Below, piece by piece: positions 1 to 64,000 of a stretch of DNA of 64,000 nucleotides. Source of the stretch: a virus; the IMG/VR virus record IMGVR_UViG_3300031997_000006, positions 1 through 64,000 of that record; one strand, written 5' to 3'. Under the pieces are notes generated by a model, which was not told where the DNA came from, searched no databases, and saw only the letters and a list, made by a program, of their open reading frames with translations. The position numbers and the translations under genes are program-made. The number at the start of each line of letters is the position of its first letter. Position 1 is the stretch's first letter.

Positions 1-245
1 GAGTTAATTATCTGAATAATAGATATTTAAAGAGGTTATTATAAATACATTATATTATAGAGTTAATTATCTGAATAATAGATATTTAAAGAGGTTATTA
101 TAAATACATTATATTATAGAGTTAATTATCTGAATAATAGATATTTAAAGAGGTTATTATAAATACATTATATTATAGAGTTAATTATCTGAATAATAGA
201 TATTTAAAGAGGTTATTATAAATACATTATATTATAGAGTTAATT
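1..245. repeat. Tandem repeat, 4 exact copies of a 59-bp unit plus a partial copy; each unit carries TATAAATA
   Basis: Units at 1-59, 60-118, 119-177, 178-236; TATAAATA at 40, 99, 158, 217. May extend left of the window. Confidence 0.95.
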
Positions 246-328
246 GTAAATCAACTAAATATATTTAAAATTTAACTATTAATAATATAAAGAGTCTAAT
301 TTTCAAACTCACAAATAAAGGTAAAACA

Positions 329-1189
329 ATGGCAGATACAATTTATAAATGGAGAATTTGGTGTAGTACTGACGGTAGATGGGTTGAAGGGTGGAGTAAA
401 GAATTACCTTCACAGTGTTTTGAAAATCATACTCACACTATAGATACATCAAAAACAACAAGTATTGATTCAATATCACAAAACTTACCATTAATAGATC
501 TTGGAAATCGATTATCAGTACACTCCACTCCAAGACCTATGAGTGGTAGTAATGCATTATTTTCATATTGGACAGGTGCGGGAGATGATTTAGTTAATCA
601 TGTTGTAGGAGGAGGTCCTCCTACAATATTTTCACTAACTACTGGTGTAGCATCTCAATCAATTGAAGTGGAATTTGATCCAATATTTGGACAAGTTTTT
701 ATACATGAAGGGTATTTTATGTGTCAAGGAGCTGAACTTGGTGATTATGTAGATGCTGAAATTGTTGCACACGCATCTCCATTATCTTCATTAGCACCAC
801 ATAAGGATTTAGTACTTGATAATGATGGTTTTGCATTATACTCAACTGGTGGTTCTGATACTGGAACAACTGGATTTGCAGGTACTCCTCGTTTAATACC
901 AAGATATTTTACAAAAGACGGTGATTGGGACTATAACGGTACATCATTAACCCCTAATTTTTTAAAAACTGGCATGTATAAAATTAAATCAACTGAATAT
1001 ATAGTTCATAGATTTATGAATCATGTTGGGTTACTTAGTACTTCTAGTTATATAAGAATGGTATCAGATGAGTCTACTGAATTACCAGCTGGTTATTTTA
1101 TTCGTATTACATGTTATAATGTATCAAACTCGGATTGGCAGGGAATGGCAATGATAACTGCATTTCGTGACTCGACAGCTCATCCATAA
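329..1189 (+). CDS. Hypothetical virion-associated protein with N-terminal C/C/H motif
   Basis: 286-aa ORF with AAGG SD, downstream of late-promoter repeats. Confidence 0.6.
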   Translation: MADTIYKWRIWCSTDGRWVEGWSKELPSQCFENHTHTIDTSKTTSIDSISQNLPLIDLGNRLSVHSTPRPMSGSNALFSYWTGAGDDLVNHVVGGGPPTIFSLTTGVASQSIEVEFDPIFGQVFIHEGYFMCQGAELGDYVDAEIVAHASPLSSLAPHKDLVLDNDGFALYSTGGSDTGTTGFAGTPRLIPRYFTKDGDWDYNGTSLTPNFLKTGMYKIKSTEYIVHRFMNHVGLLSTSSYIRMVSDESTELPAGYFIRITCYNVSNSDWQGMAMITAFRDSTAHP

Positions 1190-1201
1190 GGAGGAAATCG
1201 A

Positions 1202-1759
1202 ATGATAGAGCATTTTAAAATAAGCAATAAAGGTATTGAATTATATAGTCAAGTAACTATTATTGCTGGATCAGATATACCTGGTGGAACGACAGATACA
1301 GATAATGTTCAGATTGGATCTATGTATTTGCGAACCAACGGAAAAGTATATACAAAAACAACAGCTGGTGCACCTGGGGTATGGGCTCAAGTACAGACTG
1401 TATCATTACCATATGATCTTGCATTTTATATTCCAACAAATCCATATTTAACGAGTTCAATTGTTACTGGTTTCTTATCACCTAGAACAATGACAATAAC
1501 ATCAGGTTCTTCAAATGTTGCTAAATGTAGTATAGCAGCAACTACTACAACTACTACATTTATTATAGGATTAAATGGGTCTCAAATTGCAACAGCAACA
1601 TTTACTGCGAGTAATACAATTGGATTAATTTCATTTACAGCTGGTTCCACAATTAATATCAGTGCCGGTGATGTATTAACAATTAGTACATCAGACACAG
1701 TAGATGCTACAATAGCAGGAATAGGTATTACACTTGTAGGTATAAGTTCAATTTCATAA
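1202..1759 (+). CDS. Hypothetical structural protein (Thr/Ser-rich beta protein)
   Basis: 185-aa ORF, AGGAGG SD, GSMYLRTNG..W motif typical of tail proteins. Confidence 0.6.
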   Translation: MIEHFKISNKGIELYSQVTIIAGSDIPGGTTDTDNVQIGSMYLRTNGKVYTKTTAGAPGVWAQVQTVSLPYDLAFYIPTNPYLTSSIVTGFLSPRTMTITSGSSNVAKCSIAATTTTTTFIIGLNGSQIATATFTASNTIGLISFTAGSTINISAGDVLTISTSDTVDATIAGIGITLVGISSIS

Positions 1760-1789
1760 TAAAAGAAATTACGTTATTATAAAAACATT

Positions 1790-1983
1790 AAATATAAAGG
1801 AATATATATGTTAACAGATAAATATAATATGGTACCTGGTGTAAAAATTATAAACGCACACGTTGAAATAAATATAAAGGAATATATATGTTAACAGATA
1901 AATATAATATGGTACCTGGTGTAAAAATTATAAACGCACACGTTGAAATAAATATAACATTTCTAACGCCTACAACTCAATAA
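1790..1983 (+). pseudogene. 80-bp tandem duplication encoding two truncated tail-fibre starts (1808-1894, 1888-1983)
   Basis: Both read MLTDKYNMVPGVKIINAHVE, matching the N-termini of the 29177 and 32499 fibres, then stop after about 30 aa. Confidence 0.7.
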
Positions 1984-1992
1984 GTATATAAA

Positions 1993-2979
1993 ATGCCGTT
2001 TCAAGTATCATTATGTGCTACTACTAATATAACAACTGTAATAGCAATATCGCTAAGACCAGATGTGTTTTCTCCTTGTATTGTATCGTTAGATTTAATT
2101 GCAACTGTAACATCTGGTAGAATTGAAGGACATACATTGTTGTGGGAATTACATTCAGGATCACAAGTAGTATTTACCACTCCTGTTAATCAATTAATTG
2201 CAACTTGTACATTACTAGATAGCACAGATAAAGTATTTTATTTTTGGGTAGATAAAGGTACATCAAAAGAAAAATATTATGTATTTAATTATTATGGTAC
2301 TGCAATTGATTATATATATAATCAATTTGCTAATACATTAATATTATCTAATTCAATTATTACTAATGGTAGTCCAGATTGTAGTACTATAGCTGGAACA
2401 CCAGCTATTTTTAATGCAAACCCTGCAGGTCAAGGGGTACTAAATCCAACTAATCTTGTATTAACGTGGCAATTACCACTTAATACAATAAATTTATGGA
2501 GTATTTCTGTTGAACAAAATATAAGTGGAGTGTGGGCAAATATATTAAATTTATTACCAACAGATCCACAAATATTAACAAATGCAACTAATGATACATA
2601 TTATAGAATAAAAACTATTTATAAAATTGATAATGGGTATTATAGTCAATATAGCTGTATATATTATCTGTTAATTAATACAGCAGATAAGAATATTTAT
2701 ATTGATGATATTTTATATAATTCTTTTAATAATACAACTACGGCTACAGTTTTAACTAATTATACTTTATTGAGTACTGATTCTGCTACTGATGAAATAT
2801 TCGATATTACTACAAATTATTTTGGTAATACAATAACTCCTGTAACTTTAACTAATTATACGTTATTAAGTACTGATTCTGCTACTAATGAAATATTTGA
2901 TATTACTACAAATTATTTTGGTAATACAATAACTCCCATCGTTGTAGTATATTATGGTGGAACTATAATTGGTGGATAA
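1993..2979 (+). CDS. Virion structural protein (FN3-like segment), paralog of 6502-7479
   Basis: 328 aa; near-identical N-terminus to 6502; internal 96-bp duplication near 2752-2935. Confidence 0.7.
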   Translation: MPFQVSLCATTNITTVIAISLRPDVFSPCIVSLDLIATVTSGRIEGHTLLWELHSGSQVVFTTPVNQLIATCTLLDSTDKVFYFWVDKGTSKEKYYVFNYYGTAIDYIYNQFANTLILSNSIITNGSPDCSTIAGTPAIFNANPAGQGVLNPTNLVLTWQLPLNTINLWSISVEQNISGVWANILNLLPTDPQILTNATNDTYYRIKTIYKIDNGYYSQYSCIYYLLINTADKNIYIDDILYNSFNNTTTATVLTNYTLLSTDSATDEIFDITTNYFGNTITPVTLTNYTLLSTDSATNEIFDITTNYFGNTITPIVVVYYGGTIIGG

Positions 2980-3005
2980 ATCAATAAATACAAACAAACA
3001 ACAAA

Positions 3006-6000
3006 TTGGAAAATAACATGATAGAATTATTAGGTACAGTAATCATAAACACACTGGACGCTAACACTTTAGAATTATTAGATACTAAAGAACAACATAA
3101 TGTAATAACAAAATACTTTTATTCTACATTAATAAATCGGTATCAAATAGCTTCTTCTTTATTTTTAGGGGATATTTATATTTCAACAGACACAGCTCCT
3201 AGTTACGAAGATTGGTGTAATGTAACAAATTGTAGTTCTGGAGGTTTTCTTCCATCAGGATTAACATCTCCACAATTTTATCCAGCTGTAGACGCAATTC
3301 CACCATATGTTCAATTAATGAGACGATTTAACGCACCTGGTTCTACAAGAAATATTAATAGTATATTATTACCTTACAACACTACTGTTTCTACTTTTTC
3401 AAGTTATAGTGCATTAGCATATGTTAAATTAACTGCTCCATGTGTTCAAACTAATACACAAATATTAGATGTATATTATAGAGTACAAGTAGTAAATATT
3501 TCATCATCTTATAATTTTAATAAGTTATCAATAACTCCAACAAGACTGTTAAACTCATTATTCGCTCTTTCAGATTATTCAATCCAATACAATATATTTC
3601 CACATATAACTTCTAATGGAGGGCATCTACCAATATATTCTCATGTTAATGCTTGTAATAATACAAATCCAACAGATATTGGGGCATTATATCCAAATTG
3701 TGCTGCAAATCGTAATATAACCAAACAAGCAACATTATCTGCTACGCCTTATCCTTTGTATAACCAAGTAACTTATAATTGGAGTTATACAACTACTCAA
3801 GATGTTGGTCATCTACTTGGAGCTTTAAGTATTTTTCCAGGTCGAACAACAACTAATCGTAATACTCCAGTAATGACAACTATAAATTTAGATGCTCCAA
3901 ATGGTAGTAAAATACAACCTATATTTAGTCACGCAGCTTCAACTTTAGCATTAACAACTGCTAATCCTTTTTTAGATACTATTCCTAGTTCAGGAACAGG
4001 TACATTAAATTATGAAGGTACATGGGCTACTGGTAACCTACCTGAATTATATAAAATTGAAATAATCGCTGGTGGAAGTATAGGGACAGCAACGTATACG
4101 TTTAGCAAACGAAATCATGTAGGTTTTGTTGGTGCTAATTATAATACTGATATTAGTTCATTACCAGGTATATATAATTATTCAGGTTATAATTTCACTA
4201 AACCACACACGTGTTGTACTGTAGCTGATATGAATACTGTTGGTGGATACGGTGAAAGAATGGAAGTATATGACAGTACACATTTTATAATGTATGATAC
4301 AACAGGTGTATCACGATATAATTGTGCAGATAATTCTATTGAACTGTGGGATAGTACTACTACTCCAGCATTGTCAGCCACAAACATAAGACAAGCTGCT
4401 GTTAATCCAGGAGATGGAACTATTTGGGTCGCTTGTGCTAATACAGGAATATATAAAATTAGTGCTGATGGATTATCAATTACTAATTATACAACTTCTA
4501 ACGGCTTACCTACAAATAATTGTTATGCAATTGATATTGGTAGAAATAATGCTGTATGGGCATTATGTAATGGTGGTATTGTAACATCAGATAATAATGG
4601 AGCAACTTGGACCACTTATAATGCTGGAACAACTCCAGCATTCAATAGTGCAGCAATCACAGGAGATTGGTCCTCAGTAAATTATATGCGAGTTGATCCT
4701 ACTCACGTAAATGATAGAATGTGTTTTGTACGGAAAGAAAATTGTAGTTTTAATAATACCAAAGGATTTGTGTGGTGGGATAGAGGAACTGGTGTTACTG
4801 TAGATACTACTATACCTAGTTTTGTAGGAGCTGTAAGTAGTGAGTCTAATCCTAGACGATGTCCATCAATGTTTAATGTATCAGATAATGATGGTTTGTG
4901 GATAGTATTACAGTCTAGTGTAACTTACACTGGTATAACCTACAATGCTATAAACAAATTAACATATGGATCTAGTACATATACATCGGTATGTCCTGCT
5001 TCTGGTTTTGTATATCCTAACGTAATGTTTGCTCGAAATACTACCAATACGCAAGATACTATATTACAAGTACAAGGAGACAACACCGGTGGATATAACA
5101 CTTGGTATTATATATCAACAGCAGTTTCAAGTTATATGGCAGGTATTCGCACGGTTGTATATGATAATACTCTTAGTTTATTATATAGTACATCAAGTAC
5201 TACTTACATAGGATCTCTTGTAAATGCTGCTATGATATATAGTGATATTCCAGTATTATTATATCTTGGAAATGGTATAATAGTAGGAAGTAAATATGAA
5301 GGATACGGGAGATTTGGTTTTATTCTTGCGTTAACAGGTGATAGTACTCCAACTAGTGGAACAATTGAATATTTAGCTTGGCAAAAATATGGATGGGATG
5401 GAACAAATTGGGTTTTAGGTAATACAACTCCTAAAACTACACATTCTGATGCACAACCTTTAATGCATGGTATTACTGCTAGATTTACAAACGGAGTTTC
5501 AGGAACATCATTTATCGGCGGTGATTATTATACAGGTAGTGTTAATGATGGTATATTAAAGAATAATGCTATGACTGTAGCAGGTTCTCATACAATGTAT
5601 GTACTTCCAACTCAAAACTTATTTGATTTTGATGGAGTAATTAGATTATATCCCTGGACAACTGGTGCTGTAACTTGGAGAAAAGTATCTGCATCCTTAA
5701 CCATTAACGGAGATAATTCATTAACAAATAATATTCCTTATAGGTCATATAACTTGAGTGCTGGATCTAAAAATAGAGTGTTTGGTGATTTTTCAATATC
5801 TGGTACTTTTTCCGTAAACGCTAATCAATATTATGCAGTAGGTATTACATATAATCATTTAACTGAAGCACCAAATATATTAACTTCTTATAATACTTGG
5901 TCTTTTAATTTAATAGGTAATGATGTTACTATTGTAAATAGTAGTAATACTACAGTTAATACTCCACCAGGTATTGGTAGTACTACTACTTGGAATATTA

Positions 6001-6443
6001 CACGAGTTGGTAATACACTTACCTTTTATACAGCTGGATTATTACGATACACAGTAACAGACGCCGCTTATTCGTTTTGTATAAGAGCAAGATATAGAGA
6101 TACCACTAATGGTACAAACGCTTTTACTGTTAACCCAATTACAGTAGATTCATCAGAATCTGGTTATTATGTTGGATTAGGAAATAGTGGAACTGGAACC
6201 GGAATTTATAATACTAAACAATTATTAGCTACAATCGTGAATATTTCTGATGTATCAATAAACGGAACACCATTGACTGTATTAGATCAGACACCAGTTA
6301 ATATTCCAGCCTCAGGTGGAGCAGCACTAGCGCCAGAAGAAGGATTATTATTTTTTAATTCAGCTGATGTAGGTAAAACTGTCACTGGATCATATATTAT
6401 GAATTATCAAGTTTCAACCCCTTGTAATATTATTCCCGTATAA
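3006..6443 (+). CDS. Large tail/baseplate receptor-binding-like protein with beta-propeller segment, paralog of 7498-11751
   Basis: 1145 aa; propeller/BNR-like motifs (GLPTNNCYAIDIG, SDNNGATW); likely ATG start at 3018. Confidence 0.7.
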   Translation: MENNMIELLGTVIINTLDANTLELLDTKEQHNVITKYFYSTLINRYQIASSLFLGDIYISTDTAPSYEDWCNVTNCSSGGFLPSGLTSPQFYPAVDAIPPYVQLMRRFNAPGSTRNINSILLPYNTTVSTFSSYSALAYVKLTAPCVQTNTQILDVYYRVQVVNISSSYNFNKLSITPTRLLNSLFALSDYSIQYNIFPHITSNGGHLPIYSHVNACNNTNPTDIGALYPNCAANRNITKQATLSATPYPLYNQVTYNWSYTTTQDVGHLLGALSIFPGRTTTNRNTPVMTTINLDAPNGSKIQPIFSHAASTLALTTANPFLDTIPSSGTGTLNYEGTWATGNLPELYKIEIIAGGSIGTATYTFSKRNHVGFVGANYNTDISSLPGIYNYSGYNFTKPHTCCTVADMNTVGGYGERMEVYDSTHFIMYDTTGVSRYNCADNSIELWDSTTTPALSATNIRQAAVNPGDGTIWVACANTGIYKISADGLSITNYTTSNGLPTNNCYAIDIGRNNAVWALCNGGIVTSDNNGATWTTYNAGTTPAFNSAAITGDWSSVNYMRVDPTHVNDRMCFVRKENCSFNNTKGFVWWDRGTGVTVDTTIPSFVGAVSSESNPRRCPSMFNVSDNDGLWIVLQSSVTYTGITYNAINKLTYGSSTYTSVCPASGFVYPNVMFARNTTNTQDTILQVQGDNTGGYNTWYYISTAVSSYMAGIRTVVYDNTLSLLYSTSSTTYIGSLVNAAMIYSDIPVLLYLGNGIIVGSKYEGYGRFGFILALTGDSTPTSGTIEYLAWQKYGWDGTNWVLGNTTPKTTHSDAQPLMHGITARFTNGVSGTSFIGGDYYTGSVNDGILKNNAMTVAGSHTMYVLPTQNLFDFDGVIRLYPWTTGAVTWRKVSASLTINGDNSLTNNIPYRSYNLSAGSKNRVFGDFSISGTFSVNANQYYAVGITYNHLTEAPNILTSYNTWSFNLIGNDVTIVNSSNTTVNTPPGIGSTTTWNITRVGNTLTFYTAGLLRYTVTDAAYSFCIRARYRDTTNGTNAFTVNPITVDSSESGYYVGLGNSGTGTGIYNTKQLLATIVNISDVSINGTPLTVLDQTPVNIPASGGAALAPEEGLLFFNSADVGKTVTGSYIMNYQVSTPCNIIPV

Positions 6444-6451
6444 AGTAAACA

Positions 6452-6477
6452 TATAAATATCTATCTTCTTATAAATA
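6452..6477 (+). promoter_or_regulatory. Two T4-type late promoter boxes TATAAATA
   Basis: Exact matches at 6452-6459 and 6470-6477; homologous spacer repeated at about 11760. Confidence 0.65.
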
Positions 6478-6501
6478 CGTAAATAGTTGTAAGGATACAA
6501 C

Positions 6502-7479
6502 ATGCCATTTCAAGTTTCTCTGTGCGCAGCCGTTAATCAGATTTTAGCAGTTGGAATATTACTGAGACCTGATGTAACATCACCATGTCTTGTATCTTTA
6601 GATTTGATTGCAACTGTAACATCTGGGCATTCACAAGGTCACACATTTTTATGGGAATTACACTCTGGTACTCAAGTTGTATTTACAACCCCTGTTGATC
6701 AATTAATCGCAACTTGTACATTAGTTGATAACTTAGACCGAGTATTTTATTTTTGGGTTGATAAGGGGACATCAAAACAACAATTTTATCCATTTACTTA
6801 TCGTGGTTCGATAAACGAACCGACTTATGTTTTTAATAATGCTAACACATTACCTGCAATAGTAAGTGGTATCCCAAACAGTACACCAAGTTGCTCATCG
6901 ATAACTGGATTAGTTGGTATATACAGTCCAGGTGGATCTGGAGCATATCATATTAATCCAACTAATATTACATTAACTTGGAGTTTACCTACTAATACAA
7001 CAGGATTACAAAACCTTTACATACAACAATTAATTAGGGGTGTGTGGACGACTGTTTCTATACTATCTCCAACTGATGCACAAATATTAACAGGTGCATA
7101 CAATAAAACATATTATAGAATACAAACGGTTTATGTATTAGATCACCAAACATATATACAAACGAGTTGTGTGTATTATTTATACGTAAATTTAGCAGAT
7201 TATAGTGTGTATATTGATGATAACGCAATTGCAGGTATTAGCAACACAGTATCTAAATTTATTATAACTAACTATACTTTATTAGTAAGTGATTCATTTA
7301 CTAGCAGTTTGTTAGAGTCTGTTCAAATATTTAATAATGCAAGTACGGTTTCAAACACAAACATTACAAATTACACATTAGCATTAACTTCAACAACAGA
7401 TAGTGCACTTATAAATAATAGTAACACAGTTGCAAAACTTTCAGTCACCTATCTAGGTGGGACTATAATCGGCTCATAG
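6502..7479 (+). CDS. Virion structural protein, paralog of 1993-2979
   Basis: 325 aa; MPFQVSLCA start and GGTIIG end shared with 1993. Confidence 0.7.
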   Translation: MPFQVSLCAAVNQILAVGILLRPDVTSPCLVSLDLIATVTSGHSQGHTFLWELHSGTQVVFTTPVDQLIATCTLVDNLDRVFYFWVDKGTSKQQFYPFTYRGSINEPTYVFNNANTLPAIVSGIPNSTPSCSSITGLVGIYSPGGSGAYHINPTNITLTWSLPTNTTGLQNLYIQQLIRGVWTTVSILSPTDAQILTGAYNKTYYRIQTVYVLDHQTYIQTSCVYYLYVNLADYSVYIDDNAIAGISNTVSKFIITNYTLLVSDSFTSSLLESVQIFNNASTVSNTNITNYTLALTSTTDSALINNSNTVAKLSVTYLGGTIIGS

Positions 7480-7497
7480 CCATAATAATTAGGAATA

Positions 7498-10400
7498 TTG
7501 AATATGATTAACATAAAAGGGCAAGTGGAAATAAGAGTATTAGACGCTGTAACGTTAGAAGTTTTAGATGTTAAAATACAGGACAATGTAATAACTCGTA
7601 AGTTCTATAATGATTGGGCCAATACCACTTCTCCAATTACAACATATTTGTATATATCTACAATAAATGTACCGAATACAGAAGATTGGATTCATGTTAG
7701 AGGATGTGATACAACTGGGTTTTTACCATCTGGGGTAACATCTCCACGATTTTACGCAGCAGCTGGCGCCGACCCCGCGTATATACAAATAACAAGAAGA
7801 TTTGGCGCACCTGCAGCAACAAGACAAATCTACACCGTGTTACTCTCTACAGATACTAATACAGAGACTCCATTTACTTCATATCGTGCGTCTGCATATG
7901 TAACATTCTCTACACCTTGTACTCAAACATCGTCTCAAATATTAGATGTGTATTATAGAATGCAAGCCTCATCAGACACAACATATTCCTATAATAATTA
8001 TGCATATAGTGCGATACAGTCATTAAATGCATTATATAGTTTAAGCGGTACAACAGTAAACATACTACCATCTTGGGTTAGTCCAATATACTCTCATGTA
8101 TCCACAGCAAGTAATATATCTCCTACATTGAATGGTGCTATGATACCGAATTTTACATGGGGTAGATCTACTGGTATTGCTGGGACTGCGACAGCTTCTG
8201 TAAATGGAGTATATGGATATCGTACCATTAGCTGGACATATACAACAGCACAAGGAGTTGGAGATGTAATCGGAGCCTTATCAATAATACCAAATGAAAG
8301 TTATAGTAATGACACTATTAATAGACCAGCATTTACTACAACAAATATTACTGCACCTAGCGGTAGTGCAATACAACCGATTTTTAGTCATGCAAATTCT
8401 ACACTATCATTAACTACCGCAAATCCATTTCTTGATACTATTCCTAGCTCTGGAACTGGAACTTTAAGTTTTAGTGGTACCTGGACTACTGGAAATTTCC
8501 CAGAATTATACAAAATCGATATCGTAACTGGAGGTAATGTAGGAACTGCTACATATAGATTCAGTAAGCGTAATCATGTTGGTTTCTGCGGTGCGACATA
8601 TGTTAGTAATGTTAATGGGTTACCAGGTATGTACACTGTAACAAACAGTGGTGCGACTGGAATTTTTAAACCACATTGTGGAGTAAATTCCACAAATCAA
8701 GATGCAGCTCATGGTTTTGGACAAAGAATTGAAAAATATGATAGTGCTCGTATTATATCTTATGATCAAACCGGACTATGCAGATATAACTGTATAACTC
8801 ATGTTTTTGAATATTGGGATAGTACAACAACACCACAATTAAATGTTACTAATGTTAGACAAGTTGCTGTAAATCCAGGTGATGGTACTATTTGGGTCGC
8901 TTGTGCCAATACAGGAATATATCAAATCAGTGCTGACGGAACAACTGTAACTAATTTTACCACAACAAATGGACTACCATCAAATAATTGTTATGCAATT
9001 GATATTGGTAGAGCAAATGCAGTATGGGCTGTATGTAACGGTGGTATTGTTACATCTGCTAACAATGGGGTCTCATGGACTACATACAATTCAAGTACAT
9101 CTCCAGCATTTAACAGTAGTGTGTTAAATACCGATTGGTCATCTGTGCAATATATACGAGTAGATCCAACACATGTTGATGATCGTATGGCTATTGTACG
9201 ATACGAAGGTGCAACTCTTAATACCACAACGCATCTAATATGGTGGTCAAGAGCTACTGGAGCAGTAGTAAATACAACATATTCACTAGCTGTTATTACT
9301 CGTAGGTTCCCATCAACGTTCAATGTTTCTGACACGGATGGATTGTGGGTGATGATTAATGCTATTAACTCTATATCTATGTTGACGTATGGGACCTCTA
9401 CTTCTGCATTTATTAGTAGTGTAACAAATATGTTATATAGTGTGATGTTTGTAAGAAATAGTGCAAATACTGCAGATCAAATATTATTAATAAGTTCATC
9501 TAACCGGTACGATTGGGCCACTAATCTGATAGCACAAGGTGGATATACTACATATTTTTCAAAAGTAATAACTATACTTGATAGCTCACTAGCGGTTGTT
9601 GCATCCGTCACTCACCCGAACACAGCCCAGTATCCATCTGGGTGGTTAGATACTATTGTTGGATATGTGGTTTATCTTGGGAATGGGATGATTGCAGGAC
9701 TAAATGCTACTTGGAGTGGTACTTACGGAGCTATATATTCAATATCTGGAGATGGTACACCGACTGGAGGTAGTGCTCTTGAATATTTAATGTGGCAAAA
9801 ATATGGATGGAATGGATCAGCTTGGGTGTTAGGTAATGCTGGAGCAAAAACAACTCACTCAGATGCACAACTTATGTCTAGTGGAATAAATGCAATATTT
9901 ACTAACGGAGCAACCGGTACATCATTCATCACAGGTGATTATTATACAGGTGGAGTTAATGATGGTGTATTGAAAAATAATGCAATGACACTATCTGGTT
10001 CTGCTGACTTTTATGTTATACCAGCTCAAAACTTAACTGATTTTGATGGTGTTATTCGAACATATCCATGGACAACTGGGTCTGTTGTTTGGAGAAAAGC
10101 TCATTCAGCATTAACTGTAAATGAAGATAATTCATTAACAAATAATATTCCATACAGATCATATTCAATGAGTGCAGGGTCAAAAAATAGATTATTTGGT
10201 GATTTTTCAATATCGGGTACATTTACAGCAAATTCAAATCAGTATTATAGTATTGGTCTTAGATTAAATCATATTAGTGAAATACCTTACCTATGGAGTA
10301 CATTTAATAATGAATGGTCATTTGCGTTAGCAGGTACAGCAATCACTGTTACAAACAGCGTAGGTACAGTAGTAGCAACACCTCCAGCAATGACAAATCC

Positions 10401-11751
10401 AAATCCAATAGGAATAGGATATTGCTCATCGAATGATAGTATATATGCTGCTAACTATAACACTGCCAATGTGTCTGTTATTAATCCAAATACTAATGCA
10501 GTAGTATCAACAATTAATGTTGGCTCTAACCCAATTAGTGTTACATATTGTTCTAGCAATGATAGAATATATGTCACGAATCAAGTAAGTAACTCAGTAT
10601 CTGTTATTAATCCAAGCACTAATACAGTAGTAACTACCATTAGTGGTGTTAATACCAATCCGTATTATATTTATTATTGTTCAGTTAGTGATAAAATATA
10701 TACTGCTAACTATGGCTCAAATAACGTAATGGTTATTACTCCAAGTACTAATACTGTAACAGCTACAATTACCGTAGGCACCAACCCCGCAAAAATTACA
10801 TATGCAGCCAACTCTGGGTTTTTATATGTTACAAATTATAACGGTAATTCAATATCAGTAATAAACACAACTAATAATACAGTAGTAGCTACCGTATCTA
10901 GTATTACAACACCAATGGGTATTACATATTGTTCGAGTAACACTAGTTTATATGTTGTTGACGTTAGTGATAATACCGTAATAGTAATTAATACAATTAC
11001 ATATGCAGTAATAACAACAATTTCAGTAGGGGCAAATCCAAGAAACATTATTTATTGCCCTGCGAGTGATAGATTGTATGTAATAAATGCCGGAGGAAAT
11101 AGTGTAACAGTAATAAACCCAGGTACAAATACTGTAATTACCACAACTACAGTGGGTTATGCACCATATGACTTAGTGTATTGTTCTAGCAATAGTAGTG
11201 TGTATATAGCAAATTATAATGCAAACCCAATTGTGTCAGTGGTAAGCACTGGTACTAATTTGGTAACTGCATCAATAAATACAACTAACTCAACGTCTTG
11301 GAACATAACTCGATCAGGTACTACATTAACATTTTCAACAGCAGGTGTTGTGAGATACTCGACTACTGATACAAACTTCTCGTATGGTATTAGAGCAAGA
11401 TATACCGATACTACAAATGGAACATATACATTTAATGTAAATCCAATAACTGTTGATTCTTGTGGTACTGGATATTATGTAGGATTAGGAAATAGTATAA
11501 CTGGAACAGGTATTCACAATACAAAACAATTACGTTCAAGTTTAGTAAATTCAACAGATATTACAATTAACGGAACACCATTAGCATCATATGTTTCATA
11601 TCCACAAAATGCACCAGCTGCAGGTGGAGCGGTGATGTGTCCAGAAGAAGGATTAATGTTTTTTAACTCAGCTGATGTTGGTAAAACAGTTGCAGGTTCA
11701 TATATGATGATATATCAAGCGTCAACTCCGTGTAATATTATTCCTGTATAA
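7498..11751 (+). CDS. Large tail protein, paralog of 3006-6443, with inserted YVTN/YncE beta-propeller
   Basis: 1417 aa; YVTN-type repeats at about 10390-11285 are absent from the paralog; both end STPCNIIPV. Confidence 0.75.
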   Translation: MNMINIKGQVEIRVLDAVTLEVLDVKIQDNVITRKFYNDWANTTSPITTYLYISTINVPNTEDWIHVRGCDTTGFLPSGVTSPRFYAAAGADPAYIQITRRFGAPAATRQIYTVLLSTDTNTETPFTSYRASAYVTFSTPCTQTSSQILDVYYRMQASSDTTYSYNNYAYSAIQSLNALYSLSGTTVNILPSWVSPIYSHVSTASNISPTLNGAMIPNFTWGRSTGIAGTATASVNGVYGYRTISWTYTTAQGVGDVIGALSIIPNESYSNDTINRPAFTTTNITAPSGSAIQPIFSHANSTLSLTTANPFLDTIPSSGTGTLSFSGTWTTGNFPELYKIDIVTGGNVGTATYRFSKRNHVGFCGATYVSNVNGLPGMYTVTNSGATGIFKPHCGVNSTNQDAAHGFGQRIEKYDSARIISYDQTGLCRYNCITHVFEYWDSTTTPQLNVTNVRQVAVNPGDGTIWVACANTGIYQISADGTTVTNFTTTNGLPSNNCYAIDIGRANAVWAVCNGGIVTSANNGVSWTTYNSSTSPAFNSSVLNTDWSSVQYIRVDPTHVDDRMAIVRYEGATLNTTTHLIWWSRATGAVVNTTYSLAVITRRFPSTFNVSDTDGLWVMINAINSISMLTYGTSTSAFISSVTNMLYSVMFVRNSANTADQILLISSSNRYDWATNLIAQGGYTTYFSKVITILDSSLAVVASVTHPNTAQYPSGWLDTIVGYVVYLGNGMIAGLNATWSGTYGAIYSISGDGTPTGGSALEYLMWQKYGWNGSAWVLGNAGAKTTHSDAQLMSSGINAIFTNGATGTSFITGDYYTGGVNDGVLKNNAMTLSGSADFYVIPAQNLTDFDGVIRTYPWTTGSVVWRKAHSALTVNEDNSLTNNIPYRSYSMSAGSKNRLFGDFSISGTFTANSNQYYSIGLRLNHISEIPYLWSTFNNEWSFALAGTAITVTNSVGTVVATPPAMTNPNPIGIGYCSSNDSIYAANYNTANVSVINPNTNAVVSTINVGSNPISVTYCSSNDRIYVTNQVSNSVSVINPSTNTVVTTISGVNTNPYYIYYCSVSDKIYTANYGSNNVMVITPSTNTVTATITVGTNPAKITYAANSGFLYVTNYNGNSISVINTTNNTVVATVSSITTPMGITYCSSNTSLYVVDVSDNTVIVINTITYAVITTISVGANPRNIIYCPASDRLYVINAGGNSVTVINPGTNTVITTTTVGYAPYDLVYCSSNSSVYIANYNANPIVSVVSTGTNLVTASINTTNSTSWNITRSGTTLTFSTAGVVRYSTTDTNFSYGIRARYTDTTNGTYTFNVNPITVDSCGTGYYVGLGNSITGTGIHNTKQLRSSLVNSTDITINGTPLASYVSYPQNAPAAGGAVMCPEEGLMFFNSADVGKTVAGSYMMIYQASTPCNIIPV

Positions 11752-11818
11752 AGGAAACATATAAATAGCTACCTTCTCATAAATACAAGTATATTAAAAA
11801 TTATGAGAAGGTATTCCT

Positions 11819-14800
11819 ATGTATGTAACAATCCGTCAAGGTATAATTAAAGCCCCAACTAACTTCCTTGTATATCAAAGTGGTGTGGTTGCCATCAACA
11901 CCATGGACGCAGGGATTACAATAACTGCATCTCACGGTGATGCTGAGTATCTAATAACAGAAGATAGAAAAACATCAATAACCCCTGCGTGGATTCAAAT
12001 ATTTTCACCATTAGAGACATATTGGTTATTTTGGGATATAAACACCCGAACTGCACAAATAACATACACAAGTACAACTGTTGTTCCTGTGTATCAAAAA
12101 ACCACTCCAATAACTCCTATATTGAATACTCATTGGTTTAATACTAATGATAATACAATGCGTGTGTGGGATGGTTTTGCATGGATCGAAAAAATTCGAG
12201 TACTTGCCGGTATATTAGCAAATACTACAACTTTAACATTAGCTATAGCTGGTGTATCACAATCTGGAAATAATACTCCAAGAAATTCCGGTAGTATTTT
12301 ATTTGATTCTACAAGCACACCAATAAAAAGAAATTTAAAAACCTTTTTAACAACTGAAGATACTATTTTTTATGATAGTAATAATATTAGTGCAACTAAT
12401 ATTGAAGCTAAAACAGTTTGGGCTCAAGTTATAGAAAATATTAATGCTTTCTCTGTAGTTAGTACATTATCAGATGGTACATTAAAATTAGCTAGTGCTG
12501 AAGATATTGGAATATCAAATATTGCTATGGCGATGGATAGCGCTACATTAGGTGATCATGTTAGTGTTACACTGCAAGGTAAAATTACAAATCCAGATTG
12601 GAATTGGACACAAATTAATCAACTATTGTGGTTAGATATAAATGGACAATTAACTGTTACTGATCCAAATACACTTAATCCAATAAGACCAAGTAGATCT
12701 CCAATTGCAAGAGTAATATCTATAGATTCAATTATATTTATGCCTGGGTTAATTGCTTCATCTTCACAAGTAAATAATATTATAGGATTAGCGTCAACTA
12801 TTAGATTTGGTGCAACTAAATTATCAGTAGATGCAATATTACCAATTAATCCTATAGTTGTTGGTAATAATGATCCGAGAATGACTAATGCGAGAGTTGC
12901 ATTACCACATGTTCATACAGCATTAAGTATACCAACAACAGCTCATAATTCATTAATAGCCTCTGATGTACAAAGTGTATTAAATTCATTGTATGATACA
13001 AAAATAGATTCATCTGGAGGTACAATTTCAGGAATATTATCTATTTTACAAACACCAACTAGTCCATATCATGCTGTTAATAAACAATATGTTGATAATG
13101 CAAGTTCCGGTTTTATGTTCGTTGATCCTGTGGTAGCAGCATCAACAACACATATTCCAGTATTAGCAGGATTAACAACTATTGATGGTATAGAATTGTC
13201 TGCAAACGATAGAGTATTAATTAAAAATCAAAATAATAATATAAAAAATGGAATATATACTGCTTCTGTTAGTGCTTGGACTCGTACAACAGATACTGAT
13301 GAAGTTTTAGAAGTACATACGGGATTATACGTTTTTGTACAGAGTGGAAGTATTAATAGTCAAACAGGATGGGTATTAACAACTCCAAATCCAATTATAC
13401 CTGATGAGTCTAGTATGATATTTGTCCAATTTAATGGATTAGGTCAAATAACTGTAGGTAATGGTTTATTAAAAACTGGAAATAGTATATCAGCTATAAC
13501 TGTAACGAATTCAAGACTTGTGTCAACACTTAGTGGATTAGATTTAGTTACTACTGGAGTTGTACCAAGTACATATAATAATGTAGTGGTAGATTTATAC
13601 GGACGAGTTACAAGTGGAAATAATGTTAGTTACTTAACAGATAATAATATTGTTACATATACAGGAGATGTAACTGGAACTGGTAATGCTATAGTTGAGC
13701 TAACATTAAGTAGTGTTGGTACCCCTGGCACATACACATCAGTAACAACAGACATAAATGGTCGTGTAATAAGTGGATCGAATCCATCGTCAGGTGTGAC
13801 ACCTGGAACATATAATACAGTAACTGTAAATGATACAGGTTTAGTAATTCTTGCTGAAAATACAATATATTTAACAGATAATCAACAAATTACATTATCT
13901 GGAGATATAACAGGTAGTGGTACAGTAAACATAGAAACAACATTAAGTAATAATGGTGTCATGCCTGGTACTTATCGAATTGTTACAGTTGATGCAACTG
14001 GCCGTGTTACGAGTGGAGACACTGGAGCAACAGGTATTACTCCAGGTACATATAATAGCTTAACTATAAATGATTGGGGAAATGCAACTGCAGGTACACA
14101 AGAACCTTATATTACAGATGTAACTTTAAGTGGTGATGTGACCGGAGCTGGTGCTGGATCTGTTACAACAACATTAAGTAATACTGGAGTTACTGCTAAC
14201 ACATATGGTAGTTCAATGTCAGTTCCTGTAATTACAGTTGACGCTAAAGGTAGAATAACAGGGTTAACAACAACTGTAATTAGTGGTAATCCTGGTGGAA
14301 TATATACTAATATTATTGGAGATTCTAATTTTAGCAGTGTAACACTATTATTACACGGAGATGGAACTAATGGATCTACAACATTTACCGATAGTTCATT
14401 ATTAAATAAAACAATTACTCGATCTGGAAATGCACAAATAAGTACAACTAACTCCAAGTTTGGAGGAGCTAGTATATTATTTGATGGAGGTGGAGATTAT
14501 TTGAATATACCAACATCTGCTGATTTTGCGTTTGGTACTGGAGATTTTACTATTGAAAGTTGGTTATATCCTGTTTTTCCTCCTAATGGATATCCTATAT
14601 GCATATATACAAATCAACAACCTATGGATGTTGGACTATCTATAGCACAATACGGTAATAATAATATATATATTAATGTAGCTGGATCGTATATTAACTC
14701 AGGACCTAATACTCTTCCTGATAATACTTGGACTCATTTTGCATTAACCAGATCTGGAACAAATTTAAGATTATTTATAAATGGTACTCAAGTAGCAACT

Positions 14801-15712
14801 ACTGTTACTAATAGTACTAATGTCACATGTGCTCCCAATTATCCTACTATTGGTGGTAATAGTAGTGGATGGGATTATAAAGGATATATGGATGACTTTA
14901 GAGTAACTAAAGGTATCGCTCGTTATACTTCTAATTTTACTGCACCTACTGCAGCATTTTCTAATGTTGCAGTTATTGGTACACTCACATCTATTCAATT
15001 TAATAATAATGGTGTTTTAGGTGGGTCATCAAGCTTTATTTGGGATAATACTAATAATTATCTTGGAGTTAATAAATCAACACCTACTCAAGCACTTGAT
15101 GTTGTTGGTAATATAACAGCAACTGGCACTTTAGTTTTAGGAACTCCACTAGCGACAACACAAGGTGGTACTGGATTATCAACATTAGGAACAGGACTTC
15201 AAGTTTTAAGAACAAATACAGGTGCAACTGGACTTGAATGGGCTACTGTGTCTAGTGGTAGTATTTCCGTAACTAATGATACAACTACAAACAATACATG
15301 TTACCCAACATTTAGTACTACAACATCAGGAGTTGTAACAACTTTAGAAGTATCTGATACACAATTAACATTTAATCCAAGTACAGGAACATTATTTGCA
15401 ACTAACATGGCAACATCTTCTGATAAAACATTAAAAGAAAATATTGTGACCATAATAAATGGTTTAGATATTATCAATCAAATTGAACCAAGACAATTTA
15501 ACTGGAAGCGAACTGGTGAAGTAGGATATGGTGTTGTTGCTCAAGAAATTGAAAACTTATTACCAGAACTGGTATACGAAGGTAGTGAATATAAGTCAGT
15601 AAACTATAATTACATAGTTGGATTCTTGATTTCAGCGGTTAAGGATTTATCTCAACAAGTTGAAAATAGTTCAGCAAAAATTGAGTATTTATTGTCTCAA
15701 TTACCAAAATAA
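11819..15712 (+). CDS. Tail fibre with LamG/ConA domain and C-terminal S74 intramolecular chaperone
   Basis: VTVDAKGR repeats, LLLHGDG...TKGIARYT LamG domain, SDKTLKENI...GVVAQE chaperone. Confidence 0.85.
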   Translation: MYVTIRQGIIKAPTNFLVYQSGVVAINTMDAGITITASHGDAEYLITEDRKTSITPAWIQIFSPLETYWLFWDINTRTAQITYTSTTVVPVYQKTTPITPILNTHWFNTNDNTMRVWDGFAWIEKIRVLAGILANTTTLTLAIAGVSQSGNNTPRNSGSILFDSTSTPIKRNLKTFLTTEDTIFYDSNNISATNIEAKTVWAQVIENINAFSVVSTLSDGTLKLASAEDIGISNIAMAMDSATLGDHVSVTLQGKITNPDWNWTQINQLLWLDINGQLTVTDPNTLNPIRPSRSPIARVISIDSIIFMPGLIASSSQVNNIIGLASTIRFGATKLSVDAILPINPIVVGNNDPRMTNARVALPHVHTALSIPTTAHNSLIASDVQSVLNSLYDTKIDSSGGTISGILSILQTPTSPYHAVNKQYVDNASSGFMFVDPVVAASTTHIPVLAGLTTIDGIELSANDRVLIKNQNNNIKNGIYTASVSAWTRTTDTDEVLEVHTGLYVFVQSGSINSQTGWVLTTPNPIIPDESSMIFVQFNGLGQITVGNGLLKTGNSISAITVTNSRLVSTLSGLDLVTTGVVPSTYNNVVVDLYGRVTSGNNVSYLTDNNIVTYTGDVTGTGNAIVELTLSSVGTPGTYTSVTTDINGRVISGSNPSSGVTPGTYNTVTVNDTGLVILAENTIYLTDNQQITLSGDITGSGTVNIETTLSNNGVMPGTYRIVTVDATGRVTSGDTGATGITPGTYNSLTINDWGNATAGTQEPYITDVTLSGDVTGAGAGSVTTTLSNTGVTANTYGSSMSVPVITVDAKGRITGLTTTVISGNPGGIYTNIIGDSNFSSVTLLLHGDGTNGSTTFTDSSLLNKTITRSGNAQISTTNSKFGGASILFDGGGDYLNIPTSADFAFGTGDFTIESWLYPVFPPNGYPICIYTNQQPMDVGLSIAQYGNNNIYINVAGSYINSGPNTLPDNTWTHFALTRSGTNLRLFINGTQVATTVTNSTNVTCAPNYPTIGGNSSGWDYKGYMDDFRVTKGIARYTSNFTAPTAAFSNVAVIGTLTSIQFNNNGVLGGSSSFIWDNTNNYLGVNKSTPTQALDVVGNITATGTLVLGTPLATTQGGTGLSTLGTGLQVLRTNTGATGLEWATVSSGSISVTNDTTTNNTCYPTFSTTTSGVVTTLEVSDTQLTFNPSTGTLFATNMATSSDKTLKENIVTIINGLDIINQIEPRQFNWKRTGEVGYGVVAQEIENLLPELVYEGSEYKSVNYNYIVGFLISAVKDLSQQVENSSAKIEYLLSQLPK

Positions 15713-15777
15713 TATCGACCCCGTTGTGTATTCAGGATAAATAATATAAGCAACTAATAAAAAAGAGCGTAAATTAG

Positions 15778-15806
15778 TTGCTTATAGCTCTAAAAGCACA
15801 TATAAT
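15778..15806 (+). promoter_or_regulatory. sigma70-like promoter of the SSB gene
   Basis: TTGCTT-17-TATAAT; the -35 lies in a 13-bp inverted repeat (ATAAGCAACTAAT / ATTAGTTGCTTAT). Confidence 0.7.
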
Positions 15807-15828
15807 ATTTTTCATGTGCTAAACAGCA

Positions 15829-15920
15829 CCCGCAATGGACTTGTGGGATTATAAGTCAAGATATTTTGACAGTTCATTTTATGATTTTTTAATTTAATTT
15901 AATTTTTTGGAGTATCAATT
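15829..15920 (+). promoter_or_regulatory. Gene-32-like translational operator (H-type pseudoknot plus U/A-rich tract)
   Basis: S1 CCCGC 15829-33 / GTGGG 15843-47; S2 GACTT 15838-42 / AAGTC 15853-57; TTTAA repeats before GGAG SD. Confidence 0.6.
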
Positions 15921-16820
15921 ATGAGTAAGTTTAATTTAGCAACACTTAAAGCAAATTTCACAGCTAAATCTAGCGGTGAATCATCAGGTAATAATAATTA
16001 TTATCCATTCTGGGAAATGGCAATAGGTAATGTTGCAAAAATCAGATTTTTACCTGATTTAAATGAAGACAATCCATTAGGGTTTTTAGTCAAAAAAATG
16101 TATCATGAATTAGTTATCAACGGCGAAAAGAAAAAAGTAGCTTGTTTGAAACAATATGATCCAACAAACGAATGTCCGATTTGTAAAGCAGCTGCTGCTT
16201 ATTACAAATCTGAAGGTAAAGACAGCCCAAATGGAAAAAAATATTATCGTAAATTGCAATATCTTGCACAAGTTTTAATTTTAGAAGATCCGATTACACC
16301 AAATACCGAAACAGGTGAAACATACAAAAATACAGTTAAATATGTACAATTAGGTACAAAGATTTATGATTGTATTAAAGATGCATTTGAGTCTGGTGAA
16401 TTTGATGAAATGCCCATTGAATATAATGGTGGTACAAACTTTATTATTAAAAAAACCCAATCTGGCGATTATGCTGATTATTCACGCAGTAAATTTGAAA
16501 ACAAACCATCTAATTTAGATAAAAACACTATTGAATTAGTTACATCATCTTTAGTTGACTTAACATCTTTATTACCTGCAAATCCAGGATATGAAAAAGT
16601 AGAAGCGATGTTTCATGCAGCATTAAATGGTGTTGATTATAGTCAAGGTGATGATGAGGAAGATGATGAGCCAATTACACCACCTACCACCAAAGTAAAA
16701 TCAACTAATAAATCTACTACGAATTCAACTCCTGTTGCAGAAGAAACTGATGATGCAGTTGATGAAGAAGCTGAACAAATTCTTGCGTCTTTACGTGCAC
16801 GTAGACCTGTTACTCAATAA
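15921..16820 (+). CDS. Single-stranded DNA-binding protein, T4 gp32-like
   Basis: IRFLP motif, H..C..CPIC zinc site, acidic C-terminus, adjacent to uvsX. Confidence 0.85.
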   Translation: MSKFNLATLKANFTAKSSGESSGNNNYYPFWEMAIGNVAKIRFLPDLNEDNPLGFLVKKMYHELVINGEKKKVACLKQYDPTNECPICKAAAAYYKSEGKDSPNGKKYYRKLQYLAQVLILEDPITPNTETGETYKNTVKYVQLGTKIYDCIKDAFESGEFDEMPIEYNGGTNFIIKKTQSGDYADYSRSKFENKPSNLDKNTIELVTSSLVDLTSLLPANPGYEKVEAMFHAALNGVDYSQGDDEEDDEPITPPTTKVKSTNKSTTNSTPVAEETDDAVDEEAEQILASLRARRPVTQ

Positions 16821-16839
16821 GTTATTTTGATTCAATTTA

Positions 16840-16876
16840 AATGTGTGCTATAGTTCAATCTATAGTACGCATTTTA
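16840..16876 (+). terminator. Hairpin followed by T-run between SSB and uvsX
   Basis: ATGTGTGCTATAG-ttcaat-CTATAGTACGCAT then TTT. Confidence 0.55.
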
Positions 16877-16895
16877 TATAAAGGAGTAAATAAAT

Positions 16896-17999
16896 ATGAC
16901 AATGGGATTTTTAAAAGACTACAGGCAAACTATAAAAAAAATGGAGGGTATATCAACTGATGCATCACCTCCAAGATATTGGTTCTCTACAGGTAATCAT
17001 GTACTTAATGGAATTATAGGTATAAGTTTTGATGATGGTATTCCACAAGGAAGAATTACCGCAATATGTGGATTTTCAGGAGCAGGTAAAAGTTTTATTT
17101 GTGGTAATATTTTAAAAGCAGCTCAAGCGGAAGGTGCGTTTGTGTTAGTTATTGATACAGAGAATGCATTAGATGAACCATATTTAACTGGAATTGGTGT
17201 TAATGTTGATGAAGATCAGTTTGCATACGCATCACCAACTACAATTCCACAAGCAGTAAAAGTGATTTCAGCATTTATGAAGGGATATAAAAAAGATTAT
17301 GGATTTAACGCTGATGCACCAAAAATAATTATATGTGTTGATAGTCTTGATATGTTGATGACACAATCTGAATATGAACATTATTTAAAAGGCGAAACAG
17401 CTGGAGACCAAGGTCAACAAATAAAACAAATTAAAGCATTTTTACGAGCAGTTGTTCAAGACATAAAAGGAACTAATGTTTCTGCTATTGTAACGAAACA
17501 AGTTTATAGAGGTCAGGGAATGTTTGCAGACCCTGCTATCGTTACAGAAGCAATGAAATATTCTTGTTCTCAAATTTTAATGGCTACAAAATTAAGATTA
17601 AAAGATGGTGATAATAAACAATTTGGTATAAGAATGAAAGTTGATGTACCTAAAACTCGATTTTGTAAACCATTTCAATCAGTTACAATTGATGTTCCAT
17701 ATGATACAGGAATGGATCCATATAGTGGATTATTTAATGCTGCTGTAAGTTTAGGAGTTGTTACAGGAAAGGGCTGGTATGAAGTAACCGGTACTGATAT
17801 TAGAGTACATGGTGAAGATAAATTAACTCCACATTTTCCAACAATACTTGAAAAATGCAAAGCAATTGAATCAAGATTTATTGAAGTAAAAGTCGATAAT
17901 GATGATATTGATATTGAAGAAATTGTAACTGCAAAAAGTAAACGTGTAAAAAAAGGTGAAGATCTCTTAAATACTCAGGATGATACGACAGAAGATTGA
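16896..17999 (+). CDS. uvsX: RecA-like recombinase
   Basis: GIPQGRIT, Walker A GFSGAGKS, IDTENA, VDSL Walker B, K.RF.KPF. Confidence 0.9.
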   Translation: MTMGFLKDYRQTIKKMEGISTDASPPRYWFSTGNHVLNGIIGISFDDGIPQGRITAICGFSGAGKSFICGNILKAAQAEGAFVLVIDTENALDEPYLTGIGVNVDEDQFAYASPTTIPQAVKVISAFMKGYKKDYGFNADAPKIIICVDSLDMLMTQSEYEHYLKGETAGDQGQQIKQIKAFLRAVVQDIKGTNVSAIVTKQVYRGQGMFADPAIVTEAMKYSCSQILMATKLRLKDGDNKQFGIRMKVDVPKTRFCKPFQSVTIDVPYDTGMDPYSGLFNAAVSLGVVTGKGWYEVTGTDIRVHGEDKLTPHFPTILEKCKAIESRFIEVKVDNDDIDIEEIVTAKSKRVKKGEDLLNTQDDTTED

Positions 18000-18014
18000 T
18001 ATATAGGTAAGAAC

Positions 18015-18395
18015 ATGCAAAATATAACTATAAAAATACAAGCTCTCTTTAATCAACGAATGAAAGATTATGAAAATATAACTGCTGATATAATTGAGTG
18101 TTTACAATTTGCAGTTGACGGAATTAAAGAATATTTTTTAACTGTTGGTGTACTTGTTCGAATAGATGATGTCATGATTGTTTCAGGAATTTTTGTGTTT
18201 GCTACAGTGGTTGAAAATACATTAGTTGAAACACCACAAGCGTTTAATGTTGGTGTTCCAACTAATGTATTATTAACTCAATCAAATATAAAAGTCTGTG
18301 AATTTTTAACTGATGAAGCTGCGAAATCAACAGCTCAACAAGAACTTAACCGTACTTATACACATTCTCCAGTATTAAAAAAACGTTTACATTAA
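18015..18395 (+). CDS. Hypothetical protein
   Basis: 126-aa ORF in operon. Confidence 0.55.
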   Translation: MQNITIKIQALFNQRMKDYENITADIIECLQFAVDGIKEYFLTVGVLVRIDDVMIVSGIFVFATVVENTLVETPQAFNVGVPTNVLLTQSNIKVCEFLTDEAAKSTAQQELNRTYTHSPVLKKRLH

Positions 18396-18396
18396 T

Positions 18397-18858
18397 ATGA
18401 ATATAACATTAGATTTAATTATTAAAGATATAGCTAATGTGGATAGTGTATTGCAATATTATAGGGACGAGTTAGTGGATTTTAATACTCATCTACAAAT
18501 ACAATATAAACGAATTGATACAGCTGTAATTGAACAAGCCGGTTGGTATAGTTTTTATGATACTAAACGAGCAGAATTAAAAATAATTTATGAATATATG
18601 GAACTAAAATTAGCCACAATACATAGTATAAAGTGGCAAAAATTTACAGAGAAACACGATCGAGCCTTAACTCAAAAAGATAAAGAAGTATATATTAAAC
18701 ATGATGTTGATTATATAAATATGTCAATTCTTGTGTTACATACGAAAGAAGTGTATGAACAATATATGAGTATAGTTGATAGTTTTAAAATGCGAGGATA
18801 TAGTTTAAATAACTTAACCAAATTAAAAACAACAAATCAAGAAGATTGGGTTATATAA
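18397..18858 (+). CDS. uvsY: Recombination mediator, UvsY-like
   Basis: Helical 153 aa with RALT..D...YI and F..RGY.LNN motifs; between uvsX and helicase. Confidence 0.7.
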   Translation: MNITLDLIIKDIANVDSVLQYYRDELVDFNTHLQIQYKRIDTAVIEQAGWYSFYDTKRAELKIIYEYMELKLATIHSIKWQKFTEKHDRALTQKDKEVYIKHDVDYINMSILVLHTKEVYEQYMSIVDSFKMRGYSLNNLTKLKTTNQEDWVI

Positions 18859-20840
18859 TGAATGATGTCATAAGTATACCAAAATCTGTTAATATTACAT
18901 TATTAGATGAAGTACATTGTATAATTACAGGACTCTTTCCAATTGATAAAGATTATTTACACGACAAATATAATTTACTTACTAAAGATTATCTTTGGAA
19001 TGCATATTTTAAATTAGGTGTTTGGGATGGAAAAAAAGAGTTTTTTACTAAGAAAGGAAAAACATATATCTTTTTGTTGAATAATATTATCCCAATTGTT
19101 GTCAATTTTGGTTATAAAGTAAATTTAATTGATAAACGAACAGCAGTTACTCATACACCTGATGTTGTGGTTGATGCTAATTATTTTAATCATATTATTA
19201 ATCTAAAAACAAAAACACCTTACAAATTGGCAGATCATCAAATCGAAGCTGCAAATATGGCTATAAATTTAGGTAGTGGGATTTTATTAGCTGGGACAGG
19301 TTTTGGAAAATCTCAACCATTAACATCAAAAGTACTTACTCCTAATGGATGGGTACAAATGGGTGAGATTAAAATTGATGATTTAGTAATGACTCCTAAA
19401 AATACTATAACGAAAGTAATAGGAGTATATCCACAAGGTAATACAGATGTTTATAAAATAACTTGTAATGATGGAGCTACTGCTAGTTGTTGTGCAAATC
19501 ATTTGTGGATTGTTCATAATGATAAAACTGTTGCTAAAGGTAGTAAACCGTTTACAATATGTGATACTAAAGAATTATTTACACGTTCAAATATGAGTGT
19601 ACCTCATAGACCTCAAATTCCATTAATTCCAGTTGCAATTGATTTTAATAAAAAAGAATATACAGTATCTCCGTACGTTATGGGAGCTATAATACCGTTT
19701 TTATCTAAAGAATGTCAAGAATTAGTGATATTGGAGGGAATACCTAATAATATATTATCAAGATTACAATATAATCTTAGTTCTTATGGTATAGATGTTC
19801 ATTGGATGCGTGATAACTTATATCGTTTATGTTCTAATAATGAAAATGTTGAAGATATTAATAATATAATTGATTTACAACTTGATTATAATAATATTAA
19901 AATACCTGATGAATACATATACAGTACTTCAGCAGTACGTGCACTGTTTCTGAAAGGATTGTGTGATACATGTGGTAATATAACAAATATAGGTAGTATA
20001 AGTGTTATTAAGATTAAAGAATCATTAGCATTTCAAATTCAAGAAATGGTATGGTTACAAGGTGGAGCTTGTAAAGTTAGTTCATTTGCAATTACTATAC
20101 ATCATAAAGATCCCTGTGCGTTTTTTAGTAATATGAAATATGTTACAAATTATCTTAAGCATAGTAGTGATGCACACGGAAATAATTTGATGCATAGTAG
20201 GCGAGTTGATTATGTACAATTAGTTTCAAACGAACCAACACAATGTATATTAGTTGAAGACTCAGATCATTTATACATAACAGATAATTGTTTAATAACT
20301 CATAATACTATATTAAACGGTGTATTAATTGACATATATGGAAAACTTGGATGTAAAACAATTACAGTAGTCCCATCAAGTACATTAGTTACTCAAACTT
20401 TAAAACAGTTTGATATATTACAATTAGATGTTGGGCAATATGATGGTACAATAAAAGACCTTAACCATCAACATATTGTATCTACTTGGCAAACATTACA
20501 AAATAATCCAAATTTGATAAGATTGTTTCAAGTAATTATATCAGATGAGTGTGTACATCCTAGTACTAAAATTAAAACAGATATTGGTGAAGTATATATA
20601 AAAGATTTAAGTGTTGGTGATTTAGTATTAACATATAATGAATATACAAAATGTCAAGAATATAAACCAGTTAAAAAAATATACAAAAATTTACCAAAAA
20701 TACAAATTGAAAAAATATTTAAAATTACATTAGATAATAATAAAGAGTTAATTATTACAGGAAATCATAAAGTATTAACAGATAGTGGTTGGAAGCGGGT
20801 TGATGCATTAACATTAACAGATCAAGTACTATGTTTTTAG
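18858..20840 (+). CDS. uvsW: UvsW-like SF2 helicase N-part: N-extein, cis-intein, mid-extein, split-intein N-half
   Basis: GVWDG, Walker A GTGFGK|..|T, STWQ, ISDE followed by C1 of IntN; ATG overlaps the uvsY stop. Confidence 0.9.
   Translation: MNDVISIPKSVNITLLDEVHCIITGLFPIDKDYLHDKYNLLTKDYLWNAYFKLGVWDGKKEFFTKKGKTYIFLLNNIIPIVVNFGYKVNLIDKRTAVTHTPDVVVDANYFNHIINLKTKTPYKLADHQIEAANMAINLGSGILLAGTGFGKSQPLTSKVLTPNGWVQMGEIKIDDLVMTPKNTITKVIGVYPQGNTDVYKITCNDGATASCCANHLWIVHNDKTVAKGSKPFTICDTKELFTRSNMSVPHRPQIPLIPVAIDFNKKEYTVSPYVMGAIIPFLSKECQELVILEGIPNNILSRLQYNLSSYGIDVHWMRDNLYRLCSNNENVEDINNIIDLQLDYNNIKIPDEYIYSTSAVRALFLKGLCDTCGNITNIGSISVIKIKESLAFQIQEMVWLQGGACKVSSFAITIHHKDPCAFFSNMKYVTNYLKHSSDAHGNNLMHSRRVDYVQLVSNEPTQCILVEDSDHLYITDNCLITHNTILNGVLIDIYGKLGCKTITVVPSSTLVTQTLKQFDILQLDVGQYDGTIKDLNHQHIVSTWQTLQNNPNLIRLFQVIISDECVHPSTKIKTDIGEVYIKDLSVGDLVLTYNEYTKCQEYKPVKKIYKNLPKIQIEKIFKITLDNNKELIITGNHKVLTDSGWKRVDALTLTDQVLCF
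19311..20306 (+). mobile_element. Cis-intein (332 aa) in helicase Walker A with degenerate LAGLIDADG domain
   Basis: Starts SQPLTSKVLTPNGW, ends CLITHN, +1 Thr. Confidence 0.9.
20550..20840 (+). mobile_element. Split intein N-half (96 aa)
   Basis: CVHPSTKI block A, ITGNHKV block B, GWKR, then stop. Confidence 0.9.
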
Positions 20841-21946
20841 AACATTTTAATAAAATCAAGATTAAATCCTATCATAATCTTAATAGATATATAAAGTTAA
20901 TTCAATCAAGAGATTCTAATAGAAAGCTAATATATTTTGAAAAACATCACATACTACCAAGGTCATTATTTAAGGAGTTTGAAAATTCTGATTTTAATAT
21001 AATTAAACTTACCCCTAGAGAACATTTTATCGCACATTTATTACTTGCGCGTACGATTGGTGGAAAAATGTGGTTAGCTGTAAGGTGTATGGCTAACGCT
21101 AAACCAGCACAACTACATAGAGGTGAATATAAAGTTAATAGTAAAATATATGAAAGATTGAGAATTGAGAGTTCAAAAATAATTGCAACACTTGCTAAAA
21201 CTCGTAGAGCAAATGAAACATTGGAACAAAAAGTTAACAGGATTAAAAAATGGCAGGAAAATTTTTATAATAAAACATTGGAAGAAAAAACATTAATATG
21301 GAAAAGAAATTTACAAACTAGAATAATAAACGAAACAGTAACATATTTTATATGTAGTTGCATTTCTTGTAGAAGCACAACAAAAAATATTAATAGACAC
21401 AAGTGCAAGATACCAAAAGTTAAAATACTTAAAATACCTAAAATAAAAATTATCCCAATAAAACAAATACTAAACTATACTTGCCCTATATGCGATAAAA
21501 CAAATTTTAGAAATGAAACATTTTATAATATTCATATTATAAAATGTCAAATACGATATAATAACAAAATAGAGAAAGAACAAGCTCGAAAAAATCGTTT
21601 ATGTACTATATGCTTTAAACAATTTAATTCAAAACTTTGGTTTGATAAACATATAGAAATTGGAACTTGTCATTTACCTATTGAAGAACAGAAAAGAATA
21701 TCAAGAAATAAAGCGAGACAAACTATGAATAGTAAATCTATTGAAGAAAAAGAAATTTATGGACAATTAATATCTCAAAAACGTAAAATATATTTACAAT
21801 CACTTTCAGAAGAAGAATTGATATTATATCACAACAAATTACGAAAATCAGCACTTGCGTACTATGATAGCACTGCTTATAATCCAGCGATTAGATCTCA
21901 ACAAATTAAAGAAGGTTTAAAAAATGACAAACATTCTAAAAATTGA
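20831..21946 (+). CDS. Free-standing HNH homing endonuclease with C2H2/C2HC-like fingers
   Basis: EKHHILPRS...LTPREHFIAHLLL; CPIC..H and CTIC..H; overlaps both helicase halves. Confidence 0.85.
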   Translation: MFLEHFNKIKIKSYHNLNRYIKLIQSRDSNRKLIYFEKHHILPRSLFKEFENSDFNIIKLTPREHFIAHLLLARTIGGKMWLAVRCMANAKPAQLHRGEYKVNSKIYERLRIESSKIIATLAKTRRANETLEQKVNRIKKWQENFYNKTLEEKTLIWKRNLQTRIINETVTYFICSCISCRSTTKNINRHKCKIPKVKILKIPKIKIIPIKQILNYTCPICDKTNFRNETFYNIHIIKCQIRYNNKIEKEQARKNRLCTICFKQFNSKLWFDKHIEIGTCHLPIEEQKRISRNKARQTMNSKSIEEKEIYGQLISQKRKIYLQSLSEEELILYHNKLRKSALAYYDSTAYNPAIRSQQIKEGLKNDKHSKN

Positions 21947-22826
21947 AGAAATAGATTATATTGGTGATGTATATAATTTACATGTTGAAAATAATCATAA
22001 TTATATTGCAAATGGAGTAGTAGTATCAAATTGCCACGGAAGTCGTGCGAAAATACTCCAATCATTACTATCAGAGTACGGAAAGAATATTGCGCACAGA
22101 TTTGGGTTAACCGGTACATTACCAGATCACCCAGTTGATTTAATGTTAGTTAAAGTTGTATTAGGTGATGTAATATTTACATCATATGCAAAAGATTTAA
22201 TTGAAGCAGGTTGGTTAGCAACTCCTAATATTAGTATAGTGCAATTAAATGATGTAGCTTATTTACAAAAAAGTGGCGTAAATGAAATTGAACATTTATT
22301 ATATGAGGAAGAATTACATTTTTTAAAGAGTTGTATCACCCGACAACAATGGATTGCAAATTATATAATTGAAAAAAGTAAATCAAGTAAAATAGGTAAT
22401 ACATTGATATTAGTTAATAACATCGTGTACGGTAAACAATTAACAAAATTAATTCCAAATGCGGTATTTTTACATGGAAAAGATAAAGATGCTATAAGAC
22501 AAAAGGTATACGATTTATTTGAAGTTCAAGATGATTTAATTGTAATTTGTACAAAACAAATCGCAGGTGTAGGTTTATCGATAGACCGTATTTTTATTTT
22601 GATATATATAGATGGGGGGAAGTCATTTATAAATACAATTCAAACAATTGGTCGTGGTCTTAGAAAAGGTCGTGATAAAGATTCAGTAGACATTATCGAC
22701 ATATGTGGTAATATGGTTATATCAAATAACCATTTAAAACAAAGGATAAAGTATTATAAAGGTGCGAATTATTTTTATAAAAAACATACAATTGAATATT
22801 ATAATGGAGATATAAATTTGTGTTAA
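21924..22826 (+). CDS. uvsW: Split intein C-half (36 aa, 21924-22031) fused to UvsW helicase C-part
   Basis: VYNLHVENNHNYIANGVVVSN|CHG completes DECH; GLTGT and QTIGRGLR helicase motifs. Confidence 0.9.
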   Translation: MTNILKIEEIDYIGDVYNLHVENNHNYIANGVVVSNCHGSRAKILQSLLSEYGKNIAHRFGLTGTLPDHPVDLMLVKVVLGDVIFTSYAKDLIEAGWLATPNISIVQLNDVAYLQKSGVNEIEHLLYEEELHFLKSCITRQQWIANYIIEKSKSSKIGNTLILVNNIVYGKQLTKLIPNAVFLHGKDKDAIRQKVYDLFEVQDDLIVICTKQIAGVGLSIDRIFILIYIDGGKSFINTIQTIGRGLRKGRDKDSVDIIDICGNMVISNNHLKQRIKYYKGANYFYKKHTIEYYNGDINLC

Positions 22827-23308
22827 TACAAGACGAACAAAATAAAACAATTATAATTGATTCGTTATATGTACCGATTGTATCAGATTACATGTGGGTT
22901 TTGGACCTCAATATGATGGATTATACATTAACACCAATTAAAATGTTAGAAGAAGTTGTATGTCCAACAATAACTCTTGATATTCGTGGTTATCATTGTA
23001 AAATACCAGCTAATTGGTATATGTTAGTGTATGATATTCATACAACACAACTTGATTCTATTGTGATATCAGATTTATCAAATAAACAATACAGTGCACT
23101 TGTATACGGATCTAGTATGTTAAGACCTGAACCGGCAATTATAACAGTAATCGATTATGAACTGAAAGCAGTAAACACTTATCCATCTTTTAATAGACAT
23201 TTAATGTTATGTCATTCAATTGATACAGAAAAATGGGTTACGATATCATTTTCAGACACATATAATAGATTTTTACGAAATAAAGATCTTAGTGATATTA
23301 TAAATTAA
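22820..23308 (+). CDS. Hypothetical protein
   Basis: 162-aa ORF, GGAG SD, GTG start. Confidence 0.6.
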   Translation: MLIQDEQNKTIIIDSLYVPIVSDYMWVLDLNMMDYTLTPIKMLEEVVCPTITLDIRGYHCKIPANWYMLVYDIHTTQLDSIVISDLSNKQYSALVYGSSMLRPEPAIITVIDYELKAVNTYPSFNRHLMLCHSIDTEKWVTISFSDTYNRFLRNKDLSDIIN

Positions 23309-23324
23309 TAACTAAGGAGAATAT

Positions 23325-23693
23325 ATGTCATTAGTAAAAAAACAAAAGAAAGTAATAACAGAAAAAACATCGATATCGGTAAATGAATTTAAATCATGGA
23401 TTTTAGGGGTGCAAGATATGCAAGGAGCTGATTGGTGCCCAAGTTCAGATCAATGGAAAAAAGTTCTTATGAAGATTGCTATATTGCAAGAAGTAGTTTA
23501 TTCGAATAATACACCAATTCAACATAATTATCAACCACAGTATCAGTCGACATTTGATCAATATGATCAGCAACATTCAACTAATACAACAGGTACTGCA
23601 ATAAACAATACACCTGTTCCTTTATATAAGGCAATCGATCTAAATAAAACACCTGATATTATAGTAGGTGAATACAAATCAGCATTTATGTAG
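23325..23693 (+). CDS. Hypothetical protein
   Basis: 122 aa, AAGGAG SD. Confidence 0.6.
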   Translation: MSLVKKQKKVITEKTSISVNEFKSWILGVQDMQGADWCPSSDQWKKVLMKIAILQEVVYSNNTPIQHNYQPQYQSTFDQYDQQHSTNTTGTAINNTPVPLYKAIDLNKTPDIIVGEYKSAFM

Positions 23694-24238
23694 TGAATAC
23701 AAAACTACTAGATAGAACGTTGTGGTATGATGGATCTGTAACGGTAAATCCGTCAGAGTTAATATCATTAGTATTGAAAAATAAGTTTAAAGGTAATTTG
23801 TATACAACAGAAATAACAAAAGAGATTAATGATTACAATAGATTAGTAAACAGTGATAATCAAATATCAATAAAAACGGCTAATAAAGAGCTTAACACAA
23901 ATTGGAATATTCCCAATGAATACAAACAGATAAATATCAAAAATTATATATTAGACAAATTAGGAAATGAAGTTATAGAATGTCATTTAAGTGATAAAGA
24001 TGTTATATTAAGAGTAAGCCGAATCATAAAAGAATTAAAAATATATAACAAATTAAATCTAAATGATTTATTAAGAGCATTAATATACATTATAGATACG
24101 TTTAACAAAGAAAACGTAGTATGGGGAGTAGGAAGGGGTAGTTCAGTATCAAGCTATGTATTATATTTAATAGGAGTGCATGATATTGATAGTGTATTAT
24201 ACGATTTAAATTTTAGTGAATTTCTCACAGGAGAATAG
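23693..24238 (+). CDS. DnaE-like (Pol III alpha) N-fragment
   Basis: GVGRGSSVSSYVLYLIG..DID....L.F.EFL, the DnaE GRGS block. Confidence 0.8.
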   Translation: MNTKLLDRTLWYDGSVTVNPSELISLVLKNKFKGNLYTTEITKEINDYNRLVNSDNQISIKTANKELNTNWNIPNEYKQINIKNYILDKLGNEVIECHLSDKDVILRVSRIIKELKIYNKLNLNDLLRALIYIIDTFNKENVVWGVGRGSSVSSYVLYLIGVHDIDSVLYDLNFSEFLTGE

Positions 24239-24241
24239 AGT

Positions 24242-24487
24242 ATGTCAAAAGTAATAAGTACGTTAGGACAAGTTGTTGATTTCGGTAAATTAAAAATACA
24301 ACATGAATTAGAAGAATCAAAAAACAATCCACCAGTTGTTGTAAAAGCTGAAGGTAGAGTAAGTACATTAGATCCAAATAAATTGGGTATGGGTATAAAG
24401 CCTAATTTAAAAGAGGGGTTGGTTTCATTAGCGTCTGATGCTACAGATCCAACTGATATTATTACAAGTAAATCAAAAAAGGTGTAG
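24242..24487 (+). CDS. Hypothetical protein
   Basis: 81-aa ORF, GGAG SD. Confidence 0.55.
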   Translation: MSKVISTLGQVVDFGKLKIQHELEESKNNPPVVVKAEGRVSTLDPNKLGMGIKPNLKEGLVSLASDATDPTDIITSKSKKV

Positions 24488-24488
24488 T

Positions 24489-24782
24489 ATGGCAATAACA
24501 CCGTTACATGATTCCATTATATTTGTTTTTGATGACATGGTTATTGGGAATGAATTTAATAATAAAACTGAATCTGGTATTGTATATAAAAGTTATTCAA
24601 TGGATGCGTCAACAGCAAGGTGGGCAACTGTATTGGCAATTGGACCTGAAGTTAAAGAAATTGTTATTGGTGATAATATTTTAATTGAAACCCTTAAATG
24701 GACTGAAGGATGTACAATGTCCGATGGAAATAAAGTTTGGCGTACTACAGAAGAATGGGTTATGTGTGTTAGAAAAAAATAG
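24489..24782 (+). CDS. GroES-like co-chaperonin
   Basis: PLHD, KTESGI, VLAIGP, IGD motifs; likely ATG at 24489. Confidence 0.75.
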   Translation: MAITPLHDSIIFVFDDMVIGNEFNNKTESGIVYKSYSMDASTARWATVLAIGPEVKEIVIGDNILIETLKWTEGCTMSDGNKVWRTTEEWVMCVRKK

Positions 24783-24863
24783 TTTAGTAATGAAGTGCAG
24801 AAGTGATTAATTGTACACCAGATAAATATTGATACTAATGAAATATTTATCTGGAGTTTCACT

Positions 24864-25769
24864 ATGTTTTTTATTATAATACAAACCTTTATAACATTGT
24901 GCATCGCACTTACCGCCGCAGGTTTCTCAATCTATGGGTTAGCTTATACTTTTTCGAGTGAATTCATGCCTGTTATTTTTATGGGAGTTGCATTAGAAGC
25001 AGGAAAACTAATGACAGCATCATTTTTATACAGATATTGGTATAAAATTGGTTGGATATTAAAGCTATACTTATCGTTTGCTGTAATTATATTAGTTGTA
25101 ATTACATCAGTAGGGATATTTTCATTTTTATCTAAAGGGTATCAAGAAGATACGCTCGTACTTAATAATAATAAAGTTAAAATTGAACAACTTGTTTCTG
25201 AAAAACAAGTTTTAATTGAACAAAAAAATGAAATTAATAAGTATCGAGCTGAAGCAGCTAAAGCAGTAGTTGGTGCTGAAAAAGGCACAAAACGTTGGAT
25301 GTTTACTGGAAAAGATGAAACAGCAAAACAAGCTCGTAATGATATATCGGTTGTTGATAATAGAATAACTGAAATTGGAAAAGAATTATCGTTATTACAG
25401 CAAGCACAAATTAATACTCAACTACATGTTGGACCTATAATTTATGTTGCAAAAGCGTTACATAAAGATGTTGATATAGCAACAACATATTTAATTATTT
25501 TATTAATTATAGTTTTTGATCCATTAGCTGTAGCACTTACCATATCTGTAAATATATCATTAAAACTTTTTTATGATGAAAAAATGCAGAATGAGTTGAA
25601 TTCAAATAAAATGCTCCATATAATAGAGCCAAATCACATCGATTCAGATCAAGTAGAATCTGCTATTAAAGATACACCACTTACTGAAGAACAAATCCAA
25701 CATACTCAATTGTTGGATGATGTTAATAAACGAAAACAACTAATTGACGATATTAGATATAATAATTAA
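24864..25769 (+). CDS. Membrane protein with coiled coil
   Basis: Three N-terminal hydrophobic segments, LEAGKL, GPIIYVA, IVFDPLAV. Confidence 0.65.
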   Translation: MFFIIIQTFITLCIALTAAGFSIYGLAYTFSSEFMPVIFMGVALEAGKLMTASFLYRYWYKIGWILKLYLSFAVIILVVITSVGIFSFLSKGYQEDTLVLNNNKVKIEQLVSEKQVLIEQKNEINKYRAEAAKAVVGAEKGTKRWMFTGKDETAKQARNDISVVDNRITEIGKELSLLQQAQINTQLHVGPIIYVAKALHKDVDIATTYLIILLIIVFDPLAVALTISVNISLKLFYDEKMQNELNSNKMLHIIEPNHIDSDQVESAIKDTPLTEEQIQHTQLLDDVNKRKQLIDDIRYNN

Positions 25770-25771
25770 TC

Positions 25772-28309
25772 ATGACATTTATAAAAAACGTACCATGGGA
25801 TAAAAAATATCAGCCAACAAAGATAGCTGATTTTATATTTGAAACAGGAATGCATGAACAGTATTTTAATCAAGTAATTGATAAAGGCAGTATTCCAAAC
25901 TTATTATTTTATGGTCCACGAGGAACTGGGAAAACTACATTAGCTCATATATTAATAAATGAATGTGGAATCGATCCTTTAGATGTAAAGATAATAAATG
26001 CATCTGATGATAATAATGTTGAAACAATACGTGATGTGGTTAAAAGTTTTATAACTACAACAGCGATGGGTGAATATAAAGTTGTATTACTAGATGAGGC
26101 AGATTATCTTTCACAGAGTGCTCAATCAGTATTAAGAGCAATGATGCTGGATTATGTAGATGTTGCAAGTTTTATTTTAACTTGTGTAACCGGAGATACA
26201 AAAGTATATACTCCATATGGGTATCAAAATATTGATAATGTTACTCCAGGAGTTCAAATAATTTCTAATAAATTAACGCTATTACAAAATCAAAGTACAA
26301 AAATCTCATATACTGATTGTTTGGTACGATTAAAAACTCAACACGGACAAGATATATCAGTTACTCCTAATCACGTATTATTAACATTAAATGGTGAAAT
26401 TACTGCTAAAGAATTATTAATTGGTGATAATGTATTAATTAATATTAGGGCAATGTACGGCAATTCTTATAAGTATGAAACTTTATTAAACTTTTTTGAT
26501 TTAAATGATTTTAAGGATTGGTTACACTATAATAAATCAATACCGTATAATAGTGAGTTTAATTATTTAGCAGAAAATTCTGTAGTTGTATTTATATCTG
26601 CGCACCATCAAATATATAAATGGATTGTTAATAACAATATACAAGAAATAAGTATAAGTATTATTGCCGCAGCTGTTAATAACATTAGTATTAATCAAGC
26701 GAGAAATTTTATTAAAAAGATTAAACAATTTTTAATACCACATACCCGTACACAAAATGCATATATAAAGTACACTATAACAGAATCATTAATTAATGAA
26801 TATAATAGAGTTGTATATGAATATGAGACTTTATTTCATAAAAAGTATAATGACCATATTAACTTTCATGTACAGAGACAAAAAGCAGCAATGTTATCTG
26901 TTGAATCTATTATACAATCATTAAATCTCGATTTTACAGATGATCTTATATTATCAATGGGAAGATTAATAGGTATGTTGCATGGTGACGGTCATTTATC
27001 AACTAATATTCACTTTGCCGCTGATAATCCAAATACATTAATCAAAATACTAAAAGATATTTCTAAAATCAAACAAACTAACATTAAGATTAGTAATAAT
27101 GGAAAAAATTCTAATGGATTGTGTATATGTTGGGGAGATAAAGCATTAAGTTTATTATTTGAATATTTTGGTGCCGCTACTGGTAATAAAACTATTCAAT
27201 ATAGAACAATACCAAAACATTGTTATAGTTCTAACTTATTTAAAAAAGGATTTATACAAGGTTTATTTGACGCAGATGCAACTTGGTGTGTAATCAATAA
27301 AAAAAACGGAAAAACTGTTAATCCGATAATGTTTGGTCAACATTTTCATAAAGATCAATTAGATGAAAAATTTATGGAAGGTATTGTTGATTTACTTAAA
27401 TCATTCAATATTATAAGTCATATACACACATTTAATGTATCAGGAGGGTTTGGAATACAACAAGATAATAGGGTAGGTAAATCTATACAAATATTAACGC
27501 AAAATTCTATTAAACAGTATTTATTATGTATTGGTAGTTATTATGATAAGTCAATGTCTGATGACATTCTTGGTTATTTGATGTATAAAGAACAACAATT
27601 AGGATATAATTTTGATACATTTACAGAGTGGAAACAAAATTACTATATTGATGGACATATTAATGACACTATAATAGAAGTTGTTAATGATACTGTAATT
27701 AATACTCCAGTATATGATTGCTGTTTTAACGATTATCATTGGTATATTACAAACGGGTTAATATCTCACAATTGTAACTACATCCAAAAGATTTTGCCCG
27801 AATTAAGATCTAGATGTGAAGAATTTAAAATGATTGCCGGTAACAAAAATGATATCACAGAAATGGTTGTAAAAATTCTTATTAAAGAAAATGTAAAAAT
27901 AACAGATGGAACATTTGATATAATAGATAAGTTAGTTGATAAGGGATACCCTGATATACGGAAAATAATTAAGCTCACGCAGCAACATACCATAAATGGT
28001 GCTCTGGTGTCATCTTCTATAGAAACATTGGGAGCGTTAAGTTCTGATGTATTATCTTACATCTCTAAAGATAAGTGGGGGAAAGTTCGTGAATTAGTTA
28101 CGACAAGTATTTCAAATGCAACTGAATATGAAGAAATATATAGATTATTATATGATAACCTCCATATATCTAAAAAGTTCACAAACCCAGATAATTATGA
28201 TTCTGGTATAGTAACAATCGCAGAGTTTTTATATAGGCATTACACTTATAGTGATCCTGAAATTAATTTTGCAGCGTGTATAATATCATTAGGTATAATA
28301 GGTAAGTAG
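25772..28309 (+). CDS. Clamp loader AAA+ subunit (gp44/RFC-like) with intein
   Basis: KYQP, GPRGTGKT, INASD, LDEAD, FILT|..|CNY, SRC. Confidence 0.9.
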   Translation: MTFIKNVPWDKKYQPTKIADFIFETGMHEQYFNQVIDKGSIPNLLFYGPRGTGKTTLAHILINECGIDPLDVKIINASDDNNVETIRDVVKSFITTTAMGEYKVVLLDEADYLSQSAQSVLRAMMLDYVDVASFILTCVTGDTKVYTPYGYQNIDNVTPGVQIISNKLTLLQNQSTKISYTDCLVRLKTQHGQDISVTPNHVLLTLNGEITAKELLIGDNVLINIRAMYGNSYKYETLLNFFDLNDFKDWLHYNKSIPYNSEFNYLAENSVVVFISAHHQIYKWIVNNNIQEISISIIAAAVNNISINQARNFIKKIKQFLIPHTRTQNAYIKYTITESLINEYNRVVYEYETLFHKKYNDHINFHVQRQKAAMLSVESIIQSLNLDFTDDLILSMGRLIGMLHGDGHLSTNIHFAADNPNTLIKILKDISKIKQTNIKISNNGKNSNGLCICWGDKALSLLFEYFGAATGNKTIQYRTIPKHCYSSNLFKKGFIQGLFDADATWCVINKKNGKTVNPIMFGQHFHKDQLDEKFMEGIVDLLKSFNIISHIHTFNVSGGFGIQQDNRVGKSIQILTQNSIKQYLLCIGSYYDKSMSDDILGYLMYKEQQLGYNFDTFTEWKQNYYIDGHINDTIIEVVNDTVINTPVYDCCFNDYHWYITNGLISHNCNYIQKILPELRSRCEEFKMIAGNKNDITEMVVKILIKENVKITDGTFDIIDKLVDKGYPDIRKIIKLTQQHTINGALVSSSIETLGALSSDVLSYISKDKWGKVRELVTTSISNATEYEEIYRLLYDNLHISKKFTNPDNYDSGIVTIAEFLYRHYTYSDPEINFAACIISLGIIGK
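26183..27772 (+). mobile_element. Cis-intein (530 aa) with LAGLIDADG endonuclease
   Basis: CVTGDT start, TPNH, LIGMLHGDG and FIQGLFDAD, ISHN|C end. Confidence 0.9.
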
Positions 28310-28311
28310 CA

Positions 28312-28647
28312 ATGGCAAGACCAAAGAAAAAATCAATTGAAGATATGAATGTTGATGAAAAAGAGCAATATGATTTGAATTTTGTTGCAAATCATGCAAC
28401 ATTAAGCGACAGAATTTCTTGGACTCGAAAACATGATAATATGCAAAAACTCATTGCACAAATTCATCCAGTTGAAGAACAAATTATTGAACTGCGGGCA
28501 TCTATATTACCAATATACGATGAAATTAATCAATTGAGACAAATTATGGTTGAAGAATGTGTACATCCAATAGATATGTTAGTATTACATAATAATTATA
28601 TTGAATGTAAATTTTGTAATAAAAAGTTTAATCCAACATCTGTTTAA
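28312..28647 (+). CDS. Hypothetical protein with C-terminal zinc motif
   Basis: CVH...CKFC. Confidence 0.6.
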   Translation: MARPKKKSIEDMNVDEKEQYDLNFVANHATLSDRISWTRKHDNMQKLIAQIHPVEEQIIELRASILPIYDEINQLRQIMVEECVHPIDMLVLHNNYIECKFCNKKFNPTSV

Positions 28648-28955
28648 TATCCAAAAAATTTAGTATTTGCAGTGGTTTGTTTCCACGATTCATCACGTAT
28701 TCCCTTATTAGATGCATCTTGTAATTGAGTTACTGCAAAACTAATATTATCCTCATATTGGTCCCACGAGTCTTTTAAAGCTGGGGTCGGTCTTTCAACG
28801 TTTTCCTCTTTATACGCTCTGTGTACTAATTCAAGAGCGCTAAACCACACCGATTCTGTATCGTGTGCACCAGCTTTAATATATTTGCGAATAGCCATAT
28901 TTTTTTCATATGGGATTGCATCTGATATGTCTTCTAACACTTGTGCTAATTTCAT
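28644..28955 (-). CDS. Putative head/internal protein
   Basis: 103 aa, MKLAQVLE leader. Confidence 0.55.
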   Translation of the reverse strand: MKLAQVLEDISDAIPYEKNMAIRKYIKAGAHDTESVWFSALELVHRAYKEENVERPTPALKDSWDQYEDNISFAVTQLQDASNKGIRDESWKQTTANTKFFGY

Positions 28956-29107
28956 GTTTGTTCTCTTTTCATCTTATTAATTGTACGTATTAAATCTGCA
29001 TTTTTACGTTGCTCCCGACGCATTTTTACCTCTAAATCTTGTATAGTTTTTTGATACATTAATATTTGTAATTGCAGTCGTTTGATTTTAGGATCTATTG
29101 TATTCAT
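28952..29107 (-). CDS. Small coiled-coil protein (51 aa, not in ORF track)
   Basis: MNTIDPKIKRLQ...KREQT; ATGA overlap with next gene; TATAAATA at 29113-29120 on the minus strand. Confidence 0.55.
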   Translation of the reverse strand: MNTIDPKIKRLQLQILMYQKTIQDLEVKMRREQRKNADLIRTINKMKREQT

Positions 29108-29112
29108 GTATA

Positions 29113-29147
29113 TATTTATAATAGTTTTTATTAAACAGATATAAATA
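29113..29147. promoter_or_regulatory. Divergent late promoters
   Basis: TATAAATA on minus 29113-29120 and plus 29140-29147. Confidence 0.6.
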
Positions 29148-29176
29148 TAATTATATACATTAATAGGAGTAATAAC

Positions 29177-31879
29177 ATGATTACAGATGATTTAACACTT
29201 GTACCAGATGCAGCAATATATAATGCACACGTAGAACCCGGTACTGCATTTCCGAGCTCTCCAACCATCGGTAGAATGTATTATTTAACAACAAATATTA
29301 CAAACTATGATAAAGGCTTGTATATTTATGATGGAGCAACTTGGCAAACAGGTGATATAACCAGTGTTACTGCTGGTTTAGGATTGTCGGGTGGGGGAAC
29401 AAGTGGTGCATTAACATTAGATATTGATGTATCTGAATCAACATCTGGTCATGTATTAACATCAACAGGTTCTTCATCTGCACCTACATGGCAAGCATCC
29501 TCTGGTGGTGGTAATAGTGCTATAGTAACCATACCAGGTGATACAAGTTATTCAAATGTTGGTTTGTTATTGCACTTTATTGGAACTAATGGATCTACTA
29601 ACATTATAGATAGTTCACCAACTCCTAAGACTGTGACAGTTGGTGGACAAGCAGTAATCTCAACCACTCAATCAAAATTTGATGGTTCAGCTTTATATAT
29701 AGATGGAGCATCTGTATCTAAATTGACAGTTCCAGCGTCATCTAACATTGTTTTCGGAACATCTGATTTTACTCTTGAAATGTGGGTGTACCCACTTAGC
29801 TCATACGGATACCGTGGAACGTTTTATCATGATGGTAATACATTCGCTGTAGTGTATGATAATACAGGAGAACGTAAAGTAGATTTTTGGGTTTCTAGTG
29901 AAGCAAAGATCACAGGAACAACAAGTTTATCACTTGGTAATTGGTATCATTTTGCACTTTGTAGATCAGGCTCATCTACAAGAATGTTTATCAATGGTAT
30001 ACAAGAAGGAGCTACGTATACAGACACTAACAATTATACTACATCAGGACCAATATGTATTGCTGAATGGCCATCTTGGTATAGTTTTACAGGTTATCTT
30101 GATGAGCTTCGTATTACTAAGGGTGTTGCAAGATATACATCAAACTTTACACCAGTTGCGTATGCATATCCTAACGGAGTTACAGATGTAACTAATGTTA
30201 CCGCGAATGGTACTATATCTGGATCTAATTTATCTGGCGTAAATACTGGAAATCAAACAATAACACTCACCGGGGATGTGACTGGAACCGGCACTGGTTC
30301 ATTTGCAGCAACATTAGCGAACACCGCAGTAACAGCAGGCTCTTATGGAAGTTCAAGTTTAATACCCGTTATTACTGTTGATTCAAAAGGACGTATTACA
30401 TCTGCATCAGCTACATCAGCCACTGGTGGTGCTCCAGGTGGTACATATAATGTTGTATCATACGAAGATGCAAATTTCGCAAGTGTAGCTTTGTTATTAC
30501 ATTGCGACGGTACAAATGGATCAACAATATTTCTTGACAATAGTACCACCCCAAAAACAGCGAGTGTTCACGGAGCTACTCATATAAGTACCGATCAATA
30601 TGTTTTTGGTGGATCAAGTGCGTATTTTAATGGAACAGAAGATTACTTAAGTTATATAGATAATGTAGATTATCATTTTGGTTCTGGTGATTTTACTATT
30701 GAATTATGGGTTCGAATTACTTCTTTTTCAAATCAAAATGGAATATTAAGTAAGTCTAACATAAATGCTTGGTCTCCTTATAGAATTATTACTAAGAGTG
30801 CAGGTTCAAGCCAAATAGTGTTTCAAGCTGCAAATACCGTAGCTGATGCTTGGGCAGTTACAGGTAATACAGGATTACTGATAGGAACACTATTGGTAGA
30901 TACTTGGGCACACGTAGCTATTTCTAGGTCAGGTAATAGCATAAAAACGTTTTTAAATGGAATTGCTGGAGAGTCTACGACATCAACGTTAAGTCTTTGG
31001 GATAATACAGAGGATTTAACTATAGGCGCCACGGGAGTTAACGGGGGAGGATTTACTTATCTTACAGGTTATATAGATGATGTTCGTTTAACTAAAGGGG
31101 TTGCTCGATATACTACTGATTTTACACCACCTAATGTTGCTAGTGTTAATACTGGTGGAATATCTACCTACACATCATTACAAACTAACAATAATGGAGA
31201 TTTTGGTGGTCCAACTACTTTAATATGGGATAATACAAATAAGTATCTTGGTGTTAATAAAGCAACACCAGCTCAAGCACTTGATGTTGTTGGTAATATA
31301 ACAGCAACTGGTACATTAACATTAGGTACTCCATTAGCGACAACACAAGGTGGTACTGGATTAACTACTTTAGGCACTAGTCTTCAAGTATTAAGAACTA
31401 ATACAGGTGCAACTGGGCTTGAATGGGGAACTGTTTCAAGTGGAGGTGGTAGTTCAGTAACACTTACCGATGATACAACAACTAACGCAACATATTATCC
31501 AACATTTGCAACTGTAAATTCAGGTACATTATCAGCTATTGATGTTGCATCAACAAAGCTTACTTTTAATCCAAGTACCGGTACATTATTTGCAACTAAC
31601 ATGGCAACATCTTCTGATAAAACATTAAAACATAATATATTACCACTTACAAACGGTTTAGATATTATTAATCAATTAAAACCATCTCAATTCAACTGGA
31701 ATGTTAACAATACTCAAGGTTATGGTGTAATTGCTCAAGATTTAGAGAAAGTTATTCCAAGTCTTGTTGAGTATACAGGTGAATATAAATCTGTGAAATA
31801 TATAGAGTTAATTGGATTCTTAATTGCTGCTGTTCAAGATTTATCACAACAAGTAACTGAGTTACAAAATGGATGCTAA
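29177..31879 (+). CDS. Tail fibre with two LamG domains and S74 chaperone
   Basis: Two LLLH...TKGVARYT domains; SDKTLK...GVIAQD. Confidence 0.85.
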   Translation: MITDDLTLVPDAAIYNAHVEPGTAFPSSPTIGRMYYLTTNITNYDKGLYIYDGATWQTGDITSVTAGLGLSGGGTSGALTLDIDVSESTSGHVLTSTGSSSAPTWQASSGGGNSAIVTIPGDTSYSNVGLLLHFIGTNGSTNIIDSSPTPKTVTVGGQAVISTTQSKFDGSALYIDGASVSKLTVPASSNIVFGTSDFTLEMWVYPLSSYGYRGTFYHDGNTFAVVYDNTGERKVDFWVSSEAKITGTTSLSLGNWYHFALCRSGSSTRMFINGIQEGATYTDTNNYTTSGPICIAEWPSWYSFTGYLDELRITKGVARYTSNFTPVAYAYPNGVTDVTNVTANGTISGSNLSGVNTGNQTITLTGDVTGTGTGSFAATLANTAVTAGSYGSSSLIPVITVDSKGRITSASATSATGGAPGGTYNVVSYEDANFASVALLLHCDGTNGSTIFLDNSTTPKTASVHGATHISTDQYVFGGSSAYFNGTEDYLSYIDNVDYHFGSGDFTIELWVRITSFSNQNGILSKSNINAWSPYRIITKSAGSSQIVFQAANTVADAWAVTGNTGLLIGTLLVDTWAHVAISRSGNSIKTFLNGIAGESTTSTLSLWDNTEDLTIGATGVNGGGFTYLTGYIDDVRLTKGVARYTTDFTPPNVASVNTGGISTYTSLQTNNNGDFGGPTTLIWDNTNKYLGVNKATPAQALDVVGNITATGTLTLGTPLATTQGGTGLTTLGTSLQVLRTNTGATGLEWGTVSSGGGSSVTLTDDTTTNATYYPTFATVNSGTLSAIDVASTKLTFNPSTGTLFATNMATSSDKTLKHNILPLTNGLDIINQLKPSQFNWNVNNTQGYGVIAQDLEKVIPSLVEYTGEYKSVKYIELIGFLIAAVQDLSQQVTELQNGC

Positions 31880-31930
31880 TCCTAACATATAAATAAACAA
31901 ATAAACAATTAAATATTCACGGAGAATAAT

Positions 31931-32442
31931 ATGTACGTATTAGTTAAAGACAATAAAGTATTCGCAGGACCAAACGATTGGAATATTAGTTTATTTCAAG
32001 CATATATTGAACAAGATTTTGGATTAACAGTAACATTGCCAACTACCGCTCCAGCTTCTGGTACAGATTTAGGTAATGGTATTATAGCATACATGTAGAA
32101 GCTGAATTATTTTCATTACAAAAAGATAATGGATTAGAAGAACTGAATGATGTTATAAATGTTACTGATTTATCATACCGGCTAAATAATTTAACAGATT
32201 TATTCGCTTGTATTAATCAACTTGATATAATAATCACATCGTGTACATCAATAGCACATATTGCAGCAGCTATGGGAAAAGAAGTATGTGTTATTGTTCC
32301 CATATCGTGTTATTATGTTTGGTGTAACCCAACAGATAAAACTCCATGGTATGGAGATAATGTTCATATATTTTATCAAAAACAACCAAGAAGCTGGATT
32401 GAACCATTAAATCAATTAAAACAATATCTAGGTGAAAAATAA
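31931..32442 (+). pseudogene. Out-of-frame fusion: 55-aa N-terminal ORF (31931-32098) plus start-less GT9-like glycosyltransferase C-terminus (about 32090-32442)
   Basis: Second frame reads LFSLQK...LDIIITSCTSIAHIAAAMGK...TPWY; in-frame stop at 32074 and no ATG before the conserved region. Confidence 0.7.
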
Positions 32443-32498
32443 TGTAGTGTAATTATTACTTCTGATAAATATAATTATACAATAACAGGAGTAATAAT

Positions 32499-35177
32499 AT
32501 GCTAGTAGATAATTTAACCCTTATTACGGATGCAACCATTCATAATGCACATGTTGAAATAGGCACTACATTCCCTAATTCACCTACAATAGGTAGAATG
32601 TTTTATTTATCTGCAGATATAGAAGATCCATCATTTGATAAAGGTTTATACATTTATGATGGTACTGAGTGGCAATCAGGTGATATAACTGGTATTATCG
32701 CAGGTACAGGTTTAACTGGTGGAGGACTTAGTGGAACTGTAACGTTAAATATTGATCCAGATGCAATTTTACCATCACAATCAAATAATACAGGCAAATA
32801 TTTAACAACTAACGGAACTAGTCCTAGTTGGGGAGTAGTAACAGAGACATCACCAGGTGGTACATACACCAGTACTGGTGATGCAAATTATGCAAATGTG
32901 TCTTTATTACTTCACGGTGATGGAGAAAATAATGCCTTTGTTTTTACAGATAATGCCTTTACTCCAAAAACAATACTATCTTCTGGTGGAACGTGTATTA
33001 GCACTACTCAAAGCAAATTTGGAGGATCAAGTTTATACAATAATGCAAATGCTGGATATTTATATTCTAATGGAGCTAGTGATTTCGCATTCGGTACTGG
33101 TAATTTTACAGTTGAATTCTGGTTTAAACTCGATAGTCTCACTGGTTACAATACACATTTATTTCATACAGGAGGAGTTGGGGATTTTTCAATAGTAGTA
33201 GATACAACCGGTGAAAGAAAAATATCTATACTGTTTAATGGATGGCAGACTGGGACTACTGCTATTGGATATAGTGGTGCTTGGTATCATCTTGCTGTTT
33301 GTAGAGTTGGAACAACTGTTACGATGTATTTAAATGGAACTCAAGACCTTCAATATACTGGAGACAACACTAATTATACAGTGGCTAATGCAGGTCCTTA
33401 TATTATGGGTTATCCAGCTTCATATGGTTTTATAGGGTATTTAGATGATATAAGAATAACAAAGGGTGTTGCAAGATATACCGCAAACTTTACTCCACCT
33501 ATTAATGCATTTCCTAATAATAGTATTATAGCTTATGAATCTATTCAACTTAATAATAATGGAAGTTTTGGTGGGTTATCAACTTTTATTTTTGATACTA
33601 CCAATAATTATCTTGGTGTTAATAAAGCAACACCAACTCAAGCACTTGATGTAGTTGGTAATATAGCAGCAACCGGTACTATAACAGCAACTGGTGTTAT
33701 AACTGGATCTAATATATCTGGTACTAACACTGGAAATCAAACTATAACACTTACTGGTGATGTAACTGGATCAGGTACTGGTTCATTTTCAACTACGCTT
33801 GCAAATTCAGGTGTTTCTGCTAATACATATAAATCAGTAACTGTTGATATAAAAGGTCGAGTTACTGCAGGTACCAATCCAACAACATTAGATGGTTATG
33901 GTATTACTGATGCGGCTCCATCGAGTCATTTAACAGATTACACTTTACATTTAACTTCAGGGCAAAATACTTGGATTGATGCTATTACAGCAACATCTGC
34001 AGAAGTTAATTATTCAGTAGGTGTAACATCACTAATACAAACACAATTTGGTGGTAAATTAAACTTAACCGGTGGATCAATGACTGGTAGTATTGTTATT
34101 CCAACTGGAGCACATATTACCGTAACTGATGCTCCATCTAGCGGTACTGATGCAGTAAATAGAAATTATGTAGACTCTAATATAGCTGGATTAAGTTGGA
34201 AAAACGCTGTTAAAGCTGCATCAATTGAAGATATTGATTTAACAACTGGTGGTTTGTTAACAATTGATACTGTTGTACTACTATCTGGTAATCGAGTTTT
34301 AGTTAAAAATCAAGCATTACCGGAACAAAACGGTATTTACGTAGCCGCTGCAGGTGCTTGGTCAAGATCTACTGATATGGATCAGACAACACCTATAAAT
34401 GAAATAAATTCTGCTGCAGTATTTGTTGAAAAAGGTTATGTTAATGCAGATTATGGTTGGACTCAAGTTAATAATATAACAACATTAGGTGATGATCCTA
34501 TTTTATTTACTCAGTTCAATGGAGCTGCAAATATAACGGCCGGTATTGGTTTATTAAAAACTGGTAATGTACTAGATATAAATTTAGGAGCCGGTATTGT
34601 TCAATTACCAACTGATGAGGTAGGTGTTGATCTTTATTCAACTGGTGGATTAATGACTACAGTTGACGGTACTGCTAGTTCTACTTCAACAAATTCACAG
34701 TTATCATTAACAAAAGTTGGAACAGCAGGTACATATAAATCAGTTACCACAGATGCATATGGAAGAATAACAGCAGGTACTAATCCAACATCTTTATCCG
34801 GATATGGAATTACTGATGCAGCACCAATAGCAAGTCCAACATTTACTGGAACACCTACATTACCTACAGGTACAATTGCAACTACACAAACTGCTGGAAA
34901 TAATACAACAGCGGTTGCAACTACTGCGTTTGTAACAACAGCAGTAACAACTGTTGGATATCAATTTTTTACTGCAACTGCTAGTCAAACAGCATTTACT
35001 TTCACTAATTTTACAAATGTAACTGGAACTCATAGATTACAAGTATTTGTCGATGGTGTTAAACAAATAGAGCCGGGTAATGGGGCAGCTTCGTCATATG
35101 CAGAAACAAGTTCTACTATTATAACGTTTGTTGCTGGATTAGACGTCGGTCAATATGTAGAGTGTTATTTTAGATAA
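32499..35177 (+). CDS. Tail fibre with LamG domain
   Basis: N-terminus shared with 29177; LamG; RVLVKNQ..NGIY domain shared with 11819. Confidence 0.85.
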   Translation: MLVDNLTLITDATIHNAHVEIGTTFPNSPTIGRMFYLSADIEDPSFDKGLYIYDGTEWQSGDITGIIAGTGLTGGGLSGTVTLNIDPDAILPSQSNNTGKYLTTNGTSPSWGVVTETSPGGTYTSTGDANYANVSLLLHGDGENNAFVFTDNAFTPKTILSSGGTCISTTQSKFGGSSLYNNANAGYLYSNGASDFAFGTGNFTVEFWFKLDSLTGYNTHLFHTGGVGDFSIVVDTTGERKISILFNGWQTGTTAIGYSGAWYHLAVCRVGTTVTMYLNGTQDLQYTGDNTNYTVANAGPYIMGYPASYGFIGYLDDIRITKGVARYTANFTPPINAFPNNSIIAYESIQLNNNGSFGGLSTFIFDTTNNYLGVNKATPTQALDVVGNIAATGTITATGVITGSNISGTNTGNQTITLTGDVTGSGTGSFSTTLANSGVSANTYKSVTVDIKGRVTAGTNPTTLDGYGITDAAPSSHLTDYTLHLTSGQNTWIDAITATSAEVNYSVGVTSLIQTQFGGKLNLTGGSMTGSIVIPTGAHITVTDAPSSGTDAVNRNYVDSNIAGLSWKNAVKAASIEDIDLTTGGLLTIDTVVLLSGNRVLVKNQALPEQNGIYVAAAGAWSRSTDMDQTTPINEINSAAVFVEKGYVNADYGWTQVNNITTLGDDPILFTQFNGAANITAGIGLLKTGNVLDINLGAGIVQLPTDEVGVDLYSTGGLMTTVDGTASSTSTNSQLSLTKVGTAGTYKSVTTDAYGRITAGTNPTSLSGYGITDAAPIASPTFTGTPTLPTGTIATTQTAGNNTTAVATTAFVTTAVTTVGYQFFTATASQTAFTFTNFTNVTGTHRLQVFVDGVKQIEPGNGAASSYAETSSTIITFVAGLDVGQYVECYFR

Positions 35178-35187
35178 CACATAAAAA

Positions 35188-35246
35188 TCAACGCATAGCT
35201 CATTATTGCAGTATGCGTTGATCATTTATTATAAATCATATATAAT
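35188..35246 (+). promoter_or_regulatory. Hairpin/terminator overlapping a sigma70-like promoter
   Basis: ATCAACGCATA..TATGCGTTGAT; TTGATC(35218)-17-TATAAT(35241). Confidence 0.65.
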
Positions 35247-35273
35247 ATGATATCAAACGGATGATATTATATT

Positions 35274-35741
35274 ATGAAAATACAAGAATACAAATTAGAT
35301 ATTTTTAATTGTCTATCACAAATTAATAAAAAAAATATTCATTTTTACGATAATCTACCAGAAGAAAATAAAAAAGGTTTTTTACCACTTATCGTTATGC
35401 GATGGTTATATAGATCTCCTCATGAGCTCCAAGTAATATTATTAAATCAAATTGTTAATCCGTATATTTTTTCGTTAGGTAAACATCCTAGATTAATATA
35501 TAAATTAATGACAACAACTGCTGTTCAAGCAAATACAAATTATATTTGGAAATCAAAAAAACAAGAAATTAATTTACCAATGACATTGAGAATTATCGCT
35601 AAATTCTATAATATTTCAAAACGAGAAGCAAAATTACATTTAGATAGTTTTACATCAGAAGATATTTTTAGTATGGGAGAAGATATAGGAATGCAAATCG
35701 AGGATCTTAAAAAATTAAAACAAGAATTAAAAAAAATATAA
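35274..35741 (+). CDS. Clamp loader small subunit, gp62-like
   Basis: KKGF.P.I.MRW, HP.L, FYNISKREA pattern. Confidence 0.6.
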   Translation: MKIQEYKLDIFNCLSQINKKNIHFYDNLPEENKKGFLPLIVMRWLYRSPHELQVILLNQIVNPYIFSLGKHPRLIYKLMTTTAVQANTNYIWKSKKQEINLPMTLRIIAKFYNISKREAKLHLDSFTSEDIFSMGEDIGMQIEDLKKLKQELKKI

Positions 35742-35742
35742 T

Positions 35743-36414
35743 ATGTTTTATCAATGCTCATATTGTGACGCAATATTTAAATCTAGTGTTAGGTTTTTAA
35801 AACATAATTGTAAAGAAAAACAACGAACTGAAGAAGTAAAAACTACAACTGGACAAATTGCATATGGATTTTATAATAAATGGGTAAAAATACAATACGG
35901 TAAAATAAGTAATATTGAGACGTTTATGTTGTCTCGATACTATAACGCATTTATTAACTTTGCAACATTTATTAAAAAAATTAAAGGGTTAGCCGATCCT
36001 GATTTGTTTATAAAATTAATGATTCATAACAACTTTCCACCAATTATGTGGTGTAATCCAAAAGTGTATATTAAATATATTACTTATATGGAAAGTACGA
36101 CTACTACAATTGAAAAAATAACAATAACATTAAAGACGTTAGAAAATATTGCAGAAAAAAATGACTGTGAATTATCGGATGTATTTAAGTATATTTGTAT
36201 GTTTGATTTAATACAACTTATTTACACGCAAAAGTTATCACCATGGGTATTATTACCAAGTAAAAAATTTATAACTTATGTTATGTTGTTAACAGAAGAA
36301 GAACAAATTATATTAGATGATACAATAAATGCAAAAATATGGAAACAAATTTTTGACGCTGATCCTAAGTCAGTAAAGATTATTAGAAAATGTCTTAAAC
36401 AATTATTACTATAA
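35743..36414 (+). CDS. Hypothetical protein with N-terminal zinc finger
   Basis: CSYC..F......HNC; LSPW. Confidence 0.6.
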   Translation: MFYQCSYCDAIFKSSVRFLKHNCKEKQRTEEVKTTTGQIAYGFYNKWVKIQYGKISNIETFMLSRYYNAFINFATFIKKIKGLADPDLFIKLMIHNNFPPIMWCNPKVYIKYITYMESTTTTIEKITITLKTLENIAEKNDCELSDVFKYICMFDLIQLIYTQKLSPWVLLPSKKFITYVMLLTEEEQIILDDTINAKIWKQIFDADPKSVKIIRKCLKQLLL

Positions 36415-36467
36415 TAATCTAACTTGATAAATAATAACATATACTATATAAAGAGGTTTTTGTTATT

Positions 36468-37340
36468 ATGTCATCAGATTATACTTTTAATTTTACTGAT
36501 CCTACTGTAGATTCAATATTGGTCCCAACATATCATGTTGATGGGCCAGTTACTCCTATAACTAATACAGCTGTCGATCATATATCAAATCTTATACATT
36601 ACCCAATAACAACAACTTCACCGACTACTACATTAGTATTAGTTGGTAAAGGTGTTGCAGATTATGGTGAAACAATTCAACAAAATTTATTATATATGTT
36701 AGAACATTTTGCTAATGGTGTTGCTCCAATTAACCCATTAATTGGACAATTATGGTTTAACAAAAATCTAAATGTATTAAATGTGTATACTTCAAATAAT
36801 ACCTGGGTATCGTTATTCAATAGTACTGGTGGGGTAGTTTCTGGACCGATTGCATTAACTGGACTAATTACTGATAATAATCATGCTACAACTAAATTAT
36901 ATGTTGATACTATGTTTAACTCAATAGATACTAATTTACAATTAAGTAGTAGTTATAATGAAGTGAATGGAAATTTAGAAATACAAGTAGGTAATGTTAA
37001 TTCAGCAAATAATACAACAGTATATATACCACCAGTATCAGAGTTAGCAATATTAGCTCAATATAACGAATTTAACGAAGAGTTAACAGTATCATTATCA
37101 AACGGGCAACACTCGATAGTAAAAATCACAAAACCTACTATTGCTCGAACAAAAATTATATCCGCAGGTGAATCGATATTTTTTATACCTGAATATATAG
37201 TTAATAGTAATAGATTATGGATATTTGTTAATGGAGTTAAACAAATTTTAGATGATGATTATATTGAAACAGATAGTACAACTGTAACGTTTACACTACC
37301 ACAAGCTGTTGGTGTGAAGTTAGAATTTTTGTATATATAA
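36468..37340 (+). CDS. Baseplate/tail structural protein
   Basis: LVGKG..YGE..Q.LL..LEHF...P..GQLW motif, shared with next two genes. Confidence 0.7.
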   Translation: MSSDYTFNFTDPTVDSILVPTYHVDGPVTPITNTAVDHISNLIHYPITTTSPTTTLVLVGKGVADYGETIQQNLLYMLEHFANGVAPINPLIGQLWFNKNLNVLNVYTSNNTWVSLFNSTGGVVSGPIALTGLITDNNHATTKLYVDTMFNSIDTNLQLSSSYNEVNGNLEIQVGNVNSANNTTVYIPPVSELAILAQYNEFNEELTVSLSNGQHSIVKITKPTIARTKIISAGESIFFIPEYIVNSNRLWIFVNGVKQILDDDYIETDSTTVTFTLPQAVGVKLEFLYI

Positions 37341-37353
37341 AAAGGAGATTTAA

Positions 37354-37800
37354 ATGGCGAATGAATATATTTTACATTATACAAAAGATGCGTTAAAAGC
37401 ACCATTACATATACATCCTAGAACAATTGATCGTGCGTCATCTTCGATTATATTAGTTGGAAAAGGAGTACAGAATTATGGTGACGAGATACAAGAAAGT
37501 TTATTACATATACTTGAACATTTCTGTAGTGATATTTCACCTACAGCTCCAACGGAAGGTCAATTATGGTATGATTCTCATAATAAAATCATAAAAGTAT
37601 GCACTGGATTTTTATATAATTCATCAATACCACCGAATAATATAGCTGACCCTAATGATCCACATTATTTAAGGGACATTAATGGAATTCGAGTACCTAA
37701 ATGGAGTAATTTAGTCGGTTCAAATGGATTAGGAAATAAAACAATATCAACTAATCCTCCTTCAGGTGGAGTTGATGGTGATATATGGTATCAGGTATAA
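37354..37800 (+). CDS. Baseplate/tail structural protein
   Basis: Same motif; PSGG.DGDIWYQ end. Confidence 0.7.
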   Translation: MANEYILHYTKDALKAPLHIHPRTIDRASSSIILVGKGVQNYGDEIQESLLHILEHFCSDISPTAPTEGQLWYDSHNKIIKVCTGFLYNSSIPPNNIADPNDPHYLRDINGIRVPKWSNLVGSNGLGNKTISTNPPSGGVDGDIWYQV

Positions 37801-37803
37801 ACT

Positions 37804-37944
37804 ATGAAACATATATATGTAAGAAATAATAATAGTAATAATCCAGTTCAACACACATACGTACATACAGCTGGATATTGGGTATCGGTTGTTTCAGTAT
37901 GGGTAAAACAAAATGGAACATGGATACAAGTTTTCATAAATTAA
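37804..37944 (+). CDS. Small tail-associated protein (46 aa, not in ORF track)
   Basis: MKHIYV...WVKQNGTW. Confidence 0.5.
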   Translation: MKHIYVRNNNSNNPVQHTYVHTAGYWVSVVSVWVKQNGTWIQVFIN

Positions 37945-38015
37945 ATAAGTTTTAATAAATATAAAATAATACCGTAAAAATTACGTGAAGCGGCACGATT
38001 AAGGAGAATATCAAC

Positions 38016-39542
38016 ATGGCTAGTGAATATATAATTAATTACTCAAGTGATGTATTAAAAGATGCATTCACAATTTTACCAAGAACAGTCAACAATACTA
38101 CATCATTAGTATTATATGGAAAAGGTGCACCTAGCTACGGTGAAGGATTACAAGAAGATTTAATACATTTATTAGAAAATTTTTGTAGTGATACTGCACC
38201 AGCTCGTCCTACTATTGGACAATTATGGTATCATAATAGTGCTTCAGTCTTAAGTATTTGTACAAGTATTACTCCGGACACATGGAAAGTTATTGGTATT
38301 CAAACAAGTGATATTGCACCTGTCGGTATTGAAGTTGGAGCTCTGTGGTTTGATATAGGTGAAGGTATATTAAATTATTGGGATGGAACAAAATGGGTAC
38401 CTTTAGGTAGTTCTAGCGCAACCGGTGGAATTCCACCTTCGGGTCCTAAAATTGGACAATTGTGGGTAGATACCAGTATAGGTGTATTAAAATATTGGAG
38501 TGGAATACAATGGATATCGGTAGGTACTAATGATGAACAGACTGATTATGTTGCAGCAATTATGTTACTTTTATCTCCAGTTAGAGCAGGTTATTTAAGT
38601 ACAGTAACATCAAATGTACAAGATCAGCTTGATGCACTATTTGGTGATATAACTAATATACAAGATCAACTTGAACTATTAGATACATGTGCTACTGCAG
38701 TAGCTGGTAAAGTAAGTAAAATCGGTGATACTATGACAGGATATTTATTCTTACATGCTGATCCGCTTTTAAATATGCAAGCCACTACTAAAAGATATGT
38801 TGATCTAGCAATATTTAATGCACTTAAACAGATTGGTGGATCAAATAGTAGTAATCAACAACATCAAATCGTAGTGCTCGCTACTATTAATGCACAAACA
38901 ATTTTTACACTCCCTACCGCTCCTACTGCAGCGCATGTTGTATATGTTTCTGGGGTTGAACAATCATTAACTAATTATACTTTAGTTGGAAAGATATTAA
39001 CATTATCTGTTGGTGTTATGAGTGGGACTGAAATTATGATTGACTATTACGATTTAAATGGTTCTCCTAACGGTGTATCTGCTATGCATATACAAACACA
39101 AGATACAATTGCTAATCAAACTGTATTAAATATAACTATCCCATATATAATGGGAAATAATAGTTTAATGGTATTTTGTCATGGTATTAAACAACAAATA
39201 ACAAATGCATACACAGAAACATCAACAACATCAATTACGTTTACTGTTCCATTAGATGTTGATACAGAAATTACTACTATTTCATATGCACTTATAGGTG
39301 ATGCTGCAATACAAAAGAATTCATTTATAGCAACAGCTGGTCAAACTGTTTTACCAATTGTCCCTATATATCATCATACAAACAATCCATCAGATCCGTT
39401 AAATGTTGATGTTATGGTGCATGTTGCAGGTGTAACACAAGGATTAACTGAATATACTGAAACAAATGGTTCATCGATAATTTTATCGAGTGGTGTAGCA
39501 GCTGGTACACCTATTGAAGTTTACGTATTTAATATAAACTAA
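38016..39542 (+). CDS. Baseplate/tail structural protein
   Basis: Same N-terminal motif, GxLW repeats, V.V.G..Q..Y repeats. Confidence 0.7.
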   Translation: MASEYIINYSSDVLKDAFTILPRTVNNTTSLVLYGKGAPSYGEGLQEDLIHLLENFCSDTAPARPTIGQLWYHNSASVLSICTSITPDTWKVIGIQTSDIAPVGIEVGALWFDIGEGILNYWDGTKWVPLGSSSATGGIPPSGPKIGQLWVDTSIGVLKYWSGIQWISVGTNDEQTDYVAAIMLLLSPVRAGYLSTVTSNVQDQLDALFGDITNIQDQLELLDTCATAVAGKVSKIGDTMTGYLFLHADPLLNMQATTKRYVDLAIFNALKQIGGSNSSNQQHQIVVLATINAQTIFTLPTAPTAAHVVYVSGVEQSLTNYTLVGKILTLSVGVMSGTEIMIDYYDLNGSPNGVSAMHIQTQDTIANQTVLNITIPYIMGNNSLMVFCHGIKQQITNAYTETSTTSITFTVPLDVDTEITTISYALIGDAAIQKNSFIATAGQTVLPIVPIYHHTNNPSDPLNVDVMVHVAGVTQGLTEYTETNGSSIILSSGVAAGTPIEVYVFNIN

Positions 39543-39588
39543 TGTAACGAGATAAAAGGATACAAATATATAAATTAATTAAATATAT

Positions 39589-40323
39589 ATGAGTATTATA
39601 CAAGCTCATCAATTAGATATTGGTGTACATCCAGGTCAAGTTCCAGTATTTTCTAATATTGGAACTTTACCTTTAGGTGCTGATCCTGTTAATGAATTAG
39701 ACGCGGTTACATTACGGTTTTTAAATCAATATGTAGCACAAATAAAAGCAAGTTCAACAAATCTCGATTTAAGTAATATACATCACGAACTCACGAATTT
39801 ACAAAGTCAAATAAGCGATATTAATATTGTAACTAATATTGATTTTATTAAACAAGTTGATACACTTCAAGAGAAATTAACAGAACTTGAAAGTATTATC
39901 TTTAATATTCGATTAGAGTTAACTGGACCTCCAATGCCTGGGGATTTACCTACGTATAAGACATACATTAAAACGACAATTAATAAGTTGGTATCAAATG
40001 TAAGAGCAAAATACATATCTGATACGTTAGGTCAAAGTGAGGTTTATAGAGAAAAAGTTGATCAAGCTATTGATTATGTGTTACAGCGAGAAACAGTTGA
40101 TATTGCGTTATATCCATTAGTTCGAATTGATGCTGAAGTATTTGATATAACATATTACGAAGCAGCTGAAAATATTATACAACAAAAGAAAGTATGGATG
40201 CAGCATACTTGTCGTATTGAAAAATTAAGATTGATTGTGAAAAGAGAAGTTGATTTAGCTCCATCTATAGATTATATTAATAAATTAATTGAGCAATTTA
40301 TTATAGATTTAGAATTAATATAA
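39589..40323 (+). CDS. Tail-associated protein, possible fibre assembly factor
   Basis: Coiled coil plus R.KY....GQ..VY.EK C-domain. Confidence 0.5.
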   Translation: MSIIQAHQLDIGVHPGQVPVFSNIGTLPLGADPVNELDAVTLRFLNQYVAQIKASSTNLDLSNIHHELTNLQSQISDINIVTNIDFIKQVDTLQEKLTELESIIFNIRLELTGPPMPGDLPTYKTYIKTTINKLVSNVRAKYISDTLGQSEVYREKVDQAIDYVLQRETVDIALYPLVRIDAEVFDITYYEAAENIIQQKKVWMQHTCRIEKLRLIVKREVDLAPSIDYINKLIEQFIIDLELI

Positions 40324-40331
40324 AAAAAATT

Positions 40332-40916
40332 ATGGCAAAATTACCTGATGTAGATATCGATTTGTGTTCTTCGTTTAATCCAAAAAACTATTTTCCAGAA
40401 ATAGTATTAGCTTCTCGAATAGAAAAACATGAACTTAAAAAGCACCAAGTTGGGGTTTATTTTCAAAATATAGCTATAGATCCAATAACTAAATTTGCTG
40501 CTATTCCGTATGATAAAGCAGCTGAAATGAATTATTTTAAAATCGATATATTACATTTAACAATTTTAGATTATTTTGAAAATAAACAACAAATTAAAGT
40601 ATTAATAAGAAAAGCTCCAAATTGGGAGATGTTAGAAGATCCAAATATTGTACAAAAATTATTTCAAATTGCAAAACATTATGATATTATTAATGAAGTT
40701 AAACCAACTTCAATTCTTGAATTAGCAGACTGTGTTGCTTTAATACGACCTGGTAAAAGATATTTACTTAAAAAATATAATACTGATAAATATAATATTA
40801 GAACAATACTTTATAATAAAACACATGCATCTGATTATAAAAAATCGCACGCTATTGCATATTCAACTATTATAGTATTACAAATGCATCTTATAGCAGC
40901 AAACATAATTAAATAG
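40332..40916 (+). CDS. DnaE-like catalytic fragment (highly reduced)
   Basis: PDVDID, KH..GV, KIDIL, ALIRPG, KKSHAIAY in DnaE order. Confidence 0.8.
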   Translation: MAKLPDVDIDLCSSFNPKNYFPEIVLASRIEKHELKKHQVGVYFQNIAIDPITKFAAIPYDKAAEMNYFKIDILHLTILDYFENKQQIKVLIRKAPNWEMLEDPNIVQKLFQIAKHYDIINEVKPTSILELADCVALIRPGKRYLLKKYNTDKYNIRTILYNKTHASDYKKSHAIAYSTIIVLQMHLIAANIIK

Positions 40917-40926
40917 GAAATAAACT

Positions 40927-41292
40927 ATGTTATTTGAAGATTACACCCAACATTTATCTAGTATAAATTTAACAGATCATCAAAAAATGGTACTTGCAAA
41001 AGCGGTTGAAGCTGGTGCTATTGATGAACCTGCTAGAGTTTTATTAGCTGATGCTAAATTTATAGCTGCAAGAGATATATTAGATGAATTAGATATAATT
41101 GAATATACTCATGAAACTGATTTAATTTCTATAACTCAAACAGGTATAAATATAATGCAACAAAATAACATTATAGATGAATCAAATCAATTAACAGAAG
41201 ATGGTAAAGCTTACGCAGAGGATAAAGTACCTGACGAAAAAACACCAACTGTTGAACAGCATACATTTAAAGAATTTTTAAATTTAAGTTAG
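40927..41292 (+). CDS. Putative head protein
   Basis: 121 aa acidic; C-terminal TFKEFL. Confidence 0.5.
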   Translation: MLFEDYTQHLSSINLTDHQKMVLAKAVEAGAIDEPARVLLADAKFIAARDILDELDIIEYTHETDLISITQTGINIMQQNNIIDESNQLTEDGKAYAEDKVPDEKTPTVEQHTFKEFLNLS

Positions 41293-41733
41293 TTCAGCAG
41301 TATGTAATAAAGAAAGTGCTAATGATATAGTACGTTTTTTTCTTTTTTTAATAAAAAATATATTAGTCGTTGGATAATGTTGAACCGGTCCAATAATTCG
41401 AGTCACACTATCGATATGATATATTTTAAGTATTTTTGCCGCTGATGCACTCAACCCGTTTATCGACAAATCAACTGATAACGGTCTATTATAATAATTA
41501 TTACTATACCAATCAATAGCAACTTCAATTATTTTACTTTCATCAACCCCTTCTGTTTTACATAAATCAAGTACATATAGTTTTATTGATTTATTATCTG
41601 AATTATCTATAATAGAAATTATGTTATGTAAATGTTTATATTGTAATAATGTCACAAATGGATACCCTATGTAATCATCTGGGTGCTGCTCAATTATAAC
41701 ATCTTTTTTAAATCTTGGTAATCCGTTAATCAT
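41284..41733 (-). CDS. Hypothetical protein
   Basis: Likely ATG at 41733 with AAGGA SD; YPFVT, GP, KKRKKR. Confidence 0.55.
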   Translation of the reverse strand: MINGLPRFKKDVIIEQHPDDYIGYPFVTLLQYKHLHNIISIIDNSDNKSIKLYVLDLCKTEGVDESKIIEVAIDWYSNNYYNRPLSVDLSINGLSASAAKILKIYHIDSVTRIIGPVQHYPTTNIFFIKKRKKRTISLALSLLHTAELT

Positions 41734-41797
41734 TTTATACTTTCCTTGTCTGTTATGATAAATATTTAAAACATAAGAGTATTTAGTGGAGAGAAAC

Positions 41798-42547
41798 ATG
41801 AGTTGTACATTTAAACAATACTTAGCAGAAAATTATAAACTAAAAAAAATAAAAAGCTTAAAATCGTTGGTATCAAAAGCAGGTACGCATGGTGTTAATC
41901 AACATGATACATCCACTGGGGATATAGGAGAAAGCTATAAATTAATTAAGCTTCAAGATATGCATACAACTGAACCAAAATATGAAGAAGGTCATAAATT
42001 ATTTAAAAAGTCACGTGGTCGAAATATATTCTATGATAATCCTCAAAATGGACCATACCCAACTGGAGCAAAAGATTGGGATGATGGCACAGATTATGAA
42101 GAAGATGAAGAAAACGTTGATTATGATAAGCGCTCCGATTATAATGATTCATCAGCTCATAAAAATCGACACCCATTAGCTGATTATTTAAATGATGATT
42201 CTGATGACAAAGGTAAATCACATAATAAAGATCATGATAAAAAGGATCACAAGCCTGATAAAGACAAAGATACTAAAAACAAAGACCCAGATAAACAGGG
42301 TTTAATTAGAAAAATCGATGGAGCTCATTTAATATATAAACGTGTTAATGAAGATGGTACATATAATGAGTTGTGGATGTATAATGTTAGTCGGGGAAAT
42401 AAAAATGAATATGATATTAGGTCTGAAATATTAGCTAGTACTGACATTGAACAAAAAAGTGGTGTGTCTGCTAGTGGAAATCAGAAATATATATTATGGA
42501 CCAATAATAATGTGCAAATGATGCAAGTAACTGGTCTTCCAAATTAA
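41798..42547 (+). CDS. Putative head internal protein
   Basis: MSCTFKQYLAE resembles the T4 capsid-targeting sequence; DPDKQG.IR.I.GAHL.YKR C-domain. Confidence 0.6.
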   Translation: MSCTFKQYLAENYKLKKIKSLKSLVSKAGTHGVNQHDTSTGDIGESYKLIKLQDMHTTEPKYEEGHKLFKKSRGRNIFYDNPQNGPYPTGAKDWDDGTDYEEDEENVDYDKRSDYNDSSAHKNRHPLADYLNDDSDDKGKSHNKDHDKKDHKPDKDKDTKNKDPDKQGLIRKIDGAHLIYKRVNEDGTYNELWMYNVSRGNKNEYDIRSEILASTDIEQKSGVSASGNQKYILWTNNNVQMMQVTGLPN

Positions 42548-42566
42548 TTTTTATTAAGAAGGTTTT

Positions 42567-42992
42567 ATGCAAGAACAAAATGACATACTAGAATCACCAG
42601 TATTTGAGTGTGTGTTTATACAAGGAAGTTTAAATACTCACCCAAGTAGAGTATACGAGTTACCAGTTATAGAAGAAGTTGCTACTTTTTCGAAAGATAT
42701 TTTTAATAATTTATCAACAGAATGTATAGAAACTGATATAAACCCAGGCACTGGGGATGTAGAATTAAAACTACCATTAACATTACAAGTAGCTATGGAT
42801 GAATTACGTAAGTGTTTTCAAATAGCACAAAACTATAAAAGAGAAATAGCAGAAGCAAAAACTACTGTAAAAAAGAATTACCTCAAAAAGAAGAACAGAA
42901 AAAATAGTGAATATGCCGAAAAAATAATCATATTCATTAACAAATATCAGAGCAGCAGAGCTAATGTTGAAACACAACAAGTTATTATTTAA
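42567..42992 (+). CDS. Hypothetical protein
   Basis: 141-aa ORF. Confidence 0.55.
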   Translation: MQEQNDILESPVFECVFIQGSLNTHPSRVYELPVIEEVATFSKDIFNNLSTECIETDINPGTGDVELKLPLTLQVAMDELRKCFQIAQNYKREIAEAKTTVKKNYLKKKNRKNSEYAEKIIIFINKYQSSRANVETQQVII

Positions 42993-43020
42993 TTGTGTAA
43001 CACTTTATACAACGTGTAAA

Positions 43021-43118
43021 CCACAAATTGTCTAAAAGTTCTCCTTTTAGTTTGTAGTGGCCGAGAAAAACGGAACTCGCAACCTTAACCGTTATTAACC
43101 CATTTCCAAGGAAGAAAA
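43021..43118 (+). promoter_or_regulatory. Candidate structured folE leader with anti-SD
   Basis: CTAAAAG/CTTTTAG stem; TTCTCCTT (43039-46) complementary to AAGGAAGAA (43108-16) with one bulge. Confidence 0.4.
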
Positions 43119-43787
43119 ATGAAAACAGATAAAGAATTAGGAAAGCGTGTATTTGAACATTTAAAAATTTTAGGACTTGAAACTCCTGTAACAAATTTAG
43201 TATATGTTAATGATGATACAAAAATTGAACAAATTGTGCCATTATTCAAGCAAATAATGGAAGTATTAGGACTAGATTTAAGTGATGATAGTTTAGCAGA
43301 AACTCCTCAACGTATAGCTAAAATGTACGTTAAGGAAATATTTTCTGGTTTAAATTACGATAATTTTCCTAAACTCACTGTAATTGAAAATAAGATGTCA
43401 TGTAGGGATGAATATATCCTTGAAAAAAATATAAAATTTAATTCAACGTGCGAACATCACTTTTTGCCAATTTTAGGTATAAACGGTGGTTGCCATGTGG
43501 CTTATATTCCAGATAAGTTCGTTGTAGGTTTATCAAAAATTAATCGTGTTGTTAAATTTTTTGCAAAAAATCCAGCTGTTCAAGAAAGAACTACTCATCA
43601 AATATTAGTGACATTACAATTTTTACTTGAAACTACAGATGTAGCTGTAGTTATTGATGCAGTGCATACTTGTGTTGCAACAAGGGGGGTTGAAGATGGA
43701 ACAAGTTCAACCAGTACTGCTGCAATTGGTGGAGTATTTAAAACTGATAAGCAAATTCGTGCAGAATTCTTTAACAATTGTAAGTAG
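43119..43787 (+). CDS. folE: GTP cyclohydrolase I
   Basis: ETPQRIAKMY, STCEHH, GLSKINR, VQER, H.C...RG. Confidence 0.95.
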   Translation: MKTDKELGKRVFEHLKILGLETPVTNLVYVNDDTKIEQIVPLFKQIMEVLGLDLSDDSLAETPQRIAKMYVKEIFSGLNYDNFPKLTVIENKMSCRDEYILEKNIKFNSTCEHHFLPILGINGGCHVAYIPDKFVVGLSKINRVVKFFAKNPAVQERTTHQILVTLQFLLETTDVAVVIDAVHTCVATRGVEDGTSSTSTAAIGGVFKTDKQIRAEFFNNCK

Positions 43788-43991
43788 ATGAATATAAAAA
43801 ATAAGATTGAATTAGATAAATGGATGTTTACTCAATATCAAAATGGTCATGATATTCATTCTATAAAAGGTGCTCCTAAATCGTGGATGAAATACGAGGA
43901 TGATACACCAATAGAACATCCAGTTAATTATATGTGGGTAAATTCTTCTACAGGCGAAAAATTTAACATCATTTACGATAAACCACAATAA
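43788..43991 (+). CDS. Hypothetical protein
   Basis: 67-aa ORF directly after folE. Confidence 0.45.
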   Translation: MNIKNKIELDKWMFTQYQNGHDIHSIKGAPKSWMKYEDDTPIEHPVNYMWVNSSTGEKFNIIYDKPQ

Positions 43992-44077
43992 AAATATTCA
44001 TATATTTGTGTAACATTTTGGTAATTTAATAAATATTAGTACACTTAAGTAATATAAAATTTTATTACCAAAAATAC

Positions 44078-44266
44078 ATGAATTTACCATTAACTGTGCA
44101 CTTTTATTATGATACTTATGATCCAGTCAATACATACCCGGATCCACAAAAATCGCATGGTTCTTTTAATTATAAAAAAATAATAGCTATGTCAAATGGT
44201 CGAACAATACATCAAACTACCTTATTTAATTTTCGTGGATATTTAATGAGTGATGAGTTTTTTTAA
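44078..44266 (+). CDS. Hypothetical protein
   Basis: 62-aa ORF, weak SD. Confidence 0.3.
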   Translation: MNLPLTVHFYYDTYDPVNTYPDPQKSHGSFNYKKIIAMSNGRTIHQTTLFNFRGYLMSDEFF

Positions 44267-44314
44267 AACTGTAACTATGTAAATCATCAATTAATACAAC
44301 TATAAAAATATTAG

Positions 44315-44343
44315 TTGATTTCTACATAAAAACTACATATAAT
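44315..44343 (+). promoter_or_regulatory. sigma70-like promoter
   Basis: TTGATT-17-TATAAT. Confidence 0.7.
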
Positions 44344-44373
44344 ACTAACATATTAACAATTAAATGTATTTTT

Positions 44374-44595
44374 ATGAAACTAATATTATTAATCTTATGT
44401 TGCACATTATTATCAGGATGTCTTTGGGGTGCAAAGGGAATTTTAACTAAACCAGGTGGGTATTATGGTTGTGATCGGTTTGAATACAATGAAACTGCAA
44501 ATTATCGATATCCTGGTTGGAGTAAATATAATAATTACGACATAATGAGACCTCAGTATAAAACTCAACAATATGATCATTATGGATTTAAATAA
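44374..44595 (+). CDS. Small lipoprotein
   Basis: Signal peptide with LSGC lipobox. Confidence 0.7.
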   Translation: MKLILLILCCTLLSGCLWGAKGILTKPGGYYGCDRFEYNETANYRYPGWSKYNNYDIMRPQYKTQQYDHYGFK

Positions 44596-44650
44596 TTAAT
44601 TGTTTGAAAATTATAAATATACTTATATAACATAATTATGAGTATATTTA

Positions 44651-44857
44651 ATGAAACTAGAAGAGTTATTTAAATCAAAAATAAAATCTAAAAAATTACC
44701 AAACAACATTACCTCAACTAATTTTATAAATGATAATAGAACTGATGCTGAATTAGAACGTGATTCATATAGAGCTAAAATGTTAAAATATCAAGAACCT
44801 TCAGGTGTTAATAGAGGTGAAGAACGTAATAATAAACAAGATTGGGTGTTTGGATAA
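44651..44857 (+). CDS. Small late protein
   Basis: MKLEELF leader; TATAAATA at 44612-44619. Confidence 0.55.
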   Translation: MKLEELFKSKIKSKKLPNNITSTNFINDNRTDAELERDSYRAKMLKYQEPSGVNRGEERNNKQDWVFG

Positions 44858-44873
44858 AAAGATCAAATAATAG

Positions 44874-44925
44874 TTGATAGTTTAATTAATCCCTTTTATA
44901 CTCATCAGAGTTATAAAAGGGATTA
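44874..44925 (+). promoter_or_regulatory. sigma70-like promoter with -10 inside a long inverted repeat
   Basis: TTGATA(44874)-17-TATACT(44897); TTAATCCCTTTTATA..TATAAAAGGGATTAA. Confidence 0.6.
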
Positions 44926-44974
44926 ATATTGTTTAGTGCTAATGAATAGCACTATTTAACAGCAAGGATGCTAT

Positions 44975-46168
44975 ATGATTGAATTAACGGAATACCACAA
45001 AACATTATACGCAGATTTGTTACATTTAACAGACACCAATGAAGCGTTCTATTTCCGTGATAATATTAAAGACGATGTAACCTATCGTATTTTTACGTAT
45101 AGATTAGCATCATATTCTGATTTTTTATTGCCAGGTGCACTAGAATGTCGCGGAATTATGTTTGAATTGGCGAACGATCACCCTGTTCGATTAGCTTCAT
45201 TACCAATGGCCAAATTTTGGAATTGGAAAGAGAATCCCGCTACAACGAATCTCGACTTTCATAATTTTAAACAAATTATGCATAAATTGGACGGGAGCTT
45301 AATTTCGACTTTCCAACATAAAGGTATAGTTTATTTTAAATCTAAAACTGCATTATATTCTGATCATGCTAAAGCAGCTACTGATTATGCAATTAGTGTT
45401 GTACCTGATTATAGCAACAATATACAAACATCATTATATGATGAATTTAAAGTAATTGAAACTGCTGGACATACTGTTAATTGTGAGTTTACATCTCCAC
45501 ATTACCCATTTAGAATTGTTGTTGGTTATCAAGAACCAAAATTAACAATTCTAAATGTTCGTCATCGTGGAACAGGTGTTTATGTTACACTAGATGAAGT
45601 ACAAAATGTTTTAAATTTATTTTATAAAAATAAAAACGATCGAATGATTACTGCTCATTGGATCGAAACTGTTAATGTTGCTAATGATGAAATTGATGAT
45701 TTTATTAATTCTATTGATGCACAAACTGGAATTGAAGGTTATGTTATTCAATTACACGATGGAATGTTAGTTAAAATCAAAACTGATTGGTATCGTGCAT
45801 TACATCATGTTAAAGATAGTATTAATTGTATGCGTAGATTATTTGAAGCTGTTCTTGAAGAAACAACTGATGATTTAAGATCAATGTTATATGATGATCC
45901 AGTTTCATTAGAACGCATTAATGATATGGAAATTAAAGTTGTTCATATTTATAATAGCACTATTAAAAATGTTGAATCTTTCTATGAAGATAATGTTAAC
46001 CTAGATCGAAAAGATTATGCTATAAAGGGACAGCAAATACTTTCACATCTTGAGTTTGGTTTAGCAATGAATAAATATAGTGGAAAAATAATTGATTATA
46101 AAGGTATAATTAAAAAGAATTATAAATCATTTGGTATTATAGAAGATGAACCTGAACTAACTGAATAA
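44975..46168 (+). CDS. rnlA: RNA ligase 1 (T4 gp63-like)
   Basis: ECRG, KF.N, KLDGS, EGYV, KIK motifs. Confidence 0.9.
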   Translation: MIELTEYHKTLYADLLHLTDTNEAFYFRDNIKDDVTYRIFTYRLASYSDFLLPGALECRGIMFELANDHPVRLASLPMAKFWNWKENPATTNLDFHNFKQIMHKLDGSLISTFQHKGIVYFKSKTALYSDHAKAATDYAISVVPDYSNNIQTSLYDEFKVIETAGHTVNCEFTSPHYPFRIVVGYQEPKLTILNVRHRGTGVYVTLDEVQNVLNLFYKNKNDRMITAHWIETVNVANDEIDDFINSIDAQTGIEGYVIQLHDGMLVKIKTDWYRALHHVKDSINCMRRLFEAVLEETTDDLRSMLYDDPVSLERINDMEIKVVHIYNSTIKNVESFYEDNVNLDRKDYAIKGQQILSHLEFGLAMNKYSGKIIDYKGIIKKNYKSFGIIEDEPELTE

Positions 46169-46271
46169 TATAATTAAATCCTTTGAGATTTAATGGCTCT
46201 CAAGAGATACTTAAATATATACTATCTCTTGTTAGTGTTATTTAATAATACGTGATATTGGACATTTTAAA

Positions 46272-46922
46272 ATGACTGAAGTAGATGCTTTAAAAACAGA
46301 ATTTGGTTTTGATCCAACTAGTATAGCTAATATAGGGAAATGGGGTATTGTACGGTGTCTAGAGATAGAGGAAAACGCTGTTGGTGCACAATTAGGTGAT
46401 TTGTATATAATGACAAGCATATATACAGACAATCATCAAGATTTTGCAAAACTAGGTAGGTACATTGGAATGTCTACTGGAGCAATAATACCTACTGCAA
46501 GGTTTCATTATTATCGATCAAAAACCAACGCTATGAAAATAGCAAGCGATCGAAAAAAACAGCATCCAATTCAACCATTAGAATTCGATACTAATAATGT
46601 ATTGCGGTTTAAACCCAATATGATTGTTACTAAGTTGTTAAAAGAAGGTCCATTTACTATGAATGATTTTTGTGTTGGTTTCTCTGATGAAGACAAAATA
46701 CAATTTGCACAATTAATTGGATATAGTTTATCTGGTTTTAGTGAGCTATCATATGTTGATGACGCAACTTATGATGCAGTTCACCAAATGTATACAATGG
46801 GCATATCTGAAAGTGATGCACGAATATACACCCTTGAAGATAAATTAAAAATTGTTCAAGATAATCTTAAACCTATAATTATATCATTATTTAATATCCC
46901 TGAAGAAGATTTAACATTTTGA
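46272..46922 (+). CDS. Hypothetical protein
   Basis: HPIQPL..D...RFK.N...QFAQLIGYSLSGF.EL. Confidence 0.55.
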   Translation: MTEVDALKTEFGFDPTSIANIGKWGIVRCLEIEENAVGAQLGDLYIMTSIYTDNHQDFAKLGRYIGMSTGAIIPTARFHYYRSKTNAMKIASDRKKQHPIQPLEFDTNNVLRFKPNMIVTKLLKEGPFTMNDFCVGFSDEDKIQFAQLIGYSLSGFSELSYVDDATYDAVHQMYTMGISESDARIYTLEDKLKIVQDNLKPIIISLFNIPEEDLTF

Positions 46923-47356
46923 AAACAATCATCGCAGGTAGTCGTGGTGCAACTCAATATAAGTTTATTGAATTGGCTACACAATTGTGTTATTTTGAAG
47001 TGACCTCCGTTGTTAGTGGAACTTGTAGAGGTGGTGATAAATTAGGTGAGCGGTATGCAACAGCTAATAATCTACCACTTGAATTATATCCCGCTGATTG
47101 GAAAAAATATGGAAAAAGTGCTGGATTCATTCGTAATGCAGAAATGGTTGAAAATGCAGATGCGTTGATTGCAATATGGGACGGATTTAGTAATGGTACA
47201 AAAAATATGATTGAAATTGCAAGAAGAAAAAAATTTCCAATTTTAGTTTATAATTATGTGGCTAACACAGTTTGGGTACATACAAAAAAAGGATGGATAC
47301 ATATAAATGTACCAATATCTGAAATAGATAAGCTTTTAGTTGATTACTATCTATAA
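46919..47356 (+). CDS. SLOG/YspA-like (DUF2493) protein
   Basis: IIAGSR, SG...G.D..GE, ADW...GK.AG..RN..M, WDG.S.GT. Confidence 0.8.
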   Translation: MKTIIAGSRGATQYKFIELATQLCYFEVTSVVSGTCRGGDKLGERYATANNLPLELYPADWKKYGKSAGFIRNAEMVENADALIAIWDGFSNGTKNMIEIARRKKFPILVYNYVANTVWVHTKKGWIHINVPISEIDKLLVDYYL

Positions 47357-47368
47357 TATTATTATAAT
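47340..47368 (+). promoter_or_regulatory. sigma70-like promoter
   Basis: TTGATT-17-TATAAT. Confidence 0.65.
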
Positions 47369-47422
47369 GTGTATATGTTGTATGTTGCAGCAATATACAT
47401 ATCATACAAATAAGGAATAAAA

Positions 47423-47758
47423 ATGACAGAATATACAGATAAAAACAGAATAGTTGTTAAAATTGGTGATATTATAAAATACGATGAACCAAATAGTAAT
47501 AAATGGGGCAAAGCTATTTATGAAATAGTTTATCATCGAGGTGAATTAGCTGGAGTACTTAGAGTAGGTTATCCATATTGGACTTTTGATGAACAACATA
47601 CACCTCTACGACTTATATTTTTTTGTATTAAGCCAGATACTGTTATGATTGATTCAGAAATTATTGGTAATATTCAGAAAAATGCTGATATGTTAACTAT
47701 AGCATATGCTGAAATATTATTCCCAAATATTATTCCAATAGTTAAAACTATTAAATAA
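47423..47758 (+). CDS. YopX-like protein
   Basis: DKN...I.GDI..EIIGNI. Confidence 0.6.
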   Translation: MTEYTDKNRIVVKIGDIIKYDEPNSNKWGKAIYEIVYHRGELAGVLRVGYPYWTFDEQHTPLRLIFFCIKPDTVMIDSEIIGNIQKNADMLTIAYAEILFPNIIPIVKTIK

Positions 47759-47781
47759 CTTGCACAATATAAATTAATACC

Positions 47782-47890
47782 GGCATTCATTGCGCACTGT
47801 TGTTCCTGATTCGCCGTGCTCATGCACAACAGTCAAGTTCTTCGACAGTTCGACTTATGTGATTTCTTTTCTCAGAGGCAATGCCTTTGC
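47782..47890 (-). ncRNA. Putative omegaRNA/reRNA scaffold overlapping tnpB 3' end
   Basis: GGCATT/AATGCC, CTGTTGT/ACAACAG and GTGC/GCAC pairings; expected position for TnpB RNA. Confidence 0.5.
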
Positions 47891-48926
47891 CCAACAATAG
47901 AGTATTAATCGCAGCATTTATGTCACGATCATGCGTAGCTCCACAACTACAACTCCACTGTCTTACTGCAAGCCCATCAAAACCACTCGGACCAGTCAGG
48001 TCTCCGCAATTTGAACAGGTCTTGGTGGAATTTCTATTACTTACCAGAACTAATTCTCCAAATCCATCAATTCTTGACGCTAATTTGTTTTTTAGTAGTT
48101 CTCGTATTTTGCCAAGTGCTAAATTGGCGTACTGCTTTCCATATTTTTGAATTAATCCCTTAAAATTATCATCTGACCAGAATATTTTTACATATATCGC
48201 AGCCAAATAAGTAGTTAATTTATGGTGGTGATCAGTTCTTTGATTTGTGATCTTTCTTTGTAGATATTTTAATTTTTTCGAGTTCTTTGATTTCCTCTGC
48301 AAATTACCAATTTTCTTTTCTGCATCTTGGTAGAATTTTGGAAAATCAATTTGTACTCCATCACTCAATGTCAAACTTGTTTTTAAACCAGGATCAATTC
48401 CTGCTTCTTTTCCATCTGTTATTTCTATTTTTTCTCTTGTTTGGTCATAACAACAACTCACATACCAACAATCGAATTTCTTAATCAATGTACATTTTTT
48501 TAATTTGCCCGTGAATTTACCTGATTCACTGATTTTTAAAGTTGTCTTTAATCCAGGGATTTTTAATCTGCCTGATTTGTCAAACTTGATATCACCTGCA
48601 AAATAAAAACTTTTCTTTTGTCTACAATTTTTATAATGTAGTCTGTGAATTCCGTGTTTCTTAAAACTTGTTAACACCGCTTGAATACAACAATTAATCA
48701 ATGCACTTGGAATTCCACATTTCTTGCTATGTCCAATTATCTTTTTTGATAATATACTTCTGAGTTGTATATCAGACATGAACATATACGCAAACCAGTT
48801 CTCGTCAAGTTCGTACTTGATTTGATTAATTACCCAATTTTCAATTCCAATAGCACTCCACAAGAAGTCATTGAGGACTTGTTCTTGTTTCTTAGTTGGA
48901 TAAATTTTGTGTGAAATATTAATCAT
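47820..48926 (-). CDS. tnpB: RNA-guided endonuclease TnpB homolog, possibly catalytically altered
   Basis: IYPT..Q, GIDPG, CSNCG..WSCSCG zinc finger, DRDINAA; likely ATG at 48926. Confidence 0.9.
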   Translation of the reverse strand: MINISHKIYPTKKQEQVLNDFLWSAIGIENWVINQIKYELDENWFAYMFMSDIQLRSILSKKIIGHSKKCGIPSALINCCIQAVLTSFKKHGIHRLHYKNCRQKKSFYFAGDIKFDKSGRLKIPGLKTTLKISESGKFTGKLKKCTLIKKFDCWYVSCCYDQTREKIEITDGKEAGIDPGLKTSLTLSDGVQIDFPKFYQDAEKKIGNLQRKSKNSKKLKYLQRKITNQRTDHHHKLTTYLAAIYVKIFWSDDNFKGLIQKYGKQYANLALGKIRELLKNKLASRIDGFGELVLVSNRNSTKTCSNCGDLTGPSGFDGLAVRQWSCSCGATHDRDINAAINTLLLGKGIASEKRNHISRTVEELDCCA

Positions 48927-49017
48927 AAATATATTATGGCTGCTCCTATAATACGTATCCACTGCTTTTTCAACTGATGAAAATGAGATGTGTAGAACCA
49001 ATTACAGCTATATAAAG

Positions 49018-49046
49018 TTGATTTATATTATATAATATGGTATAAT
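49018..49046 (+). promoter_or_regulatory. sigma70-like promoter
   Basis: TTGATT-17-TATAAT. Confidence 0.7.
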
Positions 49047-49052
49047 ATACCT

Positions 49053-49259
49053 ATGAAAATAAAAGATATTATACCTGGTATGCGTTGTACAGTTAATAGA
49101 CATGGAGATATCTATTTTGACACAGCTATAAGACTATTTTTGGGAGCTGATTGTATTGTAATTAAAATAACTAAATCAGGGTTAGTTCAAGTGGCATTAA
49201 CAGAATTTCCTAAACAAGTATACAGTGTACCAGCTCATAATATATCTTTATTACTTTAA
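49053..49259 (+). CDS. Small hypothetical protein (SH3-like), possibly leaderless
   Basis: ATG 6 nt after the -10 box. Confidence 0.5.
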   Translation: MKIKDIIPGMRCTVNRHGDIYFDTAIRLFLGADCIVIKITKSGLVQVALTEFPKQVYSVPAHNISLLL

Positions 49260-49303
49260 TATAAGATAAACTAATTAATGGTATATAGTATATAGGAGAG
49301 AAT

Positions 49304-49891
49304 ATGAATAGGTCTAACAAATTAATAGTGCGAGATATTGATGATATGATATCAACAAATTTAATAGTTCGACATAAAGGAGGGTCTCATGCTTACGGTA
49401 CAAATATTGAAACATCAGATATTGATATTCGTGGTATATTCTGTGCAGATGCAGTAAATATTTTAACTCCTTTTTATAAAGTTGAACATAAAGTTGAACA
49501 GAAAGTGGTATTAGATAAAGATATTGATATTACAATGTATGAGTTGTGTAGATTTGTAGAATTATACACTGCAGGAAATCCGAATATACTCGAGACACTC
49601 TGGATTGATCAAGTTGATATATTAGAAAGTACTACAGAGTACGGTATTTTAAGGGCTGTACGCCAAAATTTATTAAGTTCCAAAGTAGCTTTTACATTTA
49701 CAGGCTATGCCTCTGCCCAAGCATCAAAATTAAAATCTCGTAGTAAAAATGTAAGTTATGAAGAAGATTTACAGATGTTGATTAATATATTACAACAAGG
49801 ACTTCAAGATAAATTAATTGATTTAGAATTTATAGAACGTGAATGTGGAGATATAGTATTACAATATTTATTAAATAAAAAATTAATATAA
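49304..49891 (+). CDS. Pol-beta superfamily nucleotidyltransferase, N-fragment
   Basis: GSHAYG...SDIDIRGIF, YEL..F, GNPNILETLW, F.GYA..Q. Confidence 0.85.
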   Translation: MNRSNKLIVRDIDDMISTNLIVRHKGGSHAYGTNIETSDIDIRGIFCADAVNILTPFYKVEHKVEQKVVLDKDIDITMYELCRFVELYTAGNPNILETLWIDQVDILESTTEYGILRAVRQNLLSSKVAFTFTGYASAQASKLKSRSKNVSYEEDLQMLINILQQGLQDKLIDLEFIERECGDIVLQYLLNKKLI

Positions 49892-49910
49892 GAATATTAA
49901 AGGTATTTGC

Positions 49911-50942
49911 TTGGATGAATTAATTATAAAAATTAAACAACATTTAACACGAAAAGATGGTAGATTAAATAATCATAGAATAACAGGAAATATAAGTACT
50001 GAAAATGCACAATTAATATCAGAGTTGGTAGAATTGACAAATTTTTTAGACGATTCTGCATCTATACCACAAAGATGGTGGCATATTAAAAGTAATATAT
50101 TATATATACCTAGTTGTGAAAAGTGTGGAGCAAATACTAAATTTAAAGATAATAGGTATGACAGATATTGTTCCCATAATTGTGCAGTTACATCAATTGA
50201 AAATTCTATAAGAACAAGTAATGCATTTAAAGGTAAACTTGTTCCGCCTGAACGAGTATTGCGATCAAAAGAAACAAGAATAAAAAATGGATATTATAAA
50301 GATCGTGAATCAACAATTAAAAAATTTAGTCAATCAAAACAAGGTGCGAATAATCCATGTTATGGTAAACATCCTTGGAATTGGGGATTAAGAGGAGCAG
50401 AATGTCCTAATTATGGAACTAAAAAAGCAGAACATACTAAACGCTATGGAATAGATAATAACTTATTTGGAAAACCTGCACCGAAAAATGCAGGGCGAGG
50501 AGTGCATGGTAGATTTAATAATATACATTTTAGAAGTAGTTTAGAATTATGTTATTTAATATACTGGTATCGTAATAATATTGAAGTAGTATCTGCTGAA
50601 ACTAAAACATTTCGTGTACAATATTATGATCAATTTAATAATATTAGATCATATGTACCTGATTATTATATTCCTATTACAAATGAATTATATGAAATAA
50701 AACCAAAGTTTTTTCAAACTAATACACAAGTACAAGAAAAATTTAAAACACTTATTAAATACCATACAGATAAAATATGTAAGTTTGGAAGTGGATATGA
50801 ATTAATAGATACTATACAAGATATTATGTATAATATTTCACAATACATTGAAAATAATATATTAATAATATCAGAATCTCAACTTGAAAAACTAGAGAAA
50901 AATCGTAATGAAATCATTAGAACAATTATACATTCATTATAA
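49911..50942 (+). CDS. Homing endonuclease: zinc finger, NUMOD3-like repeats and TnsA-like PD-(D/E)xK domain
   Basis: CEKC..YCS..C; NPCYGK/NLFGK; FRSSLE..Y.PD..EIK. Confidence 0.75.
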   Translation: MDELIIKIKQHLTRKDGRLNNHRITGNISTENAQLISELVELTNFLDDSASIPQRWWHIKSNILYIPSCEKCGANTKFKDNRYDRYCSHNCAVTSIENSIRTSNAFKGKLVPPERVLRSKETRIKNGYYKDRESTIKKFSQSKQGANNPCYGKHPWNWGLRGAECPNYGTKKAEHTKRYGIDNNLFGKPAPKNAGRGVHGRFNNIHFRSSLELCYLIYWYRNNIEVVSAETKTFRVQYYDQFNNIRSYVPDYYIPITNELYEIKPKFFQTNTQVQEKFKTLIKYHTDKICKFGSGYELIDTIQDIMYNISQYIENNILIISESQLEKLEKNRNEIIRTIIHSL

Positions 50943-51612
50943 CAAACGAAAAAATTACCGTAGTACTACAAAATTATGCAAACCAAAAGAGATAGATTAT
51001 GTATCTCTAGTTCATAATTTTACAGATGCTAAAATTTTTAGTATTGATATTAAAGACTATCAACATGGATACAGATTAATACCGTATGGTGATGCTTTAT
51101 TTGGTTTGTATAAAGTTGATGGTTATGATACATTTGATGATCGTGGCTCATTAAATACAACTTTTGATCCTGAAACTGGATTTTTTACTGAAGATGATCA
51201 ACGTAGATTACCAATGTTTATTCTTAAGTTTGCTAAACAAGAATATAATCGTGTTCACACTGATTGGAAAAATTATTGGGAGTGGAAAATTAACAGAAAT
51301 GTAATTCGTGGTGCAATGGAAGAAACATTTGGTTATGACGGAAAGAACGCACTCCATTTAGTTCGCCTTATGAAAATGGGAGCTGAGATCTTAGAAACTG
51401 GTATTGTTAATGTTAAACGACCAGATGCTGCTGAATTATTAGCAATTCGGAATGGTTCGTGGTCTTATGAAGAGTTATTAGAATATTCTGAATATATGGA
51501 TAATAAAATTCGTAATGAATTGTATCATACAACATCGTTGCCTAAAGTTCCAAATATCAAATTGGCTGCAAAAACGATTTTAGAAGTTCAAGAATCAATG
51601 TGGCATAAATGA
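50908..51612 (+). CDS. Nucleotidyltransferase, C-fragment
   Basis: YW.W...RN..R..E..GYD.K...HLVRL..MG.E.L...RPDA.ELL.IR.G. Confidence 0.85.
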   Translation: MKSLEQLYIHYNKRKNYRSTTKLCKPKEIDYVSLVHNFTDAKIFSIDIKDYQHGYRLIPYGDALFGLYKVDGYDTFDDRGSLNTTFDPETGFFTEDDQRRLPMFILKFAKQEYNRVHTDWKNYWEWKINRNVIRGAMEETFGYDGKNALHLVRLMKMGAEILETGIVNVKRPDAAELLAIRNGSWSYEELLEYSEYMDNKIRNELYHTTSLPKVPNIKLAAKTILEVQESMWHK

Positions 51613-51613
51613 T

Positions 51614-52222
51614 ATGAAATTGAACACTATATTAATAGAAAATCCACAAATAATTCCAGGTTTAGATAAACTTGAAGATTTAGATATTTATAATGTCAAT
51701 AAAGCGTTATTTCAAACTCTTATACATCGAGCTCAGTTTATATATCATAAATTTAATGATACACATATAGTATATGTAGCAAACAATGAGTATTTTTGTT
51801 TGGATTATGATTTGAAAAAAATTTCATATTATATGAAATATGAAGTTGGTCAAACACCTATATTGGGAACATACTTATGGCAATCATTAATATGGCGTGC
51901 TAAACAAACTCCTTATATTAAGACACTACCCCACGATATATTTTTTAATACTTTATTACCAAAATATGGTACTATATGTACAGATGGACAACAAATTAAT
52001 GATGGTAGAGATTTCTGGGAATATCAAATAATATATGCTCTTAACAACAATATAAATGTATATTATCATAATATGCAAAATAAAGATTTAATTAAAATTA
52101 AAAATAATATGCATTTTCATAAATTAATAAGTCAGTATGACATATGGGGTGATACTTTACAATATCAAAAAAAACGTATGGTAATAACAAATCATATATT
52201 ACCACAAAGTAATATGAAGTAA
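51614..52222 (+). CDS. Putative head-packaged protein, GNAT-like
   Basis: MKLNTILIENP leader; I.TD..Q...G..FW resembles the GNAT C-terminal motif. Confidence 0.45.
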   Translation: MKLNTILIENPQIIPGLDKLEDLDIYNVNKALFQTLIHRAQFIYHKFNDTHIVYVANNEYFCLDYDLKKISYYMKYEVGQTPILGTYLWQSLIWRAKQTPYIKTLPHDIFFNTLLPKYGTICTDGQQINDGRDFWEYQIIYALNNNINVYYHNMQNKDLIKIKNNMHFHKLISQYDIWGDTLQYQKKRMVITNHILPQSNMK

Positions 52223-52280
52223 TAAATGATTTGAAGAGCGATTGAAAATAATGCAATTCAAATAATACTAGACTATTAAT

Positions 52281-52946
52281 ATGAACCTTAATAATGCAAG
52301 AAAACATTTTCCGTTAATAATTGAACAAGCTCACCGAAACTTTGATAATATCATTACAGAACACCCTGGTATGATTGAAGTAGTTGAAAACGCGGCTGTA
52401 GAGTTAGTTGATATTAAAATGGCTAGAGTATCTAAATTAATAATTTTGCGAAAAATTATAGATAAATTTAACGATATTATATATTCTTATACAGCTTGTA
52501 GTAAAGGATGCTCATCTTGTTGTTACATGGCAACATTAACATTTTCAATAGAAGTTGAAGAAATAGGAATACGTGTTGGGAAAAAACCAAAACCTTTTAA
52601 AGGTATATTTAAAAATATTGATGATGCAACATTAACTAAAGTACAAGATGAAATTCAAGGTATTCCATGTACATTTTTAAAAGATAATCAATGTTCTATT
52701 TATGATATAAGACCATTAGCTTGTAGATTACACCATAACTTATCTGAAGTATCATTTATGTGTGATACTTCACTTAAATCTGAAGATACCTGTATTCCAA
52801 AAATCGATTTCCCACAATTCACTTTTGCTATGGTAGTAATGCTCAGTGGTGATGGAAATAAAATGGGAGATATTAGAGAAGCATTTCCCACTTCTGCAAA
52901 ATCTATTTATCAAATAGGTGATAATCATGTTAATAACAAAATGTAG
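52281..52946 (+). CDS. YkgJ/CxxCxxCC Zn or Fe-S cluster protein
   Basis: CSKGCSSCC, CTFL..CSIY..RPLACR. Confidence 0.85.
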   Translation: MNLNNARKHFPLIIEQAHRNFDNIITEHPGMIEVVENAAVELVDIKMARVSKLIILRKIIDKFNDIIYSYTACSKGCSSCCYMATLTFSIEVEEIGIRVGKKPKPFKGIFKNIDDATLTKVQDEIQGIPCTFLKDNQCSIYDIRPLACRLHHNLSEVSFMCDTSLKSEDTCIPKIDFPQFTFAMVVMLSGDGNKMGDIREAFPTSAKSIYQIGDNHVNNKM

Positions 52947-53124
52947 TACATTGACAGGTAAAATACATCAGTGTGAAATTAATGTAACTGAAGAACAATT
53001 AACGGCTTGGCAAAGCGGTATGCTAATACAAGTTGCTATGCCTCAAGTTTCATCTGATGATAGAGAGTTTATTATAACTGGATCCACCTCCGAAGAATGG
53101 GATGAGATATTTGGTGGTAGTTAA
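52927..53124 (+). CDS. Small hypothetical phage protein
   Basis: G.LIQ.AMP..S...REF..TG...EEWD. Confidence 0.55.
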   Translation: MLITKCSTLTGKIHQCEINVTEEQLTAWQSGMLIQVAMPQVSSDDREFIITGSTSEEWDEIFGGS

Positions 53125-53138
53125 TAGTTGGTATTAAA

Positions 53139-53477
53139 ATGATAGATTTTAATCAATTTACACTAGATAAAAATATTAAAAATGATAATTGTTCTGGATT
53201 AATATTTAAAGCAGAAGTACAATCATTTATGGATAAAAGACATACATATGTTAATACCTATAAAATAGTATTATTGAGACGGAAATCTTGTAAATGTATT
53301 AATTGTCAAATACTATATGATTGTTATTTAGAATCATGTTCTAATGAATGTTGGCCTATATTACCTGATAATATAACTAATGGATTATTGTATACTTTGA
53401 ACATAATCAATGAACATAAAGATTGGGAAACAGGTAATGTAGATGATTATGATTTTACTTTTGTTGAATTACATTAA
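53139..53477 (+). CDS. Hypothetical protein
   Basis: L.RKSC.C..C, DWETG.VDD. Confidence 0.55.
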   Translation: MIDFNQFTLDKNIKNDNCSGLIFKAEVQSFMDKRHTYVNTYKIVLLRRKSCKCINCQILYDCYLESCSNECWPILPDNITNGLLYTLNIINEHKDWETGNVDDYDFTFVELH

Positions 53478-53503
53478 TAATATTTTTGATATAGATTATT
53501 AAC

Positions 53504-53953
53504 TCATAACATCGCTAATAATTGTTGTTTTATTTTCGGATCTGTATGTCTATGTAATAATTGAGAAGCAATATTCATAGCGCGAATTTTATAATTAACT
53601 TTACTATCTACTTGTTGTGATAATTTTGCAATATATTTTTGCATTTTAACTATATTTTTAGGATTACCATATACTTGCCCTGCAAGAGCCATCATGCTGT
53701 TTGCTAAGGTTGTGTGATTACCAATATTATTTAACACTCGTTGTACTATTGTACACACCATATCATAAGTTAGTGCTGCATTTAAAGTTGCAGCATCTTG
53801 TTTAATAATACTCCACATTACCATAACTTTTGCAACAGTATGTGCTCTATCTTCCGATATTGTTGCATTATTATTAATAATTGAACGTAAATCCGCTACA
53901 AGATTAGCACCAGATTCTGTTATTAAATTATTAACTTGTTGAATTAATTTCAT
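53504..53953 (-). CDS. Putative head internal protein
   Basis: MKLIQQVNNLITE leader. Confidence 0.55.
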   Translation of the reverse strand: MKLIQQVNNLITESGANLVADLRSIINNNATISEDRAHTVAKVMVMWSIIKQDAATLNAALTYDMVCTIVQRVLNNIGNHTTLANSMMALAGQVYGNPKNIVKMQKYIAKLSQQVDSKVNYKIRAMNIASQLLHRHTDPKIKQQLLAML

Positions 53954-54519
53954 TATATAACATTCTCCACATCAGTTGATGGGTGTGTCGAATATGTAGT
54001 CGATGAATGATGTATTTTATCAATTATATGAGTATATTGTTTTTTTAATTTATCAATAATATTTATTAATGCTTTAGGATTAGTTTTTACTAATTTTAAA
54101 TAGTGTGATTGTAACTCAATTCCTGATACTCCTTCATCATTTATCATTAAAGGTAATTTACGTAACAACTTAAGCTCAATTGGTTGTAACGGATCAACAC
54201 CTTCAACATCAAGCATCACACTTAAAAAATCACGAATAGAATTACTATCTATGGTTTTACGAGATTGTGGATATCTCAATAAATCAAGAGCTGCTAATAT
54301 GCCAAATCGATTACGAATATCATTATCGGTTATATCATTTTTAAACTTATGTTTGAGTACTGCACCTAACGTATATAAAAAACTAACAACAGTTTCACAT
54401 ACAAGTACATCGTTCTCCACTAACATATACATGCTATTACTATAAATAATATTAGCAACTTCTTGTAACTCACGTTGCTGATTATTTATAGTGTTGTGTA
54501 TCTCTTTAATCATAATCAC
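53953..54519 (-). CDS. Putative head internal protein, paralog of 54534-55163
   Basis: Shared LAALDL.RYPQ.RK.IDSNS.R. Confidence 0.6.
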   Translation of the reverse strand: MIMIKEIHNTINNQQRELQEVANIIYSNSMYMLVENDVLVCETVVSFLYTLGAVLKHKFKNDITDNDIRNRFGILAALDLLRYPQSRKTIDSNSIRDFLSVMLDVEGVDPLQPIELKLLRKLPLMINDEGVSGIELQSHYLKLVKTNPKALINIIDKLKKQYTHIIDKIHHSSTTYSTHPSTDVENVI

Positions 54520-54533
54520 AAACTGATCCTTAG

Positions 54534-55163
54534 TTAAGCAGGTTGCGGAGCTGGTATCGTATTCGGTGCAGTTGTTGGTTTATTTTGAGTAACCGGTTGT
54601 GGTGTAGCTACCGGTTTATTTTGGGTAGCTGGTTGTGGTGTAGTATTTACCGCTGTTTTTAATTTTCCAGTTATTTGACCATACTGAGATCTCAATTTAT
54701 TAATACTTGCTAATAGCATTTTAGGATTTGATTTAGCTAATTCTAAATACCCAGCTCGTATATCCATACCAGATTTACCTTCATCATTTTTCATATTTTC
54801 CAGGCTATTACATAATTTAACTTCAATTTGATTTAATGGAGTAGCAGTTTCAACTCCATTGATTATATTCAAATATGCACGGACTGAATTACTATCTATT
54901 ATTTTACGAGCTTGAGGGTATCTCATTAAATCAAGTGCAGCTAACACACTAAACATATTTCTAGTAGCATTATCATTAGGATCAAGTTCTTTACCTGCGT
55001 TTAATTTTGCAACCAAAGTACCTAAAAACCCTTCAGCGGATTCACATAACATAAGACTATTTTCTTCTAATATAATGCTATTGTGTTCTATAATATCAAT
55101 AACTTCTTGCAAAGTTTGTAAACTTTCATTAAGAGTTTTATTTATTTCTTTAATCATACTCAC
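54534..55163 (-). CDS. Putative head internal protein with Pro/Thr/Gln tail
   Basis: MSMIKEINKTLNE leader; TPQP.TQNKP repeats. Confidence 0.6.
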   Translation of the reverse strand: MSMIKEINKTLNESLQTLQEVIDIIEHNSIILEENSLMLCESAEGFLGTLVAKLNAGKELDPNDNATRNMFSVLAALDLMRYPQARKIIDSNSVRAYLNIINGVETATPLNQIEVKLCNSLENMKNDEGKSGMDIRAGYLELAKSNPKMLLASINKLRSQYGQITGKLKTAVNTTPQPATQNKPVATPQPVTQNKPTTAPNTIPAPQPA

Positions 55164-55214
55164 GTGAGTATCTCCTTTAATTTTATATATTAATATTTAT
55201 GTAATGCTATAGTA

Positions 55215-56357
55215 CTATAGTTTATTTTTTGCCTTAACAGCTTTAAACCTATTCATTAAATTACCACCAGGTGATGGATATAGATTAATAGATAAAAATT
55301 CCCACACCGATACTGGAATTTGGACTCGTGTAGCTGAATCAACTGTTTGAATTAATGTCATAGCCATTTTCATAGAATACTCACATCCAGTTTTTAAGTA
55401 CTCAAGTAATTCATTTAATATCAATAATGTGTGAACATCATTTGTTAGTTGATTGCTTACATTAGGTAAATGAGCAATGTATTTTACTTCATCTTCAATA
55501 TCTTTTATTTTAGCTTTAATATCTGATATAACAGCGGTAGGTACTTTAGTTGTTTCTTCTTTTACTTTATCCTCTTTTTTTGTCTCAGCTGCTTGTTTTT
55601 TAAGAAAATCTTCCATATATTCAACTTCAACTTCTTCATTTAATGTATTTTCAACTGATTCACCCATACTTTTTTGTAATATAGCTTCATCACCTTCTTC
55701 TTTTTCACGTTCATAATCAGATTTATAATCATCCAAATCATCATCAGGTATAAAATGATCACTAACTTCATCTTTATGTTGAGCTTTTTTTAAGTCTGTT
55801 AATATTTTTTCTAATTTTAATATTATTTTAGCCACTTCAACATCATTATGATCATGTTTATCTTTTCCCATATCAGCTGACTGGTGGTGAGCTAATTTAT
55901 GAGCTAATAACTCTAATGAATGTATATCTTTGCTTACTGCTCGATCATGAGGATCTTTTGCATATTCTAATAATGTATAACTTTCATTCACATCTGTATC
56001 GGGTTCAAAATATGACACAACAGTATACTGTTCATCGTTATTTGTAATTTTATGTACAATATTATTTTTAACTTGTTTATCAAGTGAAGCCCATTGAGTT
56101 TTAGCTTCTTTATAAGCTCCACCTTTAATATGACCTAAAATACTATCTAATTTATCAGTGATAGTTTTATATTCATGTTTAAGATTAATGGATTCAGCTT
56201 GATTATGTTCTTTATTATAATGCTTAATGGCAGCAATTAATACATGCTTAACAGTACCAATAGACTCTGAGTCTTTATGTATAGGTGTATTTTCCATTAT
56301 AATGGCAGGTGGAAGTGTTTTAACTCCAGCTAACTTTAATATTTCATTTGTGATCAT
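55215..56357 (-). CDS. Putative prohead core/scaffold-like protein
   Basis: Highly charged; ILKLAG; several (L/I/V)xE sites. Confidence 0.5.
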   Translation of the reverse strand: MITNEILKLAGVKTLPPAIIMENTPIHKDSESIGTVKHVLIAAIKHYNKEHNQAESINLKHEYKTITDKLDSILGHIKGGAYKEAKTQWASLDKQVKNNIVHKITNNDEQYTVVSYFEPDTDVNESYTLLEYAKDPHDRAVSKDIHSLELLAHKLAHHQSADMGKDKHDHNDVEVAKIILKLEKILTDLKKAQHKDEVSDHFIPDDDLDDYKSDYEREKEEGDEAILQKSMGESVENTLNEEVEVEYMEDFLKKQAAETKKEDKVKEETTKVPTAVISDIKAKIKDIEDEVKYIAHLPNVSNQLTNDVHTLLILNELLEYLKTGCEYSMKMAMTLIQTVDSATRVQIPVSVWEFLSINLYPSPGGNLMNRFKAVKAKNKL

Positions 56358-56487
56358 ATTATGGTACCTTTTTATTAATATGTGATATTAATATATTTAT
56401 GTATATTCAACATAAACAGCTATTATCATGGTTAATTTGTAAATAAATATAAATATATTTACGAACATACCAATTTGGAGTGTACAT

Positions 56488-56652
56488 ATGCCGAGCCATA
56501 GTTCAAAACAAAAAAAATTTATGACTGCAGTATGCAAAAATAAAAAATTTGCTAAAAAGGTGGGTGTACCACAATCTGTTGGTTGTGAATTTCACAACGC
56601 TGATAAATTAAAAGAATCAGTGTTAACATTCAAACAATTTTTAATCATCTAA
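56488..56652 (+). CDS. Small basic protein (54 aa, not in ORF track)
   Basis: MPSHSSKQKKFM...VPQSVG.EF..AD...TFKQFL; GGAG SD. Confidence 0.6.
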   Translation: MPSHSSKQKKFMTAVCKNKKFAKKVGVPQSVGCEFHNADKLKESVLTFKQFLII

Positions 56653-56665
56653 CGGAGCTAGATAA

Positions 56666-56803
56666 ATGAGTCTATTAAAAGAACTAAATGATATGATCAC
56701 AGAAACATCTGACGGTACAGTATCTTCCAGAACTAGAGCAGTTGTGTATCATGCTGATTATGAAAAACGTAAGAAAAAAAGAAAAGCTAAAAAGCAAAAT
56801 TAA
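56666..56803 (+). CDS. Small basic protein (45 aa, not in ORF track)
   Basis: MSLLKELNDMITE leader, KRKKKRK tail; GGAG SD. Confidence 0.55.
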   Translation: MSLLKELNDMITETSDGTVSSRTRAVVYHADYEKRKKKRKAKKQN

Positions 56804-56805
56804 AA

Positions 56806-57426
56806 ATGCTATTGCATGAATTATTAACAAAGCAAATAAAATCCTTACTTATAGCTCGAACTCCAGCGCATGAAAAAAATACAACGGAGTTTGAGTGGCT
56901 TGAAGGAGGAGGATATACTTTACCTAAAAAATGGGAAAAATTAGGACATGGTTCACAAGCATCTACTTTTTTACATACTAGAAGTAATACTGCAGTAAAA
57001 GTTCTATATGTTGAAGGTACTCAAGATCCCGCATACCAATTCTTAAGGTTATGTGTTCAACATCAAAATAATATACATTTCCCACAAATTTACGCATTTA
57101 AACAATATAAAACAAATGATCCTGATATTTCAAAAATAATACTCAATATGGAACGGTTGTATAAAATTACTGGTAGCAATATTAAAATTGTAGAAAAGTT
57201 ATTAAATACAAAAATAAATACACCAACATCTCTTAAAATTAACATGCAAGATGTTCAATTTAGAAAATCATTAATAGATCGTGCAAAGACTTTAGAACTT
57301 AAACAAGCATTGCGGTTAATTGAAATATTATTTAAACATTATAATCAAGATATGCATATGGGGAATGTTATGCTAAGATACACTGGTTCTGATTATGAAG
57401 TAGTGTTTATTGATCCAGTGAGCTAA
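56806..57426 (+). CDS. Protein kinase-like protein
   Basis: LGHGSQ, AVKV, MERL, DMHMGNVM, FIDP. Confidence 0.75.
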   Translation: MLLHELLTKQIKSLLIARTPAHEKNTTEFEWLEGGGYTLPKKWEKLGHGSQASTFLHTRSNTAVKVLYVEGTQDPAYQFLRLCVQHQNNIHFPQIYAFKQYKTNDPDISKIILNMERLYKITGSNIKIVEKLLNTKINTPTSLKINMQDVQFRKSLIDRAKTLELKQALRLIEILFKHYNQDMHMGNVMLRYTGSDYEVVFIDPVS

Positions 57427-57436
57427 TTTTATTATA

Positions 57437-57470
57437 CAAAAAAATAGTAGCCATTTTGACTACTACTCTA
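57437..57470. terminator. Terminator between convergent genes
   Basis: A-run, then TAGTAG/CTACTA hairpin. Confidence 0.5.
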
Positions 57471-57501
57471 AGTAAAAACCTGTGCGGGTTGTTAAATATA
57501 T

Positions 57502-57987
57502 TTAAATAGTTTCTATTCGTACCATACCAATGCCAGCAAGTTGTATTGCTTTTGCGGCACCTCGTGATAAATCAATAAGTCTACCTTTAATGTACGGTCC
57601 TCGATCATTTACAGTTACAATCACTGATTTATGATTTTTTAAATTTGTAACTCTTACTCGAGTTGGTAATGATAGTGTTCGATGAGCTGCTGTTAATCCA
57701 TTTGGATTAAAATGAGCGCCAGTGCTGGTTTGATTACCTGATTCACTACCATACCACGAAGCTAGTCCTATTGCGCGATACGACCCCGTAATTCCTTGTA
57801 CTATGTGTGTTTTCCATCCTTTGTGTTTTGTAGTTTTTTGTTTATGTGTTACTGTAACATTACCTACATGGTGTGTTGTTTTCAATTTATAAGTTTTTGC
57901 GTGTATTGTACTGTTCCACATTATTAATATTGATAATAATAACATGCGAACAAAGCCACGGCTTAAATGATTAAATATCATTTTCAT
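57502..57987 (-). CDS. rlpA: RlpA-like (DPBB) lytic transglycosylase with signal peptide
   Basis: GLASWYG, TAAHRTL, VRVTN, VNDRGP...IDLS. Confidence 0.9.
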   Translation of the reverse strand: MKMIFNHLSRGFVRMLLLSILIMWNSTIHAKTYKLKTTHHVGNVTVTHKQKTTKHKGWKTHIVQGITGSYRAIGLASWYGSESGNQTSTGAHFNPNGLTAAHRTLSLPTRVRVTNLKNHKSVIVTVNDRGPYIKGRLIDLSRGAAKAIQLAGIGMVRIETI

Positions 57988-58270
57988 TAGCTATACCTCC
58001 TTTGTGAGTGTTAGCGCTAATATGAGGTCAAAATTTGAACCTCATTGGTTGCGAGTGCACAGGACATAGTGTGGAGATTAACATCTCGGTCGTTCAATTA
58101 AGATCGTAACACTATTAAGTTGAACTAGAATATTATACAAACTATATTCACTTCAGGCGATGATTGAGTTGTTAATCACTCTTCTCACTTATATGCGCCC
58201 TGGTTCGTTCTGACCAATAATTTCTTTTCTAAATTAACCCTACAAGATGTTTTGCAGAACTAATCATTTT
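57988..58270 (-). ncRNA. Candidate structured leader RNA upstream of rlpA
   Basis: About 280 nt with no long ORF, higher GC and several hairpins, between ATAAATA (58271-77) and AGGAGG SD. Confidence 0.45.
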
Positions 58271-58358
58271 TATTTATCATTTTATAACCCCAAATTTCAC
58301 TGTTTAAGTGTATCTTAAGATTTAATTATCTTGACCATCATCTTCAAATAATAATAAA

Positions 58359-59240
58359 TCATGTACCTACAGTGTTACCAAATACACTTGCATGAACACG
58401 ATGACAATAGATATATCCTCGCTTAATACATTTTAAAGCAACACCTTTTGCAATGTCTTGTTGCTGCTCCATAGTACACGCCATTGGCATAATATATACT
58501 TTTTGGTTTGCAGAGCTATCATTAGCAGAATATAGTTTCATAACATCAGCAACTTCATCAAAATCTGTATCATTGTCTCCACATACAAACTTAAAATATT
58601 GTATATGTCCCGACACATAACGTTGCATATTAGCAATATTAGGATTAATAGCTACTTCTCGCTTTTCACCACTAACAGACAATTTTGGACTATTACTCCA
58701 AACAATCTTACGGTGTCTACCTCTCATGCTACCATTGTATTCCCATTCATTTAAACTGTCAATGAATGTTTGTTTTAATGGGACAGAACAGTTTGTTTCA
58801 ATAATAACTGTTTCAACTGATACCAATATAGGTTCATTCAATAATTCAATAATTTGCTTTTGTTTAAGAGTTGGTTCTCCTCCTGTTAATGATAATATAA
58901 TGGGAAGTCCTGATCTGGATTTCCAAGAATAATTTGGTAATAAACTTGTTACAACCTCTGCTAACTCTTTAATATCATATCTTTTCCAAAGATGTTTAAA
59001 TCTTTTATCCCAAGAATAAATCGAATCACACCCACGAGTTATAAGAGGAATATCTTCTAATTTTGTATAATCTGCTGGGTCAAAACCAAGTACTTCATTC
59101 GTAATTTCAACCATTTCAGGGTTATTAAACCCCGCACATGTAAAATTGCAACCTGCAAATCTAATGTAAGCTGTTGGATATCCGGCAAACATCGCTTCGC
59201 CTTCTATACTTAAAAAAATTTCACTCACTGGTGCTGTCAT
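58359..59240 (-). CDS. queE: 7-carboxy-7-deazaguanine synthase (radical SAM)
   Basis: EIF.SI.GE, IRF.GCN..C..(insert)..CD, TGGEP, IETN, SPKL, K.V. Confidence 0.9.
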   Translation of the reverse strand: MTAPVSEIFLSIEGEAMFAGYPTAYIRFAGCNFTCAGFNNPEMVEITNEVLGFDPADYTKLEDIPLITRGCDSIYSWDKRFKHLWKRYDIKELAEVVTSLLPNYSWKSRSGLPIILSLTGGEPTLKQKQIIELLNEPILVSVETVIIETNCSVPLKQTFIDSLNEWEYNGSMRGRHRKIVWSNSPKLSVSGEKREVAINPNIANMQRYVSGHIQYFKFVCGDNDTDFDEVADVMKLYSANDSSANQKVYIMPMACTMEQQQDIAKGVALKCIKRGYIYCHRVHASVFGNTVGT

Positions 59241-59241
59241 A

Positions 59242-59490
59242 TTATTTCCTTATATTTGATACTATTGTGCTTATTCTGTCTGCAAGCTTTGGATTTAATT
59301 CATCTCCATCACAATCTCTACGAACACACATATTAAACGCTGACTCTAAAACTTGACAAGCTTCATCAAGAAGTTTATTTTTTTCATAAGTTGCTTCATT
59401 TTCAACTTGCTTTAATACTTGTAATAACGATAAACTGTTAGGTATACCAACTTGTTCCATCAATTGTTTATAACGATTATCAGAAATCAT
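59242..59490 (-). CDS. Hypothetical protein
   Basis: 82 aa, AGGAG SD. Confidence 0.55.
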   Translation of the reverse strand: MISDNRYKQLMEQVGIPNSLSLLQVLKQVENEATYEKNKLLDEACQVLESAFNMCVRRDCDGDELNPKLADRISTIVSNIRK

Positions 59491-59643
59491 ATATTCTCCT
59501 TTTTATGTTGATATAAATTATACTATAAACCACCAAGTTAATCCACTAATATGTTAAATATATTACTCGGATGTAAAAGCATCTGAGTGAGTTGATTGAG
59601 AAATTATAAATATAAATACGTAATATTTATTAAAGGTAATTTC

Positions 59644-60201
59644 ATGTTATTAATAGAACTTGTAGGAATAATAGACGGACAGTCAGCTGTTGCAGCTGCA
59701 AATAGTATTAAACGAGATTGTCAGCGTTTTATTAAAGAATGGGGTAGTATACCCATGCCTGATTGTGCTATATATAGAGGTATGATTAATAGTTGGCCTA
59801 ATATATTATATTATACTAAACCTAATCGAACTCCAGTAGGTATGGATGTAGCTACCCAAAATAAACTCGATGATTTTTTTCAAGAAGAATTTGGTCACAG
59901 GTATAGAAGTGAACATTCATTATTTTGTACTGGTAATCCTGAACATACGAAATTATTTGGAGATGTACATGTAATTTTTCCAATAGGGAAGTATTCATAT
60001 ATATGGTCACCTGAAGTAAATGATATTAATTATACATTATTAAGTCAGTCTACTGATGAAATAATAGCTAATACTCATTTTATTCATAATAAATTACTAA
60101 ATAAAGTGCTAGATCATGAAGTAATGATCAATGTTGAATCATATTACGCAATACCAATAAAAATTTATAAGAGATCTGTATATCCATTGCTCATTAAATA
60201 G
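59644..60201 (+). CDS. Putative ADP-ribosyltransferase-like head protein
   Basis: IYRG, FCT and HEV arrangement resembles the R-S-E ART pattern; late promoters at 59605/59611; likely ATG at 59644. Confidence 0.4.
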   Translation: MLLIELVGIIDGQSAVAAANSIKRDCQRFIKEWGSIPMPDCAIYRGMINSWPNILYYTKPNRTPVGMDVATQNKLDDFFQEEFGHRYRSEHSLFCTGNPEHTKLFGDVHVIFPIGKYSYIWSPEVNDINYTLLSQSTDEIIANTHFIHNKLLNKVLDHEVMINVESYYAIPIKIYKRSVYPLLIK

Positions 60202-60210
60202 GAATATATA

Positions 60211-60300
60211 ATGAAAGTGCAAGCATTATTTGAAATGATGATAAATTTGCGAACACCACAAACTGATGATAAAGTTTTACCGTATGTTGATTTATATTAA
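60211..60300 (+). pseudogene. Truncated gene start (29 aa) abutting the endonuclease
   Basis: AGGA SD, MKVQALFEMMINL...PYVDLY, then stop overlapping the convergent endonuclease 3' end. Confidence 0.4.
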
Positions 60301-61383
60301 TTTATTATAATCAGATTCCCACATAACAACAAGATTATAACCTAAATTTTTAATTTTTTGTTCACGATCAATAGTTTTTTGATATAATTCACCCATTGTC
60401 TTGTATATTAATGTATTATAAAAATCTGAAGTATATATATTGGTATTTCCATGATAATAATCACCATAAAACTCATATATAGTATTTGTTGACTCACAAT
60501 AACCATCAGCTTTATATCTTGTAGTTTTTATTTTGTGTTCTCCTATATTACCCGCATGTTGAATAAATATATTTTCACTTTGCATAATTGATTCAATCCA
60601 ATTAATACTCTTTTGACTGTGTCCCATAGAATTACATTTACTACACCCACTACCATTTAAATGTGAGTTTGGTATTTGTGGAAAATCACCATGTTTATTA
60701 CAATGTAATATAATTTTACTATCACTTTTTACATATACTACTTTTGAATAATCGTATTTGTTATTATGAATTAAATTTGCTTGAACAATAAACTCTTCAG
60801 TCGAACTAACACGACCAGTACATTTAATACATCCAGTACCGCACAAATGATAATGAGGTTTTTGTGGAAATTCACCATGTATTTTACAAAAAATAATTAC
60901 TTCTGTAAGAGCATTGATAAAATCAACTTTTGAGTAATTATATTTATTTCCGTGAACTAATTTAGCTTTTTTAATAAAATCTGAAGTTGATTTAACTTTA
61001 CCTCCACATAATGGACACCCACTACCACTCAAATGTGAATCAGGCTTTTGTGGAAATTCACCGTGTAGTTTACAAATTATTATCACTTCAGTGTTATTTT
61101 TTATATAGTCAACATTTGAATAATCGTATCTTTCACTATGAATTAATTTTGCACTTTTAATAAATTTAACAGTAGTAGATCTACGATTAACTATTCTACA
61201 AAAAGGACACCCATGACCAGTTAAATGATCTTCTGGTTTTTGTGGAAACTCTCCATGCTTATTACAAATAATAATAACTTTAATATTACTTTTTATATAA
61301 TCAACTTTTGAGTAATCATATAAATCACCATGTTTTAACCTTGCTTTTGTTATAAATTCTGGTAATGTAGTTTTTCTTGTCAT
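60292..61383 (-). CDS. Homing endonuclease: four DUF723-like zinc repeats plus Vsr/EDxHD-like nuclease domain
   Basis: Repeats YDYS.V.Y..C..HG.F....HL.G.GC..C; ADGY...EFYGDYYHG...WESD. Confidence 0.8.
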   Translation of the reverse strand: MTRKTTLPEFITKARLKHGDLYDYSKVDYIKSNIKVIIICNKHGEFPQKPEDHLTGHGCPFCRIVNRRSTTVKFIKSAKLIHSERYDYSNVDYIKNNTEVIIICKLHGEFPQKPDSHLSGSGCPLCGGKVKSTSDFIKKAKLVHGNKYNYSKVDFINALTEVIIFCKIHGEFPQKPHYHLCGTGCIKCTGRVSSTEEFIVQANLIHNNKYDYSKVVYVKSDSKIILHCNKHGDFPQIPNSHLNGSGCSKCNSMGHSQKSINWIESIMQSENIFIQHAGNIGEHKIKTTRYKADGYCESTNTIYEFYGDYYHGNTNIYTSDFYNTLIYKTMGELYQKTIDREQKIKNLGYNLVVMWESDYNKLI

Positions 61384-61459
61384 TAAAACGTTCCACCTTT
61401 ATGGTTGTATTATATCATTATAAACTTTTATCAACTCATATATTATATAAATACACGAG

Positions 61460-61500
61460 TTGATTTAATATATTATAAGAGCTATAATATATTAAATCAA
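61460..61500. promoter_or_regulatory. Palindromic bidirectional sigma70 promoter
   Basis: 18-bp perfect arms; TTGATT-17-TATAAT on both strands. Confidence 0.75.
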
Positions 61501-61501
61501 G

Positions 61502-61540
61502 AGAGGTCCATGCTCATCCCTCTATAAATATTCTGTGTTA
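61502..61540 (+). promoter_or_regulatory. preQ1-I-like riboswitch candidate
   Basis: AGAGG-12 nt loop-CCTCT-ATAAA upstream of the queD-like gene. Confidence 0.5.
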
Positions 61541-61572
61541 TTAGTTAACATTAATTATAAGGAAATTTAAAA

Positions 61573-62481
61573 ATGAAAAATAACACAAATAAAACACATT
61601 TACGTGCCTCCATCTTCTTAAGTGATTTAACCGTTGTAGACCACGCTTACATTGATAATAAAGGACGAGTAGTAGGAGGATCATATAATCCTGGATTTAT
61701 AGTAACAGGTGAAGTTTCAGATGATGAAAGTGTTGTTGTAGATTTTTCTACAGTAAAAAAAGATTTAAAAACCCACATGGATAAGCATATATTTGATATT
61801 GACTATAATGGATTTGATCATAAATTATGGATAATTCAAGGTTATTCAAATTGTAAATTTCATGATGATACAATTAATGATGAATGTCGTGTTGAAATTA
61901 TAACTCCAGCATTTATAGGTATATTTCCAAGTGATGCAATCAGGTATATTAAAAACCCATTAGATGCTAAATTTAGTGATGCATTTATGGGCTCACAATT
62001 TGCTATACATTTAACAGATTGTTTAGCAAAATTATATCCTGATGTTAAGATTCAAGTTGAATGCACAAATACAACAAATGTACATTTAATGGACCCGTTT
62101 ATGCCTATTGAAATGTTCAGATATAGCCATGGTTTAAAAGATAGCACTAGTTGGGGATGTCAAAATCTTGCTCATGGACATTTTTCTTATATACAATACT
62201 TTGATAACGAAGAGTGTAAAAAAATAGCACAAGATTTACACAATGCAGTTTTTATTAATGCTGAAAATATTATACATGAAGACAATGATGAAATAACAAT
62301 TGAATATACTACTTCACAGCGTGGATATTTTAGAGGTACATATAATAAACTATTACATAAAATAATAGTATTATCCACTGAAACTACAATTGAATATATT
62401 GGAAATTTTATAAAAGATACATATAATATTTCTAATTTTTATGTAAGTGAAGGACTAAGTAAAGGTACATATATGGGATAA
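61573..62481 (+). CDS. queD: QueD/PTPS-like protein, long two-domain form
   Basis: VVDF..VK, FDHKL, HGL, CQNLAHGH, TTIE; folE and queE in the same window. Confidence 0.7.
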   Translation: MKNNTNKTHLRASIFLSDLTVVDHAYIDNKGRVVGGSYNPGFIVTGEVSDDESVVVDFSTVKKDLKTHMDKHIFDIDYNGFDHKLWIIQGYSNCKFHDDTINDECRVEIITPAFIGIFPSDAIRYIKNPLDAKFSDAFMGSQFAIHLTDCLAKLYPDVKIQVECTNTTNVHLMDPFMPIEMFRYSHGLKDSTSWGCQNLAHGHFSYIQYFDNEECKKIAQDLHNAVFINAENIIHEDNDEITIEYTTSQRGYFRGTYNKLLHKIIVLSTETTIEYIGNFIKDTYNISNFYVSEGLSKGTYMG

Positions 62482-62484
62482 TTT

Positions 62485-63123
62485 ATGAGATATAAACAAT
62501 TATTAGAAAATCCATTATTCGCTCCAATTTCGTCTCGAGATTATTGGGATAGTGATGATTATATTGATATTAGTGATATTAAACATAATTTTACATATTT
62601 ATGTTCTGTAATAGTTAATAATATTGAAGTTAAATTTTTTGAATTAAATAATAAACAACAAATTATTGGTTGTATAAAATCAATTATGCCATATGAAAAT
62701 AATAAACCTGGATATCATATGATATTTATTTTACATGTTAAAAAAACAAATATAAAATTACCAGTGGAATTTAATAATGATAATATTATTCAAACTATAG
62801 ATGTATCTACAGATCGTAAATTTGCCTTCAGAGGATTAACTACGTTTGTATATTTTAATGTCCTTGTTGATAAATTAGGGTACACGGTAGTTTGTGGTGA
62901 TGAACATTTATTTGGAGGTGTTAAACTTTGGCGCAAAATGTCAAGAGTTGCAATGCAGTATAATAAAGTAATATATCTTATAAAAGACGGACAATATGTT
63001 TTAGATAAAAATAATCAACCATTAGTATTTGATGATACTAATTTCCCTAAATCAAAAATTTGGAGCACTCTACCAAATGAAAGTGGTAAAAATGTATTAT
63101 TCGTAATTAAAAATAAAGAATAA
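62485..63123 (+). CDS. Putative head-packaged protein, GNAT-like
   Basis: MRYKQLLENP leader; F.FRGL...VY and D.....GG..LW motifs. Confidence 0.5.
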   Translation: MRYKQLLENPLFAPISSRDYWDSDDYIDISDIKHNFTYLCSVIVNNIEVKFFELNNKQQIIGCIKSIMPYENNKPGYHMIFILHVKKTNIKLPVEFNNDNIIQTIDVSTDRKFAFRGLTTFVYFNVLVDKLGYTVVCGDEHLFGGVKLWRKMSRVAMQYNKVIYLIKDGQYVLDKNNQPLVFDDTNFPKSKIWSTLPNESGKNVLFVIKNKE

Positions 63124-63126
63124 TTC

Positions 63127-63780
63127 ATGTTTAACCATTTTAATATTAACGAAACAGGACGAGATTTTGTAGTAGGAGATATACATGGATGTTTTGACCA
63201 ACTACGAACAGCTTTATTATCAGTTGATTTTTTGTATGATACTGATAGGTTGTTTTGTGTTGGAGATTTAGTCGATCGGGGTCCTAATTCAGAAGAATGT
63301 ATCGAGTGGTTGCAAAAACCTTGGTTTTATTCTATTCGCGGGAACCACGAGCAAATGGCAATCGATTATCTAGCTGGTTCGTATGCTACTAATATCTATC
63401 TCGCTAACGGAGGTGCGTGGTTTATCGGATTAACACACATAGAACAAATTGATATTGTAAATGAGTTTATAGCACTACCAATTGCACTTGATATTCAAAC
63501 TAAAAATGGATTAATAGGGCTTGTACACGCTGAGTGTCCAGTAAATGATTGGACACAATTAGAAATTGAATTTGCTGGAATTAGTTCTAGAATATATATT
63601 GAAATATGCATATGGTATCGAACACGATTTAATTGTAACATTACCAGTCTTGTTGATAATGTTGCTCAAATTTATGTTGGACATACTCCAACACTTGAAC
63701 CTAAGCAACTAGGTAATGTAAATTATATTGACACAGGTGCTGTATTTGGTAATAAATTAACAATTATACAAATTAATTAA
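63127..63780 (+). CDS. Ser/Thr protein phosphatase (NinI/PphA-like metallophosphoesterase)
   Basis: GDIHG, GDLVDRG, RGNHE, GHT, IDTGA. Confidence 0.92.
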   Translation: MFNHFNINETGRDFVVGDIHGCFDQLRTALLSVDFLYDTDRLFCVGDLVDRGPNSEECIEWLQKPWFYSIRGNHEQMAIDYLAGSYATNIYLANGGAWFIGLTHIEQIDIVNEFIALPIALDIQTKNGLIGLVHAECPVNDWTQLEIEFAGISSRIYIEICIWYRTRFNCNITSLVDNVAQIYVGHTPTLEPKQLGNVNYIDTGAVFGNKLTIIQIN

Positions 63781-63792
63781 ACGGTGATTTAT

Positions 63793-63960
63793 ATGTCATA
63801 TTATAAATTTTGGTATAAATTTTCTAAAAAATATGGATTTCGTTGGGTATTATCTCATTTTATTCGAAATTTATATTTTAAATACTATCGTATGCGTGCA
63901 TGGTGTGCATATAAACGATATTGTTATAATCGTAGAATTATCAGATTTTTAAAATTATGA
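63793..63960 (+). CDS. Small basic/aromatic protein (55 aa, not in ORF track)
   Basis: GGTG SD; overlaps the next ATG at 63957. Confidence 0.4.
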   Translation: MSYYKFWYKFSKKYGFRWVLSHFIRNLYFKYYRMRAWCAYKRYCYNRRIIRFLKL

Positions 63961-64000
63961 ATCAGCAAATTGAACAATATATTAACGAAATAGTTGTTGA

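Follow-up and report, generated by a model that had tools for sequence, protein, structure and literature searches.

How does a phage enzyme persist when a selfish gene has come to lie in the middle of its own coding sequence? The question is raised by positions 49304-51612 of the window, by which we mean the whole stretch of 64,000 nt analysed here, taken from the IMG/VR record IMGVR_UViG_3300031997_000006 of an uncultivated jumbo phage. Three ORFs lie there on the same strand, an endonuclease gene in the middle and a nucleotidyltransferase (NTase) gene in two halves on either side of it, with the ATG of the C-half sitting within the 3' end of the endonuclease ORF (Table 1). The coordinates in the ORF list, including the 19-nt gap and the 35-nt overlap, are identical to those in a preliminary description of this DNA. 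We consider it likely that this is a gene in pieces, in which an endonuclease gene occupies a loop of a helical insert, the halves reassemble unspliced, and the block as a whole was imported into a short-form gene.

Table 1. Features of the split nucleotidyltransferase locus, in window coordinates.
Feature	Coordinates	Strand	Remarks
N-half of RlaP/NrdC.11-type nucleotidyltransferase	49304..49891	+	ORF, 195 aa; Pol-beta NTase domain and tail
Tail, predicted first three helices of the long-form helical insert	49739..49888	+	codons 146-195
Spacer, 19 nt	49892..49910	.	N-half stop to endonuclease TTG start; from the ORF list
Free-standing putative homing-endonuclease gene	49911..50942	+	ORF, 343 aa, TTG start; more than one domain
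Dual-coding overlap, 35 nt	50908..50942	+	last endonuclease codons double as C-half codons 1-11, ATG included
Leader, predicted last two helices of the long-form insert	50908..50982	+	codons 1-25 of the C-half
C-half of nucleotidyltransferase	50908..51612	+	ORF, 234 aa; C-terminal domain with GYD.K..H.VRL motif

The identity of the broken gene comes from family profiles. The N-half matches the Pfam family RlaP (PF10127) over residues 19-150 (1.1e-15; 58.4 bits against a cut-off of 23), and the C-half has no Pfam match. Against phrog_388 the N-half covers profile positions 28-170 (7e-35) and the C-half positions 178-335 (1.4e-24), so the two ORFs are consecutive parts of one family profile. The Pol-beta catalytic motif is kept, with G27, S28, D39, D41 and D75 in invariant alignment columns; the N-half also keeps the invariant Y135, A136 and Q139 of two family alignments, and invariants matching the Pol-beta motif recur in a 20-sequence alignment of intact homologs. 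Residues 26-234 of the C-half are 85% identical to residues 146-354 of P0001, an intact homolog of 360 aa, the family overall being mostly ~345 aa. A T4 Rnl1-like RNA ligase is encoded 3 kb upstream at 44975-46165 (phrog_562, 2.4e-95; Pfam T4_Rnl1_C, 2e-21), so the RNA-ligase neighbourhood from which the RlaP family takes its name is found in the window as well. Judged by sequence, the host gene is an RlaP/NrdC.11-family RNA 3'-end nucleotidyltransferase with a putative role in RNA repair. According to the RlaP preprint, in which T4 NrdC.11 is called RlaP, enzymes of this family attach one or two NMPs to the 3'-OH of RNA and favour damaged RNAs, an activity reported there for PfRlaP and PaRlaP only.

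A search of PDB sequences with P0001 returned nothing relevant, and Foldseek with a model of P0139, an intact homolog of 428 aa, gave weak two-domain nucleotidyltransferase matches only (HalB, ANT(4'), AAD(9) and KNTase; best E 1.1e-3, TM about 0.2-0.3). We also note a metallophosphoesterase gene at 63127-63777. Elsewhere in the family, in-frame insertions of ~345 aa occur at the GYD motif in 8 of the 80 NTase loci kept from IMG/VR (the best 80 of at least 531 that passed confirmation), and likewise in P0005, P0023 and P0041; we call them intein-like on the basis of their ends and length only, since Pfam recognises no intein in the P0005 insertion at E<=0.001.

These intein-like insertions might suggest a covalent link between the two halves in the window, made by a group I intron, by a split intein or through ribosomal bypassing. 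Against this, Rfam has no match at E<=1 in 48900-52300, there is no Hint or intein Pfam match on any of the three ORFs, and the N- and C-intein halves that mark a fractured gene with a split intein were not found by Pfam at the break. Only 19 nt between the halves are non-coding, the remainder being a 1-kb ORF, and intact homologs, notably P0139, have the break segments as a regular part of the enzyme; from the Rfam and Pfam results together with this last point it follows that no intron or intein restores continuity, and we regard the probability of covalent joining as close to negligible. As to signals at the locus, a hairpin upstream of the endonuclease start is in the window not better than in shuffles (z -0.51), so we claim no regulatory hairpin there, L007 being the sole locus that stands out (z -2.14); promoter-like sites are not above chance (30 observed against 26.1 +/- 4.9 in shuffles), and the regulatory-signal scan found 0 terminators.

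The middle ORF encodes an N-terminal Cys4 zinc-finger region, NUMOD3 repeats and a C-terminal TnsA-like PD-(D/E)xK domain (~194-319), and has 13 homologs at 37-49% identity. NUMOD3 scores 20.5 bits in the window's copy against a cut-off of 20.4 and is matched by 12 of 13 family members (best 5.9e-10); Tn7_TnsA-like_N (PF08722) is matched by 10 of 13 (best 2.8e-6), the window's copy not being among them at E<=0.05. Across 13 sequences E212, D251, E262 and K264 never vary, and the four cysteines C69, C72, C87 and C91 hardly do. In fold the ORF product comes closest to TnsA (VIA Z 7.8, rmsd 3.4 A over 123 residues, 12% identity), as against Z 5.5 for Vsr and 5.1 for I-Bth0305I, where a Z under 8 may reflect merely a common arrangement and membership with TnsA is at superfamily level only; Foldseek gives the TnsA match a probability of 0.96 but an E of 0.08. 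A tblastn search of phage records with the endonuclease gave two partial matches only, and phmmer and profile searches of PDB sequences gave nothing below E 0.1. More distant relatives (L013-L015, L019, L026) lie in apparent split-intein genes adjoining gp32-like genes, as judged by ORF ends only. The ORF is described as a putative homing endonuclease, with indirect support from a shared insertion site in five other contigs and from the mosaic nature of the gene in the window. That the gene is broken by a free-standing endonuclease of zinc-finger/NUMOD3/TnsA type, with no intron or intein, agrees with what the preliminary description had read from the letters, and is borne out by the Pfam, Rfam and fold evidence.

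What, then, are the tail on the N-half and the leader on the C-half? They had been taken for add-on tags brought by the element, at a point that intact homologs were thought to cross with a short linker. Such a linker, of 12-13 aa, is what 67 of the 80 IMG/VR loci have (the short form; best 80 of at least 531); long-form homologs do not fit the expectation, and when the halves are aligned to intact proteins the two segments are missing in the short-form P0001 and contiguous in P0139. Residues 14-190 of the N-half align to residues 8-179 of P0139 and residues 1-232 of the C-half to residues 192-422, with residue 1 of the C-half at P0139 residue 192, leaving only 12 residues of P0139 between the two aligned stretches. 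The tail also matches P0005 129-175 without gaps, and a profile built from six tails and searched against 267 family proteins finds seven intact proteins of at least 400 aa at the homologous position (P0141 4e-17, P0136 1e-14, P0005 2e-14, P0139 2e-13). A leader profile matches P0139 195-221 at 3.6e-5 and has no significant match among the first 123 intact homologs. It is mainly P0139 that ties the leader to intact forms by homology. Among distant long forms, P0232, P0239 and P0173 carry the insert; the tail profile fails to reach CBB or GAP32, whose insert equivalent is assigned by position only. A tail-only search by shared words returned the window's own protein alone, a method that needs shared 5-residue words and is hence weak. 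Across six split forms M1, E5 and L7 of the C-half are invariant.

The AF2 model of P0139 (pLDDT 90.6) places helices at 141-157, 163-170 and 172-180 and, after a loop, at 195-201 and 206-215; the break point maps to this predicted loop (181-194, block pLDDT 72), which differs in length and sequence among intact long forms. By sequence homology, what unbroken long-form relatives have in one piece, a five-helix insert of ~75 aa, is shared out here between tail and leader. The endonuclease gene would accordingly occupy a predicted surface loop of this insert, the break leaving three helices on the N-half and two on the C-half.

It could be argued instead that the segments are alien to this enzyme family, made-to-measure dimerisation tags of opposite charge that the element supplied solely for rejoining the host enzyme. 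The closest intact relatives (P0001, P0002, P0004 and P0006, all short-form, P0001 having a short linker instead) lack both segments, GC3 is low in the tail as it is in the endonuclease, the leader has its first 11 codons within the endonuclease ORF, the net charges in the window are, as had been described, opposite (-4 for the tail, N-half ~146-195, and +6 for the leader, C-half 1-26), and Aeh1 NrdA offers a precedent. Nevertheless intact P0139 carries the two segments in one stretch and seven intact proteins have the tail, a homologous tail stands beside an unrelated GIY-YIG endonuclease, the acidic-tail/basic-leader pattern is found in only 3 of 6 split forms, and the most confident predicted contacts between the halves lie in the native cores (see below). 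The preliminary description asked whether the tag peptides also flank endonucleases in unrelated host genes: the tail and leader profiles detect nothing beside related endonucleases in 20 other loci of other host genes, nor at the window's other split gene. Foreign tags are therefore very improbable in our estimation, and the segments are better described as belonging to the family already.

The arrangement recurs. Alignment-based IMG/VR scans found relatives of both the NTase and the endonuclease, single-protein scans with the C-half, the N-half and P0139 finding none. The order N-half, endonuclease, C-half holds in all six loci with near-full-length endonuclease relatives, which amount to five distinct contigs since L006 and L009 are alike, and overlaps equivalent to that of the window measure 29-38 nt in L005, L007, L008 and L010. 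Among the best 80 of at least 531 NTase loci, none of the 67 short-form genes is broken at this point and seven loci are broken at the insert loop: three with the same endonuclease, one with a complete GIY-YIG endonuclease, two with a GIY-YIG remnant, and one with the last ~25 endonuclease codons only. The tail is present in all six of the broken loci whose sequence was examined, the seventh, L070, having the same coordinates as L069. At L044 the unrelated GIY-YIG endonuclease lies in the equivalent loop with a homologous tail beside it, and that tail aligns gap-free to residues 139-175 of the intact P0173. At L036 the endonuclease gene is deleted except for the last ~25 codons, which hold the C-half start, and the gene is still two ORFs; the DNA-level comparison of sites covers L007 against L036. 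The loop thus appears to be a permissive site used by several selfish elements.

How did the split arise in this particular phage? The C-core falls within a clade formed by four short-form genes (SH-aLRT 98), a placement that the AU test also allows for the N-core (p 0.618). Diagnostic residues of the short clade against those of split and long forms number 8 vs 3 in the N-core and 43 vs 2 in the C-core. Identity to P0001 is 64% for the N-core vs 85% for the C-core, typical homologs being at ~53% and ~44%, respectively. The position of the N-core in its tree is poorly settled, with a terminal branch of 0.59 vs 0.093 for the C-core, and an AU test that placed it with all split and long forms gave p 0.03, a value confounded because the constraint also forces the split and long forms into one clade. 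In composition the tail (GC 0.207, GC3 0.06, on 50 codons only) departs from the N-core (0.315 and 0.186) and is near the endonuclease (GC3 0.087), the C-core having a GC3 of 0.177. Neither a donor allele nor an empty-site allele was found at the DNA level; contigs of four sediment runs, where coverage is thin and broken and gaps are uninformative, show no joint skipping the endonuclease gene. We propose that homing, with co-conversion of the flanks, probably carried the tail-endonuclease-leader block whole into a short-form gene. Since the N-core is oddly divergent and loosely placed, the inference of an imported cassette leans on the C-core, on parsimony and on tail composition. The earlier view that the element supplied this block survives to the extent that phylogeny and GC suggest a joint arrival; the segments themselves are not new to the family.

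A reverse direction of events may also be considered, in which the insert came from endonuclease-borne sequence and the long forms are re-fusions after deletion of the endonuclease, with the insert as a new module. The N-core tree does intermix the forms, pairing L007 (split) with P0034 (short), L008 (split) with P0007 (short) and P0135 (split) with P0139 (long); L036 shows that the endonuclease is deletable with its 3' end staying; the tail-leader loop is variable among intact long forms, and the wider family is mostly ~345 aa. On the other hand, two unrelated endonuclease families flank homologous tails, which is simpler if the insert came first, and the insert is already present in the distant long forms P0232, P0239 and P0173. 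Among the intact long forms, compared as proteins, none was seen with a recognisable endonuclease remnant, and L036 remained split without re-fusion. We judge this order of events to be quite improbable. A related and bolder scenario, which we offer tentatively and think rather unlikely, is that the endonuclease and both insert halves form one mobile cassette that breaks a short-form RlaP while supplying an interface, already made, through which the two-piece enzyme keeps working; if the endonuclease were later lost, the outcome would be a permanent split, as in L036, or, by in-frame fusion, a long form with a new helical module. If this were true, phage enzymes would owe some of their domain insertions to homing endonucleases.

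Our preferred reading, of import into a short-form gene followed by unspliced reassembly, supposes that the two halves associate. A complex model of the N-half and C-half scored 0.86 in three runs, with the best of three controls at 0.01; a mark of 0.86 is reached by 116 of 157 solved complexes vs 2 of 215 mismatched pairs, a calibration that counts only roughly because shallow alignments (12 and 6 rows) were used, and split halves of a single chain tend to pass such predictions through likeness to the intact fold. Contact agreement between runs was at least 98% and partner pLDDT was 84. Confidence is highest for contacts between N-half residues 81-85, 100, 112-116 and 124-132 and C-half residues 154-171 and 201-228, and the listed interface also takes in residues 146-191 of the tail and 1-25 of the leader. 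The crystal structure of PfRlaP, as described by its authors, has a cleft between two domains and a C-terminal helix that joins two NTase-domain helices, and the predicted contacts fit this two-domain structure. The model supports the association that the preliminary description had envisaged, with the strongest predicted contacts in the native interdomain interface. We infer that the halves are translated separately and would join non-covalently, without splicing, mainly through that interface, including the packing of the C-terminal helix on the NTase domain; the tail and leader, as halves of the insert, may add contacts to the reassembled enzyme.

Alternatively, the insertion might have killed the gene, leaving both ORFs as decaying, functionless remnants. 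The long terminal branch of the N-core and its 64% identity to the nearest relatives would suit such decay, but both ORFs are open and full length, every invariant family residue is kept, the split layout persists over contigs whose endonucleases are only 40-46% identical, L036 retains the C-half start despite the loss of its endonuclease, and the complex model passes. We hold a dead gene to be extremely unlikely. For annotation, both ORFs ought to be labelled as halves of one enzyme.

Splitting of phage genes around a free-standing endonuclease ORF has been documented by Dassa et al. 2009 (PMC2677866), whose loci resemble the window in having a phage enzyme gene in two with such an ORF between; the 3' end of the endonuclease overlaps the downstream half by 6-69 bp in 15 of them, and an SbcD-like locus lacks an intein, its tail being 25 aa and its leader 9 aa long. 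Those loci mostly have split inteins, whereas the window has none, and their endonuclease family resembles Vsr and has D/H/D at its active site, in contrast to the E..D..ExK arrangement of the window, which is closest to TnsA; RlaP is not among the terms found in the available text of that paper. TnsA of Tn7, I-Ssp6803I (PMC2677866) and I-Bth0305I resemble the window's endonuclease in a restriction-endonuclease-like fold and an acidic/lysine catalytic motif. Some family members also bear NUMOD3 DNA-binding repeats, and the transposon partners TnsB and TnsC are absent.

T4 gene 39/mobA/60 and gene 43 of phage 25, with its seg-like insertion, are split genes, and gene 43 of phage 44RR is split by an untranslated spacer without an endonuclease (PMC2988022). 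Their products, too, must reassemble (PMC2988022), and the 44RR spacer parallels L036, where the endonuclease is gone and two ORFs remain; host genes and endonuclease families differ from those of the window. The host gene family itself is tied to a free-standing homing endonuclease gene in T4 as well, where mobD (HNH), its target listed as unknown, adjoins nrdC.11 (PMC2988022), whereas in the window the endonuclease gene lies inside the gene.

The closest parallel is nrdA-a/mobE/nrdA-b of Aeh1, where tails make split NrdA functional again although neither RNA nor protein is spliced (Crona et al. 2011, PMC3045599). Rejoining by tails without splicing, raised for the window with Aeh1 named as a precedent, had thus already been published. 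In both cases a free-standing homing endonuclease splits a gene of nucleic-acid metabolism and overlaps the downstream half, and both halves have C- and N-terminal tails (PMC3045599). The Aeh1 host is an RNR with an HNH endonuclease, as against an RlaP NTase with a TnsA-like PD-(D/E)xK enzyme in the window; the Aeh1 tails are described as unique sequences that arose during insertion (PMC3045599), whereas those of the window are halves of an insert in intact homologs, and absence of the tails from all intact homologs, as in the Aeh1 type, is not what we find, given P0139 and the seven intact proteins. Aeh1 is also a single case, and the layout of the window, whose halves are predicted to reassemble, recurs in several phage contigs.

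Phage gene splitting by a free-standing endonuclease, with rescue without splicing, was thus known before from Aeh1 nrdA, T4 gene 39/60 and gene 43 of phage 25. With the window, the RNA-repair nucleotidyltransferase RlaP/NrdC.11 newly joins the list of host genes, together with a little-described endonuclease family that combines a zinc finger, NUMOD3 and a TnsA-like nuclease. It also opens a natural metagenome series of forms that are intact and short, intact and long, and split at one loop by two unrelated endonuclease families, together with a form that has lost its endonuclease and is yet split and forms with intein-like insertions elsewhere in the gene. This series makes it testable whether a pre-existing surface module tolerates fracture or a mobile element supplies the module.

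The interrupted nucleotidyltransferase gene at 49304-51612 is a real feature, correctly observed in the preliminary description: the ORF listing of the window returned the three same-strand ORFs claimed there, with the same 19-nt gap between the N-half and the endonuclease ORF and the same 35-nt overlap between the endonuclease ORF and the C-half. By their sequence the first and third ORFs are successive parts of one predicted RlaP/NrdC.11-type enzyme. The absence of an intron or intein was likewise borne out, Rfam giving 0 matches at E<=1 and Pfam no intein domain in the three ORFs. The window lies in a 73.6-kb IMG/VR virus record, ~20% complete by estimate; its endonuclease protein is also on record on a 273-kb contig, its DNA occurs in sediment metagenome runs, and its source is a jumbo phage.

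Coordinates of the window features discussed in the text
Feature	Position	Strand	Details
Helicase N-part	18846-20837	+	664 aa
Homing endonuclease in helicase gene	20831-21943	+	phrog_655/HNH
Helicase C-part	21924-22823	+	phrog_16 positions 385-613
Clamp-loader (gp44-like) gene	25772-28306	+	845 aa; Pfam Intein_splicing 1.3e-10, LAGLIDADG_3 4e-5
GTP cyclohydrolase	43119-43784	+	
T4 Rnl1-like RNA ligase	44975-46165	+	
TnpB / IS605 OrfB-type gene	47820-49001	-	Pfam OrfB_IS605 and Cas12f1-like TNB; phrog_506 8e-57
N-half of nucleotidyltransferase	49304-49891	+	195 aa; Pfam RlaP PF10127 1.1e-15; phrog_388 profile positions 28-170
Endonuclease ORF	49911-50942	+	343 aa; TTG start
C-half of nucleotidyltransferase	50908-51612	+	234 aa; phrog_388 profile positions 178-335
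QueE-like radical-SAM gene	58362-59240	-	
Free-standing HNH endonuclease	60295-61383	-	phrog_681, phrog_559
Calcineurin-like phosphoesterase	63127-63777	+	

The preliminary description suggested that the tail of the N-half (residues ~146-195) and the leader of the C-half (residues ~1-25) may be dimerisation tags brought by the endonuclease element, an idea it made dependent on their absence from intact homologs. Intact homologs already have both. Alignments divide the family into short forms (~345-362 aa, e.g. the database protein P0001 and gp104 of Pseudaeromonas phage KLEP7), in which a linker of 12-13 aa joins the G-Y-A helix to the C-domain, and long forms (410-457 aa; P0139, P0136, P0141, P0150 and P0012, and in cultured phages CBB gp159 and GAP32 gp154), with ~75 additional residues exactly at that point. 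By BLASTP, N-half residues 14-190 align with 8-179 of P0139 (42% identity) and C-half residues 1-232 with 192-422 (44%), leaving P0139 180-191 as the sole stretch separating the aligned parts. A profile of six tails matches 7 intact proteins of at least 400 aa among 267 family proteins, always directly after the G-Y-A helix (P0141 4e-17; P0136 1e-14; P0005 2e-14; P0139 2e-13; P0232 5e-6; P0150 2e-5; P0239 6e-3), and the leader profile matches P0139 195-221 (3.6e-5). The AF2 model of P0139 (pLDDT 90.6, pTM 0.82) places helices at 141-157, 163-170 and 172-180 in the first part of the insert, then a loop at 181-194 (block pLDDT 72), to which the window's break point maps, and helices at 195-201 and 206-215. 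We counted against a reading of the segments as family sequence that the leader profile had no significant match in the first 123 intact homologs, and that CBB and GAP32 were out of reach of the tail profile, their insert being equivalent by position only. Neither profile matched in 20 loci of other phage contigs with more distant endonuclease relatives (L011-L030) or elsewhere in the window, its other endonuclease-split gene included, and a word search with the tail only returned solely the window's own protein. Both tails are sequence of the host enzyme's family rather than purpose-made tags. The pairing of acidic tail and basic leader, also part of the original claim, holds in three of six split forms (window -4/+6, L005 -2/+2, L010 -5/+2) and fails in L006, L007 and L008.

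In a limited sense the tails may nevertheless have come with the element. Typical homologs resemble the window more in the N-half without its tail (N-core, ~53%) than in the C-half without its leader (C-core, ~44%), an order that is reversed in P0001 (64/85), P0002 (63/77), P0004 (62/75) and P0006 (59/70). A quick C-core tree makes the window sister to P0001 within the all-short-form clade of these four (SH-aLRT 98 and 97), and the clade-diagnostic residues of the C-core are 43 short-clade versus 2 split/long. The N-core tree does not resolve the position of the window, which has a long branch (0.59); its diagnostic residues are 8 versus 3, and for an N-core tree in which the window joins the P0001 clade the log-likelihood is 2.4 higher and the AU test gives no rejection (p 0.618). 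GC/GC3 is 0.315/0.186 in the N-core, 0.207/0.06 in the tail, 0.261/0.087 in the endonuclease and 0.316/0.177 in the C-core. Since the window nests among four short forms, a single gain of the tail-endonuclease-leader block is more parsimonious than three losses; the block would have been copied into a short-form gene, as by homing with co-conversion of flanks. This leaves aside the divergence of the window's N-core, which is fast-evolving.

A scan of IMG/VR with the endonuclease-family alignment gave 26 loci. All six with a near-full-length endonuclease match (L005-L010; five distinct contigs, L006 and L009 being alike) have the order N-half, endonuclease, C-half, and in 4/5 contigs the C-half begins 29-38 nt before the endonuclease ORF ends. 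Spacers from N-half stop to endonuclease start in L005, L007, L008 and L010 carry ATAAATA-type motifs, T4-type late promoter-like, and that of L007 a hairpin over the ribosome-binding site (z -2.14); in the window's 19-nt spacer neither is convincing. A separate scan with the nucleotidyltransferase alignment confirmed 531 loci, the best 80 of which were retained and classed by three segment profiles. Among these best 80, 67 are short-form, with 0 broken at this site, and five (L040, L056, L101, L107, L109) are intact long-form; three (L039, L041 and L073, the same contigs as L008, L007 and L005) are split by a window-type endonuclease, one (L044) owes its split, in the same loop, to a complete GIY-YIG + NUMOD3 endonuclease (Pfam 4e-8), two (L069, L070) carry GIY-YIG remnants, one (L036) has its endonuclease gene deleted save the last ~25 codons, and one (L082) has the N-domain only. 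The L044 tail aligns without gaps to residues 139-175 of intact P0173, and therefore two unrelated endonuclease families are flanked by homologous tails. In L036, the deletion in which was confirmed by DNA alignment with L007, the retained codons include the start of the C-half, which is still an ORF of its own. In-frame insertions at the GYD motif occur in 8 of the same 80 loci (1029-1062 nt) and likewise in P0005, P0023 and P0041; by their ends they look like inteins, and Pfam did not recognise that of P0005 as one. Tail-bearing N-half-only proteins fall in several clusters of the 50%-clustered library (P0135, P0143, P0145, P0151 and others).

The endonuclease has 13 homologs (identity 37-49%), a family with nearly invariant C69, C72, C87 and C91, NUMOD3-like units in repeats, and invariant E212, D251, E262 and K264. 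Pfam matches NUMOD3 in 12/13 members and Tn7_TnsA-like_N in 10/13; in the window's own copy NUMOD3 alone passes, with 20.5 bits where 20.4 is the cut-off. The AF2 model (pLDDT 80.6) is closest in fold to TnsA: VIA-align gives Z 7.8 (123 residues at rmsd 3.4 A), with VRR-NUC, Vsr (5.5) and I-Bth0305I (5.1) behind it, and Foldseek gives prob 0.96 with E 0.08. Because of these motifs, matches and model, the label of zinc-finger/NUMOD3/TnsA-type nuclease is sound at superfamily level, and at that level only.

[quoted passage not shown] A complex model of the two halves reached 0.86 in each of three runs (contact agreement at least 98%; partner pLDDT 84), versus 0.01 for the best of 3 controls. That mark is reached by 116/157 solved complexes and 2/215 mismatched pairs, counts that apply only roughly to a model built, as here, on our own shallow alignments; two pieces of a single protein are also apt to pass through likeness to the intact fold. 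The pass supports, rather than demonstrates, binding. The top-confidence contacts, N-half 81-85, 100, 112-116 and 124-132 with C-half 154-171 and 201-228, are in the model the native interface, C-terminal helix included; the interface list also takes in 23 residues of the tail (146-191) and 15 of the leader (1-25). There are indirect signs that the two-piece enzyme stays in use, as all invariant family residues are kept, the split layout persists across contigs with endonucleases 40-46% identical, and L036 has kept its C-half start after loss of the endonuclease gene.

Directly upstream of the split gene is the TnpB-type gene; for 48531-48936 sediment-run contigs hold a variant ~8-10% different, from a second copy or another strain, and they show one odd joint, 49258 to 48738. 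The RNA ligase, phosphoesterase and RlaP genes suggest, by sequence, an RNA-repair set. The GTP cyclohydrolase and QueE-like genes are of the kind serving 7-deazaguanine synthesis, which may be linked to DNA modification. A second gene (18846-22823) appears to be in pieces, its helicase and homing endonuclease ORFs overlapping by 7 nt and then 20 nt; the clamp-loader gene has an intein with a LAGLIDADG domain. At five other loci (L013, L014, L015, L019 and L026, ~2000-5000), downstream of a gp32-like gene, distant endonuclease relatives lie between a ~100-aa ORF, which ends just past G-L-E-x-C-V, and a ~430-aa ORF; judged from ORF ends only, the arrangement resembles a 'fractured gene' of the split-intein type whose N-intein piece is very short. 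The CCA-adding enzyme beside the intact RlaP gene of KLEP7 (L003, 1252-2496) is annotated as the neighbouring ORFs gp106 and gp105 and may be another split gene.

According to Crona et al. [quoted passage not shown] Of greater interest is whether the site owes its tolerance of fracture to the insert, or whether the insert itself arose and spread through the traffic of endonucleases. Dassa et al. 2009 (PMC2677866) describe gene halves with endonuclease ORFs between them that overlap the downstream half by 6-69 bp, and an intein-less SbcD-like split whose tail has 25 aa and whose leader has 9 aa. A review of T4 (PMC2988022) places mobD between nrdC.11 and mobD.1, and gives in gene 43 of phage 44RR, split by a spacer with no endonuclease, a parallel to L036. 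Our literature search, at the level of listings, found no published split RlaP/nrdC.11 gene; the locus adds to a known phenomenon a host gene and an endonuclease family that are new to it.
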